In this document: positions 1 through 64,000 of the stretch, one piece after another
Numbering within the stretch: the stretch's first letter is position 1
How the letters are laid out: every line of letters begins with the position of its first letter
Virus record (IMG/VR): IMGVR_UViG_3300050343_000135
Coordinates: 1 to 64,000 of that record
From: a virus
Reading direction: 5' to 3' (one strand)
Length of the DNA: 64,000 nt
Notes under the pieces: generated by a model
The model's database searches: none
The model's input: only the letters and a program-made list of their open reading frames with translations
What the model was told of the DNA's origin: nothing
Program-made: the position numbers and the translations under genes

Positions 1-154
1 ACAGAATATTACAAATTTAGACCACGATATTGGCTCTATGGTTTTATGGCCTGCTTCAGTATCTCACCCACATGAGTGTACAGGACTTAATAATCAGGGA
101 ACTAAGTATAGCTTAACTCTATGGAGTTCTAGAGAAGAAGGAGATGTATATTGA
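1..154 (+). CDS. C-terminal fragment of 2OG-Fe(II) oxygenase (PLOD/lysyl-hydroxylase-like)
   Basis: Manual translation across an indel gives GSMVLWPASVSHPHECTGL..GTKYSLTLWS: distal His plus a basic 2OG-binding residue; TGA at 152-154. Confidence 0.55.
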   Translation, partial: QNITNLDHDIGSMVLWPASVSHPHECTGLNNQGTKYSLTLWSSREEGDVY

Positions 155-725
155 TTATTGTAGATGATTTTATAACAGATATGGATTTACTTGCTAAAAT
201 TAATAATAGCGAGGAATTTTGGGAGTTAGGATATAACTGGTACGATAAGGACGCTCCAATCAGTGCACTTCGGCACGAATTGATACATGCTATATGGGAT
301 CGCTTTGACAAGCCCGAATTTGTCGGGTATGAGCATTGGACGTTGGAAACTACTCTGCAGGAGATCGCAAAGAAGTCTAAAGACTATGATGGAAACTTTC
401 TACCATTTAAAAAGACACTTTGATAAAGACGAAGACTTATGGCACGACACAGGAGAAGTAGTCTCTCCTGCTGTTGGCACAATTTTTTACCCCTGTAAAG
501 AGAATGATGAGATTGAAGGTGGTAAACTTGATTGTTTGGAATACAAAAACAGAAGAAATTATTGATGATTATGAACTAATTGCTCCTAAATATAATCGGC
601 TTGTTATATTTGATGCAGGTCAGTTGCATGGTGTTCAAATGATAAAGAAAGGCACAAGAAAGGCAATCGCTATTAATCTGTGGGCTAAAGTACCGAAAAC
701 GTTTCAGCATGAAGATAAATCATAA
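151..725 (+). CDS. 2OG-Fe(II) oxygenase, split over three frames by indels
   Basis: Joined ORFs give HFDKDE (HxD), then NRLVIFDAGQLHGV...TRKAIAINLW. Confidence 0.75.
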
Positions 726-1309
726 AGATATACCCCACTATACATCCAAGAATTCCACATATATCTCTATCTAGCTTCATTTAAAGTATCTCTCTTATTA
801 TACTCCCAGTTTTCTCTGGGAGTACCTCTACTGACTCAAGCCCACATACATACGGAATCGTTCTTATTTCGTATTATCTTTGCAGTCGGGTGAAAACCCT
901 ATTCCTCCCATAGTAACTTTTGTAATCACTACGTCATCAATAAGGCTCTACTATGTGTAATCCTGAGTGACTATGAGTCATATTTGCTTCAAGCAATCGA
1001 AATTCATGTTTTACATGTGGTATTAACATATTTCATACATTACATTTCAGGTTTTGTACATTATCTTTACATGCTATCTTTTCCATACAGTACTCTGTAT
1101 ACTCATTTGTAATTGTATAGTCATATAGTTGTATTTTTATATCGAACCATAAACACTCTCGCAGTGTAAATCATCGTTGATGTGTGTGAATGTATATAGT
1201 TAGATATTGGTTGTGTAAGTTTTTTCGAGTAGAAGCTATATAATTCTCGAGGACTCTACTCGTGAGTCGTATACATCCTATTCCATGATAATAAGGATCT
1301 CGTATTTGC

Positions 1310-1867
1310 TAAATTTTTTAATTCATCTATGGTTATCATAGGCGTACTCAGGTGTTAAAGAAGTTGTCATAGAATCTATCACAGTGCTCTTATATCAAGT
1401 TTGTGGTATCGAATCATTTTAGCTCATAGCATATTTTATCATAGAACAAGTCTTCGTAGTACCATATTCTATCTGTGAGCAATACTTCCTCTAAAGCTTC
1501 TCGTGATATCTCATATACTTTTGCTCTAAGTCCTGGCTAATTTCAGGTAACTCGTCATCTAGTCGGGAGTATACTTATCTACAAAGTTTTTAGTGTGACA
1601 ACCTTGATTATAGCTTTTAAATCCTGCATCTACATCTTGTCTACTAATGTAAATAACTTTGTCATATTGCGCACTTATAATCTGTCCCCATTCTCTTTCT
1701 ATGGTGTACTAAGCTCTTTACTATATGTTCTCCTTGAAGGAAGCACATGATTCCACCTGCTCCAAGGCTCAAAATAAGAATGATATTCAAAGTAATTTGC
1801 TTGCAATTGCATTGTATAAAGCTGACGACCCTGAACGAGGAGTAGCAAGTATAAGTAGTTTTTTCAT
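1310..1867 (-). CDS. Sulfotransferase-family protein (frameshifted; 3' end approximate)
   Basis: ATG at 1867 reads MKKLLILATPRSGSSALYNAI, a PAPS-binding loop, followed by an FEPW motif. Confidence 0.55.
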
Positions 1868-2328
1868 AATAAGTCTTTTAGTAATATAGGCTGTGGCCAA
1901 TTTTGTGTTTTGTATTTACCATCTTTTCTAACAGATAGTTGTTTGATTTTATATAGAAAAGGAGCAATGTATTCAACTTCTCTTTGATCTTTATAAGAGT
2001 AATTTCTAAGTTTATATCTTATTATTTCTTCATCAAAAACATAAGAGTCGTCTGTGCACTCATTGAATCTATCTATGTGTTCAAAAAGTTTTGTATTTGG
2101 ATATATACAAATATCTAAAGGTATAGGAAATTGTTTATAGCATTCTATTTTTAATTCCCAAAGATCTAAAGCTAATTCAGGAGTCACTTCTCCTACAAAT
2201 TGTATATCTACATCAGGACTTTCATTCAAAATAAAGTTGCTCCACATATAAATTGTATGATTAGGGTAACGTTCTATTAAATTTTTTGACTTTAATAATT
2301 GTAAATAGTCAACTAAGACCTTTCTCAT
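1864..2328 (-). CDS. Hypothetical protein
   Basis: 154 aa ORF tightly coupled to both neighbours. Confidence 0.6.
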   Translation of the reverse strand: MRKVLVDYLQLLKSKNLIERYPNHTIYMWSNFILNESPDVDIQFVGEVTPELALDLWELKIECYKQFPIPLDICIYPNTKLFEHIDRFNECTDDSYVFDEEIIRYKLRNYSYKDQREVEYIAPFLYKIKQLSVRKDGKYKTQNWPQPILLKDLL

Positions 2329-2330
2329 TA

Positions 2331-3212
2331 TTAACTTCCGTCATCATCAAAACTTGAAGCTGATAATCTTGGATTACTACTACTTATATAGTTTTTTCTA
2401 ATATAATGATGGTCTGCGGTAGTTGCGTCGTCTGTATGTCTAAGTTCTATTCTTATATATCCACCTGAATTTAATCTCATTACAGTCTGACTTACTCCAC
2501 TAGTACTAGTTTCATTTGCTTTACAATAGACTTTTAAATTCAATAAGATATTTGGTATAGGATTCCAGTCTCTCCATGCAGTGGTAAAACTAGCATTGGT
2601 TTGGTCTCCACCTGTTCCAACATAACTTTGTTGAGACACAAAATTACTCACATTATAATACCCAAAATAAATAGCTTCATTTGAGTGCTCTGCAGTAAAA
2701 GTTACATTTAATCCACTAACAGCCCATCTCCATTGTAATCCATGGTCTGCATTTCTTACGGAGCTTGTTGAAGTGTCATAATAAGGATTGATAGTCATAG
2801 TCAAAGTATCATCAATAGCTCCATTAGTACCTAGAGATGGCCCGTCTGTATTATCCTTATAGAAAACATTAATTGTATTATTTGTCAAGGGTTGTAAAGC
2901 AATTTTAGTACCTGCATAGGCTTGACCACCACTTTCGTCATCCTGACTGTTTGTAAAATCATCTGTACCTGCCGTGTCATATCCAGGTGCCGAGGAATCA
3001 TCTGCCCCTCCAAATTCAAACTTAGTTGCACCATAGAAGTCTGAAAATGATATTGCAGTATTTGATGCTTTAGGGATATCTCTACCTGTTGCTTCTACTA
3101 AGTATCTAATTGAGTGGTCATTCATTTGACTTGTTTGACCTCCTGCAAAACTACTATTTCCTTCTACATATATGTCGTTAAGTGATATTGCTCCTGATGT
3201 TTGTAATGCCAT
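2331..3212 (-). CDS. Tail-fibre-associated virion protein
   Basis: N-terminal [14 protein letters not shown]...ISFSDFYG motif typical of genes following chaperone-bearing fibres. Confidence 0.65.
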   Translation of the reverse strand: MALQTSGAISLNDIYVEGNSSFAGGQTSQMNDHSIRYLVEATGRDIPKASNTAISFSDFYGATKFEFGGADDSSAPGYDTAGTDDFTNSQDDESGGQAYAGTKIALQPLTNNTINVFYKDNTDGPSLGTNGAIDDTLTMTINPYYDTSTSSVRNADHGLQWRWAVSGLNVTFTAEHSNEAIYFGYYNVSNFVSQQSYVGTGGDQTNASFTTAWRDWNPIPNILLNLKVYCKANETSTSGVSQTVMRLNSGGYIRIELRHTDDATTADHHYIRKNYISSSNPRLSASSFDDDGS

Positions 3213-6200
3213 TATTTATTCTCCACTAGCTTTTTAAGCTCTTCTATCTGTTCTTGTTGCTCTTTTATTGCTTCTACTAGTAGTCCTACCATACTTCCAT
3301 AAGAAACAGTTTTGATATCTTCATCTTTATTATACCCAATAACTTCAGGCAAGACTTTTTCGACTTCTTGAGCTATTACACCGGTATGTCTTTCATTATC
3401 TTCTATATCATTACGAGTAAAAGTTACTCCTCTTATTTGTTTTACTTTTTCAATAGCATTCTCAATAACTTTTACATCATCTTTTAGCTTTTTATCAGAG
3501 TAAGCTGTTATATTTGCTGTTGCAAGTATATTACCTGTTACATGCAGTGCTTCAGTTGGCTGAGAGCTTGATCCAATTCTAACTTTGCCGCCATTAGGTT
3601 GTAATAATAAATTATAATAAGTTGCAGTATTTGTTCTTTGTTGCTGTATATAACCATTACCATTAGTAATTGACCCAACAAACATTCCATAAGTAGTAAG
3701 GTCAGCACTAAAGATTGCTGCTCCACCTGCTCCTGCTCCTGCTGCTGGTACTGATGCAGATGCAGGGCCTAAGGCTTGTAATTTAGCTAATGGGTCAACA
3801 CTACTAAAGTTTCCGATTCCTACGTTATTATGATCAACAACAAAGCCATCTTGAGGTTTTGAAATACTTGTAGGTTCTCCATCATACCCAGTAGCAATAT
3901 GTATTCTACCATTTGAATTTTTAGCCCAAATGCGAAGTTCAGCATCTGCATCATCGTGTTGTCGTATACCAGTGTGCCAAGAGTCGTTTGACCCAAATAC
4001 TATTGAACCTTCATAGTTACCATTCTGCACGTTAATTTTAGGTGTTGTTATGTTTTTGTTGCCATCTATTACTGTTGTTGAGCCTATTTTATAGGCACCT
4101 GCTCTAAAATTACCATCAGCAGCAGGAATTCCAGTACTAGAATAACTACCATAGGCTAACTCACTACTTGCATTCATCCATAAAGAATTTGAAACCCTAC
4201 TACCCCAGTGAAAATTTAAATTAGGTCCATCTCTATCTTCGCCATCTCCTGCTCCTGCTAACCCTCTTTCACGAATAGATATAGGTGAGTTTACCCAGTC
4301 ATCTTGTGATGACATGCTACTATAGAAACTTGCCATACTAGTGCTTGTACCTGAGAAAGTTCCTGTTGCACCTGTTGCACCTTTTGAACCTGCTGCTCCT
4401 TTCTGACCTTTTGGACCTGCAACTGTACTTGCAGCACCTGTAGCACCTTTTGGACCTGCAACTGTACTTGCAGCACCTGTAGCACCTTTAGCACCTGTAG
4501 CTCCTTTAGCTCCTCCGCCACCTGTAGCTCCTTTAGCTCCTCCGGCTCCTGTATCTCCTTTAGCTCCTCCGGCTCCTACTTCACCTTTCTGACCTTTTGT
4601 AGAAGAACCGGTAGCTCCTTTAGCTCCTCCCGCTCCTACTTCACCTTTTTGTCCTTTAGGACCTGAAGAAGTATCAGCTGTTGTTAAAACTCTTAGCTGT
4701 GTTGTTTGACCTACATACATATCTCCAGTAGTTGCTATTCCCCCACTAATAATATTGTTTAAATCTATTTTTGCTGCTTCATTTGTTAAATTAGCAAAAT
4801 TTCCTACTGTACCCGGATTAGTAGCGCCTGCTATAAAATCTTTTAACACCCAACCTGCGGTATGAATATTATCGCCTAATAAAAATACTTTAAGAGTGTT
4901 ACTAGCATCATCAATATAAACCTGAAGAAGTGCTCCGTCATACGTGCCTCCTTCCATTATACGAATATATCTATAAGGTGTACCTGAGTATCTACCAGTA
5001 TGTAAAACGGTAAGTTCTGAGCTGTTGCCATAGTGATGCGAAGCATAAAAAATAGCACCTTGATGATCGCCGCTATTTTCGTCCATAATACCAAATCGAG
5101 CCATTGCTCTGTTTCCAGCATTCGCAGCAATAGTATACCATCCAACTCCCGCATTAGTTATTGCATGCTGTGTATGTGTATTATTTATAAAAGCTGAGCT
5201 ATCTATGCCATCTAATAATCCTGCATTACCGGCTTCATTACCTTTAGCACCTGTAGCTCCTTTAGCTCCTCCGGCTCCTGTAGCTCCTTTAGCACCAGCA
5301 CCACCTGTGGCTCCTTTAGCACCTGCGGCTCCTCCTGCTCCTTTCTGACCTTTTGGACCTGCAACTGTACTTGCAGCACCTGTAGCACCTTTTGGACCTG
5401 CAACTGTACTTGCAGCACCTGTAGCACCTTTAGCACCTGTAGCACCTTTAGCTCCTGTAGCTCCTTTTGGACCTGCGACTGTACTTGCAGCACCTGTAGG
5501 ACCTTTAGCACCTGTAGCTCCTTTTGGACCTGCGACTGTACTATTCGCACCTGTAGGACCTTTAGCTCCTGTTGGACCTGCTACTGTACTATCTGCTCCT
5601 GTAGCACCTTTAGCACCTGGAGCACCTTTCTGACCTTTTGGGCCTATACCACCTGAACCACCTACTCCACCTGTTGGACCTAGCTCACCTTTCTGACCTT
5701 TAGTTGCGGCACCAGTAGCTCCTTTAGCACCTGTAGCACCTTTAGCTCCTCCGCCCCCTGTATTTCCTATCTCACCTTTTTGACCTTTTGAACCTGTTCC
5801 ACCTGTACTACCTACTTCACCTTTAAGACCAGTACTTGGACCAACCCAAGTACCTGATGCATTGATAACTTACAGTTGTACCATATATATACTATTATTA
5901 TCTATTTGAACCTACTGTACCAAGCCAGTGCTAACTCTATTTGACCAAGTTGTATCGTTATTTGGGAAGGCATACATAATTACACCACCCTCTGCTCCTA
6001 GAAATACGGTTTCAGTTGCATTACTGATATTTGTATTCAGAACGCCACTTGTATCGCCAGCTGCAATAATGATGGCGTCATCATGACCAAGCGTAAGCGC
6101 TCCATTTGCAGTCATTCTTTGTAAAATTGCTTGGTTATCTACTTTCAGAATAGTTCCTGTGTCGGGAGTATAGTCTATCGATCCAGTTAATGTAAGTGTT

Positions 6201-6535
6201 CCTGAAAGTGACATATCAGCTAAGTTAGTAATATTATTACTATTCATATTCAAGTCTGTACCCATTCGAATATTACTATCTGATTGTCCAAGAGTTACAG
6301 TTACCCCTGTTAGCCCCCTTATTTCCCCTGCTTGTTCAAATACTATATCAACATTTGCTGTTCCGTCTCCTACAAAAATATCAGATGTAGTATCTCCTAT
6401 AGAAATATCTCCGCCCGCATTTGTTATTATTAGATTACCATTTGCATCGGTTTCAATTGTAGCGTCTATATTTGCTGATGAATCTTTAAAGTCAAGCTTC
6501 CTTGATCCAGGTGTTATTAATAAATCATTGCTCAT
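3212..6535 (-). CDS. Collagen-repeat tail fibre with C-terminal intramolecular chaperone (peptidase S74); indel(s) near 5870-5930
   Basis: Gly-X-Y blocks at ~4370-4665 and ~5240-5830; C-terminal SDKKLK...[13 protein letters not shown]...LLVEAIKE; the 3212-5104 frame stays open upstream to ~5870. Confidence 0.8.
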
Positions 6536-9027
6536 TTGAGTCTTCCTCCTAGTCTTGTTTTTCTTGCTGTAAAGCTATCTGCTTTTTTGACTGTTTCATT
6601 TGTTTGCATTATGTTTTTGGTTTGCATCGCAGTACTATGATATCTTTCATCTAATCTTGCTATTTGTTCTTTAATCCAAAATCCTTCCGCTGCATTTCTA
6701 TTAGTACTATAAACTCCCGCCATTACAGTAGAAGGCCATTCATAAGGGCCATATGTTAATTGTTGTTCTTCATAGTCAGTCTCTGCTGCTGAAGTATAAT
6801 TAGCTTGTAATCTTACACCTGTAAATCTGTGGTCTCCACTACTTTCTCCACTTGCCAATGCATTAGTTCTATTTGATACCGTAATATCTGCAATCCCTAA
6901 ACGTGGATATGTGCCACTAAAATCTGGATCAAGTTTTACTTTTGCCGAGTATCTTAGTGTAGTATTTGCAGGAACATAAATTGTATCTAAATATCCAGGG
7001 CTTTCATCACTATCATATCTTCTAAAAAATCTCCACGCTCCTTCATCATTATCATAAAAAGCTTCCCAACGATAACCATATTTTCTTACATGATCTACTT
7101 CAAAATTGTGCTCATTTACCGTTAAAACTCGACCCACTCCTTGGAACATATTGCCTCCTCTATACTGTCCATCTTGTGCAGTGCCTTTTGTTGTTGCATC
7201 ATTATATGGCTGTGGAAATCCACTTGGACTTCTAACTTCGCAATAAGATAATCCAGCATCACTAAATTCGGAGTTCAGTCCATATCTATGCCCAGTAAAT
7301 TTACACTTGTATATAGCCATAGGATTCCATGACATATGTACTAAGTTTAATCCATAATTATTGGCATCAGTTGTATTTGAATGAAAGCCTCTACCTCCAC
7401 CAGAATATGGTGCGTATAGTCTATACCCATAATTATTTCTTGATGTATGATTGTAAGCTACTTCCCAAAGATTATCCATACCCTCTAATCTCATTGCAAA
7501 ACTATCTTGACCATGGACTATATTATGATAAACTTTATACCCCGGCTCATAGTAAGTTGAAATCCCGTCGTCTCCATGTAAAACTGTACAGCATCTTGCT
7601 GCCGCGGATCTGCAATCATATAACCATAAAGGACCCCAGTCTCTTTCATGTGCATTATCTGGATAAATATGAATCGCAAGTCCTTCTACCCAAGTACCTG
7701 TTTTTCTATCTGGTATTGTTTCTGTAAGTGTAACGTCAATATTACCGCTATCATGAGAATTTAGTCCTCTCAAAACTACTCCAGTTCGAGTATTTGTGTT
7801 TCCATTTCCCCAATTCTTAAAGTATGCATCTTTAACAATACATGCTCTATTCCAGCTACTTGTATGCTCTACGTATAAGAATCCAAAATCTGTACCGGGT
7901 GTAAGACACTCAAACTTAACATCTCGTGTTAAACGAACTACTCTTACATTAGTTTTTACTGTGTAATCAACCGCTGCGTTTACTGTTATATTATTTCCAC
8001 TTATAGCACTAATAGTATGTAAAGTATGTTTATGGCTTGCGCTCCAATATCCTTGATAGTCTGTAGTTCCATCAGCTTCTGAAACTCTTTCAATATAGAT
8101 GTCGTCTCCTACTACAAACATACTAGAATCGAGAACAGAAATAGTAGTGCCAGTGCTTGATGTTTCTGCTGTAGTTAAAGTACAAACTTTTCTTACTTTA
8201 GAAGCAGTTACATGAGCTTTTTCTAGTCCGCCGAGATAAATAGTTTCTCCTACTTGATTTGCTTTATTCGTTATGTCTGCACTAAAAGTTATTTTGTTTT
8301 TATTATAATTAATGTTACTAATTGTTCTAAAGTTTCTATCTGACCCTGTGTTAAAAATTACTCGCTGATTGACGCGAAAGACTTTAGCATTATCGACAAA
8401 CACGGCATCATTTCCACTTGTCTTCGTAATTGTTGCTTCTGGACTTACATAGTGTCTAACATAAAGATTGCTACCTGAAATATCATGAATCCAGAATCCT
8501 TCATCATGGAATCCTTCAATTGGTGAAGCCCAGTCTGTACCACTATAAGTAGTTGTAATATCATATACTGCTATCTGTTCGCCTATAGCAAAGTCACTTG
8601 CACTTGATACAGGTAAATATTCGCCATTTACTACAGTAGCACTTGTTGTTGTTGTAGTAGGCATACCATCACTTCCTTCAATAATTAAATCTGCTCCTGC
8701 TTCATTATCTACTACTATGCCATGGTTATCTCCCTCTGCTCCTTTTACTTGTACTGTTAATCCCGCTCTTGCATGAAAAGTTCCACCACTTCCACGTACT
8801 CTTAACTCTCCATTTAGTCGAAAAGTCATTGTTGCATTAAGTTGACTTTGTAATATTCCACGAACAGTAATATTTCCCCAACCATTTGTCGGAGTTGCTA
8901 TTCCACTATCAATTGTTACAGTATGTCCTGCTGTAATTGTAAAAGTATCGCCGTCTGCAGGAGTTGAGCCTCCCCAAGTTGCTGAACTTGACCAGTTACC
9001 TGATTGTGATGAAGTTAGTGCTGCCAT
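6532..9027 (-). CDS. Large beta-rich virion/tailspike-like protein (G8/beta-helix-like)
   Basis: 831 aa; N-terminal SGNWSSSATWGG..PADGDTFTITAGHTVT motif; lies in the fibre cluster. Confidence 0.55.
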   Translation of the reverse strand: MAALTSSQSGNWSSSATWGGSTPADGDTFTITAGHTVTIDSGIATPTNGWGNITVRGILQSQLNATMTFRLNGELRVRGSGGTFHARAGLTVQVKGAEGDNHGIVVDNEAGADLIIEGSDGMPTTTTTSATVVNGEYLPVSSASDFAIGEQIAVYDITTTYSGTDWASPIEGFHDEGFWIHDISGSNLYVRHYVSPEATITKTSGNDAVFVDNAKVFRVNQRVIFNTGSDRNFRTISNINYNKNKITFSADITNKANQVGETIYLGGLEKAHVTASKVRKVCTLTTAETSSTGTTISVLDSSMFVVGDDIYIERVSEADGTTDYQGYWSASHKHTLHTISAISGNNITVNAAVDYTVKTNVRVVRLTRDVKFECLTPGTDFGFLYVEHTSSWNRACIVKDAYFKNWGNGNTNTRTGVVLRGLNSHDSGNIDVTLTETIPDRKTGTWVEGLAIHIYPDNAHERDWGPLWLYDCRSAAARCCTVLHGDDGISTYYEPGYKVYHNIVHGQDSFAMRLEGMDNLWEVAYNHTSRNNYGYRLYAPYSGGGRGFHSNTTDANNYGLNLVHMSWNPMAIYKCKFTGHRYGLNSEFSDAGLSYCEVRSPSGFPQPYNDATTKGTAQDGQYRGGNMFQGVGRVLTVNEHNFEVDHVRKYGYRWEAFYDNDEGAWRFFRRYDSDESPGYLDTIYVPANTTLRYSAKVKLDPDFSGTYPRLGIADITVSNRTNALASGESSGDHRFTGVRLQANYTSAAETDYEEQQLTYGPYEWPSTVMAGVYSTNRNAAEGFWIKEQIARLDERYHSTAMQTKNIMQTNETVKKADSFTARKTRLGGRLK

Positions 9028-9197
9028 TAGTCTTCTGCTCCCGCCGGTGTTTGTATATCTATTATAGATTCTAATTCTTCCATGTCTATTGTAATTATTT
9101 TATTAACTCCGTCATTTTCAATAGAGATATTTGTATCTTGGTCTTCTTGCATAACAGTAATTGTATTATCTGGCTCTAGTTTAAATTTAACTCTCAT
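9027..9197 (-). CDS. Small acidic hypothetical protein (56 aa)
   Basis: [20 protein letters not shown]...; overlaps both neighbours' start/stop. Confidence 0.55.
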
Positions 9198-12100
9198 ATT
9201 CCACCTCGAATCTTTCTACGTCTTTTCTTTCTGCTTGTATATAATAGAAATAATTATCTCCATTTACAAACACTTTATTGTCCTTTATCTCTTCGACATA
9301 TAAATCTTGTCCACTGCCGATAGCCGTTAGTTGTACTGTAATTGTATCTTCATGTATTAAATTGACCCAATAGTCTGGTAAAGATATAATATTTTCTTTC
9401 GATTTGCCTCGGACATATACGGAATGCTCTGGGCCCTCAACCACACCGTGATGTAGTCTCATTCCTTTTTTGGAAGGATGTTCTATATCGAAAGATTTTG
9501 TTGTTGCTGATAGTAATCCTGTTACTGTTACCCCTGTTGAGGTTGTTTCTAATTTTTTACTTCCATAATGAAAGAGCTTTAATGAACCTTCAGAGCCATC
9601 TGCAAATAAATATGTTGTTAAACCACCTGAACCATCATCTGACTGTATAAAAATATCTTTATCATTTGATAAATTGTTGATATATAAAGTGCCTGTACTG
9701 TTTTGAATATAAGAATCTGTAGCGTTATGATATATCTGTAAGTCATTATCGTCACCTAGTGCTATATGACTGTTATCACCCCATCTTGTAATCAACTGAC
9801 TTGCAGTTGCTTGGCTTCCATCTAGTCTAAAATATACAGCAGAGCTTCCTGAACCATCATCAGACCAAAATCTTATATCTGAGTCATCTGCAAAGTTTTT
9901 AAAATCAAGATTTCCTGTGTAGTTTGAAATCACAGAGTTAGTTCCGTTGTGTAATAGTCTTAGATCATTAGCTCCTCCAAACTGAGCTTGTCCGTTATCA
10001 GCCAGTGATATATTACCTGAGAAACTATGTCCTGTACTGGTAGCTGATAGTCTTGCATCAAAATCTTCACTAGTGCTATTTTTAAAATCTATATAAGCAC
10101 CACCACTTGTTCTAGTAATCTCAATATTACCATCTGTTCCTAATTGAATTACATTACCGCCTGAAGCTGCTGTTATAGCGCCTGTAGTAGATAATGTAGA
10201 GCCATCAAATGTTAAACCCGATTCACCATTAATTGCAGTACTTGAAGACGCGGTTAAAACTCGATTATTCGCAAAGTTTGCAATTGCAGTAATACCTGCT
10301 TGTGCACCTGTAGCTCCTTTTACACCTGTAGCTCCTTTAGCACCTGTACCACCCCCGGCTCCTGTAGCTCCTTTAGCTCCTGCAGTACCTGTAGCTCCTT
10401 TTGCTCCTGTAGTACCTGTAACTCCTACTTCTCCTTTTTGACCTTTTGCACCAGTAGGACCTGTATTTCCTGTTGTACCCGTTGTTCCGGTACTTCCTAT
10501 CTCACCTTTTTGACCTTTTGAACCTGTACTGCCTCCAGCACCTGTAGCTCCTTTAGCTCCTGTTGGGCCTGTTAGACCTGTTGGACCTGTGAGGCCTGTT
10601 CCACCAGTAGCTCCTTTTGAACCTGTTGCTCCTCCGCTACCTGTAGCTCCTTTTGGACCTGTTCCACCTGTAACTCCTATTTGACCTTTTTGTCCTTTTG
10701 CTCCTGTAACTCCAACTTCACCTTTTGCACCTGTTGGACCTGTTGGACCTGTTGGACCTGCTACTGTACTGTCTGCTCCTGTAGCTCCTTTAGCACCTCC
10801 GCCACCTGTTTGACCTTTCTGTCCTTTTGGACCTGTACCACCTGTACCACCTGTACCACCTGTTGGGCCTGTACTACCAACTTCACCTTTTGCACCTGTA
10901 GGACCCGTTGGACCCGTTGGACCTGTACCTCCGGTAACTCCTTTAACGCCTACTTCTCCCTTAGCTCCTGTTGAACCTGTAGCTCCTTTTGCTCCTGTTG
11001 TACCTGTATTACCTCCAGCACCTGTAGCACCTTTAGCACCAGTTGGACCTGCTACTGTACTATCTGCTCCTGTATTTCCTATCTCACCTTTTTGACCTTT
11101 TGGGCCTGTTCCTGGGTTTACAAAACTTAAAGCTCCTGATCCGTCTGTTCCAAGTAGCTGATTTGCGCTTCCGTCTGTAGTTGGGAATGTGTATGCATCA
11201 TTAAATGAAATTGCACCACTAGTAGCAATTTTTAGTCTTACTGTACTATTTGATTTTAGACCGAATACGTGATTTGAGTCTGTACCTACATAACCAGCAG
11301 CAGATTGAGCTTGAAGATTAATTTTTGCACCACTAGCTCTTTCAACATCTATTTCGGTATTTCCTGTAGATTTTACGTGTAAATTATGAGTTGGAGAAGT
11401 TGTTCCAATACCAACACCTCCTCCATCAGTTGCATGTTCAACAAATAATTTAATTCCACCCTGACTTAAAGAACCAGTAGCAATGCCAATTCCTTGATTA
11501 CCCGTTCCAGGGTTATGTCTAAATATTCCTTCTCCAGAACCTGCACTTCCTAATCTTAACCCGTCAAAAATAGCTGCAACTCCATCGACTTCTAATTTAT
11601 TAGAAGGATCAGTTGCTCCGATTCCAACGTTACCATCATTTGTAAATCTTACTTTTTCTGAACCTTCAAAGAAAAATCCTAAATCTGAATCGTTTGTAGC
11701 TTGTCTTATGCCTGCTATATGAATATCTGCATCATTATTTCTAAAATGTATATGAGCTCGTGTATTTGCAGAAGCAGTACTATTCTCAAGTTTTAGTCCT
11801 GCACTTCCCCAAGCACCGCTGTTTCCCCCTGAATATGCAGTATCTGTATCAGCAAATGCTATATGTAGCTTTTCAGTTGGTGAACTTGCTCCGATACCAA
11901 CGTTACCATTATTTAAAATAGTCATATGGTTTACAAATGATCCTGACCCATTCCTAGTTTCAAAATTAAAAGCATTAGTAGTATCAGGAGTATCATCTTC
12001 AAATCTTATTCTTTGCCAATAACTTCCATCAAGACTTCCAATATAACCGTTGTTTATAAACTCTATATTACCTTCAACATGAAGTTTTTCAGTTGGCGAA

Positions 12101-12873
12101 GTTGTTCCGATACCTAAATTAGATCCATTGAATGTTAAGCCTGATTCGGCATTGATAGCTGTTCCGGAAGATGCAGTTAAAACTCTGTTATCTGCAAAAT
12201 TAGCTATAGCTGTAATTCCAGCTTGTTGACCTTTCTGTCCCTTAGAACCTGAAGCACCCGTAACTCCTACTTCGCCTTTGGCTCCTGTAGCTCCTTTAGC
12301 TCCTGCAGTACCTGTAGCTCCTTTTGCTCCCGCACCGCCTGTAGCACCTATTTCCCCTTTTTGACCTTTTGGACCTGTACCTCCAGTACCTCCAGTACCA
12401 CCTGTTGGACCTGTAAGACCTACTTCACCTTTAGCTCCTGTTGGACCTGTTGGACCTGTTGGACCTGTTGGACCTGCTACTGTACTGTCTGCTCCTGTGG
12501 CTCCTGTAACTCCTTTAGCACCTGTAGCACCTTTTGAACCTGTACTACCTCCAGCACCTGTAGCTCCTTTAGCTCCTGCAGTACCTGTAGCTCCTTTTGC
12601 TCCTGCAGTACCTGTTGGACCTGTTGGACCTGTTGGACCTGCTACTGTACTTGCAGCACCTGTAGCTCCTTTTTGACCTGTAGCTCCGCCTGCTCCTGTG
12701 GAGCCTTTTGGACCTGTTTGACCTAATTCTACTATTGCTTCAGTTCCATCATCTTTCTTGATAAAAACTTTACCGTCGTAGGTATTGATAGCAACTTCAC
12801 CGAGTGCTAAATCTGTTGTCTCAGGCGCGTTTCCTTGTTGCGCTGAGCGTTTTAATTTGATTGTTTGTGCCAT
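9187..12873 (-). CDS. Long collagen-repeat tail fibre
   Basis: 1228 aa; [10 protein letters not shown]...[14 protein letters not shown] anchor, two collagen blocks, GNVGIG repeats, C-terminal KSFDIEHP...[10 protein letters not shown] domain. Confidence 0.85.
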
Positions 12874-12918
12874 ATCTATGTAACCTTATTGTTGAGTATA
12901 TACTCAGGTATTTATTTA

Positions 12919-14853
12919 TTAACTAAATGTTCCGCCGTCTATTACACTTGTGTATGCTAATGTTCCACCTTGAACAGTTAATATTTGATCCGCTGTTCCA
13001 ACTGGTAATCTATTATAACCAGCATCATTTGTTGTGGCTCCTAGTATTAAATCTCCTTTTCTTGTTTGTGTAATTCCTTTAATATTTAAATCACCAGAAG
13101 CAAGAGCTAAAGTAACATTGTCAATATCTGCTGATAGTGTGTTACCGGACTTAACTATACCGTTTCCTGCTGTTATTTGACCAGCTCCTGAGAATTGTGT
13201 GAATACTAGATCAGTATTTCCTAAATCAATAGCGCTATTAGTTGTTAAAACGTAACCTTGGTCGCCATTTGTTGAACCTTCTTCAATAAATATAAATAAA
13301 CCAGAAGTAACTTTATCATTTGCATTAGCATCTGTTGATCTTGCAGGTGTTCCACCTGAAGCTACTGCTACATAAATACCATTTTCACTTGCATCAGTCT
13401 GATTTTTGAGAAGAACTCTGTCTCCTGCAGTTAGAGATACACCATCAATGGTATCACCGGCTTCTAGTCCTGAAGAACCTGCTGTAAGCACTACGTTAGC
13501 TGTAGAAGCTAAATGTACTGAATCTTTTATATCTAGATTTTGTTTGATTGCATCAACATATTCTTTAGTTACTAAACTATTTGCGTTAAACTGTGATCTG
13601 TCTTTATAACCTGATGGAACTCTTATAACCCCTGTACCATGTGGAGATAATACAATATTGTTATTACCTGAAGATGTGGATACTGTAGAGCCGTTAAGTG
13701 TTAAGTCGTCTACTCCTAAAGAGTTTAATCCTGTTAAATCTGTTGTTGTAGATCCATTAGTTAAAGTACTACCACCTAAAGTAATATTCTTAGTAGAGAC
13801 TGCTCCAGCAGATACTGAGAAGTTTGCTGTTGCAAATGATGCGACACCTTTTGCTGATGTACTTGCGTCTGTTACTGATATAGTAATTGCATTATCACTT
13901 ACAGTTGTATTTATAGGGTTTGTTCCATTGAAAGTTAAAGTTTCGCCAGTACTAATAGTATCATTTGTGCCACTATCTGCTGAAAGTGTTAATGTTGATA
14001 CTACCGTAGCAAATTCTAAATTACCACTACCATCTTGTCTTAAGAATTGACCATTTGAACCTGAGCCGTTTGTTGGGAACGCAAAACCGTCAAGAACAAT
14101 TTGACCATTTCCATTTGGAGTAATATTAATATTACCATTAGTATCTTCGGATGTTAGTGTATTGCCGTCTAATTTTAGATTATCTACAAATAGATCTGCA
14201 TACTTATGTGAAGAAGTACCAAGACCAATACCAGCGTTTGTTGCTGGTCTTAATGAAGTAGTACTTAAATAAAGTTCATCTCCTCCACCTACTTTAAAGT
14301 CTATTCTATCATCTGTATCTGCAGTAATACTTGTATCACCGTCTGCGTCAAGTATTAGTTCTAAACCATTTATGTCTAGTTTTCTGCCTACTAGTATTTT
14401 TTCTACTGTATTGGTTGAATCAAAAGTTAAATAGGTATGCTCTGCTGTTGAGATTGTCATACCCGTAGCAGAATTATCTATAATTTTAAAATCTGTTGCT
14501 TGTGTATCAAGGTTTATTGTACCTGCATTAATATCTAAATGTGCTGCTGCAACAAGATCAATATTCCCACTACCTGCAGTAATAGAATTTCCACCTATTG
14601 TAAGATTTGCTGTTTTGAATTGATCAACTTTATTGCTTGAGTCTGTTGTTATTGCTGAACTTGCTGTTAGTGTTCCTAAAGCATGGTCAAGCATGTTAAC
14701 ATATAAGTCTCCACCAATTGTTGTAACTGTACCATTTGAAGGTGCTCCAATAAATAATTTATTAGAACTTTCTGAATAAGCTAACTCACCAGCGGTTAAC
14801 GAACCTGGTGCCGCGGTGCCTATACTTCTTTTAATTTTAATAGTTTGTGCCAT
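12919..14853 (-). CDS. Tail fibre/virion structural protein
   Basis: Same MAQTIKIKRS...GELAY N-terminus; KEYVD and GDRVLLKNQTDASENGIY motifs; ends IDGGTF. Confidence 0.75.
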   Translation of the reverse strand: MAQTIKIKRSIGTAAPGSLTAGELAYSESSNKLFIGAPSNGTVTTIGGDLYVNMLDHALGTLTASSAITTDSSNKVDQFKTANLTIGGNSITAGSGNIDLVAAAHLDINAGTINLDTQATDFKIIDNSATGMTISTAEHTYLTFDSTNTVEKILVGRKLDINGLELILDADGDTSITADTDDRIDFKVGGGDELYLSTTSLRPATNAGIGLGTSSHKYADLFVDNLKLDGNTLTSEDTNGNINITPNGNGQIVLDGFAFPTNGSGSNGQFLRQDGSGNLEFATVVSTLTLSADSGTNDTISTGETLTFNGTNPINTTVSDNAITISVTDASTSAKGVASFATANFSVSAGAVSTKNITLGGSTLTNGSTTTDLTGLNSLGVDDLTLNGSTVSTSSGNNNIVLSPHGTGVIRVPSGYKDRSQFNANSLVTKEYVDAIKQNLDIKDSVHLASTANVVLTAGSSGLEAGDTIDGVSLTAGDRVLLKNQTDASENGIYVAVASGGTPARSTDANANDKVTSGLFIFIEEGSTNGDQGYVLTTNSAIDLGNTDLVFTQFSGAGQITAGNGIVKSGNTLSADIDNVTLALASGDLNIKGITQTRKGDLILGATTNDAGYNRLPVGTADQILTVQGGTLAYTSVIDGGTFS

Positions 14854-14874
14854 TTTGTTTTCCTATATTGAGAC

Positions 14875-15276
14875 TTAAAAGCCTCCTGCGTCTACCGTGT
14901 CTGAGTCTGATGAATCGTTCCCAATCATTATTGGAACGAAACTATAAGTTCCCGAAGAAGTTTCTCGGTAGATCTTTAACTGATTATCATCAGTATCATA
15001 AAATAAATCACCTTCTTCTAAATTTGCATCTCCTGCTTCCGGAGGAGTTGTTGATACATAAAATTGATCTGCTAGTATTTGTAGTGCGTCTGCAATGTTA
15101 CCTGAACCTGCTAAAGTACCTGTTCCTGAAAATGGAATAGTACTTGCTCCTGAAGCTACTGCAGAACTAATTTCTATTTGAGTTGTTTGTGGCTCTACAT
15201 TAACTGTAATAGTATCTTCATTTACTGTTAGAGCTACAACGTCTTGTGTAGCTTGAATTGTTGTGGCTTTACCCAT
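14875..15276 (-). CDS. Virion structural protein (fibre adaptor-like)
   Basis: EGDLFYDTD motif; ends VDAGGF; coupled to neighbours. Confidence 0.55.
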   Translation of the reverse strand: MGKATTIQATQDVVALTVNEDTITVNVEPQTTQIEISSAVASGASTIPFSGTGTLAGSGNIADALQILADQFYVSTTPPEAGDANLEEGDLFYDTDDNQLKIYRETSSGTYSFVPIMIGNDSSDSDTVDAGGF

Positions 15277-15614
15277 TATCTTGTTACTTCTGGACTAACT
15301 ATTGCAGTCCCTTGAAGTAATCTAGTTACTACTGAATCTCCAGATGTATGAATTTCTACATCATAGAAGTACTTGCTTGGAGTTATTCCCCCCGTTACCG
15401 CTGGAGTCAAGGATATATTTATTTTTCCTTGGGCTGCGTTTGTTACCTGACCTATAAAAGAAGCAGTTAACGTACTTGAAGTAACTGATGGTCGTAGTTG
15501 TCCTCTAACAGAATAGTCTGAAAGGTCTTTTGCGCTCCCACTCTCTTGCACAGTTAAATCCAAGGCAAAACTAGAGCCTTTATCTATAACTATATCGTAT
15601 TTACCTGCTGCCAT
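15276..15614 (-). CDS. BppU-like baseplate/collar Ig-fold protein
   Basis: YDIVIDKGSSF...YFYDVEI...RLLQG..VSPEVTR pattern. Confidence 0.65.
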   Translation of the reverse strand: MAAGKYDIVIDKGSSFALDLTVQESGSAKDLSDYSVRGQLRPSVTSSTLTASFIGQVTNAAQGKINISLTPAVTGGITPSKYFYDVEIHTSGDSVVTRLLQGTAIVSPEVTR

Positions 15615-15635
15615 TATTTCACTCCTATAGCATTA

Positions 15636-15664
15636 ATTATATCAAAATCTTGAGGTGAAGTCAA
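15636..15664 (-). promoter_or_regulatory. Sigma70 promoter for the fibre operon
   Basis: TTGACT-N17-TATAAT on the - strand. Confidence 0.75.
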
Positions 15665-15701
15665 GCATTAAATTTCCGATGTGAATCATATACTGTATCG
15701 G

Positions 15702-16037
15702 TTATGCTTGAAGCTCGTCATCACCAAAAATTGTTAAGGTCATCAGAGCATCTAGACCGTCTTTTGCTGTTGTTCCGGATGCATAAATATTCTGTACCCA
15801 GTTTTGTATGTTTTCGTTTGTTACTTGTTTGGTAGGAATAAAATCACTAATATCCCCATTCATTCTTTGATTTACTTTAAAAGCTACCCATTGTTCAATA
15901 GTTGCTGTTTTTGTATTATCTACAGTATCTATACCTGTGATTTCTACTCGAACATTGTCAATGACGTTAGTATTATTTACAATTCTAGCTCGTAGCTCTT
16001 TATGTGTATATGTATATGTAAAGTTATGTATTGCCAT
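15702..16037 (-). CDS. Hypothetical tail-associated protein
   Basis: 111 aa ORF with SD GGAG; FIPTKQVTNENIQNWV motif. Confidence 0.55.
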   Translation of the reverse strand: MAIHNFTYTYTHKELRARIVNNTNVIDNVRVEITGIDTVDNTKTATIEQWVAFKVNQRMNGDISDFIPTKQVTNENIQNWVQNIYASGTTAKDGLDALMTLTIFGDDELQA

Positions 16038-16048
16038 AATTATTCTCC

Positions 16049-19000
16049 TTAAGGAATATTGCCGTTTGGGGGCGTAGGCGGATTAAATGGTGGATTACTG
16101 CCTCCTGTTGTTGTTATTGTCCATGTATCTGATGTATCACTCACAGTAAATACATGATTTCTAGTTCCTCCACCTGTACTTGAAGCTACTCCTTGTAATT
16201 GTATTGTGTCCCCATTGTTTACTGTTCTAGATGTGCCACTATGCGCTCCACCATTTACACTGAATGTTCCTAGAGATATACTTGCTGTTCCTGATACAAA
16301 AGCACTTCCTGATAATGTTATAGTATTTGATGTCTGTGTACTACCTGCTGTTGCATTTGACACATCTGTAAACGTAAATGGAAGTGGAGTTGATACACCA
16401 AATTTAATAAATCTTCCTTCCACAAAATTCACTTGTCTAGCATTTCCATCTCCTTGCCCGAACATATATAAAGTTACTGTTCCTGTTCCATCATATCTAA
16501 ATGCTAATGGAATATTGCTTGTATCATCGGTTGATGTTAATCTTGATTCTGATACTAATCCAGGCAGTTTTTGTATAAGAGGAGTTTTATAAACTACACC
16601 TGCTGCACTTTCACCTAACTCCGTAGTATCTGCTCCTCCAGTTGTTACTGTAGTATTTACAGTTCCATCACTGAATAAGAAATGAATAGTTTTTACTTGT
16701 CCTGTGCCACCTTTTGCTCTTACAAATCCTTGATAAAATCCTGGTCCTGTGCCTACTTCACATACTTCTGCATATCTTTTAGAGTCATTATTAAAATTAC
16801 CAATAGTAGTTCCGCTAACTGTAGCTCCTGTTGTTGGTAATATTAAATCTTGCACTGCAATAGTATCTGCAGAAATAAGAGCATTTGTTCCTGTAAGTGG
16901 TGTAAGTGTTGGATTAGAAGCTTCACTAGCTTGGTTCTGATGTGGTACACCAGTTGTAGCATCCCAATATACAGAGTTAACTTTTACTACACTTAATCCT
17001 GAGAAAGTTTTAATTGCTGTAGTTCTTTCTGCATTTGTATCAACTGTAGTATCAAAACCAATTACTACATAAGGAGCATCTGCTCCCGGACTACCTGTAA
17101 CACCTTTAATACCGGTTTGTCCAATATCACCTTTGTCTCCTGGAGCACCTGGGCCACCTGTAACACCTTTAGGTCCTTGAGGACCTTGTAGTCCTTTTGG
17201 CCCTGTAGCTCCTAGTCTCACCTTTGTCTCCTGTAGCACCTGGTCCGCCTGTAGCTCCTTTAGCTCCTCCGTCTCCTGGTCCACCTTTCTCTCCTGTAGC
17301 ACCTGGTCCGCCTGTAGCTACCTTTAGCTCCTCCGGCTCCTGGTCCACCTTTCTCTCCGGGGGAACCTGGTACGCCTGTTTCACCTTTAGGGCCTCCCTC
17401 TCCTGGTCCGCCTTTATCCCCTGTAGCACCTGGTCCGCCTGTAGCACCTTTTGATCCTCCGGCTCCTGGTTGACCTTTGGCACCTGCAGCACCTGGTCCG
17501 CCTGTAGTACCTTTAGCTCCTCCTTCTCCTGGTCCGCCTTTCTCACCTATAACACCTGGTCCGCCTGTAGCACCTTTTGGTCCTCCGGCTCCTGTTTCAC
17601 CTTTATCTCCTGTAGCTCCTGGTCCGCCTGTAGCACCTTTAGGTCCTGCCTGTCCTATAACACCTTTAGGGCCCGTAGCACCTGTTTCACCTTTAGCACC
17701 TGCAGCACCTGGGCCGCCTGTAGTACCTGGTTGACCTTTCGGTCCTGTTTCTCCCTTTTCCCCTTGTAAATACTCACTTACTGTCCATTCTGTTCTAGGA
17801 GATTGGTCAAATGCTGGAGTAACTGCGGAAGCGACAAAGTACCAATTTGATAAAGCTGCTGCTTCTGTATACCAATCTGTAACTGTTCCATCTTTTTGAG
17901 TTAATCTAAATAAATTACTTATAGCACTAGAACCTCCGTCCATGTCTGGAGCTAATGGTTTACTTGTTGTAGTTACAGCAGCATTACTATTTAATACATC
18001 ATTGTTTAGTCCATCATAGTATATTAAAAAGACTTCATCTCCAGGCTCTCCTTTAACTCCGGTACCCCCTTGAATACCTACAAGTCCTTTAATTCCTTTA
18101 AGTCCTTTATCACCGGTAGCACCTGGTCCTCCTGTTGGCCCCGGTCCACCTACTTCACCTTTTGGTCCTGCGGCACCTGGTCCGCCTATAACACCTTTAG
18201 GTCCTACCTCACCTACAGTACCTTTAGGACCGAAATCTCCTGTGAGTCCTTTAGGCCCTGCAGCACCTGCGTCACCTACGGATACCTTTAGGACCGAACT
18301 CTCCTGTAGCACCTTTAGCACCTGGAGCACCTGCGTCACCTACGGTACCTTTAGGACCGAAATCTCCCGTGAGTCCTTTTGGCCCTGTAGCACCTGCGTC
18401 ACCTACGGCACCTTTAGGACCGAAATCTCCTGTGAGTCCTTTTGGCCCTGTAGCACCTGCGTCACCTACGATACCTTTAGGACCGAAATTTCCTTTGAGT
18501 CCTTTATCTCCGGGTCCGCCTTTGGCTCCTGTGTCCCCTACTATTCCTTGTGGCCCTGTAGCACCTTTAAGTCCTTTATCACCGGCAGCACCTGGTCCTC
18601 CTGTAACACCTTTAGAACCTACAGCACCTTTAGGCCCTGTTTCACCCGCGCCACCTTTAGCCCCTTTATCTCCGGTAGATCCACCCTCACCTTTCTGGCC
18701 TGTAACACCTGTGTCACCTTTTATTCCTATTCCGCCCTTAGGTCCGGATGGGCCTTGATCACCTTTCTCCCCTCCAGCAGATACGTATAATTCTTCTATA
18801 CTATATGTACCACTAGCTAGTTTTATCTTAGCGAGTATTGCATCATTAGTAAAATCAGGTATAAAAGCTTGTACTTTTAAAGATGAACTAAAAGGTCTTT
18901 GTACTATTTGTTCCAAATATACTAAAGTATTAGATTCTATAGATCTTACTCTAGCAAACGATTCGTAAACTGAAAAAGTTAAAGTTGTACCACTTGCAAT

Positions 19001-22000
19001 AGTTTGTTTATTTCCTAGAGTTAATGCAGTTCCATTAATGGCTTCTACATATGTAACTCCGCTGATACCTGTTCCTGTAACTGTTTGTCCTACAGAAATA
19101 TTTGAATTTGTTCCAGAAAGTGTTACTGATTTACTTTCTGTGATTGCTCCACTAGTTGCTTGAGTGGTATTTGAGCCATTTGTTATCTGTATTAAATTAC
19201 CTACACTTAATTCTGTAGTGAATGAAGTACCTGTACCATCTACTTGGTTAGAAAATCTTTCTATAATAATAGTTCCTGAAGTAGAAGATAATCCATTAGT
19301 AGATGTAGAGATATCTGCAAAATAACTTACGGGAGGAACTGAATCTGTCTGATTAATAATTTTTAATGCTTTTAATTTATCAGCACTTTCACTAGAGTCA
19401 AAAAGCAAATAAGCTTCGGTTCCCATTCCACTGAAGTCTTGTTTATATGTAGCTTCAGTAGTAGACGTGTTTGTAAAAGTAACACCATTAGGGTTTGTAA
19501 AAGAATAATTGTTTGAACTAAATTCTAAAACTGATCCAGTTACTAGAAGATTTCTACTTGATGTTCCCCCTTGAGGTACTAATTCAGTTCTAGAAACACC
19601 TGGAGTGACAAGTTCTGATTCTGCTATTTCAATATCTCTCTTAATAAATTGAGACACAGATCCTATTGCTGTTCTTGTTCTTAGCCTTACATTGTAGACA
19701 CCCGCAGAAATATTATCAATTGTAAAACTTTGATTTACACTGTTGACAAGTTCTGTAGTTTCATCTCCATTAAAAGTATGTACGATTTCAAAGCCATTTG
19801 CAAACTTATATTTACTTCCATCTGCATTTAAAGGGTAATCCCAGCTAAGAGTAGCTTTATTACCTGTAATAACTCCAGAAGTATCTGTAGATGACGTACT
19901 ATCACTTGAGTCCATAGGTTCTACTGTAATAACTAGGTTTTTAGGTGCGGGAACTACATCATCTGGATCCGCAGACTCTTTTGTTGGTCTAGTCTCCAAT
20001 GCATACCCTCTTTCTATTTCTGTGAATTTTTCTCTGTGATATTCTGTTGCTACAATGCCAAACTTACCTTCATCCTCTTTTATTGCAACAATTTTATATT
20101 CTTTTATTGTTCCAACTTTTTGAGTTCCATCTGTGTTGTATAACTTTAATGCCCATATTGTTTCAGTATCTGGAGCACTTGTAAAAGCAGAACTAACTGT
20201 TAAAGAAGATACATTGCCTGCTGAAGTTGTAATTGTTTGAATTTCTGTTGTAAATTCTTCTGTCCACTCTAAGTTGGCCTCTTCATTTACTGCTGCAGTT
20301 GAGGAACTAATTGAAGTAACTAAATCTCCTTTTACGTAGTCTACTCCTCCAATAGTTGCAAAGTCATCTATAAGATACGCACCTCCTTTTGGGTACATTA
20401 AAACTAACTCAGGTGGAAAATCAGAAGTATACGCAGGTAAACTAATTGTTCTATCTAAAGGAATGACTGTTGTTGATCTTGTTCCTGTATTTGAAACTCT
20501 ACCTGCATATGAAACTCTGTCTCTATCTGCATCTTGAATAGCTATAACTTGTCCTGGGAGTAATCCTATTGCATTTTGACCTGTTTCAAAACTTACTGTT
20601 TCTTTTTCATTTTTCTCAGAGAGAAGTTTCCATTTACCCATTCTATGGGCTTGGCCTCTAGAGGTACACGCAAAAGCAAGAGACTCTGACCTTATAATTC
20701 TTCCTGTTTCTGCAATACTTTCATAATCTTCTACATATTCAGTAGATTGTCTATAATTATCTTCTGGGTCATTCCATGTTACTTTTACTTGATTTGTTCT
20801 TACTCTATCGCCTGTTCCTTCATAAGTAAATTGACCATCAATAATATTAGCTTTTGAAAATAGTGCTACTGGTTGTTTTGGCTGGTCTGCTGTTGCTGTA
20901 AACTCTCCATTTGCCCAGAGACCCATTCCATGAAATACAGAAGCAAGTTGCTTTAATACATTAGTAGCTTCTCCAGCTTCTGAAAAGTAAATATTACAAG
21001 TGAATCTAGGCTCTGTGCCTCCATTTCCATCTGGAATTTCTTCATCACAATACTTAGCAAGTCTAAAAAGTTCATACTTATCTATATTGGTTTTATCTAC
21101 AAATTGACCCATTCCATAACGATTATTTGTAAGCATATCATACATAATCCACACAGGATTATCACAGAATACTTTTCCGTGATTTATTGAAGCTTGGTTA
21201 AAAGTTTGTATATCTCCTCTAAAATTTCCATCCCAGTTTTGATATGAACTTTCTGTTGCTCCTGAAGTAATATTTCTTGTATATGCTGCTGCTCCACCTG
21301 TTTCTTCTCTAGTACGGTAATTAGTAGGGACTTGTATTTTTACTCCCTTTAAAGCAAAAGCACGGGTAGGTACTGCACCCTCATAATCTTTTGCATTGAA
21401 AGAAGTAAAAGTGTATGCAGTATGTGGATATGTAAGTTTATCTTTTATTATGCTTTCTACAGTTGTTAATGTACAAGAGTTGTTATGTTGAAAACTACCA
21501 TCTTTAAAATTTAAATCATTTATTCTTCTTATACGAATTCTAAAATCATCAAAAGGTTGAAACTCTTCAGTATTTATTACAAACTCTTCTACAAATGCTG
21601 CATACTGAGCTTTAGAAGGTTTAATATATCCATTATTTGGTAAATCTGACATACTTCTAGCAAAAATATGCAATCCTCTAGATCTTGTTAAAATATCATT
21701 ATTACTTGGACCAAAAGCAAGTTCTGATGTATAGCTAGACCCTCCATCAGTAGAATACTCAAAGAATATTTGTAGCTCTACAAAAGAAGGTCCTTTTGCG
21801 CCAGAAGAGCTTTTTATTGCATGACATGAAGGTAAGTTAAAAGTTAAATGTACTTCATCTATTTCTGAAGGGTTTGATACCTCTAAGAATGCTGAAGTCA
21901 TAAGAGTATCAGCAGAGGTTCCTTCAAGTTGAGAAGGTTCATCTAAGTCGTTATTATAGGCATTTACTAGGTTGCCTGTTGTATCTATATTTGCACGAAG

Positions 22001-22837
22001 ATTGTTTTGTTCGAGTTCTATATTTGGACTAGCGATAATTGAAGCCTGTCCAAAAGAAGTGTTCATACTAATTGGTGGTTGGTTTAATGTTCCTGTATTT
22101 AATGCAAATTGTAAGTTTTCAATGTTAAATAGGTTTTTTAATCTATCATCTGTTGTAATAGCACCTGTTAATACCCCTGCTGCATTTGTTAAAGTAACTC
22201 CTGGAGCAACACTTAAAGTTGCATTATTACCAGAAACACTTGATACTTTAGATACATGGTCAGTAAATATGTCTACATTACTTACAGTAGTTGCAACTAA
22301 ATCTTCTATAGTAATTTCTGTTGCACTAACAAAAGTACCTACAGTTACTAAATCAGTTCCATTTGCTCCTGCTCCTGCTAGTGTTATATACCCTTTTATT
22401 GGTTTTGATCTTAAATCGCCTAAAAGACTTGAAGTGAAAAAACTAGAAGATGTAGTTATTGTGTTGGAATCTTTAGTTGCACTTGCTATACCCGTTCCTT
22501 TTTTACCTGCTTTTTCAAGCAAAACATAACGAATACCTAAGCTTAATCCAGTTGCATTATTATTACTTAATGCACCTATAGTTCCAAACACAGAACTAGA
22601 TATAGTTGTATTATTTGCAGTAGTATTTAAAACAAGATTCCTGTTTTTTACAATTTCATTTGCAAGGGAGTCAATAATTGGAACATCATTTATGTATACA
22701 GAAGCAAATCCATCTGCTAATCCTTCAATCTCTCCTTCGGAAAGAATATCGTAAGCAGCTGCAATCTGTGTTTTATTTGGAGTTGATCTATCTCCTTGTG
22801 TTTTTGTCCCGAAGGGTTTACTAGTATATTTTGCCAT
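16049..22837 (-). CDS. Tip attachment/central fibre protein J with collagen extension (indels ~18281, ~17320, ~17215)
   Basis: [49 protein letters not shown] and [14 protein letters not shown] are lambda gpJ-type motifs; three ORFs join through the Gly-X-Y register. Confidence 0.85.
18221..18536. repeat. 63-bp tandem repeat (5 units) in the collagen part of J
   Basis: CCTTTAGGACCGAA starts at 18221, 18285, 18348, 18411 and 18474 (spacings 64, 63, 63, 63). Confidence 0.85.
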
Positions 22838-23679
22838 TATCTTTGATGCGTTGCTCCTGTTCGTCTTCTTGATCCGCCACCTGTTGTTGTTCCATTAGAC
22901 CCGCCGTAATATGTACTTGAAACTGAAGATGAGCTATAATTTAATGCGGCTCCTTTTAATTGTCCAGTTTGAAAACCCTGACTGACAGGAGTTCCACCTA
23001 TTTTTAGTGTACCATATAATACTGGCACAGGTTGTCCTTGTTCTAAGTTGTTGTCTGCTCCATTAAAAAGAAAGGAAGGATCTGATGTCATATCTCCAGC
23101 ATCTGGAGCTGACATCTCTGTTATACCTGCTATTGCTAAATTTGCCCCTAACATCATCACCATTGCACCCGGTACTGTTAAACTTACAGATAATCCGGCA
23201 GCCATAGCTTGTGATGCACTTAATCCTGTAACCGTTCCAGCACTTGCGCCTGCTATACTAAGAGTTCCACCTGCCCCCATTCCTGCAAATCCGGCTGCAG
23301 ATATACCTCCACTAGCTGTTAGTCCTCCACTAGCTGAAAACATTCCTCCCATTCCGGGCATAAAAAACATTGCCGCTAACATTAGTAGTCCTGTTAATAA
23401 TTTTCCAAGACCTTTTCCTGACCCTGCTGGTACAGGGGATATAATTACAGTATCTTTTAAGTTATTTAATCCGAGTTCATCTATGTCTGCATCTATAAAA
23501 TCTTCTCCATTCTGTATAGTAAATGCAATATTTTTATCATGGCACTCTGCTATATATTCTTTAAACCCGTCTACTTGACAGTCAATAAGTTTTAAAATCT
23601 CACGCACGGAGTTACCTGCACACTGCCATTCAGTACCAAAGTTGTCTCCTAACTCTCCTAATAATTTAACGTGGGTCAT
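22837..23679 (-). CDS. Tail assembly protein I
   Basis: VKLLGELGDNFG N-terminus, hydrophobic Gly-rich middle, QGQPVPVLYG. Confidence 0.85.
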   Translation of the reverse strand: MTHVKLLGELGDNFGTEWQCAGNSVREILKLIDCQVDGFKEYIAECHDKNIAFTIQNGEDFIDADIDELGLNNLKDTVIISPVPAGSGKGLGKLLTGLLMLAAMFFMPGMGGMFSASGGLTASGGISAAGFAGMGAGGTLSIAGASAGTVTGLSASQAMAAGLSVSLTVPGAMVMMLGANLAIAGITEMSAPDAGDMTSDPSFLFNGADNNLEQGQPVPVLYGTLKIGGTPVSQGFQTGQLKGAALNYSSSSVSSTYYGGSNGTTTGGGSRRRTGATHQR

Positions 23680-24052
23680 AAATAAATTCCTTTTTGTCTG
23701 GGTAAGATACTATTAAGTATGGAATACCTAATGCCTTACAGTTGTTTTTGTCATGCTCACTTGGATAACAATCTTGATCATAGTGACTATGGACTACATA
23801 TAATATTTTTGATTTAATTGAATACTTAACGTATTCTTTTGGGTCTATTGTAAAGTGGTCTTTCTCTCCACTTATATTTTCTAGTGGAATAAATTTTGGA
23901 TTTTCTTTATCAATAATTAATCCACATCCTTCTCTTGGAGCTTCGATAGCCATATGACTATATATTTCAGGTAATAGTCTACTTAAACTTTCTTGCACCG
24001 GGGAAGCCTCCAAAGGGTAAGGGTCTAGTTGTAACTTTAGTTGCTTTTCCAC
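23666..24052 (-). CDS. Tail assembly protein K (JAB/MPN domain only; true start probably ~23986)
   Basis: APREGCGLI...VVHSH...PSEHD metal motif; position between L and I. Confidence 0.8.
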   Translation of the reverse strand: MEKQLKLQLDPYPLEASPVQESLSRLLPEIYSHMAIEAPREGCGLIIDKENPKFIPLENISGEKDHFTIDPKEYVKYSIKSKILYVVHSHYDQDCYPSEHDKNNCKALGIPYLIVSYPDKKEFIYDPR

Positions 24053-25187
24053 GACTTGAAGCTGTTCCTAGATTTATAGGATTAAATCCATATCTACACT
24101 GACATGAAGAAAGTCTTTTTCCACATAGATCACCTCTTTTCCAATATTTTCCAAACTCTTGTGCATTATTGGTATGAGTTATCTTTGCTTGCCATAAAAA
24201 TTCTGTGCCTGATGTTGGTTTCGCATAGTCATTTAATTTGTCATTAGTATAAGCATAATATGTAGCACTAGTTGAATAATTATTGTGTATTCTTACTCTT
24301 GCCCAATCTGAGTGATCATCCTGTGGAGTCACACTAGTGTTTCTTGTTGCTTGCCAGTAATTGTTTATAGTAGAGTTATCTGCCCCAGTATCAATTGTAC
24401 CATCTGCTTTATATCTTCTAACTCCACTGGAAGTTCCTAATGTGGTTGTAGTTTTATAATAACTATCTTTAGTTCCGCTTCCTGCCCAAGCTGTAAATCC
24501 TGCATCACCATTAACAACATACTCATCATCTGAATTTACATATACTTGATATGCTGTACCACTTACTATAAACTTACTCTCACTATGCCAAGTACACCCA
24601 CCTCTTTTGTTTTCTTCTGTTTTTTCTGGGCTTGCTCCCTGATATTGCCAAGGACAAGCATTGTGTCCAACTACACGGTACGGAAGAACTAAGCCTTCAG
24701 TATTAAATGGACTTGTCAGTTCAAAAGCAATAGTTAAAGAGTCTTCTTGTTCAACTCTATCTACTACCCACATCTGTCTTGGGAACTCTACTGGAGCAAC
24801 TCCTGAAGCTGTTTCTGAGGCCTCTCCTACTAAGTATTTTTGTAAGGTTCTTCGTCTGTATATTTTCTTTCCTATTAAATCTTGAAATGTTAGAGGAGAG
24901 ATTGCATTTTCAAAGTCTGTTAAAATGTTTGCAATCGTTAATACGGGTCTGGCTGATACTCCTTTTGTTGTTATATCGATTCCTTCTATTTCTAATGGAA
25001 TAGGTATATAGGTATTTTTCTGAGTATGTGTATCATAGTCATAAAGCTCTATACTTTGAAGATTGCCATCAGGAGCCTTTGTAATATAAGCTTTAGCATT
25101 ATTATTTAATTCAATTTCATAAAGGTCTACAATCCCGGAAGGTTGTTCTAGTTTTTGAACTTCTTTTATTGGTATTCTTTCTCCCAT
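23979..25187 (-). CDS. Minor tail tip protein L (Fe-S-binding family)
   Basis: CPWQY..GGC and CGKRLSSC..RYG...LPFGGFPG. Confidence 0.85.
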   Translation of the reverse strand: MGERIPIKEVQKLEQPSGIVDLYEIELNNNAKAYITKAPDGNLQSIELYDYDTHTQKNTYIPIPLEIEGIDITTKGVSARPVLTIANILTDFENAISPLTFQDLIGKKIYRRRTLQKYLVGEASETASGVAPVEFPRQMWVVDRVEQEDSLTIAFELTSPFNTEGLVLPYRVVGHNACPWQYQGASPEKTEENKRGGCTWHSESKFIVSGTAYQVYVNSDDEYVVNGDAGFTAWAGSGTKDSYYKTTTTLGTSSGVRRYKADGTIDTGADNSTINNYWQATRNTSVTPQDDHSDWARVRIHNNYSTSATYYAYTNDKLNDYAKPTSGTEFLWQAKITHTNNAQEFGKYWKRGDLCGKRLSSCQCRYGFNPINLGTASSRGKATKVTTRPLPFGGFPGARKFK

Positions 25188-25573
25188 TATGCTTCATACA
25201 CCCTTTCAAATGAGCAAGATAAACTATAGAAGTTATCATAGGCCCATGTTTGATTCCAGGACTTACATACAACTTTTACTGTTTCGTTGCCATTAGTATC
25301 ATCTATAGTCATTCTAAATTTTGTAACTCCCCCTAAACTTTCAAAGAAAGCCACTAAGTCATCAATTTCTGCTTTAGGTCTTGTAGTAAAACTTACGTTC
25401 ATTCCTTGAACTAGATTATTAATACCATCTGCTAGTCTTTGTTCATACCCATCTCCAAAAGTTATAGTATGTACTTTAGGTGTGCTTGATCTTTGGAATC
25501 CTTTATCTACAACTACGCCACCAGAAAAACCTGTTATATTACTTCCATCGTTTTGAAATATTGCTGTTGCCAT
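25187..25573 (-). CDS. Minor tail protein M (distal tail)
   Basis: FGDGYEQRLADGINN; ends FERVYE. Confidence 0.85.
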   Translation of the reverse strand: MATAIFQNDGSNITGFSGGVVVDKGFQRSSTPKVHTITFGDGYEQRLADGINNLVQGMNVSFTTRPKAEIDDLVAFFESLGGVTKFRMTIDDTNGNETVKVVCKSWNQTWAYDNFYSLSCSFERVYEA

Positions 25574-28500
25574 TATCTACCTAATACTCCTCCAGGTCTT
25601 TTTTCTCTTTGTATTACTTCCATTACTGCTGCTTCCATCATTTTACCAAGTGCTTTTCCTTTTTCTCCATCCGCAACATTTGAAGAGCTTCCATCAACAT
25701 TTACGTTAATTGATACATTGTTTGTTCCGCTTCCGCCTTTCATATCAACAGGTATGCTTCTTCCATTTGGTAAAGGTACAACAGCTTCATTGTGTCTTCC
25801 TTCTCCTACTAAATAAGTAGGTTCTGTTGCTATTCCACCTTGTGAGTATTTAGGAATGATTCCACCAGTTGCCATAGGTATTATTCCACCATTAGCCATA
25901 GGAGTTGGGAATCCCATAAATCCTAAAGCTTTCAATGCTAGTTGCTGTGCGGCTATTTGAGCCATTTGTTTTAGCATCATTAATGCCATATCTTTAAATG
26001 CTTCTTTCGCTGACATAGAGCCTTGTGCAATTGCTACAAACATATCTTCTATACCTTTTGCAAAGCTCATCTGTAATTGACCTAAATGACTTGCCGCGAA
26101 TTCTGCTGCTGTTGTTTGTGCTTTGAGTAACTCTAATTTCTTTTCATTGTTTGCAATTGAAGCTTCTTCTGCAAGTTGTTCGTCGCTACCCCGCAGCGTA
26201 TTCTTGCTTTTTTTAGTACTGCTCTTTGATTTACAAGAGCAAGTCTTTTTTCTTCTATTTGGAATTTTTTCTGTTCTACGTCTTGTTCTTTCTTTGCTTG
26301 AGCTCCAAATCCTGTTCCACTATACATGCTGTTAAATCCAACATTCCCTATCTGTGAAGCTAATGCTTGAGAATTTACATTAAGAGTATCTTTTTTCAGT
26401 TGTAAGTTTAAAGTTGCTATATCTAATTGTTTTTGTTGCTCTGCGTTAAGTACCTTTTGAACGCCTACTTCTTTTGTGACTGTTGTTACTTTATCTTTAG
26501 CAAGAGTTACTGAGTATTCAGCATCTAGTACTTGCTCTTGAAGTACTCCTCCAGCTGCAAGATAAGCATCTAACGCGTCTTGAGTTGCAAAGCTATCTCT
26601 TGTTCTACTACCCTTTTAATTGAAGTGCTTTAAGTGCTGCTTCTGCATTTGCTTGGTCTTGTTTTGCTCGTGCTAGTTTTTCATCTACTTTTAACATGCC
26701 TGTAGCTGCTATCTTTGCTTTTTTGTCTGCTATTGTTCTTGCATTTGCATGTTCTAAGAAAGTTCTTGCGTTCTCTTGTTGAGTTGATAGAATAGCTTTT
26801 TCAGCTGTTACAATTCCATTAAGTTGTTTTTGAAATTTTTGTAGTTCTGTTAAGTGTAATTCATCCTCAGTTAAAGTAATTTCTGCTTTGGCTCTATCTT
26901 CCATTCCCTGCTTTGTACGAGGGCCTACTAGAGTATTATTTAACCCCATCCTTGTTTTCTTAATTAGAGCTTCCTGAGTTAGTAGCATGTCATTTAAAGC
27001 TTTTCTTTGATTTTGCATAGGCAGTCCTTTACCTGCCATGCCCGCTAAAGCTTGTTGGAAACTTTTACTAACTTCTCCGTATCTTTTTACTCTTTCCGTT
27101 AAACTTACATACGCCCTTTCTTCTTCTCCTAGTCTTTTAATTTGATTGTCACTTAAAGAACCATTCTTTTCAAGTTCAATTCTCATCTCTTTATAAGTAT
27201 CTTTTAGAGGCCCTACTGCACCTTGTTCAAGTTGTTTTAGAGTTTCAATATTTGATTTGTAATTTAGCTGTAAATCTTTATTAGCAAATCCAAGTTCTGA
27301 TAACTGGTCTATTTCTTTCTCTCTTTGCTTCATTGCTTCATCATTAAAGCTCTGAAGTCTAAGTATTCTATCTTTTGCCCTTCCGGTAGAGTGGTCCAAC
27401 ATTTTATTATATCTTTCATCCTGTTTTTCTAAGTAGGCCATGTTTTTCTTTTTCATTGAAAGTGCTTCATTATCTAATATACCCAAATGAACCTCCGATA
27501 CCTGATCCTGTATCGTTAAATATTTTTTTGTTGTTTCTTGTCTAAATTTCTTAGCCTTAGCTAAAGAACCCGCCATGTCTGCAGAAGATATCATATTACC
27601 AAATTGAATAGAAGTATCAAGTCCTTCTTTTACTAACCCTTTGCCTCTGACCTCATTCATTCTTTCTAGTTCTATGTTTAATTCTTTCTGCATTTTTAAC
27701 TGGTCTGCCATTTTTTCGTTTAACTTATCTTGGGCTTCGTTGGCCTTTTTAAAGTACCCTATAATTCCCATAACTATGGAACCAATCATAACTATTATTC
27801 CAAGCAACCTACTATACTCAAGGCTTTTGTCATTAATCCTGCAGTTGCTTTAGTAGCTCTTACCATCAATGTACCTGCTTGTTTCTGTATTAAAACCATT
27901 CTTGCTTGCTGTAATTTAAAGAAGCTTGTTGTTTTTGCATACTCCCCTCTCTTTTTACCTTCACTTACTGCTAAAGATCTTTCCTGTCGTTTTAAATGCT
28001 TAAACATTATTTGTCTTTCTTGTCGAGTATAATTTAAGTAGTCACCCTTTTTAGCTGCTAACATCTTTTTATGGGAGGTAATTTGTTTTTGATTCATCTG
28101 ATTATACATTGAGGACATATTCTTTTGCCCCTTTTTATTTCGCATCATATTAATGCTATCCCATAGATGAATCTCTTGTTTTTCTTATTATCTTTAAAAT
28201 TTAATCTGTCAAATTCGCCTTGCGCTTTCTTTACAGACTCGAGTAGCTGTCTCCATGCTTTCTTTAGCTGTTTCTCCCATTGCTTCAAAAATTAGGTAAA
28301 ATTGTTTTAACAATTGGAAGTGCAAAAAGTCCTAATGCTGCTGTAAGAGCATATACATTATTAGAAAGAAATCCTAATAATGGTAGTAAAACTGTACCGA
28401 TTCCTACTTTAAATTTATTGAGTAAATCATCAAACGCTACTGCAAATTGCTGTAAAGCAAAAGCAGAAGGATCCATAATTTCTGAGATCTTACCAAACTT

Positions 28501-29207
28501 TGATTCAGCTTGATCTAACACTTCATTAGCGATAGCTTGTGATTTTTCAAATTGATTTAATTGTTCTTTTGTCTTACCCACTGAGTCTGCATATGCTCTA
28601 AGAGCAGGGTCTAACCTAAGTATGATACCTAGTTCGTCTAGTAATTCTGGTTCCGCTTTTGTTATACCTCTTGTAAGACGATTAAATGAGTCTGTTAAGT
28701 CTCTACCCAGAGCAAGCGAGGTGTTTTTTGCGGCTTTACCAATCTCTTCTATCTGAGATCTAGAAAGTCCTGCTGCTGTACCAATAGCAACTGATTGAGC
28801 TGCTTCAGAAAATCTTAACTGTCCTTCAGTAGCTGCCTGTACACCTAAGGTGTATGTTTTTAAAGCTACTCCAGTAACAGCACCAAAAGATTGTTGCCCC
28901 TGCAATTAAGTTTTTATAGTCTACAGAGTTAGATAAGAATTGGAACGCAGCTGTAACAGCAAATACTTGAGCAGCCAAGGTAGCATAGATAGGTACAAGA
29001 CCTCCACTAATACCTTGTTGTATTTTTGAGAAGTTTTTAGTTTGGTTTGAGGATTGTCGGGTAAGTCCCCTTACCTGCACGATCGGCGCCTCTTTGAGAC
29101 GTAGCTAATGCATTAAAACCACCTGCGGCTTTTTTGACTTTCTTCTGAAGATCTTTTAGAGTATCTCCATCACTGAATTCAATAGTTATTTGATTCTTCT
29201 TTGTCAT
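25573..29207 (-). CDS. Tape measure protein (multiple indels)
   Basis: T5 pb2-like GLVPIYATLAAQVFAVTAAF and RGITKAEPELLDELGI; coiled-coil body; C-terminal VGEGRHNEAVVPL..REKRPGG. Confidence 0.85.
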
Positions 29208-30001
29208 TATCCTTTTTTCTCTGCGCTTTTACGTTTGCGTTCAAGCTCTTTGTTAATTTTAGTAGTATTTCTAGCTTCTATATGTTTAAGAAATACTAAT
29301 ACTACTTGTCTTTCTTCAATTTCAAATATATTTAGTATTGATTCTAGAGCGGAATAATTCTTTCCTATATATCCGCCTTCTATCCAATTGTCTGGTAAAA
29401 AATCGTGAACTAAAAATGCTTCCTGAACTTCTTTTGGAAACTCACTCCTATCTGGAGGCATCTTCATTGGATCAGGTTCTTCACCTGTTTGTTCACATAT
29501 TCTTAAGTATGTTTCGAGAGGGTAACATATCCTCTCTATAAAACGCATCTAATTTTGCAAGTATTAGTTTTACTTGCTCTGCGTAAAATTTTCTAAGTCA
29601 CCTACTGTTTCCGTGACCCAAGTGTCAAAATCAGATGCATTTTTCATTAGTATCTCTGCATCTTCGTGTGAGTATGATAACTCATCTTCTTTGTTAACAC
29701 CCCTTGTAAGTTTACAAGTAACATCTTTTCTAGGTACTTATATTTGAGTCCTTTCCATCCTTTAATTACTGCTTTTACAATATTCGACTAAAAATTTGTC
29801 GTCATCTAAAACTTCTTCAAATGCTCTTGTTTTCTTGTTAAATTTCTGAGATAGACATCTTGATCTTAGTTTGACCAATTCTTCTCTTGCTAAGTAACAT
29901 AAATCTACTGTCATTCCTGGAAACTCCGGGTAGTCTATAGTTACTGTTTTGCTTGGAGTTAATAAACTCGCTAGTGATACTGTTTTCTTTTCTTCTGTCA
30001 T
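29207..30001 (-). CDS. Tail assembly chaperones G/GT with -1 slippery site
   Basis: G ends ..GDLENFTQSK* (TAA at 29570-29572); in-frame A AAT TTT at 29591-29585; downstream YLRICEQTGEEPDP motif. Confidence 0.7.
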
Positions 30002-30017
30002 AATAATTCCTGGTTAA

Positions 30018-30041
30018 AAGTGGGGGAGAGTTACTCCCCCG
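30018..30041 (-). terminator. Intrinsic terminator after the tail tube gene
   Basis: GGGGGAG/CTCCCCC stem followed by a T-run on the - strand. Confidence 0.7.
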
Positions 30042-30051
30042 TTTGTTAATA

Positions 30052-31248
30052 TTAGCTACCAGTATAAGTTACTTTTGCTTCAAAATTGTTTGCAGTAGAT
30101 GGATCTACTGAACTTGGTAAAGCATGGAAGCTTGTTTCTAGTGATATAATGTCATCAATAGAATGGCTTGGTACTTCAAAGTGACAATTTGGTAAATCAA
30201 TTTGTATCTTTGGAGCTGTAGTTCCGCCTATTTTAAATACTGTATTAAAGCCATTGTTAATTTTGTCTGTGGCTTCGATTAAGTCTTCAAATAAGTCAGC
30301 ACTTCCGCCTGCTTCTCTATTTAAGTAACATGTAAAATTACCTGATACGTTTCTTGTTCCTGTAACATGCCCTAGTGGTTGGTTAACGATTCCTAACGTT
30401 TCTGGTGTTAAATATGTTATGTTGTTTTCCATAGTCACATTTCCACCTGTTAGTACTACATTATAGTTTCCACCACTGGATCCTGGGAACGTACTTGTAT
30501 CAGAGGTATTTGTTACTGATAATTGGGTTAATCTATTTCTAATAAAGTTACTCGTGCCTGTAGTTGCTTCTGTAATCTCAGTTGTGATTGTGCTCGGTAA
30601 AGATGCTAAATCCTGTATTATAGATGCAAAACCTGACCATGTGATAGTAGCAATACCATCTATATCAAAATCAATAGATGCAGAATTTACAACTGCATTT
30701 TTTAATCTATAATATGTAGGTCCGGTTACGCCTGATCCGCCTGCTGCTCCGCCCATCTCAAAGAACAAATCAAATGTTCCTAGAGCTGCAACTTCTGAAT
30801 CAACAAAATCAACAATCATACTTGAAGTAGTGTTGTCAACTCCCTTGTTCCATACGGCTACAGATGAATCGTCTGCTGAAGCAGTAAATGTAGGTGCTGA
30901 TGCAAAGTTAGCCCAAAGAGCTTCCTCTACTGCGTGATGAATCAAAGTTGTATGTTTTTCCCATCCACCAGTAGCATCTGCTACTGATCTAAAGGGTCTT
31001 ATATAAGTTTGAAAAGACCATTCCGCAGGTGCGTAAGAATCAGTAAACATTTGTCTACTTCTTCTAGTTTTACCAGCACTGTCCGACATCTCTGCTAGAG
31101 TAATTTCACTTGTGTTTGTGCCTTGTGAGAAACTGAATCCATCTAATACAGGTATTTTCCATGAAGTTCCTGCTGTTGAACCAGCATCATTCACGCCCAT
31201 CATTAAATAGACCTCGGTATCCCGGCTAAAATAAAATTTGTCTGCCAT
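30052..31248 (-). CDS. Major tail tube protein (T5 pb6-like)
   Basis: IPVLDGFSFSQ, APAEWSFQTYIRP, IDFDIDGIATITWSG, NNITYLTPE. Confidence 0.9.
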   Translation of the reverse strand: MADKFYFSRDTEVYLMMGVNDAGSTAGTSWKIPVLDGFSFSQGTNTSEITLAEMSDSAGKTRRSRQMFTDSYAPAEWSFQTYIRPFRSVADATGGWEKHTTLIHHAVEEALWANFASAPTFTASADDSSVAVWNKGVDNTTSSMIVDFVDSEVAALGTFDLFFEMGGAAGGSGVTGPTYYRLKNAVVNSASIDFDIDGIATITWSGFASIIQDLASLPSTITTEITEATTGTSNFIRNRLTQLSVTNTSDTSTFPGSSGGNYNVVLTGGNVTMENNITYLTPETLGIVNQPLGHVTGTRNVSGNFTCYLNREAGGSADLFEDLIEATDKINNGFNTVFKIGGTTAPKIQIDLPNCHFEVPSHSIDDIISLETSFHALPSSVDPSTANNFEAKVTYTGS

Positions 31249-31313
31249 TTTTTTCTCCGTTTTTTCTTGTAAAGAGCCTTGACAAATTATTATTCATCGT
31301 AGCTGTTTACTCT

Positions 31314-31778
31314 CTAGTATTGAATCTCCATCAGTATCTCGCCGATACCTAAAGGATCCATAACACCTTCATCGGTGTCTATACTAATTATTGTGGTTTG
31401 CACAGTTTTTTGTGCTACACCATTTTTATCATAATAAGTAAGAGGATCTTCTGCTTCAAGAACTGTTTCCAGGTCTTCAAGTAAAGCATCTAATGCTCCT
31501 ACTGCGTCATCGTTATCCTCTACGTAACATCTTAATGTTATAGTAAGATAACGAAACTTAAATCCACCACCATCATATGAACGAATCTCACGACCCGCAT
31601 TTAGATGAACTGCTGGAAACTCTCTAACTTCGTCCCAAAATGTAAGTCTTGGACTACATTCTGCAACTGCAGTTTGGTACTCACCAGTACCATCAATTCT
31701 TTCAATAACATCTACCAAAGCGTTAACAATATTTTGTCTTCTTGTCGTATATAATCTTGTTGACGTTTGCTCTGGCAT
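31314..31778 (-). CDS. Tail terminator protein (T5 p142-like)
   Basis: FWDEVREFPAVH...IDTDEGVMDPLGIGEI; synteny. Confidence 0.75.
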   Translation of the reverse strand: MPEQTSTRLYTTRRQNIVNALVDVIERIDGTGEYQTAVAECSPRLTFWDEVREFPAVHLNAGREIRSYDGGGFKFRYLTITLRCYVEDNDDAVGALDALLEDLETVLEAEDPLTYYDKNGVAQKTVQTTIISIDTDEGVMDPLGIGEILMEIQY

Positions 31779-33292
31779 TATTCAAATTCCCTTGTTAATC
31801 CTGAAACCGTTTGGCCTCTCATGTTTACTGCTACAATCTCTCGTATGCTCTTTCCTATTATATGTCTTGGGTCTCTATACTGATTTGCCCAAGGCGCTCT
31901 ACCATGTCCGGGTTCAAATACTCCATACGGACGTTGTGGGTACGTATATCCAATATATAAACCTCCTCTTGGTCCTACTACTACATTGTCTACTTTAGCA
32001 CTAGTTGCAAATTTTCCTGTTTGATTATTCAACCTAGGAGAACCCATGTTTGCTTCTATAGCTCTTGGAAGTATATTATTTATCATATTTTTAATTAATA
32101 AACCTTCCTTATCCATTCTAAATCCTGGACCCATTTGAGCACTTGCTCTCTGACCTTTAGACATTTTACTCATAGGAGGATTTGCTGCTTGTGAGGCTAC
32201 TGTTTTTACTTTTACGCTATCCGCCCCTTTACGCATTACTTCTATAGCTTTTCCTATTTTCTTTGTTGCCCTTATATTCTCTAAATTCTTATTGAAACTT
32301 ATCTTTGTCTTTGTTCCTTTGCCTACTCCTGCCATTTGAGCATTTGCTTTACGCATCTGCTTTCTTGCTTCTTGTTCCATGATTTCAACTGCTTTATCAT
32401 CACCAAAATCAGAAAACTCATCAAATATATCTGGGGAGTCTGATGCAAAAGCTGCTATCTCTTTCTTAGGAACTTTACCATCCTTCATAGCTTTTATCTT
32501 TTTCTTCAGTGCTGCATTAAAATGCTTTCTAAATACACTCTCAAACTCTTTTCCGTCATCTTTATCTGGTTTACCTGCTTGCTTTGTATTAGGAGCTATA
32601 ATAAACTCAATAAAATGATTTCTATGTATACTGTTCTTCGTCTTTCTTTTATCTATCCTAGAATTAATCTTTGCATGTAAGTAACCTTGTACTGCTGATA
32701 CTAAAAAAGATATCCACCATTCATCATTACTTACTGTATCATTCATGGCTTTAATTATTGAAGTCTGCATATTATTTCCTGCTGACCCCGGTCTATTTAC
32801 TACATTGTCTTGTCCTGGAAAAGTCATCTGACCACCTGATTGTTGGTCTCTTTCTAATTCTTTTCCATGCTCTGCAATAATTCTTTTTACATAAGTTTTC
32901 TTCTTTGCCCATCTGTTTAAAGGTCTCTTTAAACTAACAACGGCATTTTGATACCATTTCTTAGAAGCTTTACTAGTGTTCTTAATCTTAATGATTATAA
33001 CTCCAGCTTTAGATGTTCTACTTTGCTTTGCCCAAGTACGAGGTTTACCGCTACTATACCACTTTCTTATAACTGCTTGAATTTCTTTCCAGTCTTTGTC
33101 AAAGGTTTTATCTATAGCTTTTCCAAGTGCTTCTTTATCTGGGCCTTTATAGTTATTCAATGCTTCTGTTTTAAATGCGTGTAACCAGTCTTCTCTTCTT
33201 ATAGTTATTCGCATTTGTTGAATACCTGTGGCATCTCTGCCTTGAAAACTCTTTAAAAAATCTTGTAAGTACTTTTTACGTTGACTTCTCAC
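31778..33292 (-). CDS. Tail completion/neck protein with long basic N-terminal extension
   Basis: C-terminal MGSPRLNNQTGKFA...PYGVFEPG...RDPRHIIGKSIREI; synteny with T5 p143. Confidence 0.7.
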   Translation of the reverse strand: MRSQRKKYLQDFLKSFQGRDATGIQQMRITIRREDWLHAFKTEALNNYKGPDKEALGKAIDKTFDKDWKEIQAVIRKWYSSGKPRTWAKQSRTSKAGVIIIKIKNTSKASKKWYQNAVVSLKRPLNRWAKKKTYVKRIIAEHGKELERDQQSGGQMTFPGQDNVVNRPGSAGNNMQTSIIKAMNDTVSNDEWWISFLVSAVQGYLHAKINSRIDKRKTKNSIHRNHFIEFIIAPNTKQAGKPDKDDGKEFESVFRKHFNAALKKKIKAMKDGKVPKKEIAAFASDSPDIFDEFSDFGDDKAVEIMEQEARKQMRKANAQMAGVGKGTKTKISFNKNLENIRATKKIGKAIEVMRKGADSVKVKTVASQAANPPMSKMSKGQRASAQMGPGFRMDKEGLLIKNMINNILPRAIEANMGSPRLNNQTGKFATSAKVDNVVVGPRGGLYIGYTYPQRPYGVFEPGHGRAPWANQYRDPRHIIGKSIREIVAVNMRGQTVSGLTREFE

Positions 33293-33655
33293 TACACTAC
33301 TACTCTATACAAATCAAGCACTCTTTTAATGTGGTCTGGAAAATCAGTATTGTTCCTTACACTTGATGAGCCTTGTTGCTCGAGTGTAGCTCCCTGTATT
33401 GTTCTTCTAGACTTGTGCTCGTCTCGTAAGTAGTATGTAATTAGGTCATGTACGGCCAATTTAAGATCAGAAGGTACAGCTGAGTAGCCAGATCGATATC
33501 TTATCTGTACTGTAATAATCTATAAAACTTGTACCGCAATACTTTTTTGCAAGGTCACTAACTTGTGGAACTATAATATCAAGACGCTGGTCTTCTTTCT
33601 GACCCGTCATGCCTTCTGCATTTTTATATTCCTGTACTGTTATTAAGTCTGCCAT
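33292..33655 (-). CDS. Head completion/head-tail adaptor (frameshifted)
   Basis: MADLITVQEYK..KKYCG; other frame ends FPDHIKRVLDLYRVV. Confidence 0.7.
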
Positions 33656-33659
33656 AATT

Positions 33660-33687
33660 AAAAAGTGGGAATGTTAGGTACATTCCC
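33660..33687 (-). terminator. Intrinsic terminator after the capsid gene
   Basis: GGGAATGT/ACATTCCC stem plus T-run on the - strand. Confidence 0.7.
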
Positions 33688-33708
33688 GAAAACCTTATTG
33701 AGCTAATA

Positions 33709-35750
33709 TTAGCTAGCTTTGTACATCCAAGCCCATTTAGAAGTTGCACCATCAATTAAGTCAGTGAATCCTAATCTCTGTGAAGCCACTAAGACTCTTC
33801 TTTGATTAATTACTTCATAGTCAGATTCTACTGTTACGCCTCTTAATCTTGGCATTACGTAGTTTCTTGGATTAACAGCAACAGCTGCGAACTTAGATAC
33901 TGCTGGTGTAGCGAATTCGTCACAAAGAAGTACTCTTGAACCGAACACTTGTCCAATTTCACCAGATAACTTAGTTGCCATGTCGCCAACTAGGTTAGCG
34001 TCTTGGAACTCTGTATCTTCTAGTAGTTCGTAGTATGATCTTTGTGAAACAATATACACTACTTCTTGATGGATTAACACCATATTTACCCATGTTCTTT
34101 CTCATTTCAAGTAAGTCAGTTGCTACAATTTTATCAGTTGCAAAAGCAGTTGCTGATTGTGTGTAGTCACTGTCATTTCTTGCTAAGTGTAGTAAACCTT
34201 CGAAAGAAGCTCCGCCAGTACCAAATACACCGTCAGCGTCATCACCAGCTAGGATTGAGTTTTCAATTGCTCTAGCGTGTGATCTTACCATTGATTCTCT
34301 AATTAAAGGAAGAATCGGTAAGATTGCATCTTCTTCAGTTTCATTACCTAGGAATGATTGAGAGATAAGTTTTTTAGTTGAAAGAGTTCTTTCAGCCATA
34401 GATACCCCAGCATCGTCACCATAAGTAGCAGACCTCATATCTAAGTTGTCATTTGCTACAGCAGACCCTGAAGTAAATTCAGCGTAACCACTATCTGGTA
34501 AGATTGGGATAATCATGTTTGCAGAAGTCATTGGTACTTCTCTAAATAGAGGAGCTAAGACTAATTCATTTTGAATATCTCTTTCAATATTTAGTTGAAA
34601 CGATTTGCTCGAAATCAGCTGATGAAACATTTACACCTGAATGAGTGTTAACTTTTTCCATCACATTTTTAGCAACTTCACTGTCCCATCCTTTACCAGT
34701 AGCTAAACCAGCAAATTTTGCGTCAACGATATCTTGCTCAAAAGTTTTCTTCCAATCGCCTTGACCGTTTCTGTCTGAGAAATGTCTTTTTGACTCTCTC
34801 ATTTTTACGATTTCTTCTGATTTCTCAGCTAGTTGAGATTCGAGTCCTTTAACAACTTGCTCTAAGTTAGAGTAGTCTTCTTTAACTCTAGACTCAACAT
34901 CATTCATGAGCTTCTCAGCTCCTGTTAGTCCAGCTTCAACTATAGTTTTAGTTTTTTCCTGATCTGCTTCTTCAGCAGCTTTTTGAACTTCCGCTTCGTC
35001 AGTTGCTTTTTGAGCAGCTTCTTCTGCAGCCTTCTGTTCAGCAGCTTTTTGTTCAGCTTGTTTCATTGCAATTTCAGCAGCTGTATCAGCAGCTACTTGC
35101 TTTGCGAATGCCTCAAGATTGAACTCTGAGTTGCTTTCAGGAGATTTATTTTCTTTTGACATATTTGTCTCCATGTTGTGGGATTCCTCCCTTCCTGGCT
35201 GCTCAACATTAACAGCGTCTGCTGATTCTGCTGGGTTAGCCTTATAAAAAGTTTGCTTATACTTGTTGTATTCTTCCATGCTATCAAATGACTTGCTTAA
35301 GCCAAAGGTTGCCCCTTGGTTGCAAGGCACTGATACTACGGAAACTTCAAAAAGCTCTGCGTCCTTTATCTTGTATCCATCGGTTTCAGTCATATAATCA
35401 GCGTCCTTGACTTTGAAACCAACAGAAAAAGCTCCAAGGACACCGTCTTTAATTAATTGTGTTACATCACCTGCAGCTTTTGATATCTTTGCAGATATCT
35501 CTAAACCGTTTTCTGTAACTTGTAAATCTTTTGCACGACCAATAGGTTTGTCGTAGTTGTGATTGAACAAAATAATTGGATTATTTTTGAAATTTTCTAA
35601 TCCACCTTTTGTCCATGCTCCACTTTCAATAATATCTCCAGCTCTATCAAGTCCGTTTGTACTTGCGGAACCTTTAATATCTATGCCACCATCATCAGTT
35701 TCACCTAATGCTTTAAAAGTGCTAGTCCAATGATAAATCTTATTTGACAT
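33709..35750 (-). CDS. Prohead protease fused in frame to HK97-fold major capsid protein (two indels in the MCP)
   Basis: IILFNHNYDKPIG and ELFEVSVVSVPCNQ protease motifs; coiled-coil scaffold; T5 pb8-like EEDAILPILPLIRESMVRSHARAIE; internal GGAG+ATG at 35162. Confidence 0.9.
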
Positions 35751-36004
35751 CTTTCTTCTCCACTTTCTTCTTAGCAGGTGCTTTTTTCTTAACAGGTGCT
35801 TCTTTTACTTCTGGTGCAGTTACTTCTACTGGGTATCTTTTTGAGACTACACTAAGTACTCTTCTCCAAGAACCAAATGCTCTTCTTAATAAGTAATCTT
35901 TAACAGGAACATCATTCCCTTTTGCTTTATAAGCAGGCAAATCCATAGGACCGCCTTCTTTTAAAGTAATCGGAAAGAGCTTTTACCATCATATCTTTTG
36001 TCAT
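35740..36004 (-). CDS. Small basic protein between portal and protease (frameshifted)
   Basis: ATG at 36004; RRAFGSWRRVL motif; Lys-rich tail. Confidence 0.5.
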
Positions 36005-36006
36005 AA

Positions 36007-37226
36007 TTATTCTTCCTCGCTTGGGGCAGCCTCTGTAGGTCTACCTCCTTGTTCTGGATTAGTAGCAGAGCCTGCTATATTTGCAGGTACTCTTGGCTCA
36101 TCAAATCCATCCACAGGTTCTTTTCCTAATGCTTCTCTAGCTTCGTTAGCACTTAATATGCCTGTATTGACTAAAGTAGCATAGTATGCTGCCTGGTCTC
36201 TCAATTCTGGTTGTAAAGCAGGAATCCCTGTTACATCTTCAGACATTGAAAATCCAAAAAATCTTTCTAAAGCATAACTAACTTTTTTAACTATTGGTAG
36301 TATAGTTTCTAAGTAGTATAATCTATGGTTAGGTCTTATGTTTGCGTTATTACCTCCATCCATTAAAATTGATGGTATTCCCATAGCTTCTAGTATAATT
36401 CTTTCATTTGACTTGATTCCTTCTTGAAAGTCTAACTCTTTAAAGTTAATTTCTGTCAAGTTTTCTACTTCAAGTCCGCCATCTAAAAATAGAGGTCTTC
36501 TACCTCCAGATTTAGGGTTATATCTTGCAACCCAGGCTTGTAACATTCTTTCTTTTATCTTTTCAGAAAGAGTGTTTGGTGATTTTTAGTACTAATCCTG
36601 GAACTGCTCCATTCTTAAAAAAGTTATCTTGGAAATCTCTCATGCTTCCTAGTAACTGCATAGTTCTGAAAGCTGGTTTTAATCTTGGTACTCCTCTGTA
36701 TATTGAGTTGAAACTATTTTCTTTTATATGTATAATTTCATCAGGACTGTAATCTATTGAGTTGTCATATGAGTATCTTTCTACGTAGGTTTTATCATCT
36801 GTGTAAATTCTTACTTTATCTGCAGGAAGATGATATAAATGTGCTCCATCAAAATAAATAAAGATGTTTCCATCTATAAGTAAATCAATTATAAGATTTC
36901 TTTTAAAAGCACTTACATCTTGAAAAGGGTTTGGCTCTTTGTTAATAAGTAAATCTACTTTTGACCTACGAATATTTTTTAAAACATTTGTAGTACCTAC
37001 TATCTTTTCTCCGACTAGCAAAAGGTATTTCTGAAACATCATCAACAATCATATTTACTGCTCTATTAACAATTTCTAGTTGTTCATAAGCATTTCTATA
37101 ATTGGTAACTACTTCACGAGAATCAATAGTCATACCCTCATTTCGGGATATTACATACTGAGCAGGATTAAGTTTTTCCTCATCTACTATGGGAGCTCTA
37201 CCTAATAATCTATCATACCATGCCAT
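36007..37226 (-). CDS. Portal protein (three fragments)
   Basis: EPNPFQD..FKRNLIIDLLIDGN, NFFKNGAVPG, GGNNANIRPN, GILSANEARE. Confidence 0.9.
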
Positions 37227-37584
37227 ATTTGTCTCTCTGCTTCTCGACCCATCTTTTTTGTTTCTCTGCGTGTATCAATTTGGGTCGTTTTCCATAAACT
37301 GAATGTAACTTCATATGGTGACTATGGCAGAGTGTGACTGTATCCTTGTAAAGTTCTGTATAGTGTTCATCAATAAAGGCTTCTCGAATCTCTAGTATTT
37401 CTTGTTCGTTTTTAATAATTAATTTTTTCTTTTTTATCCAAGTTTCTAGTAGTTCTGTAAGCCCGTGATAGTGATGAAAATCTAACTGTTCGGTACTTCC
37501 ACAGATATAACAATCGCTTGATTTTTTATATTGTGATTTCGCTTTATCTCGTACGTATTTAACTAAATCTCTTTTGAAATTCAT
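37213..37584 (-). CDS. HNH nicking endonuclease (T5 SciA-like)
   Basis: CYICGSTEQLDFHHY...TLCHSHHMKLHS; sits between terL and portal; own promoter at 37604-37633 supports the start at 37584. Confidence 0.75.
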   Translation of the reverse strand: MNFKRDLVKYVRDKAKSQYKKSSDCYICGSTEQLDFHHYHGLTELLETWIKKKKLIIKNEQEILEIREAFIDEHYTELYKDTVTLCHSHHMKLHSVYGKRPKLIHAEKQKRWVEKQRDKYGMV

Positions 37585-37655
37585 ATTTCTACTCTTAATT
37601 AGAATTATACCAAAAACATACAGCAAATGTCAAGAACTGTTTTTTGCAGGTGTTA

Positions 37656-38958
37656 CTAGAACGTTGTGGCTGTAGTTTCAAATGTATATAACGCATATCG
37701 CATAGCATCAGCCATATGGGATGCCATGTTATGTTTTGGGTTTCTCTTTCAATAAATTAGGGTTGGGATCCCATTGATATTGGTCTAGGGATGATATGGC
37801 TTCTTTGCAGTTTGGTTTACAATAAGGTCATCATTATCTACTATGCCTGCTACATGACCTATTCCATCTAATACTGATTTTTTGGCGTTTATAGTACTAA
37901 TATCATAGTTTTGTGCAAAGTCGTATCTTGTTTGTTGAGCCGCAGAGTCAATATAAATATAATCAATATCCCATTTTTGAATTAATTTTTGGATGTGTAT
38001 TGCGTGCTGTTCTGTAGTTCTTTCTGAGTCCATATACTCGTCTAGAAGATAGTATTTTCTTTCATCCCAGTCATATGCAATTACACAAAAAGCTGTAGGG
38101 TCTTTGTACCCTACATCAAGTCCTGCAAAAACATCCATATTTTTAACATCAATTTGAGATAAGTCTGCTATACATTTTCGTGATTAAATGCCCATACCTG
38201 ACCTTCATAAACATTAAAGTCTGCCATATACTCTTGGCAAACTCATTTGCTGACATTGTCTTTTTTGCTTCTATAATATCTGATTCTGATACACGAGGAT
38301 TCTCATGATAAGTTGCTTTTACGGAGCACCACTCTGGAAACTCTTCGCTGTACCCTCTGTAGTAAAACTCTGCAAAATAATTATTTCTACCCCTTGGAGT
38401 AGATATAAAGATTGCTTTTGAGTTTTCTTTGTCTAGTGTGGGACTGTAGTGCAACATTGAAAGCATCCCTCCCATCTGTAGAGCTGCCTCATCGAATATA
38501 ATGAGATCGTATGACTTCTACCCACAACTGAATCAACTTGGTTAATGGAACCCATACGAATCGTAGAATTATTTGAAAGTTCAATAACTTTATCTTTTGC
38601 ATTGTCTCTAAGTACCTCTAAATCAAAATGTTTAATAAGATTTCTTTGTAAATCAAATGAGATTTGCGATAATGAATAGTTAGGTGACATTAATAGTACA
38701 TGACTGTTCAGGTACTAAACAAACTAGTTGTCCTATTATATTTGAAATGTAAGTTTTGCCTTGACGACGAGAAACAGCCGCACAAACAAAACGATATTTA
38801 GGATTGTTAACAGCATTTATAATTGCTGTTTGGGAAGTGTTGGGCTTAATACCTAGTAGATCTAGATAACCCTCAATAGGTAGCTTTACAAATCTATCCT
38901 CAGAAGGAATGTCCATTAAGTACTTACTTTCTATGTCTGTTCTGCTTATCTCTATCAA
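37656..38958 (-). CDS. terL: Terminase large subunit (fragmented by indels)
   Basis: SRRQGKT Walker A, FISTPRG, GLDVGYKDPTA nuclease motif, SHMADAMRY. Confidence 0.9.
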
Positions 38959-39191
38959 TGTATTGTCTCAGGTGGGAATATGTCGTTATAGTCATCAGAG
39001 TCTTCTAATAGACCTGAATCTAAGAGGATATTATATAAGTAACAGTAAGAAGCTGAAACATGCTTTAGCTTCTCTTCGGAAGGGGATAGTTTTCTTTTCT
39101 CTGAAGCATCCATTAACTGGTTCAGAAACTTGTTAGCGTAAGTTATGTTCTCTTCTAACCATAACTTTCTGCCGTCTTGTTTTGCGCTCAT
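38955..39191 (-). CDS. Hypothetical protein
   Basis: 78 aa ORF coupled to terL. Confidence 0.5.
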   Translation of the reverse strand: MSAKQDGRKLWLEENITYANKFLNQLMDASEKRKLSPSEEKLKHVSASYCYLYNILLDSGLLEDSDDYNDIFPPETIH

Positions 39192-40254
39192 TTTCTACGT
39201 TTTAGTCCTCTAGTATTTTTGTGATTTCGGAGGTAACTTCTTAGATCCTCCTTTACCTGCCCAGAATACTTTATTTGCCCAGTAAGCCGCGGACGACTTA
39301 CCTTTGGCAATATTTTTTCCGTGTCGGGCTTTGAAGCTTTTTCTAGCTTCAGGACTGTAATTGTGTCCCATGCCTTGTGCACCAAAGCGGATGATTTTCA
39401 CCTTTCCGCCAACTCTAACTCCTACTACAGCTTTCTTTGTTCTGTGTTTAGGTGTTCTTTTAGGTTTATTAAGTCTAGAAAGCCCAGCTCTTTTGAGCCT
39501 TGCTTTTTCTGCTTTTGTTAGTGCCATTAGACTCTCTTACCAAATCTCGCTCTTGGGGGGTTTGTAGTCTTACCATACCTTGGTCCAATAGGTTTAGCTG
39601 CAGCTTTGTATCTCATTGCTTCTACACCGTATGGATTTTTAGTATTAACCAAAGCTCCTGCTGCTGCATTCATATCTCTGGTAATTCCTCTTTTTAGTTT
39701 ATGTTTTCTGATCTTCTGGGTATTGTGTTTCCCAGTAGGTCCTTGTAAAAAAACCTGCCATATTTCTCTCCTTTTGCTTAGCGTTTACGTCTAGTAGTAC
39801 GCTTCTTTCTTTTTGCGAAGGTTCTTACCATTGTAGGCTTACCTCCGACTCCTTGTTTAACAGATCTTTTCCTGCGAATTGCTGAACGAATCTGTGTTTT
39901 AGTCATTCTAGCGGCTTTGGCTCTTGGTACACATTTGGGATATTTTCCTTTCTTGGAAGTTTTACGTCCACAAGGCATGTATCCACCGCCTTTCTTAGGT
40001 CTTCCATATATCCACCCATTTTTCTTTAAACCATTTACTTAGGCCACCTTTAGGTTTTGCCATTATTTTCTCTTACGTCCAGTACCCATACGATACCTTC
40101 CGCCTTTGGCTTTGTATGTTTTTACAAGCCAGCCATTAGCATACGCTGATGGATATACTTTAAACTTGCGTTTGGCTTGTGCCTTGATCCTAGCATATAG
40201 CGTAGGATTTGTAGGCACAGGCTTTTTCTTAACTGCTTTTCTTTTTCTTGGCAT
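39188..40254 (-). CDS. Four consecutive small, very basic proteins (39188-39527, 39527-39761, 39778-40063, 40063-40254)
   Basis: K/R-rich ORFs with IIRFGAQG..RKSFKARH..SAAYWA, KWFKEKWVD..PCGR..YPKCVP and KFKVYPSAYANGWLVKTYK motifs. Confidence 0.65.
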
Positions 40255-40255
40255 T

Positions 40256-40688
40256 TTACTCTGGATCGCCTGGAACCCAGTATGGATGTTCCCCATCCAC
40301 ATTCTCTAGCATTTCCATGGCCTCTGCGGTATAGTCCGCAATGATTTTATTTGGACCTTCAAATTCGACACCAGCTGTGTCCCATTCAACAGTTACAGTT
40401 AGTTCATTACCATTTATGGCAGTAACTCTAGAGTCTCTCCATGTTCTACGATTACCGTTCTCATTTTCAGGACCGTATATTCTCCATAGCTCATTAATCT
40501 CCATCTAAAGTGTCCCAATTTAGTACTCTAACATCTATTGCAATGTTTTCACCAATCTGATTCTCATCAAAAGAGTCCTCTTCTATTGTCATATGGAATG
40601 CAAAATCATCAATATAATATACAGTACCGTCTTGGTACCCATTATCATTGTATGCTCTTACGTTGTGTCCAACCTTCGGCAACGCCAT
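40256..40688 (-). CDS. Two small acidic hypothetical proteins
   Basis: Overlapping ORFs 40256-40504 and 40494-40688, with SD GGAG. Confidence 0.5.
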
Positions 40689-40826
40689 TCTATTCTCCTA
40701 TATTCTGAGTAGTAATTTTAGCGTCTTTTTGAGCTTTAATCATAGCATCTTTGATGTCGACTTTGCCATCTCTGTTCTGGTCTTTGCCTAGTTATGATGT
40801 TCCATATAATTCATTAAATATTCCAT

Positions 40827-40970
40827 TTACTTTTTCCTTTTTAGTATTGCTCTCTGTAAGGCTTTAGGAAGTTTTTTCTGCGCTGCAGTTAAACCCTTCT
40901 TCTTTTTACCTTTTCCTTTTTTCTTTGGTCTTCCGACCTTTGAACCGTATGTTCCTTTACCTCTTGGCAT
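40827..40970 (-). CDS. 47-aa protamine-like basic peptide
   Basis: MPRGKGTYGSKVGRPKKKGKGKKKKGLTAAQKKLPKALQRAILKRKK; SD GGAGG. Confidence 0.65.
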   Translation of the reverse strand: MPRGKGTYGSKVGRPKKKGKGKKKKGLTAAQKKLPKALQRAILKRKK

Positions 40971-41229
40971 GATCACCTCCCCATAGTCCTTTCGGACACT
41001 TTGCCTTTTTTATTTGTACTTTTAAAGGCATGTAACATTTACATATGTTACAATAGTTAAACTTTGGCACTAGTTCTGGACACTTTCTTACAAATGTCAA
41101 GTCTAGCCTGTTGGTTGACGTGAGTAAAATCTAGCGTGCATCTTTCTGTATTGTAGCTTACGCCTACTCTTGTTACCGTCTATAGTCTCTAAACATATGT
41201 ATCTACCTCTCTTTTCTTGTAGTCAAGTA

Positions 41230-43200
41230 TTATTTTTCGATGGTATATATTTTAACTGGTTCCGATTTTCCTTTTACAGTTACATTCATCTAAAAACTTA
41301 TAGTCAAATCCATCTACTAAACTGTGTTCAGATATTATTAAATCTGCATCATAGTTCTTACAACTTGATTCTAACCTAGCAGCAAGATTAACAGCATCAC
41401 CCAGAACGGAATAGTCAAACCGAGTACTACTACCAAAGTTTCCAACAACGCAGGCCCCGTATTGATTCCAGCTCCTGTGTTAATTTGGTCAAGGCCCTCT
41501 TCCTCTAAGTGTTTCATTTAATTCTCCTAGTGCTACTCTCATTTCAAGATAGCTGCTTCTGTGGCTTTTCTTTCTTGTTCTTCTACATCTAGAGGAGCGT
41601 TCCAAAAGCCATAATGCAATCGCCCATATATTTATCAATTGTTCCTTCGTGTTTAAGAATTATCTCAGTCTGGTTGTCTAGAAAACGATTTATAAGTCTG
41701 TGTAAGACCTTGTGGGTCTGATTGGTATTTTTCAGAAATTGGTGTGAATCCTCGAATATCAGAAAAAAGAAAAGTGAGTCGTTTTGTCTCCCCACCCAAT
41801 CTCAGTAATGTGAAGGGTCTTTTTGTAATTTTTTTACCAAAGCAGGGCTAACATACGTCCCGAATTGTTGTTTAATTCCATTCTCAAGAAAACTGCGTAA
41901 TGAAATTCCTGAAAGTTATGATAGCTCCAGAATAAAAACCCGATAAAATTGTGCCAGAAACGTCAAACTAAGTAAGAAGATTTGTACATTTCCAGGGTTA
42001 AAGTATATAAGGCCTCCAATAGTAAGTGCTAATACTGGAAGTGACAGCCATATACGAGATGCTGTAATCCAAAGTAATAGTAGAGCCAGAAGGGCGGCTC
42101 CTAGCTCTACTGCTACACTCCATGTCGGTTGATGGATGGGCTGTTTCCTTCTATAAGTGAATGAAGTACGTTTGCTTGTATTTCATGAGGGTATACTGCT
42201 CCTTGTGCTGTAGGCACGGGATTGGTTACACCTTCAGCAGTTACTCCAAAGATAACAAAGGGAGCAGGTATAGGATTCTCCATGTACTCTGCTGCAGTTT
42301 GTCTATAGAAAACATTTTGTTGAATCCATACTCTTGCGTTTGCGTCTGTATGTATAAGTGGATAGTTTGGTATACGTACCCATTCTATGCCACCTTCGCT
42401 TGTCTTAATTTGATAACTTGGATCACCGACACCAACTCTCAACATCTCTAACGCAAAAGAGGGATATAATCCGTCTTGGCTACTTACGACTACGGGAAGT
42501 CTTCGTACGACTCCGTCTACTTCTGGGCTTGAGTTTATTAGTCCCTACGCCTTCTGCTGTTACTTGTAACTTTGGTAGTTGTCTTAAAATTCCGGGATAG
42601 TTGAATAGCCATTCTTTTGGGTCACCTCCTAGTTGAGCAGTACCTACATGAGGCCCTGCTTTTGATGCCTGTGTTGAAGCTGCATAAGCTAAAACACTTG
42701 GTTTATTTGATAGTGAGTAGGCAAGTGTGTTGTCGTACTCAATACCGCGTAAGTCGGGATCGGGCATGAGAATCGTAAAACCGGGAACACCCGATGTCAT
42801 GTCTATCATGCTTGCGAATAGGCTTCTTGGTAGTGGATAACCTCCGTAGGCTTCTACTATCTCTTCATCTAAATCTACAAGAAGTATGTTTCTCGTTTTG
42901 TAGCATGTTTCTGTTAAATTTGCACCTAGACATGCTTCAAAGATAATTCGTAAATGTTTCCATTATAGTTCAAGGAGAAAGTATTAGGAACTTGTTTATC
43001 CTCAAAATGTTTAGTCTCTTTTAAATAAGGGTTCCAGATTAAGTATTTATGTAGTCCTTCATGAGAAAATATCGTACTATTATCAAGTTTGTTCATATTA
43101 GATCCCATCCATGATTTGCTATAGCGTTAAGTATAATAAAGATACAAGTTGCCATATGTGTAAACCACCAAATAGTTCGTATGATAGCTATCTTATCTGC
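41230..43200 (-). CDS. CHASE2-domain membrane class III adenylate cyclase (heavily frameshifted; start approximate)
   Basis: [56 protein letters not shown]; upstream GGYPLPR and [16 protein letters not shown]2-type motifs plus TM segments. Confidence 0.8.
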
Positions 43201-43310
43201 TTGAGAATCAGTTTCTCCTACTTTCTCTCCAAGGGACTTTAGCCCACAAGTCTCCAGTATTTATTCATTGTCTATAATTATTTTTGTATTGTTTATTACG
43301 GCTAAAGTTA

Positions 43311-43610
43311 CTAGGAAGTATTGGCAAAGAGTACAAAACTTTCATCTTCTTCCCAAAATATTCCTCCGTATCTTGCAAGTTCAGTCCACACTAATTTATG
43401 TGCTATAAGTCTTGTCAAAGAAGGGTCTGCAGGTAAAAAAGGATTTGCTTCTGATGCGTAGCCTTGTTGTACTGCATGATAAGTAGTAAGTACATCTAAT
43501 GTATTGATTACAAAGTAGTACTTATGACTGGGTCTTTCAAAGTCAATTCTCATTTGGAACTTGCTACGTTCTATGAGTTTGCCGTCTATCTCTATTTGGT
43601 ATAGTCCCAA
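43311..43610 (-). CDS. Hypothetical membrane protein
   Basis: TLDVLTT...EANPFLP motif. Confidence 0.45.
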   Translation of the reverse strand: MGLYQIEIDGKLIERSKFQMRIDFERPSHKYYFVINTLDVLTTYHAVQQGYASEANPFLPADPSLTRLIAHKLVWTELARYGGIFWEEDESFVLFANTS

Positions 43611-44756
43611 GGAAGATCAACCTCCAGATTGACGGATGCGAATAGTGGATTGACCACCAGAATTAAGAATAATGTTATATGCTTTACCATCTTGCTCAAT
43701 TATTATATTATAGCTTGTCTCACCATTGAGATCTAAGTTGTACTGATTGTGATGACGCTACGAATAAGTAGTTATCTTTTCAGCGTCCCCAAAAGTTAGT
43801 AATTTGTGTAGTTGGATCTTGTCCAAACAATGTACCTTGTATATCAAATTCTGAAAAAAGCTTGATGCTCCTCGTTGTTCTGCTATTGCAAGAGCATCTA
43901 GTTCTTCGATAACTTCTAATAAGTCTTCGAGAAAGTTTACATCTAAGTAATCTATATCAAGTTCATTAAAAGCTAAGTTATCTTCTGTCAAGGTAAGTCT
44001 ATATCTAACCCGTCGTAAGCGAGGTAATCGACATCAAGAATATTGTCATGAGAGTCATCATTTCCAACTCTGTCCTGCAATTCATCTTCTTCTTCATTTT
44101 TAGGAGGGCTTACTATAAGCATATTGTCTATGATGTCTAAAGTGATAAGTCTAGTATCATTGGTTTGTAGTTGGTGTACTTTCCCACATACTAGTAACAG
44201 TAGATTCATAAGGTTTATTTAATATGACTTCTCCCATAGCCTGTTGCTAACTACAATCTCACCTGAGGGAAGTCCCGTATTTGTGTCTGGTAAGTAAGTA
44301 TTACTAAACTTCTACCCAACTCATCTACAGTAACTGTGAAGTCAGTTCCACGAATTGCAATACTGTGATGTTGGTGTTTCGAGATCTTAATATTTTTCTT
44401 TATTAATCTTCACCAATCCACCTGTTATAAATCGTGCTGTTCCACTTGCAAACTTTCATCGACATCTGTGACTTACTAGGGATTGGGTCAAAGATTACTT
44501 TGTCTATTATAAGTTTACTGTGTTCTGTTAGTCTGACTACTGAATTGTCTAGGAATGTTATACCTACTCGCCCATTAGCTGTACGTACATCATCCATTTG
44601 CTCAATGTCAAATCCTAAGTCCGTTTCGTAGGGCTTGTCTCTAAGTACTTGCCCTACTCCACGTAGTTCTGTAATGCTTCCTATATCAGCATGAAGTGGT
44701 AGTCCCACCATCATTCTGAATAACACAAATATTGCTATTGCTCGCATTACTTTCAA
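43610..44756 (-). CDS. Secreted FecR-domain protein (fragmented)
   Basis: Signal peptide; DDVRTANGRVGITFLDNSVVRLTEHSKLIID; IAIRGTDFTVTVDELG; acidic LDIDYLDVNFLEDLL tail. Confidence 0.75.
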
Positions 44757-45403
44757 TTTTCAACCAGTCGGCTGCTAAAGTTGACTGCTGTTTAATAACC
44801 GCAGTATTACTACTCTCCCTCTAAGTCGAGGTAGAAGTATTTAGCATCGCTTGAACTAGCTCCATATCCGGATTGGATAAAAGTTAAGTTATTGCTGTCT
44901 CCAAGAATATCCATATACATAGTAGCATAATCTAGCATCTATGTCTACAGTTGCATCATTACTATCACCATCGATAATCCAATCAATGTCTAAGTAACTT
45001 GCTCCTGAAACTTCTGCAATGTCTATATCTGCAATGTTGAAGGAACCAGTGACATCAATGTTAATATCATTGCTGTCTGCTGTGTTTAGCCCGGTTGTGT
45101 CCATGCTAAAGTCCCATTCATTGGAGTCTCCATCAAATTCAAAAAAGCCAGTAAAGTTATCACCAAATATTCCATCGGTGAAAAACTTATTAGAGCTTCC
45201 TATTTGATTGATGTCGAGTGTCATTGTTGATCCATTTAGAATTGCTGCTGTCATTGAACCTGTAATTGCATCATCACCACCAATTATATTGCTAGATCCG
45301 AGCTGTTCAATATCAATAGACTTGCATTATCTCCTGTCTGGTCAATATAGATTTCGTTGTCTGCGAACAGACCAATTGATAAAAATAAGATTAAAAACCT
45401 CAT
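44750..45403 (-). CDS. Curlin-like secreted beta-repeat protein (frameshifted)
   Basis: MRFLILFLSIGLFA-DNEIYIDQTGDNA; repeats IEQLGSSN, INQIGSSN, DGDSN. Confidence 0.6.
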
Positions 45404-45404
45404 C

Positions 45405-46271
45405 TTAGTCTCCCATATAGTACTTCCAGTACCCTTGTTCCTGTCCTTGCGATACCTACTAATTCAGCTACTGCTGTTTCAATGGCTGCTTGTATTGCTA
45501 TATACTTAGGCTTCGTTCATGGCGTTGCCAGTTTCGAACTCAATCAAGTCATTATCTGAATGAAACCTAAAGTAATCGGTTACTGACTAAGCCCTACGGA
45601 GAGGATTGCTTTTGAAGTAAGGATGTCCAATAAGAATTTCTCCTGTACTCACAGAAACCATTCTTATTGATATCACCACTTTATCCTCACGATATTGCTT
45701 AGAGTTTCCTATACCTAAATAGCGGGCTCCAACTCCCCCGGTTAGCAAGTTAGTATTATAATCTACTAATACCTCCTTCTAAAATAAGACTCCAGCATAC
45801 AGTAAGTGGTAACTGTTTGTCTTTCGTCATCAAATTTTTCACGAGTAGAACGAATTAACTGACGCTCCTTAGTTAGGTGGTCTAATCCTTTTCTTTCTAC
45901 TACTTTGAAGAAATTTTGATATGTTTGAGTGCTCTTATTAAGTAAGCTTCTGGAGCTTGTGTTATGGCACTAGAGAAATCTGCGATTCCATCTCTTGATT
46001 TTCTTTGACCTGTTAGGTCTTCAAATTTATATATAGCAACAACGGGCGTTCTTGCCGGTAGGGGTAGATTTTGTATTGCTTTTGTTACTGGTTTTTCAAG
46101 TATAGCGTCTCCTGAGAAGCATTTTGCTTTACTTACGACAATGTTTACTAAGATATTTGTAGTCGTTGTTCTGGATTCCATCATACAAGGAGATACATAA
46201 CCGATAATATGCCAGTTTGCACAACTAGAAACCAAAGTCGCCAATAGGGATAGTAATAGTAGTTGTCTCAC
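45405..46271 (-). CDS. csgG: Curli secretion channel lipoprotein CsgG (frameshifted)
   Basis: Lipobox LVSSC; VVAIYKFEDLTGQRK..FSSAITQ; VVERKGLDHLTKERQLIRSTR; GGVGARYLGIG. Confidence 0.85.
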
Positions 46272-46746
46272 CTGTTGCTCTCATTAAATATGGTCATTGT
46301 TATTGTAATTCCATCTGTTGTCCATGTAATTCAGATTATCATACAATTGAAATGATCCTTCCTCTGCAGGGTTTTCTCCGAATAGGCTATCAACTAGCTG
46401 TCGGGATAACTGTGCATATACTCTACTTTCAAAGTTCTTAATAAATCTTGCGAGAGTTGTATTATCTGCTTCTCTCTTTGCTGCGTCTGCTAAAGCTTTG
46501 ATCTCAGCTTTTACTGCGTCCTTTTTTGTTTGTTCTTGTGAGTCAATCGTTAAGTAATGACTTGATGTTCCCGAGCCTGAGAATGAAGGACTCTTAAATC
46601 CGAACTTGATTTCATCTGCTTGCTAGTTCCCATATAAGTAGAGGAAGTATAGTGAGCCACCACCAGTGTGTAACTGGTTGGTACTCTTTCTTATTAGACA
46701 AATTGTCTGCTGTTCGTTGAAATGACTTCTCTTTTATCTGTCTTCA
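46240..46746 (-). CDS. csgF: Curli assembly protein CsgF (frameshifted; ends approximate)
   Basis: DEIKFGFKSPSFSGSG..HYLTIDSQE...NFESRVYAQLSRQLVDSLFGE; directly upstream of csgG. Confidence 0.7.
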
Positions 46747-47283
46747 TTTTCTTTCAATTGTAAAACTGTGTCTAGTTTCTTTTGGAGACGAATCATATCG
46801 TTATCCAACATTCTTATCTGGTCTATTAGACTAAGAATAGTCATTTTCATATCTTCAATTGCAGGATCAATCTTTTCTGTTATAGTAGTCCATACAAAGT
46901 ATACGAAATACCCTAAACCGACCATTGCAACAATTGGAAAACCAAACTGCTGAATTGCATCAATCACGTCTTGCATCTATACTCCCACTCTCTACAAAGT
47001 TTTCTGCTCTAGAGATTCTATCTAAATCGGGTGTAAGTCCAAGTGCAGTACTGACGCTCATGTCTATTCGAATCATATCATTGTTCATAGTCTTAATACG
47101 AGTAATTAGCATACTTGAAATACCTTTGACTTCTTGAGTATCTCCAACTACATCATCCATTATTTTTCGTATGATTAAAAAGATAAAACCGCCCATGAAC
47201 AATGCGGCGGCTATTGGTGCTCCTACTTGAGCAATAACATCAAATATACCTAGCTCTTCCATGGACACCACGGTAAGACCCAA
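46734..47283 (-). CDS. Two paralogous small single-TM/coiled-coil proteins
   Basis: GFPIVAMVGLGYFVYFVW..IRMLDNDMIRL and GAPIAAALFMGGFIFLII..IKTMNNDMIRI. Confidence 0.65.
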
Positions 47284-47455
47284 TATTTATAAAACATTTA
47301 TTATCTCCTGATTAATTGCCATACAACCAAACATACCGCCAAAGACCACTAATTGTACCACACTTGCGTATGCTACCTGTCTCATTGGATGAATCTGTAC
47401 TATCTTCTCTATCCAGCTCTCCGAAGGCGATAAGTTTACTGCTTGTAATATCTTT

Positions 47456-47773
47456 TTAGAATCCAACGCTTACTCCACACCCACATCTGTAGGTTTCCTT
47501 TGGATTAATAAAAACAAAACTTTCATTTAATCCCTCTATTTTATAATCTAGTGTTAATCCTTCTATGTACGGGGCGGAAGTCGGGTCGACTCTAAATCGA
47601 ATCATCCCCCAATCCAGTACCAAATCACTTGGATAAGTTTCACGACTAAAATCAAAACTATACTCCATACCGCCGCAGCCGCCCCCAGTAATACCAAGTC
47701 TAAAAGACGGGTTCTCCTGTTGGCCTGCTTTCTGTACAAGTCTAGTATACGCTTCATTTGTTATTTCAATCAT
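47456..47773 (-). CDS. iscA: Fe-S cluster A-type carrier IscA/HesB
   Basis: GGGCGGMEY and CGCGVS motifs. Confidence 0.9.
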   Translation of the reverse strand: MIEITNEAYTRLVQKAGQQENPSFRLGITGGGCGGMEYSFDFSRETYPSDLVLDWGMIRFRVDPTSAPYIEGLTLDYKIEGLNESFVFINPKETYRCGCGVSVGF

Positions 47774-48065
47774 CTCTTTTCCAACTTATATCGGACTTGG
47801 TCTCAATAGCGTCCTGAGCCGCCTGTATGTAATCTCTATCTTCGTCAGAGAGTACAGACCAGAATTTACTTATAGTTAATGTATGTTCATAAACTTCGTC
47901 GGGTTCTTGAAAATGATAGTCATTTTCCATCATTTCCTGGAGCTTGTCCATTCTTTGATTTATCTTGGCTCTTAGTCCGAAGATTCTTTCCCAACCATCA
48001 TCATACTTTTTGTTTGACGATTTCGTTGTGAGTGTATCTCCTGTTATTTCGTTTTTTGTTGCCAT
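47766..48065 (-). CDS. Hypothetical phage protein
   Basis: MATKNEITGD..YDDGWERIFG. Confidence 0.55.
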   Translation of the reverse strand: MATKNEITGDTLTTKSSNKKYDDGWERIFGLRAKINQRMDKLQEMMENDYHFQEPDEVYEHTLTISKFWSVLSDEDRDYIQAAQDAIETKSDISWKRDD

Positions 48066-48110
48066 TTTCTATTACCACTCTTACGACTCTTTGTATTCGG
48101 CCGCTTTTCA

Positions 48111-48524
48111 TCATATTGTTAAATTTTTTCCACATTTGTTTTCCCAGTTCTCAATTGCTTGTTTAATTGAGTCTTCGGCTAAAACAGAACAGTGTAGTTT
48201 TATGGGAGGTAATTCTAATGCCTCCGCTATGTCTTTATCTTTTATTAGTTTTGCTTCTTCTATTGTTCTGCCTTTCAGCATTTCTACGAACATTGTGGAA
48301 GAGGCGATTGCACTACCGCAACCATAGGTTTTAAACTTGACATCTATTATCCTATCAGTTGAGTCTAGTTTAAGTTGTAGTTTCATTACGTCACCACAAG
48401 CGGGAGCGCCTGTAATGCCTGTTGCTACTTGGGGGTCTTTAGGGTCGAATCTTCCGACGCTAAACTGTTTCGGACTATTTAAAACTTCATAAAACCTTTC
48501 GGTGACTTTTTTACTGTACGCCAT
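48111..48524 (-). CDS. iscU: Fe-S scaffold IscU
   Basis: GAPACGDVM, FKTYGCGSAIAS, LPPIKLHCSVLAED (three Cys ligands plus LPPxK). Confidence 0.95.
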   Translation of the reverse strand: MAYSKKVTERFYEVLNSPKQFSVGRFDPKDPQVATGITGAPACGDVMKLQLKLDSTDRIIDVKFKTYGCGSAIASSTMFVEMLKGRTIEEAKLIKDKDIAEALELPPIKLHCSVLAEDSIKQAIENWENKCGKNLTI

Positions 48525-48984
48525 CAGTGTTCTTTAAGAGTTTTTCCATTAACTTTCCATAGTTACCGGATCCGAAACTGCCATCATTTACTTGAATATT
48601 TGTTTGTTGTTTGATACTCGTAGCCTGTGCTTTTTCTAGTTCTGCTTGAGCCTTGATTTCGTCCATTCTCATTTTGTGTGCCATTTGAAGTAGGTCTGCC
48701 AGGTCTTTACTAGTATAAATTTCTGACTCTTCTGCTTCTTCCATTTTTTTATCGATTAGTGTATCTAGTGTATCTGCTAGTTTAAATCTATTTCTATATC
48801 CCATATCTAAATAGACAGTGTCAATATATTGTTTGACTTCCCTACGGTTTAGCATTTCGCTTATAACGTTTTGCTTTACTCCTAATCTATGGCTAACAAC
48901 GGATATAGAGCCGTGCTGCAAATATGAATTTGCGATCTCTAACCCTTCTGGACTTATTTTTGTTGTTAATGCTACGCTTGACAT
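48511..48984 (-). CDS. terS: Terminase small subunit (T5-type)
   Basis: ISPEGLEIANSYL..EVKQYIDTVYLDMGYRNR..NYGKLMEKLL; last gene before the strand switch. Confidence 0.75.
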   Translation of the reverse strand: MSSVALTTKISPEGLEIANSYLQHGSISVVSHRLGVKQNVISEMLNRREVKQYIDTVYLDMGYRNRFKLADTLDTLIDKKMEEAEESEIYTSKDLADLLQMAHKMRMDEIKAQAELEKAQATSIKQQTNIQVNDGSFGSGNYGKLMEKLLKNTDGVQ

Positions 48985-48990
48985 AGTATA

Positions 48991-49019
48991 ATTATACTAA
49001 AAATGGAACCATATGTCAA
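48991..49019 (-). promoter_or_regulatory. Sigma70 promoter; predicted leaderless terS transcript
   Basis: TTGACA-N17-TATAAT; ATG is 7 nt from the -10 box. Confidence 0.8.
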
Positions 49020-49190
49020 GAATTATTTATCCATATGTATCATTATGATACTACACGGCGCTTTTTATATACTTGCAAATTTTTTAAAGTTGTACGTGCG
49101 GGGGAGCCTGAGCGTGGGTGTAAATGTCGGTCTATGAACCCCCCACCTATGCCGACCAAAAATTGAACAATACCCCTAGAAGGAACAGAG

Positions 49191-49262
49191 ACGCTCTCTA
49201 AGGCTCTCTAATGAAAAAGAGGTGCATAGGCATTAAAAAATAAATAACGCCTTAGAGAGCGT
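49191..49262. repeat. 14-bp perfect inverted repeat at the strand switch
   Basis: ACGCTCTCTAAGGC (49191-49204) / GCCTTAGAGAGCGT (49249-49262). Confidence 0.8.
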
Positions 49263-49788
49263 TTTTGCTATGATTCGCGATATATATCATAATAGGTCTA
49301 TCGTTAATGCGACTAAATAACGGCTAGATTCTCGGCGGGTTTATAAATATTACTGCCCAATGAGATATAAATTACTACCTTGCATATTTAGAAAACAAGA
49401 TTAAACGCTGTTTTAATTGGTGAAATACTTCGGTAAAACTTACAACGATTAGCTTAGGATTTAGGCTTTATATATTCCCAATATATAGAGTCCCATGAAG
49501 CGGAACTCTCGGAACAACGAGACAAAATAAAAATTAAAAAACTAACTAACTACATAGAGGTAAATAACTATGAAAAAGAAAAAGAACTATAAATTTAAAC
49601 TCTATCAGATGGTCAACGGAAAAAAGGTTAATTACGGCTCAACGCCTAGCATTAACTTTGCACGTGCTTCTGTAAAGAGACAACGAGAAAAAGGTATTGA
49701 GGCTTTTTGGATACCTTGCATTTATAAATAAACTAACCATAAAGGCTCTTAGGCACTCGCTAAGAGCCTTAAATTAAAGGGGGGTCTT

Positions 49789-49998
49789 ATGACTCATTCA
49801 GAACTAAACGAACTCATTAGAACGGCACACACGCTGTCTGATGATGATTTACTAATGGCATTTGAGCAGGTCGGCATAATTGCTGATTTTAATACTTGCT
49901 CGTTATCAATGGAGGAATACAATCTAATTAAGGCTGTATATTTCTTACTTGATTCAATGTGCAAGAATAGAGAATTAATAACTAATATAGAGGTTTAA
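49789..49998 (+). CDS. Hypothetical pre-early-like protein
   Basis: 69 aa ORF after a hairpin, with G-rich SD. Confidence 0.5.
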   Translation: MTHSELNELIRTAHTLSDDDLLMAFEQVGIIADFNTCSLSMEEYNLIKAVYFLLDSMCKNRELITNIEV

Positions 49999-50220
49999 AA
50001 TCTATAGGGTTAGAGTCGTTACCTAATACAAAAACGACTCATTTAATGGAGGTCATAAAATGACTATTATGAAAGAAAAAAAGCCAACTCTTAAACGTCA
50101 AGAGGTGGTCGAATTGGTACTCGATAAATTGAAAGAGCAAGGTATTGAGGATATGACAATATTTGCAACATATAAGAGATTAAATCTTAAAGGCTTGTTG
50201 CATTTTTTAGAGGTAACAAA

Positions 50221-50988
50221 ATGAAGATTGAAAGAAAATTAAATGCTTTGGTATTAGATACCGAAACGTGCTTTAAATCAGAAAATGCCAATATCATTCT
50301 TGAGATTGGTTGGACTGTTGGAAATGTACTTGATAAAACTGATATACCTACTTCGCGTAGGTATATTGTTGCTGATACTTTATTTAATCCTGAATTGCAT
50401 TGGCACTCTCAAAAATTGAGTGCCATTCATTCTGAACTATCAGATGCACCCGAGGGTTTAAGAGTAAATTATGGTAATGATATGAGGTATATAAAATACA
50501 TGAAAGAAGCTTATAGGCTGTCATGTTTAGGTGGTGAAGCATTGGGCGAAGTTGTTCTCCCCTGGGCTAGAATTCTTGACCAATTAAACAAAGATTTAGC
50601 CATGAGCGATTGCATAGGTGCTTATAATTTCCCTTTTGATTTAAGGGCGATTCAAACAACTACCAAACGCTTTCATCATCATGCTTATAATAATATATAT
50701 AAGATTCCGCATTTTTGTCTTATGCAAATGTCGGCAAATGAAATTGTTGATAGATGGTATTTCAAAAAGATAGATTCTTTAACCGAGGAGGAGAAAATAT
50801 TATTTAAATCTAAATCGGGCAAGAATCTAGGCTACTCGGCTGAAATAATGGCTAGGTATATATCTGAAGATTTAGGATATATCGAGATGCACACAGCCGA
50901 GGAGGACTCTAAGATTGAATATGAAATCATGCAATACTATTTTAATGATAAAGAGCTAGGGATGATAAATTCTTTAGCGACTATCTAG
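50221..50988 (+). CDS. DEDDh 3'-5' exonuclease (C-terminus probably frameshifted)
   Basis: LVLDTET, AYNFPFD, HTAEEDS motifs. Confidence 0.8.
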   Translation: MKIERKLNALVLDTETCFKSENANIILEIGWTVGNVLDKTDIPTSRRYIVADTLFNPELHWHSQKLSAIHSELSDAPEGLRVNYGNDMRYIKYMKEAYRLSCLGGEALGEVVLPWARILDQLNKDLAMSDCIGAYNFPFDLRAIQTTTKRFHHHAYNNIYKIPHFCLMQMSANEIVDRWYFKKIDSLTEEEKILFKSKSGKNLGYSAEIMARYISEDLGYIEMHTAEEDSKIEYEIMQYYFNDKELGMINSLATI

Positions 50989-51075
50989 GAAATATGTAAA
51001 AGCGGTGTCTTGGACAAAAATCCGAGATGGCTATAAAAACTATAAACAAAATGAACTATTTAAGGAGGTTCAAAA

Positions 51076-51579
51076 ATGAGCGATTATAAACAATTAGAAC
51101 TCCCTTTCATTGTCGAACATGAAAGGGGGGTTGATTATCAATTTGATAGATACTTTCGACACATGGAAGCATTTAACAAAGATGCCGATACTGTCTTTAT
51201 CTATGATTTAGATTATACGACTTTTGAAAGACCGAAAATATTCACCCACAAACCCACCTATTCATTTATAGGTGGTTTTAAATGGGAATATAGCCTTGCA
51301 TGGTATATCTTTTGGGACTGCTTCATTGTGTCTCTATTCGATAAGCCCTTACCCTTACTAAAGGATATGCAAAAACATATGCAACTCGGTAGAAAGGTTG
51401 GCATTTTCTCGGCTCGTTCGGTTAAATGGTATACGGCTTTGTGGGTAAGGTTGAAAATCGGAAAGGTTGAATTTCTAAAATTCAGACCAAAGAACGACAA
51501 CACCAAAGATGATATTTTAAAAGAGACGGTACTTGCAAGAATGTTGCGAGGAACATTCATTCTTTGCTTATGCTTCTAG
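51076..51579 (+). CDS. HAD-family (PNKP-type) phosphatase
   Basis: IYDLDYT, IFSARS, RPKNDNTKDDILKE motifs. Confidence 0.65.
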   Translation: MSDYKQLELPFIVEHERGVDYQFDRYFRHMEAFNKDADTVFIYDLDYTTFERPKIFTHKPTYSFIGGFKWEYSLAWYIFWDCFIVSLFDKPLPLLKDMQKHMQLGRKVGIFSARSVKWYTALWVRLKIGKVEFLKFRPKNDNTKDDILKETVLARMLRGTFILCLCF

Positions 51580-51651
51580 AATCGTGGCATGGGATGATAG
51601 ACCCGACATTATCAAGATGTATAAGCAGAATGATGTTGAGGGGTTTCTCGT

Positions 51652-52128
51652 ATGATAGATATAACAATGACTGTTCTTTTTTGGGTTGGGGTGACTTCGG
51701 TTGCCTCGGCTCTTGCTTACATTCCAAAAGATATGCGACTTTTTGAGGTTGTTATAACTTTGGGTAATATATTAATCTTATTAACTAGCCCATTGATGCT
51801 ACAATGGGAATTCACTATCTTTTTAATGACTTTCCTTATTTGGTCGGCTCAAATTAAAATGGGTAGAGATGCTAAAACTTATGGAGGTGCTAGAAATGGC
51901 TACAAATAGACAAAAACAAAATAAGATAAAATTAGATAAATGGCTTTCGCAATGCTTCGGCTACAAGGTGGCAAAATGGTTCGATTTAATCCTGTTGGCT
52001 TTGGTTTCGTGGGCATTGTTTATATTTGCAATGTGGGTGGCGTAATGAAACGATCACTTATTAAATATAGCTTATATGATCTATGCGATTTATTAGCGGA
52101 AGCAATTGCAAAACCTAATGAGAACTGA
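51652..52128 (+). CDS. Small membrane and hypothetical proteins
   Basis: ORF 51652-51909 with 2-3 TM segments and ORF 51940-52128. Confidence 0.45.
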
Positions 52129-52343
52129 AAAAATTGATTCATGAGATAGCTGGGGAACTTTCCCACCGAAAAACTTTTGGAGCAAAAATTCTTGTTCAAT
52201 TTTGTAATGGGTATTTTACTAATCTAAAATAATCTTTTGGGTTGGTTAGTTTTTTGTTTTCGGCGGGTTAATTTATACTAACTATTAGTGAAATTTTGCT
52301 ACCCCGCCGAAGACAAATTTTTTTGCCCGAAAGAAAAAAGCTG

Positions 52344-52397
52344 AATGAGAATCATTCGCATTTAGAGTTATCCCCACTATCCACAGACTTATCCACA
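52344..52397 (+). promoter_or_regulatory. Fur-like box followed by three DnaA boxes
   Basis: AATGAGAATCATT 52344-52356; TTATCCCCA 52368, CTATCCACA 52377, TTATCCACA 52389. Confidence 0.7.
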
Positions 52398-52548
52398 GGT
52401 GAATTTTTATACAGCGTGAGCGCTTTAGCGCCGACAAGTAGTAGTATTATTATTATTTTTGTAGCCGCAGGCGCCAAAGTAGTAGTATTACTATGATGAG
52501 TAGTCTTTCTGCGACCGCCGCCGCGAATTTGGATTAGTTCCTAAGTCT

Positions 52549-52641
52549 ATTATACCACAGCGCCCGGTAAATGTCAAGAGAAACGCAGAAATTAATTTTC
52601 TTTCACAAATCCCTTGACATTTCCAATTGGCGCTGTATAAT
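52549..52641. promoter_or_regulatory. Back-to-back sigma70 promoters
   Basis: - strand TTGACA-N17-TATAAT 52577-52549; + strand TTGACA-N16-TATAAT 52614-52641. Confidence 0.7.
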
Positions 52642-52672
52642 AGTATACATAATAAAGACAAAGGAGAACATT

Positions 52673-52834
52673 ATGAAAAACGAAAAAACAGAAAAAGCAA
52701 AAAGACCAAACAAAAAATACTTGCTAAAAGAAATTAGCGAACTATCTGGCAAAAGAATCGCTGAGTTAGACTCACTAGGCAGAAGCAACATTGAAACAAT
52801 CGTCTGGATTCGCGACATGGTCAAAGGAGCGTAA
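52673..52834 (+). CDS. Small basic protein
   Basis: SD AAGGAG then MKNEKTEKAKRPNKKYLLKEISEL; own promoter. Confidence 0.6.
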   Translation: MKNEKTEKAKRPNKKYLLKEISELSGKRIAELDSLGRSNIETIVWIRDMVKGA

Positions 52835-53369
52835 GCAACTCTATAACTCACTGCTAGACGCAACCTGCTATTGGCACGCAGGTCGCATCGCGCCGATTTT
52901 ACCACACCTAAACTCGCATGTCAATACTTATGCGAAATTATTTTTGCCTAAAATTTCCCGGGCTAGTCTTCCCTATACCTAAAGCATTTCCCCAAGAGTG
53001 AGTACTCACTATCATCGCACGTCAGCAAAAAGGGATTCGCACCAATCGGGCGTTGCTTTATCCAGGGCGGCGCCGTAAGTGCGAAAACTAAGTACAAAAG
53101 TGATACTCCTGCGCCAAATTAAGTGCAAAATCTAAGTACTAGGTCTACTTGTGCGAGTTAGCGGCCGTCGCGAGACTAGTATAAGTCTTATTTATATTTT
53201 ATCAGACTTTGGAAGCTTGTCAAGACTTATGCGAAGGTTTGCACCGATTTTGCGAGAAAGATTGTGCCAGTTTCGCGTCCGGCCCCCGAGAGTTCGCTAG
53301 CGTTAATTTATGAGGAATTTCTTTCGCAAATCTATTGACAATCTTATCAGGCTTCTATATAATATATGT

Positions 53370-53538
53370 ATCTTTTGAGGGAAATGAGAAAAACCGAACA
53401 CAGAGGCTAACTATTAACAGTTAGAGAGAGTATAGGTGAGTCGCTTCAGGGGGGTGTCCAAGCATGCTAGGGGATATTAGAAATGCAAAAACGAACAAGA
53501 GCTTGGCCCGATTCATTTCCACCAAAAGACCTATACTA
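53370..53538 (+). ncRNA. ~170-nt structured RNA with pseudoknot
   Basis: Promoter TTGACA-N17-TATAAT 53335-53363; the 5' end pairs with the 3' end; extra 9-bp pairing 53429-37 with 53529-37. Confidence 0.6.
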
Positions 53539-53650
53539 AGGTATGGTTGCGAAAGGAGAACACGCAAAACATAAAAAACTCCTTGACAAAACCTTATCCG
53601 CAGTATATAATAGTATTATAAAAACAAACAAAAAGAATAAGGAGAACATT

Positions 53651-53977
53651 ATGGCATCAGCTAAAAATTACACAGAAGAAATGGTAGCTTCAATGACAGA
53701 AGCATACAAAGCCAATCCTACAAGAGAAACAGTAGATGGCTTAGCAAGAGAATTTGGCAAGACTACAAGAAGTATCATTGCTAAACTTTCAAGAGAAGGC
53801 GTATATGTTGCTCAACCAAGAACAACTAAATCTGGTGAAGCAATAGTAGCTAAATCTGAGTTGGTTTCTGAAGTTGCTACTATTCTAGGTGTGCAGGTTG
53901 AGGACATAGCATCTCTAGAAAAAGCAACAAAAGTCCACCTCAAAGAACTGGTGACAAGACTATCCCAAGTAGTCTAG
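53651..53977 (+). CDS. T5 A2-like DNA-binding protein
   Basis: NYTEEM..LAREFGKTTRSIIAKLSREGVY..SLEKATK; promoter 53583-53611; SD AAGGAG. Confidence 0.7.
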   Translation: MASAKNYTEEMVASMTEAYKANPTRETVDGLAREFGKTTRSIIAKLSREGVYVAQPRTTKSGEAIVAKSELVSEVATILGVQVEDIASLEKATKVHLKELVTRLSQVV

Positions 53978-54046
53978 TTGCGAACTCTGAGAACCTCGTG
54001 AAAAATAACACTTGACACGAGGTTACCGCCAGAGTATAATATATTT

Positions 54047-54198
54047 ATAAAATTAAGAAACAGTAGAGAAGTGATAAAAGTAGGCTGACCCCCTCATTGT
54101 CACTTGGTTAAAGTGAACCTACTCTAGCTACTAAACATACCCTATCAAGTAGCAGATAGTATTTAACGGGAAAGTGGTGGGATTAAATACTGTTTTTT
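54047..54198 (+). ncRNA. Structured RNA/leader with alternative terminator-like pairing
   Basis: Promoter 54012-54040; helices AGTAGG/CCTACT, TCACTT/AAGTGA, GCTACT/AGTAGC, AGTATTTAA/TTAAATACT plus T-run; no ORF. Confidence 0.5.
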
Positions 54199-54315
54199 AG
54201 CTAGATAACTCTAGCGTGGTAAGTGTCTACGGAAGCACGCACAAAAGTGAAGTAGCAAGTTCGACTCTTGCACCACCTAGTAAAAGTTAGTACCAATCTA
54301 ACATCTAGCTAAAAA
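54194..54315 (+). ncRNA. tRNA-like RNA lacking a normal anticodon arm
   Basis: GTGGT/ACCAC stem, D-arm GTGT-CTACGGAA-GCAC, mini-arm CAC-AAAA-GTG, T-arm GCAAG-TTCGACT-CTTGC, outer 13-bp helix. Confidence 0.65.
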
Positions 54316-54382
54316 CCAGTTAAGTAGTAAATAAGTTAAAAATTTACTTGACACAAGGTTAAAAACGTAGTATAATATATAT

Positions 54383-55378
54383 TACAAAAAGGGGAAAAGT
54401 AGTTGGAAACAGGAAAAAATAAATGATTGAGCTTCGGCCAATAAATAATCCTCCAACAACTTGACCGAGTGAGGCGTCACATAAAACACTGCCGGATGCT
54501 CTTTAGACATAGATGAGATTCACGTTAAATGTAAAAATGTCCGCTTTTGATAGTCGTTATGAGACATACCTTCCGCAGCAAGGAGAGAGTCATAACCGCA
54601 TGAACTGATGCGTAAATATTTGAGTGGATACTTCCAATAAGTCCCCTGAGTACATAGTACGATTGCGAAGGACTCCAAAGTAGGGTGAGTAGCGACTAAC
54701 ACAACGGCAATAAGCAAAGCAGCAACGAAGCAAGAACAGTTCGGCACTTTATCGAAAGTATAAAATCGATTTGTTTTACTGCATTAATGGGCGTTACGAC
54801 CTTCGGGTTTACTAAATGCAGAGGTAATTGTAAGCACAGGATATAGCCAAAATATCGGTGTAGAGTGAGGAAACCACGCTGTTCCTATCCCACGCCTCAA
54901 CCGTTTCGGTAGCAGGAGTGTAGGGCAAGGACGAGAAGAAAACCAGTCTACTGCGACACGGGCGGACTAGATATTTATATCATAGCAACCAGTCAATAGT
55001 AGCAAACTCGGGCAAGGGAAAGGATGATGTTTCCTAGCCGCAGACTGCGAGAGCGAGGTGTCTTCGGGACGGGGGCAGTAGGCAACTAATTAAGAAGTGC
55101 AGACTTGGAACACTATAAAAGCTAAGCAGCAAGAAGAACGGCAGTCGCTCTGTCAACTACTGAATAGTAGATATCTTAGTCAATAGCATTTGGACTTAAA
55201 ACAGTGCATAGTAGATAAGTGATGTGAAATAAGCAGTGCACCTTCGATTGAAGTTTGTAATATCCATCACCTCTAGCTACGCAGTGGACAGGTTCGTGAG
55301 TAATTCCAACACGACCACTTTAAAATAAACTTACGTTCGGAGTTTAAATAGGCAGTTGAGATACTGCCTATTTTTTTG
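54383..55378 (+). ncRNA. ~1-kb highly structured non-coding RNA
   Basis: Promoter 54348-54376 and terminator 55349-55378 bracket a region with no + strand ORF of 60 aa or more, many UUCG/GNRA hairpins and long-range helices. Confidence 0.75.
55349..55378 (+). terminator. Intrinsic terminator
   Basis: ATAGGCAGT/ACTGCCTAT stem followed by a T-run. Confidence 0.85.
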
Positions 55379-55479
55379 TTTCGTAGAACTATATCTCAAA
55401 ATTTTAAGGTCTTAAAAAATAGTTCTTGACAGACAACTTATTTCTCTGTATAATATATGTATATAAAAAGGAGACAAAG

Positions 55480-55824
55480 ATGGATTTATGGACAACAATC
55501 AAACACTTAGAAAAGGAACACAATTGCATAATATATGGCATACTTGAACCACAAGGTGTAGCAGAAGATTTATCTAGCTGGAGTAGTTTTGATGCTGAGG
55601 AGCGAACAGAAGATTTCATAATGGACTCTTACGACATTCCAACGCAGTTAATGCTTGAAGCATTTGAGAACGCATATAACAATGTAAGTTCCGAGTACGA
55701 CAACTACAACACTATGCTAGAAGTAGTAGGCGATTACATAGTCGCAAAGTTAAAAGCAAAGCAGTGTGTATGTGGCGCAGTAGAATGCCCAGACGAGTAC
55801 GCACACACAACGAGTGGGGTGTAA
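55480..55824 (+). CDS. Hypothetical acidic early protein
   Basis: Promoter 55426-55454; SD AAGGAG; C-terminal CVCG..CPDEYAH motif. Confidence 0.65.
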   Translation: MDLWTTIKHLEKEHNCIIYGILEPQGVAEDLSSWSSFDAEERTEDFIMDSYDIPTQLMLEAFENAYNNVSSEYDNYNTMLEVVGDYIVAKLKAKQCVCGAVECPDEYAHTTSGV

Positions 55825-56113
55825 GATGGCAGACAAATTTACTAAGGGAGTCATGGGCGACCACAGTGCAAAAGTGATGCCTTTCCCCACCATTGACAGA
55901 GTCTCTTTTTATAGGAGCATATGGATAGAAGTATGACAGCAATAGCAGAGTTAAATGTGCAGTTGCAACAAGTACAAGACATGCTATTCAATGAAGTAGT
56001 AGAGTTCGAGACATGCGTTGTTGAGTTACAAAACGAAATACAACGCTTGGAACGACTACTAAAAAATGAACAAACAATAAACAAGATAGGTAAAGACACA
56101 TAGGAGGTGCAAC

Positions 56114-56335
56114 ATGCCAGTAAAATTTAAACCAAGTGCAAAGAAATACGTTAGAGGCGTACCGGCAAGTAAATTGCCAATGGAACACTTCTACATGCAC
56201 ACAATGAAAAAAGAAGAGCTATTTGAGTACATAAACGACAAAGGCCAAAACATGAAACCTAAAGTAAGACAGAAGTGCGTAAACGAACTTCAGCGTAGAG
56301 GTATCAAAATAGAATGGGTGGAGGTGCAGTCATGA
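56114..56335 (+). CDS. Hypothetical protein
   Basis: SD GGAGG; 73 aa; KPKVRQKCVNELQRRGIKI. Confidence 0.6.
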   Translation: MPVKFKPSAKKYVRGVPASKLPMEHFYMHTMKKEELFEYINDKGQNMKPKVRQKCVNELQRRGIKIEWVEVQS

Positions 56336-56464
56336 GATGGAGTGGTAAAGCGAAACATAAATCGCACAAAAAGAAAACTGCACAAGGTGATTCACATGGC
56401 AGAGTTAGCTTAAATATGAACAAAAACAAGAAGCGTAGCTTCAAGAAATACAGGGGCAAGGCAG

Positions 56465-56865
56465 ATGATAAATGATTATGCGAAATTTGTAGACAAATGT
56501 ACCTCCGCTGAGAGTAGAGAAACGAGTGCTTTTCAGCAGAGAATAACAGCACTAAGCGTGATGCATCCTGATGTAGATTGGAGTAGATTAATGACTTCAG
56601 CTATAGGAATGTTAGCAGAAAGTGGAGAATTTACCGAGATTATGAAAAAAATATTTTTTCAAGGTAAAGAAATGAGTGAAGGCAACAGATATCATATGAA
56701 GCGTGAGCTAGGTGATGTACTGTGGTACTGGATTCAAGGTTGTATTGCATCTAGGTTATACGCCTGAAGAAGTAATGAAAGAAAACATAGCAAAGCTAGA
56801 GAAGAGATATCCGAATGGCTTTGAACAGATTCGTAGTGAAGTGCGAGAAGAAGGAGATATCTAGT
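56465..56865 (+). CDS. mazG: MazG-like NTP pyrophosphohydrolase (frameshift near 56750)
   Basis: GMLAESGEFTEIMKK..KRELGDVLWY; the other frame continues ENIAKLEKRYPNGF. Confidence 0.85.
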
Positions 56866-57083
56866 GGAAATGATAGAAAATTTATTAGCGGGTATTGGAT
56901 TAATAACAGTAGTAGTAGGCATATTATTTGTCTGCGTATTTTGGGAGAACAGATAATGGCGAAAAAGAAAAATAATTTTGAAACAGAGCTAAGCAAGTAC
57001 AAACACAGCTTAGAGCTTGTGAGAACAGTAGTGCCTATATTAGTACTAATTCTACAAGTGTTTATTCTAGGGAGGATTATATA

Positions 57084-57717
57084 ATGGCAAATCATGTATA
57101 TTTTACAATAAGTGTAGAAGGTCTATCAGACGAACAATGGGATGAAGGAGTCAAGGTAGGGTAAAGGGAACTAGGAACGATTACGATGGAAACCCATACG
57201 AGTACGAAGATTGGGACTATATAGAGAACCAACCATTCATGGCAAGTGTAAAGAAAACATTTGATAAAGATGGAGAACTAGAAAACTCATACGACTGGTA
57301 CTGTAATAATGTAGGTGCTAAGTGGTGTAACATAGAAGAAATGGATAGCTGCTTTATAACTGGTTATTCAGCTTGGAGACAACCTATAGAACTAGTAGCA
57401 AATCTAATTGAATGGTATTCAAACGAGTTTGATACCGAAGTAAGTGCAATTATGACTTATGAAGATGAGTTCAGAAACTTCCTAGGAAAGCAGTACTTTG
57501 CAGTAGAACACAATAACCTACAGTGGACTGCATATGAAGGAGAAACCTATGAAACTGATGGAGATGAGCTAGTAGAAGAATTCAATGAGAGATTCCCTGA
57601 CATAGACACAACGCAGAAGACTTTGACTGGTTTGAAGAAGTAAAGACTGGTGGCGATATAATATATCCTCATGAAGTGCTAGATGAAATTGTAGACGATT
57701 TCTGGAGTAAGGCATGA
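57084..57717 (+). CDS. DUF1281/Api92-like protein (frameshifted)
   Basis: MANHVY start; YDWYCNNVGAKW, SAWRQP, YEDEF motifs. Confidence 0.55.
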
Positions 57718-57959
57718 CACAGTATATAAACGAAGTAGAAAAACAAAGACTGTATCTAGCTGCTGAAGACTGGGGAAACAAAGTATCGCAGATATACTCA
57801 ACAAAAGGTGGAGCAGGAGATTTAGGCTTTGGTATGGGAATGTTTGTTTACTATAACAATGGAGCAGTACATAAGCTAGAAGGAAAGAAGATAAGTATAT
57901 GTCAAGTTCCGAACAGTATAGAACAAGTCATAGACGACTATGAAAGGAAGGATGTATGA
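57714..57959 (+). CDS. Hypothetical protein
   Basis: 81 aa ORF coupled to neighbours. Confidence 0.55.
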   Translation: MTQYINEVEKQRLYLAAEDWGNKVSQIYSTKGGAGDLGFGMGMFVYYNNGAVHKLEGKKISICQVPNSIEQVIDDYERKDV

Positions 57960-58258
57960 ACTACAGTAAGGAAATAACAGCGGATATAGTAAAAAGATAT
58001 AGGGACGCTCCAAACCGCCAAACAGTTGCGATTCTCGCAAAAGAACTTGGCAAGAGTGAGAAGTCCGTTATAGGAAAACTAAGCAAGGAAGGAGTATATA
58101 AACGAAGTGTTTATGTAACGAAAGCTGGAGAAAAGCCAGTAACAAAAGCACAACTAGTGCAAGAATTAGAGGAGAAGTTAGATGCGAACTTGGAAGGGCT
58201 AGAGAAAGCTCCGAAAGAGACTCTACGCTCCTTAGTGGAGGCAATATGCGAAGAATAG
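57956..58258 (+). CDS. Second A2-like paralogue
   Basis: NYSKE..LAKELGKSEKSVIGKLSKEGVY..GLEKAPK aligns by eye to 53651-53977. Confidence 0.7.
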   Translation: MNYSKEITADIVKRYRDAPNRQTVAILAKELGKSEKSVIGKLSKEGVYKRSVYVTKAGEKPVTKAQLVQELEEKLDANLEGLEKAPKETLRSLVEAICEE

Positions 58259-58514
58259 TAATGACACCAAAAGGTCTAGGAATGTGTGATAGACAGGAGT
58301 TTCGAATGCATGGGGATTTAATGTACCTAAAGGTTACGCTAAAGACTGGGAAAGTGTAGAATATTTGAACACTGAAGTAAGATTTCTAGATATGGAAGTA
58401 GAAGTTGAGGAAATAAAAAGACGTAAAAGATTAGATGCAATTACGGGAAAGATTAATGAAAAATTTTGAATTGGGCGAAGTCTTTAGATAATTAAGACGC
58501 AGTTTTAGACAGAC

Positions 58515-58706
58515 ATCAAAGACCGATTAGCTTTTAGTCGGTCTTTTTCGTTGTTTGAATTAGATTGTATTTTCTCTCTCGACCTTTCACTCAGTTCATC
58601 TCAGGTCTCTTCTTCGCTTACGCTCGAAGAGCCTTGTTTTAAGATAATCGGAGTAGGTCTCGATTAGGAGAGAGAAGAATGAATTGAGTAATTATTCTAA
58701 TTTATA
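58515..58706 (-). ncRNA. Candidate ~190-nt small RNA
   Basis: Promoter TTGCAA-N17-TAAAAT 58741-58713; multibranch helices; ends at the bidirectional terminator AAAGACCGA/TCGGTCTTT (58518-58546). Confidence 0.5.
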
Positions 58707-58786
58707 GTATATATTTTATCACACTTTTATCAAGATTGCAAGTTTTATTTTTGGTAGGGTCATTATAGCTACTTTCTGGGAACGTC

Positions 58787-59014
58787 TTATCTCCGAGAAA
58801 ATTTATTTCTCTTACGATAGTCAGATGAGATTTGATTGAGAGATTTAAGATGTCTCTTCCTCTGCTCGTTTTTCTTACGTTTGCGTTTCACTGTTGGTTT
58901 CTCATAGAATTCGAGTTCGCGACAGCGTTCTTTGATTTGAGCGGCCTCACATTTCTTACGAAAAATACGAATTGCCTTTTCTGTTGGCATGTTTTTACAG
59001 TATATACTAGGCAT
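58787..59014 (-). CDS. rpsU: Ribosomal protein bS21
   Basis: EKAIRIFRKKCEAA..CRELEFYEKPTVKRKRK. Confidence 0.9.
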   Translation of the reverse strand: MPSIYCKNMPTEKAIRIFRKKCEAAQIKERCRELEFYEKPTVKRKRKKNEQRKRHLKSLNQISSDYRKRNKFSRR

Positions 59015-59179
59015 GCGCTCTCCTGTTATTGAAAGTCCAGCCTCTCTTTCGTAAGTAATGTATCTGCGAATAGAGTTGACTCTCAGTAACCTGAAGTTTC
59101 TTGCAAATGTCTGTGCGTCGAATTACCTTGTAGTTTCCTTTAAATACTGCTTATCTTCTTGAGTCCATCTTTTGTTCAT
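59001..59179 (-). CDS. Small HTH/Myb-like protein (frameshifted), predicted leaderless
   Basis: MNKRWTQEDKQY..ICKKLQVTESQLYSQIHYLRKRGW; promoter 59214-59186 ends 7 nt before the ATG. Confidence 0.55.
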
Positions 59180-59297
59180 ATCCATATTATACTAAAAATA
59201 GAACCTGTTGTCAAGTATTATTTTTGACCATGTTAAATATAGTACTTGACCTCGCGTTAGAAAAGTTGTATAATATATACATAAAAAAGGAAACACT

Positions 59298-59444
59298 ATG
59301 AACAATAATGATTTAGCAGTACTGATATGGTTATTACTATCAAATGTGGGAACTTACTTTTTCTGTAAGTACCATTTTATACGACATACCATAGATGTTC
59401 TCGAAGATAAAGGGCTACTAATCCTCGAAGATGATGAAAAATAA
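59298..59444 (+). CDS. Small membrane protein
   Basis: 48 aa with one TM segment; promoter TTGACC-N17-TATAAT 59246-59274. Confidence 0.55.
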   Translation: MNNNDLAVLIWLLLSNVGTYFFCKYHFIRHTIDVLEDKGLLILEDDEK

Positions 59445-59645
59445 TTCTTGACATCAACTTCCAAATTTAGTATAATATATCAGTAGTTAGATTTATTCTA
59501 GCTATGGGATATGGGATGGTATAGTTCAATCAATAAAACAGGTTCTTTCTGCATCTTTGAACATTCAGTTTTAGAACTAGGGAATTAATGCTACCGAAAG
59601 GGGCAAACTTAACCAAGATGCAAGCTTACTGAAAAGGAGACAACA

Positions 59646-60040
59646 ATGACAATAGACAATATCTATTAAAGCACTTTCTCGGCTTTGACGAGAGATTTTT
59701 TAACCCCGTTGACGATACAGCGTATCCTCGACACAATATAGTAACACGCGGTGATGACTACTTTCGTATTGAAATGGCGTTGCCAGGCTGGATTAAGGAG
59801 AACATTGAAGTAACTTTGGAGAACAGGCAACTGACTATCCAAGGAAATACTAAACTAGAGTGTGGAGAAGAGGAATCTTACTTACACAAAGGCATAAGTG
59901 GAAAAGTGTTTAAAAGAACTTTCTCTCTTGGCGAATTTATAAACGTCAATGAGGTAGAGTTTGAAAACGGCTTGCTAAGCATAGAATTAGAGAAGGTCAT
60001 ACCAGATGAGAAGAAACCAAAGGTATTTGACATAAAATGA
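59646..60040 (+). CDS. Small heat-shock protein Hsp20/IbpA (early indel)
   Basis: FLGFD, YPRHNIV, IEMALPG, YLHKGIS..FKRTFSL, FENGLLSIELEK..PDEKKPK; promoter 59448-59476. Confidence 0.9.
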
Positions 60041-60191
60041 GACAATTTAACAAATTAAAACTTTTAATTTGTGAAGATGGCAAGTTCTGTGATGCTACTA
60101 TGAACAGTTTATTAGTGATAACATTCGGTGGAATCATGATAAATAGTATTAGCACACTAACTTAACAACCGAACAAAGGGTAAAGTTATAG

Positions 60192-60213
60192 AGGGAGCTT
60201 CGGCTCCCTTTTT
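60192..60213 (+). terminator. Intrinsic terminator
   Basis: AGGGAGC-TTCG-GCTCCCT plus T-run. Confidence 0.85.
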
Positions 60214-60228
60214 ACACAGAGGAAAAAT

Positions 60229-60672
60229 ATGAATATATCACAGGAGGGCTTAGCCCTTATCAAGAAGTTTGAAGGACTAGAACTGAAAGCATATAATTGT
60301 GCAGCTGGAGTATGGACCATTGGTTATGGACATACAGCAGGCGTGCAAGAAGATGATGTTTGGTCTGAAGAATACGCAAACGAACAACTAGAAAAAGACA
60401 TGGAAGAATACGCTGGGTATATCAATGACCTAGTAACATGTAAATTATCACAGAACCAGTTTGATGCCCTAGTATCATGGGTATACAATCTCGGCCCAGC
60501 CAATCTAAAGGCATCTACACTACTTAAAAAACTTAATGCAGAAGACTATGCAGATATTCCTACTCAAATCAAAAGATGGAATAAAGCAGGTGGCAAGGTA
60601 TTAGAAGGACTTATAAGAAGAAGAGAAGCAGAAGCTCTACTTTTTGAAGCTAAAGACTGGGAACATGTCTAA
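60229..60672 (+). CDS. Endolysin, GH24 lysozyme
   Basis: IKKFEGLELKAY..GVWTIGYGHT, QFDALVSWVYNLG, GLIRRREAE. Confidence 0.95.
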   Translation: MNISQEGLALIKKFEGLELKAYNCAAGVWTIGYGHTAGVQEDDVWSEEYANEQLEKDMEEYAGYINDLVTCKLSQNQFDALVSWVYNLGPANLKASTLLKKLNAEDYADIPTQIKRWNKAGGKVLEGLIRRREAEALLFEAKDWEHV

Positions 60673-60895
60673 GATAACCTTCTCAAAAGGGATAGATTGG
60701 ATAAAGAGTCTTTTTGAAACAAGATATAAACTAATCGTCAGTTACAACTCGACATACGGAGATGGGGATGACCAAGCAGTTTATAGTAACAAAATTCTTT
60801 ATAAAGAGAGATAAATACTTAAAATTCAAAACAATCAGTGGAGAAACAGTAGAAATCAGAGGAGCTGAAGGGCTCAATTATAGGATACAAGAACT

Positions 60896-61306
60896 ATGAA
60901 TCAATTTTTTATAGCAATTATAGTAGTATTATCACTAGGAAGTTGGTATCTTTGGAGTGATAATCAAACACTTCGAGAGAACAATGCCCAGTTAATGGTA
61001 GCTGCAGCGACACAGGAAGAAACAATATCGCAGTTACAAAATGATATGGCACTACAAGGACAGTCTCTTTTAGAGCTACAGTCTAAAGGTCAGGAAATCC
61101 AACAAGAGATGGACAGATACTTAGATATTTTTAAGAGACATAATTTAACAAAGTTAGCGGCAGCAAAGCCAGGTCTGATAGAGACAAGAGCTAACAAAGC
61201 AACAAAGGAGGCGTTTGATGGAATTGAAGAAGACAGTCGTGACATCGATGCTGCTGATGATAGTCTCATCGTGCAGCCTACTACCAACGAAGACATTAGA
61301 GGTTAG
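60896..61306 (+). CDS. Inner-membrane spanin (Rz-like)
   Basis: N-terminal TM plus coiled coil; AAKPGLIE motif. Confidence 0.7.
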   Translation: MNQFFIAIIVVLSLGSWYLWSDNQTLRENNAQLMVAAATQEETISQLQNDMALQGQSLLELQSKGQEIQQEMDRYLDIFKRHNLTKLAAAKPGLIETRANKATKEAFDGIEEDSRDIDAADDSLIVQPTTNEDIRG

Positions 61307-61568
61307 TGCGAAACCAATCGAAAGAAAGATTATTCAACCTATCCTGCCCCGTGAAATAGACTTAAAAGAACCATATTGGTATGTGGTTTCAGATAAGAAC
61401 CTTGACGAATTTCTATCGAGAGTAGAAAAAGACCAAGGTCAAGTAGTATTCTTTGCAATGTCAGTTCCAGATTATGAACTGATGGCATATAATACTCAAG
61501 AGCTCAAACGTTATATAAACGAGCTCAAAGAGGTGGTTATCTACTATAGGAAAGTAACTACCGAATAA
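61218..61568 (+). CDS. Outer-membrane spanin lipoprotein (Rz1-like)
   Basis: Lipobox IVSSC; overlaps the 3' end of Rz in another frame. Confidence 0.7.
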   Translation: MELKKTVVTSMLLMIVSSCSLLPTKTLEVSAKPIERKIIQPILPREIDLKEPYWYVVSDKNLDEFLSRVEKDQGQVVFFAMSVPDYELMAYNTQELKRYINELKEVVIYYRKVTTE

Positions 61569-61578
61569 GGAGACTAGT

Positions 61579-61755
61579 ATGTTAGAATTCTTTCAATGGG
61601 TGCAAGCCCTAATCGCAATTGTGCCAACCATAGTGTTGGTTGCATCTGCAGTAGCGGCATTAACACCTACACCACTCGACGATGGGTGGATGAAAAAAAT
61701 CTATGTTGTATTAGATTGGTGCGCACTTAATGTGGGCAGAGCAAAGGATAAGTAA
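61579..61755 (+). CDS. Holin-like small membrane protein
   Basis: SD AAGGAG; hydrophobic IVPTIVLVASAVAALTPTPLDD; lies in the lysis cassette. Confidence 0.45.
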   Translation: MLEFFQWVQALIAIVPTIVLVASAVAALTPTPLDDGWMKKIYVVLDWCALNVGRAKDK

Positions 61756-62207
61756 TGTCAGAAGCAGTAGACAATAGAAACGAGGTAAACATTGACCTCG
61801 AGAAATATATGTCACTTGTCGAGAAACTCGACGGCGCAGAAGACACTATATCCGCTCTCAAAACAGAAGCTGAAGCAGCAAGAAAGCAACTTGCTCCACC
61901 AAAAAGAAAGCTTATGGACTTGTTCTTAGATGACAATGACATAAACGAAAAGTCTATTATTGGCTTTATGTCTTTCTTTTTAATGTTCGTATTCGGAACC
62001 TGTGATTTAATTACAGCGTTTTGGGGCATGGACTTACAGATTAGTGATACTATCTACACTTCGTTTGTAGTTGTAACACTAGGAGCATTTGGTATCTCGG
62101 AAGCAGGAAAAGCCTTCGGAAATAATTATCTCACCAGTTGGAAGTCGAGCTTACTCTTAGTTCGACTTTCACCTTTTACAATCCCTACTAAATATAAACC
62201 TCACTAA
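61755..62207 (+). CDS. Membrane protein (coiled coil plus 2 TM); C-terminus possibly extended by an indel
   Basis: DDNDINEKSIIGF..LGAFGISEAGKAF. Confidence 0.55.
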   Translation: MSEAVDNRNEVNIDLEKYMSLVEKLDGAEDTISALKTEAEAARKQLAPPKRKLMDLFLDDNDINEKSIIGFMSFFLMFVFGTCDLITAFWGMDLQISDTIYTSFVVVTLGAFGISEAGKAFGNNYLTSWKSSLLLVRLSPFTIPTKYKPH

Positions 62208-62251
62208 AAATAAGTCTTGACAACGGGTCGAAATTTCTGTATAATAGATTT

Positions 62252-62851
62252 ATGAATTTATTTTACTTAGACGAAAATTTAGATATGTGTGCGGAAGCTC
62301 ATGTAGACAAACATATAGTTAAGATGCCACTCGAAGCAGCCCAGCTACTTTGTACGGCAGTATGGATAGATTCAGTTCTAGGTTTCATTCCGCGAGCACT
62401 TAATAAAGAGGAAACTCGAGAACTTAATTCTCGAAAGTCAGAAATTAAACACTTGCCAATGGAAGAGAGACCCTTGACACCTTACCTTCCAATGATGTAC
62501 AATCACCCTTGTACTATTTGGACTCGATCATCGCTTGATAACTTCGAATGGGTTCACTGTTATGCAAATGCCCTCAACGACGAATATTATTATAGATACG
62601 GTAAACAGCACAAATCAGTGGTGGAAGTAATCAACCGATTACCAGAACCCAAAAACATGGAGAGACTAGGAATGACGGAGTTCCTACTAGCCATGCCTGA
62701 CGAGCTCAAAATGGAAGGTAATCCGATTCAGTCTTATAGAGACTACTATCACTTAGACAAAGCAACTTTTGCTAAGTGGTCACACAGAGACAAACCACAT
62801 TGGTGGAATGAAGATTACGCCGACTATGAAAAAAGGATAACAGCAAAATGA
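62252..62851 (+). CDS. Pyrimidine-dimer DNA glycosylase/endonuclease V-like protein
   Basis: MNLFYLD..HVDKHIVKMPLEAAQLLCT, NHPCTIWTR; promoter 62217-62245 ends 7 nt before the ATG. Confidence 0.8.
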   Translation: MNLFYLDENLDMCAEAHVDKHIVKMPLEAAQLLCTAVWIDSVLGFIPRALNKEETRELNSRKSEIKHLPMEERPLTPYLPMMYNHPCTIWTRSSLDNFEWVHCYANALNDEYYYRYGKQHKSVVEVINRLPEPKNMERLGMTEFLLAMPDELKMEGNPIQSYRDYYHLDKATFAKWSHRDKPHWWNEDYADYEKRITAK

Positions 62852-63078
62852 AAGTAACAATCTATGGCAAACCAAACTGCACTTACTGTACTATGGCAAA
62901 GAGCTTAGCAGAGAATAAGAAAGCAGAGGTAAGATATTTAACTATGGGAGAAGACTATACTGCTAAGAATTTTATGGCAGAGTTTCCCACAGCTAGAACC
63001 TTTCCACAGATTATATTTAATGGAGAAAAGATTGGTGGCTATGCAGCATTGCTAACGTTACTAACAAACGAGGAGTAA
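62848..63078 (+). CDS. Glutaredoxin
   Basis: CTYC, TFPQI, IGGY. Confidence 0.92.
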   Translation: MKVTIYGKPNCTYCTMAKSLAENKKAEVRYLTMGEDYTAKNFMAEFPTARTFPQIIFNGEKIGGYAALLTLLTNEE

Positions 63079-63222
63079 TATGAAACCTATAAAAACAAAT
63101 GATGGACAAGCTAGAGTTATAAACGATAGTGAAAATGTCGAAGAAAAAGTAAAAACATCTGTAAGATTGCGAAAGCAAATTAAACTACTAAAAAATAACA
63201 AAATAACCAAGATATTCAGAGC

Positions 63223-63495
63223 ATGGAAATAACAAATAATAAATTTAAAGAACGAGAAGCACTCCTTATACTAAAAAATCACATTTTAGCAACCTATGAC
63301 CAACACTATAGTATGAATAAAATTCAGGCAACTGAGTTTATATTCGACGCTGGCCATGGAGAAAGTTTCTGTTTAGGGAATATTATAAAGTATGCTCAAA
63401 GATATGGAAAAAAAGACGGCAAAAACAAACAAGACATTTTAAAAATATTACATTACGCAATTATGTTGCTAGGAGAAGAGATTGATAAAAAATAA
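63223..63495 (+). CDS. DUF3310-like phage protein
   Basis: HY..FCLGNIIKYAQRYGKKDG..DILKILHY. Confidence 0.7.
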   Translation: MEITNNKFKEREALLILKNHILATYDQHYSMNKIQATEFIFDAGHGESFCLGNIIKYAQRYGKKDGKNKQDILKILHYAIMLLGEEIDKK

Positions 63496-64000
63496 ATCAC
63501 ACGAAAATCTTACTGATGTAAATATTAGAAAAGTTATAGAGCTACTTGAACAACCTAGTCCTATAACTAAAAAAGAGGCATGCGGAATTCTGAATATTAG
63601 GTATAACACGACCAGACTTCAGAAAATTATTGAAGAATGGAAGGACACACAGGAGTTCAAGGCACGAAGAAAAGCCATGAACAAAGGCAAGCCTGCAAGT
63701 AGAGACGAAATTTCTAGCGTCGCAAAAATGTATGTAGAAGGATATAATGTATCTTCTATTGCACAGTCCATTTACCGCTCCCCCGCCTTTATAAAGAATA
63801 TCATTGAGAGAATTGGAATACCAATGAAACTCGCTGATTCAGATTATGAAGCCAGAAAGAGAGCGTTACTACCCGAACAATGTGTAGCTGACACATTCCA
63901 CGAGGGAGAGGTAATATGGGCAATTAAAGTAAACTATCCAGCAAAGGTTATTAAGGAGTTACAACCTGAAGAAGCTGAGGATAGAGGGTATAAATTATAC
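63482..64000 (+). CDS. Conserved T5-like HTH protein (runs off the window)
   Basis: TTG start; ITKKEACGILNIRYNTTRL..IAQSIYRSPAFIK. Confidence 0.55.
   Translation, partial: MIKNKSHENLTDVNIRKVIELLEQPSPITKKEACGILNIRYNTTRLQKIIEEWKDTQEFKARRKAMNKGKPASRDEISSVAKMYVEGYNVSSIAQSIYRSPAFIKNIIERIGIPMKLADSDYEARKRALLPEQCVADTFHEGEVIWAIKVNYPAKVIKELQPEEAEDRGYKLY

Follow-up and report, generated by a model that had tools for sequence, protein, structure and literature searches.

Phages of SAR11 bacteria are known to carry genes for a curli-type secretion channel next to genes of apparent signalling function. What does such a cluster represent when it is found, broken by frameshifts, in the genome of an uncultured virus: a new trans-envelope circuit, a decayed island, or a known module in an unexpected carrier? 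We addressed this question for a 64,000-nt window (IMG/VR record IMGVR_UViG_3300050343_000135, positions 1 to 64,000). Our results make it very probable that the cluster is one more instance of the type VIII (curli) secretion module that SAR11 phages carry, that its carrier is an uncultured marine T5-like siphophage, and that the frameshifts are errors of the record.

Gene content of the module

The module runs on the minus strand from 47283 to 41230, and every domain named in an earlier note on this DNA was found in place when Pfam was run on the stop-to-stop pieces of the window, with intact relatives scanned separately (Table 1). In order, the genes encode two small paralogous membrane proteins, CsgF, CsgG, a curlin-repeat protein, a FecR-domain protein, a DUF5658 membrane protein and a CHASE2 class III adenylate cyclase. 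A pair of Fe-S assembly genes flanks the module on one side and small genes preceding the terminase flank it on the other. The profiles of CsgG, CsgF, FecR, CHASE2 and Guanylate_cyc all matched in the window and did so clearly in the intact relatives, and PHROG profiles identified tail and head genes; the gene list, the tight co-orientation and the phage context described in the note are borne out. Only the two small membrane-protein genes are open frames in this record; the other module genes are all interrupted, the longest stretch left open having 160 codons.

Table 1. Coordinates of the module genes and of the unit upstream of them, in the direction of transcription. L084 is a related contig with an intact copy of the module.
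Feature	Coordinates	Strand	State and evidence
Sigma-70 consensus promoter TTGACA-17-TATAAT, perfect	48991..49019	-	12/12 matches; heads the unit running into the module
First gene of the unit, 157 aa, no known family	48511..48984	-	Conserved left flank in T5-like relatives; no Pfam match
IscU-like Fe-S scaffold gene (NifU_N)	48111..48524	-	Intact; E 2.8e-39
IscA/HesB-like Fe-S carrier gene (Fe-S_biosyn)	47456..47773	-	Intact; E 1.3e-12
Small membrane protein 1 (one N-terminal transmembrane helix and helical tail)	46960..47283	-	Intact; 64% identity to L084 homologue; hydropathy; phrog_18771, unknown function
Small membrane protein 2, paralogue of 1	46734..46976	-	Intact; 70% identity to L084 homologue
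CsgF-like gene	46225..46733	-	Broken, three frames; Pfam; 3 frame-breaking indels relative to nearest relative
CsgG-like outer-membrane channel lipoprotein gene	45405..46271	-	Broken; Pfam; 16 frame-breaking indels
Secreted curlin-repeat (CsgA/B-like) protein gene	44686..45403	-	Broken; 74-97% identity in pieces (L084 homologue has Curlin_rpt); signal peptide; 3 indels
Secreted FecR-domain protein gene	43617..44756	-	Broken; Pfam; 20 frame-breaking indels; signal peptide
DUF5658-like small membrane protein gene	43261..43690	-	Broken; Pfam, relatives
CHASE2 sensor / three transmembrane helices / class III (IIIb-like) adenylate cyclase gene	41230..43096	-	Broken; Pfam; 16 frame-breaking indels

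The two small membrane proteins match each other at 30-32% identity and are therefore paralogues. Although the first has been named 'HK' in the literature on the SAR11-phage module, profile scans detected no kinase family in either protein here, and the first clusters with viral sequences only.

The curli secretion genes are recognizable despite their interruptions. CsgF was matched in a window piece at 46287-46622 (E 9e-11) and in the intact L084 homologue (E 3e-19), where the PF10614 domain stands behind a signal peptide. The window copy of CsgG is split into at least four pieces, three of which (45903-46280, 45769-45969 and 45590-45778) matched profile positions 2-50, 52-83 and 99-144; intact relatives present the full-length domain (PF03783, E 4e-47) behind a lipoprotein-type signal ending in Cys. 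Curlin_rpt (PF07012) found no match on the window's own pieces, and the L084 homologue, which has a signal peptide, presents one weak repeat (23.8 bits relative to a cut-off of 20.7). In all loci where they were found, the curlin-repeat protein and CsgF adjoin CsgG.

The FecR profile matched the window weakly at 44406-44759 (E 0.015) and the intact relatives at E 2.6e-11. In a predicted model of the protein, the N-terminal beta domain resembles the periplasmic cell-surface signalling domain of PupR (E 3e-4, rmsd 3.0 A over 151 columns), a likeness shared with FecR/PupR-type anti-sigma regulators (PDB 6OVK, 4M0H). In contrast to these regulators, the viral protein has a cleavable signal peptide in place of the cytoplasmic anti-sigma domain and membrane anchor. 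It cannot, therefore, act as an anti-sigma factor, and we rejected this assignment; it is a secreted FecR-domain protein resembling the bacterial COG4254 type.

The cyclase gene, whose start was placed near 43096 by reading the translation, presented two CHASE2 matches in the window (42483-42962, E 4.5e-5, and 42116-42544, E 6.6e-12) and one Guanylate_cyc match (41255-41479, E 0.0015); in intact relatives, these domains reached E 1e-28 (PF05226) and E 9e-20 (PF00211). Hydrophobic segments at residues 1-19 and about 297-370 place the CHASE2 domain in the periplasm, preceded by one N-terminal helix and followed by three transmembrane helices. The cyclase motifs can all be read in the window, spread over three frames. 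The best solved match is the catalytic domain of Pseudomonas aeruginosa CyaB (PDB 3R5G, class IIIb; E 9e-36), to which both metal-binding Asp, the substrate Lys and the transition-state Asn and Arg align. No variation was seen in these residues (D420, K462, D466, N543 and R547) among 22 viral cyclase sequences, which argues against the cyclase being inactive. The note had taken the Lys of IDKY and the Asp of RFDY as the pair specifying ATP. When aligned to CyaB and to Synechocystis Cya2, however, the second specificity position is occupied by the Ser of DYSVLG, where CyaB has Thr and the guanylate cyclase Cya2 has Gly. A Lys paired with Ser or Thr is the class IIIb pattern, and the viral enzyme is therefore a Lys/Ser cyclase of class IIIb type, differing from CyaB in this Ser and in its CHASE2 sensor.

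The unit that runs into the module starts well upstream. At most 90 nt before the homologue of its first gene, a sigma-70 site with 11-12 of 12 matches was found in 43 of 49 related loci. Because this conserved promoter and the IscU/IscA-like genes head the unit, the label of 'late operon' given to the locus is without support.

Relation to known systems

The note had read the locus as a trans-envelope sensing circuit; the module itself has already been published. HK, CsgF, CsgG, CsgA/B, FecR, an optional second curlin and an adenylate cyclase, without CsgE, have been described in podo- and myophages (Wittmers et al. 2022; PMC9599517). The GenBank record of Pelagibacter phage HTVC008M (KC465899) lists two 93-aa proteins, CsgF, CsgG, a CsgB-like protein, proteins of 368 aa and 441 aa, and an adenylate/guanylyl cyclase. 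CsgF and CsgG are known from marine T4-like phages, as the note had stated. Like the modules of HTVC008M, of HTVC023P-type podophages and of pelagimyophages (PMC9599517, PMC7029224), the one studied here has the same genes, co-located and co-oriented in the same order, an optional extra gene before the cyclase and no CsgE gatekeeper. It differs in its carrier, a T5-like siphophage of ~105 kb where the known carriers are a myophage of T4 type (147 kb) and a podophage of 58.8 kb, and its CsgG shares only 47% identity with the HTVC008M protein. We did not find in the literature a T5-like siphophage carrying the module, a conserved perfect sigma-70 promoter with IscU/IscA-like genes upstream of it, or the swapping of its CsgF-to-FecR genes against a backbone-bound cyclase that we describe below.

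Similarity to the E. coli curli system is concentrated in the channel. About 210 residues of the CsgG domain of an intact relative align with the E. coli CsgG-CsgF structures (PDB 3X2R, 6L7A, 6SI7; E 2e-42), including the FSTAV channel-loop motif, and both the lipoprotein-type signal of CsgG and the Pfam match of CsgF are shared. In contrast, no sequence in the PDB matches the viral CsgF, the substrate protein has its single weak repeat, and the module is devoid of CsgE, CsgC and CsgD. CsgE (PF10627) was absent from all three phage genomes searched (G000, the complete genome G001, and G002), while the E. coli control was detected.

The FecR and cyclase genes have bacterial counterparts. As the note had stated, FecR-CHASE2-cyclase clusters occur in bacteria: the CHASE2 cyclase adjoins a FecR gene in about 50 of 68 bacterial loci. 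A secreted FecR-domain gene also adjoins a CHASE2 membrane-sensor gene in the Burkholderia 'BiofilmReg' pair of LysM-FecR and CHASE2 kinase (PMC5192318) and in Sinorhizobium meliloti SMc02177 (PMC5498481). Unlike the viral genes, the bacterial pairs are not placed in a curli cluster. The match to bacterial FecR homologues is limited to viral residues of about 40-150, at 30-38% identity; an acidic linker and a C-terminal beta domain are peculiar to the viral protein.

Proposed function of the module

Signal peptides, the lipoprotein-type signal of CsgG, membrane topology, the structural match of CsgG and the invariant cyclase residues together suggest how the module may work. During infection, a phage-built CsgG channel capped by CsgF would stand in the host outer membrane, and it is fairly likely that the curlin-repeat protein is exported through it to form surface fibres. 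As in bacteria, where FecR/CHASE2 pairs stand alone, the cyclase and the secreted FecR-domain protein may form a signalling pair from periplasm to cytoplasm, which probably makes cAMP. This cAMP would be read by a host receptor, since none of the three phage genomes has a match to a cNMP-binding protein (PF00027). A complete circuit from the outer-membrane pore through FecR/CHASE2 to cAMP would further have the state of the secretion channel linked to cyclase activity, which is possible but rather doubtful.

Alternatively, CsgG might be a pore in its own right and not serve fibre export, with the cyclase and FecR devoted to an unrelated manipulation of the host. Such a pore has been proposed for Melnitz and pelagimyophages, in pinholin-like lysis timing or in the uptake of larger solutes or cofactors (PMC9004378, PMC7029224); the lack of an encoded CsgE gatekeeper and the Fe-S assembly genes sharing the transcription unit of the module point in the same direction. 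We nevertheless consider this unlikely: CsgG retains a secreted curlin-repeat protein and CsgF as its neighbours and all three co-vary, which is hard to explain without export.

Across the loci, CsgF, CsgG, curlin and FecR co-vary with one another (Spearman 0.72-0.79), whereas the cyclase hardly co-varies with these four genes (Spearman 0.18-0.42). This indicates that the genes from CsgF to FecR are swapped as a cassette and that the cyclase follows the phage backbone. The weak co-variation of the cyclase with these genes is not what tight co-evolution at a FecR-CHASE2 interface would lead one to expect. A bolder reading, which we regard as improbable, is that these four genes constitute an exchangeable, diversifying cassette, with at least four deep allele types on near-identical backbones, types that are shared with other phage lineages, while the cyclase stays with the backbone. 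The fibres would then be a strain-specific surface mark on infected cells, for the exclusion of rival phages or the capture of sibling hosts, and the secreted FecR-domain protein would stand in for CsgE in the secretion apparatus and report its state to the cyclase.

Origin of the frameshifts

The note had warned of frameshifts, and the six larger module genes are indeed broken. Relative to the nearest relative, they are interrupted by about 60 indels of 1-2 nt, none of them in homopolymers, at 4-18 per kb. Closed, full-length module genes were found in about 100 related IMG/VR contigs: the cyclase is full-length in 113 of 114 related loci, CsgG measures 275-347 aa and FecR 361-409 aa. The indels at 41813 to 42546, 44933 and 46279 are absent from contigs of most or all of four independent marine runs, which are ~98% identical in substitutions at these sites and 100% identical at 46960-47502 and 48172-49812. 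Similar indels split the terminase, portal, protease-capsid and tape-measure genes of the same record; a phage with this whole set of breaks would not be viable, which indicates that they are errors.

It is very unlikely, then, that genuine decay has turned the island into a pseudogenised cargo region of this phage genome. Decay would be consistent with the density of frame-breaking indels, which peaks in the island (about 10 per kb relative to about 1-6 per kb from terminase to capsid), and with a flank (46960-49812) free of errors against independent contigs. However, indels that look the same also disrupt virion genes, including the protease-capsid fusion, and those of the island are private to this record, being absent from every contig that covers them in the four runs and from about 100 IMG/VR relatives. 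Their composition, with 52 insertions for 8 deletions and a ratio of gaps to mismatches of about 1:1.5 against ~98% identical contigs, is unlike natural divergence. We infer from the relatives and the other runs that the indels are consensus errors of this one record, concentrated in the module.

Carrier phage

The T5-like siphophage proposed as carrier is well supported. For the major tail (tail tube) protein, 907 records of T5-like phages gave matches at about 32% identity, and PHROG matches in the window include a J-like tail fibre, minor tail proteins and a head protease/capsid fusion. The record from which the window was taken is linear and 74 kb long. A relative (G001) of 105,272 bp with direct terminal repeats, judged complete, encodes a homologue of the major tail protein and an intact module, in line with the ~100-120 kb terminally repeated genomes of T5-like (Demerecviridae-like) phages.

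It is extremely improbable that a misassembly attached the module, as bacterial DNA, to a phage contig: its genes are of bacterial type and close copies occur in contigs assigned to MAGs of Pelagibacter, Maricaulis, Sphingobacteriales and others, but the two junctions are each found again in dozens of contigs of independent origin (the left-flank gene in 50 loci and a T5-like terminase beside the module in 88), the complete 105-kb phage genome carries the module, the MAG contigs from unrelated phyla all share the viral six-gene layout and are most simply mis-binned phage contigs, and true bacterial loci have FecR and the CHASE2 cyclase with no CsgG or CsgF within 8 kb. A 14.6-kb contig with a 75% identical FecR, assigned to a Pelagibacter MAG, is the sole hint of a SAR11 host; since similar contigs are binned in unrelated phyla, such binning is unreliable.

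Implications

The stretch is an instance of the already described viral curli/FecR/cyclase module and makes no new kind of system testable. This record is unsuitable as a reference for the module genes, for which the complete genome behind locus L095 and the contig L084 provide intact copies. The swapping of the secretion genes and FecR as a unit, and not of the cyclase, constrains models of which proteins are signalling partners. Finally, the module occurs in a third lineage of phages, T5-like and with genomes of about 105 kb, which is very unlike the other two. At least 88 of the loci retrieved belong to this lineage, and its possession of the module widens the case for transfer of the module between phage families.

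Gene content and reading frames

On the minus strand between 47283 and 41230, the longest open frame covers 160 codons, and three-frame translation of the island gives recognisable protein sequence that repeatedly switches frame. Pfam searches of the stop-to-stop pieces identified CsgF, CsgG (in three successive parts), the beginning of a FecR domain, CHASE2 (in two parts) and a portion of a class III cyclase. We derived the gene order by mapping the proteins of an intact relative onto the window: two small membrane proteins (see table) are followed by CsgF, CsgG, a curlin-repeat protein, a FecR-domain protein, a DUF5658 membrane protein and a CHASE2 cyclase. Together, the Pfam matches and the mapping bear out the gene content proposed in the earlier note. 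The "histidine kinase" label attached to the two small proteins is unsupported, as these are 83-97 aa long, lack a Pfam family and fall in virus-only clusters. An Rfam scan of 39000-50000 returned no family, and a search for repeats on either side of the island, as expected of a mobile element, was negative.

Positions of the small membrane protein genes and of the Fe-S genes upstream of the module
Feature	Position	Strand	Basis
Small membrane protein 1	46960-47283	minus	intact relative's protein mapped
Paralogue of small membrane protein 1	46734-46976	minus	intact relative's protein mapped
IscU-like gene	48111-48524	minus	NifU_N, E 3e-39
IscA-like gene	47456-47773	minus	Fe-S_biosyn, E 1e-12

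Origin of the frameshifts

An alternative genetic code does not explain the short frames, since the breaks are frame changes and not in-frame stops. Scans of IMG/VR yielded 228 loci with close relatives of the CHASE2 pieces and at least 115 with close relatives of the CsgF pieces. The module genes of these relatives are all closed and full-length: the cyclase has a median length of 596 aa and is complete in 113 of 114 loci, CsgG measures 275-347 aa and FecR 361-409 aa. Relative to its nearest relatives, the window carries approximately 60 frame-breaking indels in 6 kb, nearly all of 1-2 nt, with insertions outnumbering deletions 52 to 8. The indels lie in mixed sequence, which rules out homopolymer-type error; the bias toward insertions would fit single-molecule reads at low depth.

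We then compared positions 34000-52000 with contigs of four metagenome runs (marine or viral), each from a different study. These independent contigs show zero differences from the window over 46960-47502 and 48172-49812, and they are approximately 98% identical in substitutions over the cyclase gene. They carry the relatives' version at 41813, 41923, 41944, 41965, 41998, 42129, 42310, 42388, 42546, 44933 and 46279, the same sites as those found against an IMG/VR contig, L010. At 34069, three of the four runs include contigs without the indel, and in two of these three other contigs retain the window's version.

The density of indel errors peaks in the island, and the earlier note had considered that frameshifts kept only in this stretch after polishing would indicate a decayed island. 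The terminase, portal, protease-capsid fusion and tape-measure genes are likewise split by single-base indels relative to L023, another contig with the module, and to the 75.5-kb relative genome G002. Because no phage could have lost these four genes together, the indels are best read as consensus errors. The reading of a decayed island therefore fails, both on the indels in the virion genes and on the relatives' version found in independent runs at 11 island sites. From the relatives and the independent runs, we infer that the island indels are consensus errors of the record; the window's copy of the module is a badly sequenced example.

Patches of indel errors extend well beyond the island. 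Single open frames of G002 are split over two or three frames in the window at 25576-29198, 33304-35759, 36010-37244, 37686-38958, 51181-51643, 55823-56127, 56456-56861 and 58197-58471, which include the tape measure, capsid fusion, portal, terminase and several plus-strand genes.

Carrier phage and junctions

The source record in IMG/VR is linear, 74,214 bp long and judged 75% complete, and the window represents its bases 1-64000. A siphophage virion module runs on the minus strand from 35750 down to 1, with PHROG matches to a head protease/capsid fusion, a major tail protein, minor tail proteins, a 1521-aa J-like fibre and collagen-like fibres. The major tail protein matched 907 records of T5-like phages (Vibrio, Aeromonas, Salmonella, Escherichia, Klebsiella) at approximately 32% identity. 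Given these matches and the PHROG virion matches, "T5-like siphophage" is a fair label. A megablast search of the island and tail region against GenBank phages gave zero matches. A second perfect sigma-70 consensus promoter, with an extended -10 (TG), lies at 37604-37633 on the minus strand, within the virion module and just upstream of a small gene preceding the portal gene.

Chimeric junctions, another possibility raised in the earlier note, are contradicted by the recurrence of both flanks: the left-flank gene (48511-48984) was found in 50 loci and the T5-like terminase to the right of the module in 88. Moreover, a complete genome of 105,272 bp, bounded by direct terminal repeats, encodes a homologue of the window's tail tube protein together with an intact module. 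In L084, the closest intact relative, a PAPS-reductase-domain gene and a non-specific endonuclease gene lie upstream of the module (L084:3533-4588 and 5125-5712); the endonuclease gene is missing from the corresponding place in the window.

Apparent exchange of the CsgF-to-FecR cassette

DNA identity in the T5-like lineage is 78-89% for the cyclase and the flanks, whereas the CsgF-to-FecR stretch is reduced to scattered 65% patches, with breakpoints at the starts of CsgF and of the cyclase. Across 67 distinct loci, the four proteins CsgF, CsgG, curlin and FecR show pairwise identities that correlate with one another at 0.72-0.79 but with those of the cyclase at only 0.18-0.42; since the pairs are not independent, these correlations describe a pattern and do not constitute a test. 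Four CsgG clusters occur with the T5-type cyclase cluster, and the CsgG type seen in the window occurs with three cyclase clusters. This pattern of sequence identities suggests that FecR travels with the secretion genes. We did not find such a CsgF-to-FecR swap with a backbone-bound cyclase in the literature.

Contigs L010 and L023 are otherwise similar to L084, but the CsgF-to-FecR block (L084:6483-9942) is swapped for a version 31-49% identical in protein; the cyclase is still 85-94% identical. In contigs of the L023 type, FecR and DUF5658 are separated by an additional 264-aa gene that lacks a PHROG family. The stretch around the start of the window's cyclase gene (42892-43258) is mosaic, its nearest relatives being L088 and L067 vs L002 and L003 for the rest of the gene, and in contigs from other runs position 42891 is joined directly to 43259, 43085 or 43805. 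This border of the cassette is a recombination hot spot.

Published modules and bacterial counterparts

The module has already been published. Pelagibacter phage HTVC008M (GenBank KC465899) encodes, in the same order as the window, two 93-aa proteins, CsgF, CsgG, a CsgB-like protein, proteins of 368 and 441 aa and an "adenylate/guanylyl cyclase". The CsgF/CsgG cluster has been described in pelagimyophages (PMC7029224) and in the OM43 phage Melnitz (PMC9004378), and the full set with FecR and adenylate cyclase in HTVC023P-type podophages and myophages (PMC9599517). The latter study reported that CsgE is missing from the viral set and that FecR and the cyclase lie outside bacterial curli operons, and proposed transfer of the module between phage families. 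CsgE was likewise absent from three T5-like genomes. Published carriers are myophages and 58.8-kb podophages, and none of the literature found on CsgG with T5-like phages, curli with Demerecviridae, or T5-like with SAR11 phages connected T5-like phages with the module; literature on CHASE2 with phage gave nothing relevant.

When one genome per prokaryote species was scanned, the only carriers of the six-gene layout were 12 phage-like contigs that had been assigned to MAGs from phyla unrelated to one another. The FecR domain adjoins the CHASE2 cyclase in approximately 50 of 68 true bacterial loci, and neither CsgG nor CsgF was ever found within 8 kb of these 68 loci. Contigs with the viral module are filed under MAGs of Pelagibacter, Neomarinimicrobiota, Sphingobacteriales, Maricaulis, Planctomycetaceae and others (L163; L165, L168; L169, L171), and are probably mis-binned phage contigs. 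One 60.8-kb Neomarinimicrobiota contig presents the module at both ends, as in a terminally redundant phage genome.

Protein features and proposed working

CsgG has a lipoprotein-type signal, and CsgF, the curlin-repeat protein and the FecR-domain protein have signal peptides. In the cyclase, a single helix precedes the periplasmic CHASE2 domain, and three more helices separate this domain from the cytoplasmic catalytic domain; among solved structures, the enzyme is best matched by CyaB of P. aeruginosa (E 9e-36). Both metal-binding Asp and the Lys, Asn and Arg are invariant in 22 viral sequences, which argues, at the level of conserved residues, against an inactive cyclase. The Asp of RFDY, previously read as specifying ATP, does not occupy the second specificity position, which aligns to the Ser of DYSVLG.

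The model of the FecR-domain protein (mean pLDDT 64.5) has an N-terminal domain, with a pLDDT of approximately 80, that matches the cell-surface signalling domain of PupR; behind it come a linker, acidic and disordered, and then a small beta domain. In its own system, the PupR domain contacts an outer-membrane protein. Complex prediction for the CHASE2 periplasmic domain and the mature FecR-domain protein scored 0.00 and gave no verdict, and a phmmer search of viral CsgF against PDB sequences returned no match. Fibres are probably exported via CsgG/CsgF, with a FecR/CHASE2 pair probably serving as a sensor that makes cAMP; coupling between the channel and the sensor is possible. Because a cNMP-binding protein is absent from the phage genomes examined, any cAMP would act on host receptors.

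Promoter and upstream Fe-S genes

The module was previously placed in a late operon, a label that is unsupported: the unit running into it is headed by a perfect sigma-70 promoter (TTGACA-17-TATAAT, 49019-48991) and opens with a 157-aa gene of no known family, followed by the IscU-like gene, the IscA-like gene and the module. A site matching 11-12 of 12 promoter positions is present in 43 of 49 relatives. We did not find this conserved promoter and the upstream IscU/IscA-like genes in the literature. The presence of an Fe-S assembly pair beside a FecR-domain gene may bear on the link to iron that has been speculated upon in the literature.

What the first reader, a model, noticed from the sequence alone, without database searches (positions are those of the whole stretch)
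54348..55378. ~1-kb ornate non-coding RNA with its own promoter and terminator
Seen: a perfect TTGACA-N17-TATAAT (54348-54376) and a strong terminator (55349-55378) enclose ~1 kb with no + strand ORF of 60 aa or more, in an otherwise gene-dense genome. It holds many hairpins (GC-TTCG-GC, ACC-TTCG-GGT, GTC-TTCG-GGAC, TAG-GCAA-CTA, CTACT-GAAT-AGTAG, GTTATGA/TCATAAC, TGCATT/AATGCA) and a long-range helix TGAGGCGT 54470-77 with ACGCCTCA 54892-99. Established: giant phage RNAs (GOLLD, ROOL) occur near tRNA loci and have largely unknown function. Inference: this is a divergent member or a new class of giant phage RNA expressed early, possibly a scaffold or an anti-defence decoy.
Basis: partly seen in the sequence, partly recalled or inferred. 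Interest (0 to 1): 0.92.

Follow-up and report, generated by a model that had tools for sequence, protein, structure and literature searches.

The report
New 1-kb marine phage RNA
An uncultured marine T5-like phage carries a gene for a roughly 1,000-base, intricately folded RNA that makes no protein, matches no known RNA family, recurs in well over a hundred ocean DNA contigs and shows far deeper cover than its neighbour genes in ocean RNA samples.

Summary
Window 54348-55378 is a self-contained transcription unit: a perfect TTGACA-N17-TATAAT promoter, about 990 nt with no open frame under any stop-codon reading, and an intrinsic terminator.

I collected 84 complete homologous units, 72 of them distinct. 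They are 861-1219 nt long and 53-94% identical to the window. All come from marine viral or metagenome contigs, and each has its own promoter and a terminator whose stem covaries.

- **Structure:** the alignment gives 31 helices and 162 pairs. 97 pairs show compensatory double changes and 92.8% of cells are paired, against about 41% when partners are slid.
- **Not coding:** there is no codon periodicity, and only 17.6% of indels are multiples of three.
- **Strand:** G.U outnumbers A.C six to one, which points to a + strand RNA.
- **Expression:** in four marine metatranscriptomes, contigs over the RNA have word depths in the hundreds to thousands against 0-50 in the flanks. One cDNA contig places a template-switch oligo directly before 54391.
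- **Known families:** Rfam 15 gives no hit in the window or in 14 homologue loci.

tRNA adjacency is not a feature of this family.

Verdict: a real, new family of large structured phage RNA. Its function is unknown.

The parts
54348..54376 (+). sigma-70 promoter, TTGACA-N17-TATAAT
   Evidence: 12 of 12 match. All 84 complete homologous units were picked by such a promoter upstream, so its presence there is by construction.
54383..55378 (+). the RNA gene, about 990 nt from the expected start to the end of the terminator U-tract
   Evidence: No ORF in any frame or code. 72 distinct homologues with 162 consensus pairs, 97 of them with compensatory changes. Metatranscriptome contig depth is confined to 54337-55338.
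54388..54394 (+). observed RNA 5' end in one cDNA contig
   Evidence: In run X17 the template-switch oligo tail GTGGTATCAACGCAGAGTACGGG lies directly before 54391 on the + strand (table 7). The genomic GGGG at 54391-94 leaves a few bases of ambiguity. It may be a truncated cDNA, so the true start is at or upstream of this place.
54397..54462 (+). P1, a long hairpin of 10 + 2 bp with a tip of variable length (holds the GC-TTCG-GC tip)
   Evidence: 9 of 10 pairs covary. The tip carries insertions of up to about 45 nt in homologues.
54469..54480 (+). hairpin G-NNN-GGCR-NNN-C with a conserved loop
Evidence: 3 of 4 pairs covary: UA:33/AU:27, GC:45/CG:15, AU:32/UA:27; 100% paired.
54491..54745 (+). 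central multi-helix domain closed by the long-range helix 54491-94 / 54742-45
   Evidence: RNAalifold on 72 sequences. The closing helix itself does not covary. Inner long-range helices 54618-20/54738-41 (4 of 4 covary) and 54631-35/54714-19 (4 of 5 covary) support the domain, and they are among the top mutual-information pairs.
54556..54596 (+). 14-bp hairpin (GTTATGA/TCATAAC plus inner CCTT/AAGG)
   Evidence: 11 of 14 pairs covary with up to 3 pair types. In the tool count, helices 3 and 4 are 98-99.5% paired.
54597..54612 (+). 5-bp hairpin GCAT/ATGC
   Evidence: All 5 pairs show a change on both sides, 100% paired.
54624..54731 (+). variable subdomain (length and sequence differ among homologues)
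   Evidence: More than 50% gaps over 54659-54696 in the 72-sequence alignment.
54746..54778 (+). two small hairpins joined by a tertiary Watson-Crick pair 54751:54766
   Evidence: Pair 54749:54756 has 4 pair types. Pair 54751:54766 (loop base to bulge base) is 100% Watson-Crick with 4 types and ranks third among the mutual-information pairs.
54779..54821 (+). hairpin TGCATT/AATGCA capped by ACC-TTCG-GGT
   Evidence: 9 of 10 outer pairs covary. The inner pair 54800:54807 is CG:30/GC:24.
54834..54861 (+). hairpin with covarying base
   Evidence: 5 of 7 pairs covary; 54835:54860 is GC:38/CG:31.
54862..54880 (+). strongly conserved 19-mer AGAGTGAGGAAACCACGCT (predicted small hairpin)
   Evidence: Identical in all 15 viral-contig homologues of the first alignment, some of which came in through a pattern that contains it; those found only with a different pattern carry it too. 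It was then used as the search word for metagenomes, so its later invariance is by construction. It has diverged in L024.
54881..55015 (+). variable region; holds the CCCACGC and GGGCAAG halves of a recurrent module
   Evidence: Poorly alignable. For the module.
55016..55083 (+). conserved hairpin 55016-34 and helix 55040-48 / 55075-83 with the invariant GGGGCAG
   Evidence: 5 of 6 and 5 of 9 pairs covary. GGGGCAG at 55072-78 is at least 97% conserved.
55096..55290 (+). optional 3' modules (hairpins 55096-114, 55140-54, CTACT-GAAT-AGTAG, 55219-70)
   Evidence: Absent in 10-50% or more of homologues; where present they covary.
55291..55316 (+). conserved 3' hairpin
   Evidence: 5 of 7 pairs covary.
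55346..55378 (+). intrinsic terminator
   Evidence: 11-bp stem plus T run. Homologues carry at least four different stem sequences at the same place, each followed by T7. Metatranscriptome depth is 0 in three of four runs, and about 2 in the fourth, in the bin after 55339.

Best explanation
Window 54383-55378 (+) encodes a roughly 990-nt trans-acting structured non-coding RNA. It founds a family that is not in Rfam 15 and that I did not find described in the held literature.

**Shown:**
- The unit is autonomous, with a consensus sigma-70 promoter and an intrinsic terminator.
- It is not coding.
- It folds into about 30 helices in a conserved 5' and central core (54465-54885 and 55016-55083), surrounded by variable and optional peripheral hairpins, with at least one tertiary base pair.
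- It is kept in at least 72 distinct variants in marine viral and metagenome contigs. Flanking genes are shared, and the window's own phage has a T5-like tail tube protein.
- In marine metatranscriptomes, contigs over it are far deeper than contigs over the neighbouring genes.
- It is accessory: one complete related genome lacks it.

**Inferred:**
- Host RNA polymerase transcribes it as soon as the DNA enters, because of the promoter type and the early-gene neighbourhood.
- The RNA accumulates because its compact fold makes it stable.
- It acts as RNA rather than through a peptide.

**Most likely mode of action (by analogy only, about 1 in 3):** a self-folded, possibly self-assembling RNA particle of the GOLLD/ROOL kind that serves the phage during host takeover. 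It would bind or enclose a host component. An RNA-binding protein, a nuclease or a defence sensor is the next most likely target, making it a decoy.
For: **Transcription unit.** Promoter and terminator are confirmed. All 84 complete homologous units have their own terminator, with different and complementary stems; the promoter upstream was a criterion for picking them.

**Not coding.**
- Stops in all six frames under four codes.
- The longest + strand ORF in homologues is 26-109 aa and is not conserved.
- No 3-nt periodicity of variation, p = 0.60, and only 17.6% of 2554 indels are multiples of three.

**RNA structure.**
- The top mutual-information column pairs are nearly all Watson-Crick with 3-5 pair types and form antiparallel ladders.
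- RNAalifold gives 162 pairs in 31 helices.
- 92.8% of cells are paired, 97 pairs have double changes, and the covariation score is 0.324, against 0.06-0.07 for slid partners and 0.133 +/- 0.003 for shuffles.
- An independent tool count on a 161-nt subdomain (60 distinct rows) gives 99.6% paired, 20 of 23 pairs with double changes, and a score of 0.667 against 0.21 shuffled (0 of 500) and at most 0.116 slid.

**Strand.** G.U makes up 9.2% of cells against 1.6% for A.C. The template-switch oligo precedes 54391 on the + strand.

**Expression.** In four marine RNA runs from four studies, summed contig word depth is mostly in the hundreds to thousands inside 54337-55338, with lower 3' bins, against 0-53 in the flanks. 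Single contigs inside have depth 100-965 against 2-20 outside.

**Spread.** 115 metagenome stretches plus about 30 viral contigs, all marine. Marine runs from 16 studies hold part of it.

**Not a known family.**

**Phage type and context.** The tail tube protein is about 33% identical to Demerecviridae. The neighbours are MazG-like, Hsp20, endolysin, spanin, holin-like and D5-like proteins.
Against: - Nothing shows what the RNA does.
- The minimum free energy of the single sequence is no better than that of shuffles.
- The metatranscriptome data are assembled contigs of runs that were chosen because they hold this stretch. They cannot give true expression levels, exact ends or strand. Conserved parts also collect contigs from many related phages at the 85% likeness threshold (caveats).
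- The single 5' end rests on one contig of an oligo-dT library.
- No palindromic loop that covaries was found; that is the signature of symmetric intermolecular kissing in GOLLD and OLE.
- tRNA adjacency, typical of GOLLD and ROOL, is absent.
- A complete related contig (G002, 104 kb) and two cultured Demerecviridae lack the core domain, so the RNA is dispensable for the lineage.
- Part of the homologue set was fished with an exact 19-mer, which biases the set towards close relatives and makes that block look invariant.
Confidence: 0.85

Rival explanations
1. It is a divergent member of an already described large RNA class (GOLLD, ROOL, OLE, HEARO, raiA) or of a universal RNA (RNase P RNA, tmRNA, group I or II intron), too far diverged for easy recognition.
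For: Size, phage origin, ornate multi-helix architecture and abundance resemble GOLLD and ROOL as the literature describes them. GAGGAAA in the conserved 19-mer recalls, from my own knowledge, the start of the RNase P CR-I block.
Against: cmscan of all 4227 Rfam 15 models finds nothing at gathering score in the whole window. It finds nothing but four chance sRNA matches at E up to 10 in 53900-55500, and nothing consistent at E up to 5 in 14 homologue loci. No P4-type pairing partner for the 19-mer is present, as the sequence shows directly. tRNA adjacency is absent.
Confidence: 0.04
2. It is a decayed or frameshifted protein gene, or it encodes small peptides, and the conservation is at the protein level.
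For: Short ORFs recur inside the unit: a - strand ORF of about 78 aa in 39 of 72 loci and a + strand ORF of about 57 aa in 37 of 72. An SD-like AGGA lies 8 nt before an ATG at 54424.
Against: These ORFs are missing or interrupted in about half of the homologues. The ATG at 54424 is followed by a stop after 2 codons in most homologues. There is no codon periodicity and indels are mostly not multiples of three. Substitutions are compensatory across helices instead.
Confidence: 0.02
3. The stretch works as DNA, for instance as an injection-stop or pause region, an origin, or a recombination hot spot of a T5-like genome. The inverted repeats would be DNA cruciforms.
For: From my own knowledge, T5 has a repeat-rich non-coding injection-stop region beside its pre-early genes. 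This stretch lies in the early part of a T5-like genome. In contig L004 the unit sits at a different place, joined at a 9-nt shared core.
Against: The unit has its own promoter and terminator in every homologue. G.U pairs are tolerated six times more often than A.C, which fits RNA of one strand and not DNA. A tertiary loop-bulge pair covaries. The RNA is deep in metatranscriptomes while the flanks are not. No direct repeats or DnaA-box arrays were seen in the sequence.
Confidence: 0.03
4. It is a real RNA but works in cis or as a precursor. It could be a long leader for the downstream gene, a source of small RNAs, or a transcript processed together with the upstream tRNA-like unit.
For: The upstream unit (54012-54340) has no recognisable terminator and ends in a tRNA-like T arm. 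One relative (L178) has a true tRNA-Glu there. Metatranscriptome depth is uneven along the RNA, with the 5' half higher.
Against: A strong terminator and a fresh consensus promoter (55426-55454) separate it from the downstream gene. The downstream gene differs among homologues: the 114-aa protein appears in only 17 of 72 loci. Covariation extends over the whole length, as expected for a molecule that works as a whole. Uneven contig depth is explained by conserved parts collecting contigs of many relatives (caveat).
Confidence: 0.06

Closest known systems
GOLLD RNA (Rfam RF01998)
   Same: A phage-encoded, very large non-coding RNA (many GOLLD members exceed 800 nt) with many helices, a conserved part and a variable part, and no known function or protein partner.
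   Different: The GOLLD covariance model does not match. This RNA is not next to tRNA genes. It occurs in marine T5-like phages rather than in Lactobacillales or lake phages. No covarying palindromic loop of the kind that marks GOLLD's intermolecular kissing was found. Multimer formation was not tested.
ROOL RNA (Rfam RF03087)
   Same: A phage or prophage RNA with a complex fold that can be very abundant yet non-essential. It is proposed to act without protein and is known to form an RNA-only cage.
   Different: There is no model match. This RNA is about 1 kb against about 580-660 nt. It has no tRNA island beside it, lives in a different host range and habitat, and has its own promoter and terminator in every copy.
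OLE and raiA RNAs (large bacterial non-coding RNAs)
   Same: Large, highly structured and abundant RNAs whose covariation-defined cores preceded any known function.
   Different: Those are chromosomal genes of Firmicutes or Actinobacteria with known protein partners (OLE). This one is a gene of a lytic-type phage with no match in 185,579 representative prokaryote genomes beyond six chance 19-mers.
Candidate structured RNAs mined from IMG/VR (Fremin et al. 2023, PMC10690425)
   Same: Same data source (IMG/VR intergenic regions) and same kind of evidence (covariation).
   Different: Those models are 29-151 nt long. Single hairpins of this RNA might be among them, but a 1-kb multi-domain RNA is not described there. 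I could not compare sequences.

Membership tests
GOLLD (RF01998) | Match to the family covariance model at or near the gathering score | tested here: not met
   No hit in the window at gathering score, none at E up to 10 in 53900-55500, none at E up to 5 in 14 homologue loci.
GOLLD / ROOL | Usually located beside tRNA genes or tRNA islands in phages or prophages | tested here: not met
   ARAGORN finds 0 tRNAs in the 74-kb genome. A tRNA lies near the RNA in 1 of 142 loci. Only a tRNA-like T-arm remnant sits upstream in the window.
GOLLD / ROOL | Encoded by phages; large; many helices; no conserved ORF | tested here: met
   T5-like phage contig, about 990 nt, 31 helices, no ORF.
GOLLD / ROOL / OLE | Forms RNA-only homo-oligomers (cage or dimer) | not testable with these tools
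   No RNA 3D or assembly tool was available. The indirect signature, a palindromic loop that covaries, was sought and not found; this does not exclude assembly.
ROOL (RF03087) | Match to the family covariance model | tested here: not met
   no hit.
RNase P RNA, tmRNA, group I / II introns, HEARO, OLE | Match to the respective Rfam covariance models | tested here: not met
   no hit. ARAGORN finds no tmRNA.
Independent structured non-coding RNA gene (generic) | Own promoter and terminator, covariation-supported structure, no coding signal, transcript observed | tested here: met

The most novel reading that the evidence does not exclude
This is a new class of self-assembling RNA particle, or a large ribozyme, made by a globally distributed marine phage lineage. 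It would be produced in bulk right after infection and would capture, enclose or process a host component, such as a nuclease, a defence sensor or a translation factor, as part of host takeover. The recurrent mini-module AGUAGUAGGGCAAGUCCCACGC, which moves about within the RNA, would be its docking or assembly element.
Probability: 0.3. Interest if true: 0.95.

Novelty: new variant of a known kind. Interest (0 to 1): 0.85.

Why it matters
Very few RNA classes approaching 1 kb with a conserved, intricate fold are known outside ribosomal RNA and self-splicing introns. Each one found so far (RNase P, GOLLD, ROOL, OLE, raiA) has opened new structural or biochemical ground, and GOLLD and ROOL have been shown to build RNA-only cages.

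This family adds a new example. It has unusually clean comparative support, with about 97 covarying pairs from 72 variants. Its transcription unit is simple and works with a consensus E. coli-type promoter. There is direct evidence that the RNA is made in the ocean.

It comes from an uncultured lineage of marine T5-like phages found in seawater samples of many studies. It may therefore be one of the more abundant phage-made RNAs in the sea, and it gives a concrete, clonable object for asking what giant phage RNAs are for.

Tried and rejected
- **Folding energy of the single sequence:** no signal on either strand.
- **blastn, distant mode, against 50,697 cultured phage records:** no match.
- **tblastn of the upstream protein against cultured phages, to test an 'A2-like' label:** no match. 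Pfam gave nothing and PHROGs gave only weak DNA-binding hits.
not conserved.
- **Scan of 185,579 prokaryote genomes with the conserved 19-mer:** six hits, all chance, with no further homology. This gives no host clue and no prophage copy.
- **Covarying palindromic loops as a sign of symmetric intermolecular kissing:** none. Only invariant UCGA, UUAA and UAUA were found.
- **A conserved protein partner:**
  - The upstream DNA-binding-like protein appears in 62 of 72 loci and the downstream 73-aa protein in 55 of 72.
  - All four flanking proteins also occur in L024, which lacks the exact 19-mer but carries a divergent copy of the RNA.
  - A homologue of the upstream protein occurs in the complete contig G002, which lacks the RNA core.
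  - So no specific link to a partner is shown.
- **GGA (CsrA-type) motif count by eye:** about 18 per kb, close to chance. Not pursued.
- **Resemblance of GAGGAAA and ACAG...GCUAAG to RNase P CR-I and CR-V:** rejected. There is no P4-type pairing and no model hit.
- **Parts of the window without metatranscriptome cover:** not taken as evidence of silence (caveats).
- **Literature searches:** one failed for technical reasons. The others found no description of this RNA.
- **First call to the earlier-findings index:** failed. The second returned only first-reader notes on the same stretch.

Full report
**1. What is in the sequence.**

The window belongs to a 74,214-bp IMG/VR viral contig, linear and about 75% complete. 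At 54348-54376 there is a perfect TTGACA-N17-TATAAT. At 55346-55373 there is an 11-bp G+C-rich stem followed by a T run.

Between them the longest + strand ORF is 31 aa. All six frames are closed, also when TGA, TAG or TAA is read as sense. G+C rises to 0.44-0.47 against about 0.35 around it.

The folding energy of the single sequence is not better than that of shuffles (z -0.48 on +, -0.66 on -). Taken alone, then, the sequence does not prove structure.

**2. Known families.**

- Rfam 15 (4227 models) gives no match at gathering score in the whole window.
- At E up to 10 in 53900-55500 it gives only four chance sRNA matches, all at the terminator or in the upstream unit.
- It gives nothing consistent in 14 homologue loci.
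- ARAGORN finds no tRNA or tmRNA in the window or in the whole genome.
- No cultured phage record has similar DNA.

**3. Homologues.**

- An exact 35-mer found one relative, L004, about 90% identical. Its indels of 10, 7, 30, 2 and 1 nt and one compensatory change gave the first hint of a non-coding RNA.
- A neighbouring holin-like protein has 305 relatives in IMG/VR.
- Two conserved RNA words found 23 and 12 viral contigs.
- A 19-mer found 115 stretches in metagenome contigs, all marine, Tara among them.

From these I cut 84 complete units running from promoter to terminator. 72 are distinct, 861-1219 nt long and 53-94% identical to the window. Each complete unit was picked by a consensus-type promoter on each side, and each ends in a terminator. 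The terminator stems differ in sequence yet stay complementary.

A more distant, shorter member without the 19-mer exists in L024, so the family is wider than the set I analysed.

**4. Not coding.**

- The longest + strand ORFs in homologues range from 26 to 109 aa. The recurrent short ORFs are present in only about half of the units.
- Column variability shows no 3-nt periodicity, overall p = 0.60, and no 150-nt window is significant.
- Only 17.6% of 2554 pairwise indels are multiples of three.

**5. Structure.**

Mutual information (APC-corrected) was computed without any folding. Its top column pairs are almost all Watson-Crick compatible in 96-100% of sequences, have 3-5 pair types, and line up as antiparallel ladders.

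RNAalifold on the 72 sequences gives 162 pairs in 31 helices. The controls:

| Measure | Observed | Partners slid by 1-3 columns | Partners shuffled |
|---|---|---|---|
| Cells paired | 92.8% | 37-48% | about 80% |
| Pairs with changes on both sides | 97 | 44-51 | 72 +/- 3 |
| Covariation score | 0.324 | 0.06-0.07 | 0.133 +/- 0.003 |

A covariance model of a 161-nt subdomain was aligned to 71 matches, 60 of them distinct. The counting tool gave 99.6% paired and 20 of 23 pairs with double changes. The covariation score was 0.667, against 0.21 shuffled (0 of 500 as high) and at most 0.116 slid.

The architecture has these parts:
- A long 5' hairpin with a variable tip (54397-54462).
- A small hairpin with a conserved GGCR loop (54469-80).
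- A central multi-helix domain closed by long-range helices (54491-94/54742-45, 54618-20/54738-41, 54631-35/54714-19). It holds a 14-bp hairpin (54556-96) and a variable subdomain.
- A row of hairpins from 54746 to 54880, with a covarying loop-to-bulge tertiary pair 54751:54766.
- A variable region (54881-55015).
- A second conserved block (55016-55083).
- Optional 3' modules, a conserved 3' hairpin (55291-55316) and the terminator.

G.U pairs make up 9.2% of cells and A.C 1.6%. This fits an RNA of the + strand. The structure was predicted on that strand, so the figure leans that way.

**6. Expression.**

Marine runs from 16 studies hold part of the stretch, six of them RNA libraries. I laid Logan contigs of four metatranscriptomes (four studies) on 52500-57500 at 85% likeness or more.

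- Summed word depths in the bins between 54337 and 55338 were 75-1954, 164-2479, 1.5-43 and 5-6723 for the four runs.
- The flanks gave 0-53. The bin after 55339 gave 0 in three runs and about 2 in the fourth.
- Single contigs inside the RNA have depth 100-965, against 2-20 outside.
- In the oligo-dT SMART-type library, one contig carries the template-switch oligo tail directly before 54391 on the + strand. That is the mark of an RNA 5' end at or just upstream of that place, 15 nt after the -10 box.

The tool's caveats apply. These are contigs of runs picked for holding this stretch, so levels, ends and strand are only indicated, not measured.

**7. Context and phage.**

The tail tube protein is about 33% identical to those of Demerecviridae, the T5-like phages of Vibrio, Aeromonas, Salmonella and E. 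coli. The RNA lies in a + strand block of small genes with many consensus promoters. The block includes MazG-like, Hsp20, endolysin, Rz-like spanin, holin-like and D5-like or helicase genes.

Synteny is kept:
- A DNA-binding-like protein lies upstream. Its true start is probably 53652, because promoter 53583-53611 lies inside the longer ORF. It is present in 62 of 72 loci.
- A 73-aa protein (56114-56335) lies downstream in 55 of 72 loci.

The core model is absent from two cultured Demerecviridae and from a complete 104-kb related contig, so the RNA is accessory. No representative prokaryote genome carries it. The host is unknown. Consensus sigma-70 promoters and AAGGAG ribosome sites suggest a proteobacterium; that is an inference.

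**8. What it most likely is and does.**

It is a real, discrete, abundant, compactly folded RNA. That part I hold at about 0.9 or more.

Its mode of action is not shown. The pattern of a conserved core with variable periphery, tertiary covariation, high abundance, phage origin and no linked protein is that of GOLLD and ROOL, which form RNA-only cages.

My odds for the mode of action:
- A self-folded or self-assembling RNA particle serving host takeover: about 0.3.
- A decoy or sponge for a host protein: about 0.25.
- A ribozyme: about 0.1.
- Something else: the rest.

Two points speak against simple transfer of the GOLLD/ROOL picture. There is no tRNA neighbourhood, and no covarying palindromic loop.

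**9. Novelty.**

I found no description in Rfam 15 or in the searchable literature. The IMG/VR-wide screen of Fremin et al. reports models of 29-151 nt only.

Two first-reader notes of this scan flagged the same stretch. They are not independent evidence.

I class it as a new family within the known kind 'large ornate phage RNAs'.

Noticed in passing
window 54012-54340: A second promoter-driven unit lies directly upstream (perfect promoter 54012-54040, no ORF, no recognisable terminator). It ends in a tRNA-like T arm plus acceptor strand, GCAAG-TTCGACT-CTTGC-ACCACC (54253-54282). ARAGORN and Rfam do not call it a tRNA. A 50-nt piece (54221-54270) is about 90% conserved upstream of the big RNA in about 20 loci. 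One relative (L178:1561-1635) has an intact tRNA-Glu(UUC) at that place.
   Followed up: partly
L004:1840-1910; window 62137-62170 and 54250-54276: In contig L004 the big RNA unit follows directly after the holin-like gene, which corresponds to window 61755-62207. The join lies at a shared 9-nt core, AGTTCGACT. That core is the 3' arm of the gene's terminator hairpin in one place and the T-loop-like element in the other. It is either a recombinant gene order, with the RNA unit as a movable cassette, or an assembly chimera. Other close relatives (L011, L012) do not show it.
   Followed up: partly
window 53335-53651: The perfect promoter 53335-53363 is followed by about 270 nt without an ORF before the next promoter (53583-53611) and the SD-ATG at 53652. 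This may be another small RNA. The listed 144-aa ORF 53543-53977 is probably a 108-aa protein that starts at 53652.
   Followed up: no
window 52835-53335: A 500-nt ORF-free stretch with raised G+C (0.43-0.46) carries two promoter-like sites on the - strand (52924, 53223).
   Followed up: no
window 61755-62207: The holin-like ORF is 150 aa here but about 122 aa in most relatives. A 1-nt difference (GGAAAATAA against GGAAATAAT) removes the usual stop, and the extension runs through the terminator hairpin at 62145-62170.
   Followed up: partly
homologues, e.g. L099 terminator loop, L096, L098; window 54885-54930: A 22-nt mini-module, AGTAGTAGGGCAAGTCCCACGC, occurs at quite different positions in about 18 units, once inside a terminator loop. 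In other units its halves GGGCAAG and CCCACGC are split by a 50-70-nt insert. In the window they stand in reverse order. It looks like a portable structural or docking element.
   Followed up: partly
L024:2480-3300 (= G003:C1 around 36852-37014): A divergent, shorter member (about 750 nt) of the family, with its own promoter and terminator, sits in the same synteny. The otherwise invariant 19-mer has changed in it.
   Followed up: partly
whole genome G000 (74,214 bp): A T5-like phage contig without a single tRNA gene, whereas cultured T5-like phages carry many (my own knowledge). About 25% of the genome is missing, so this is not conclusive.
   Followed up: partly
window 565-1595; 58258-58787; 59014-59774: Further ORF-poor gaps of 0.5-1 kb. 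The last one holds divergent perfect promoters (59214 on -, 59246 and 59448 on +).
   Followed up: no
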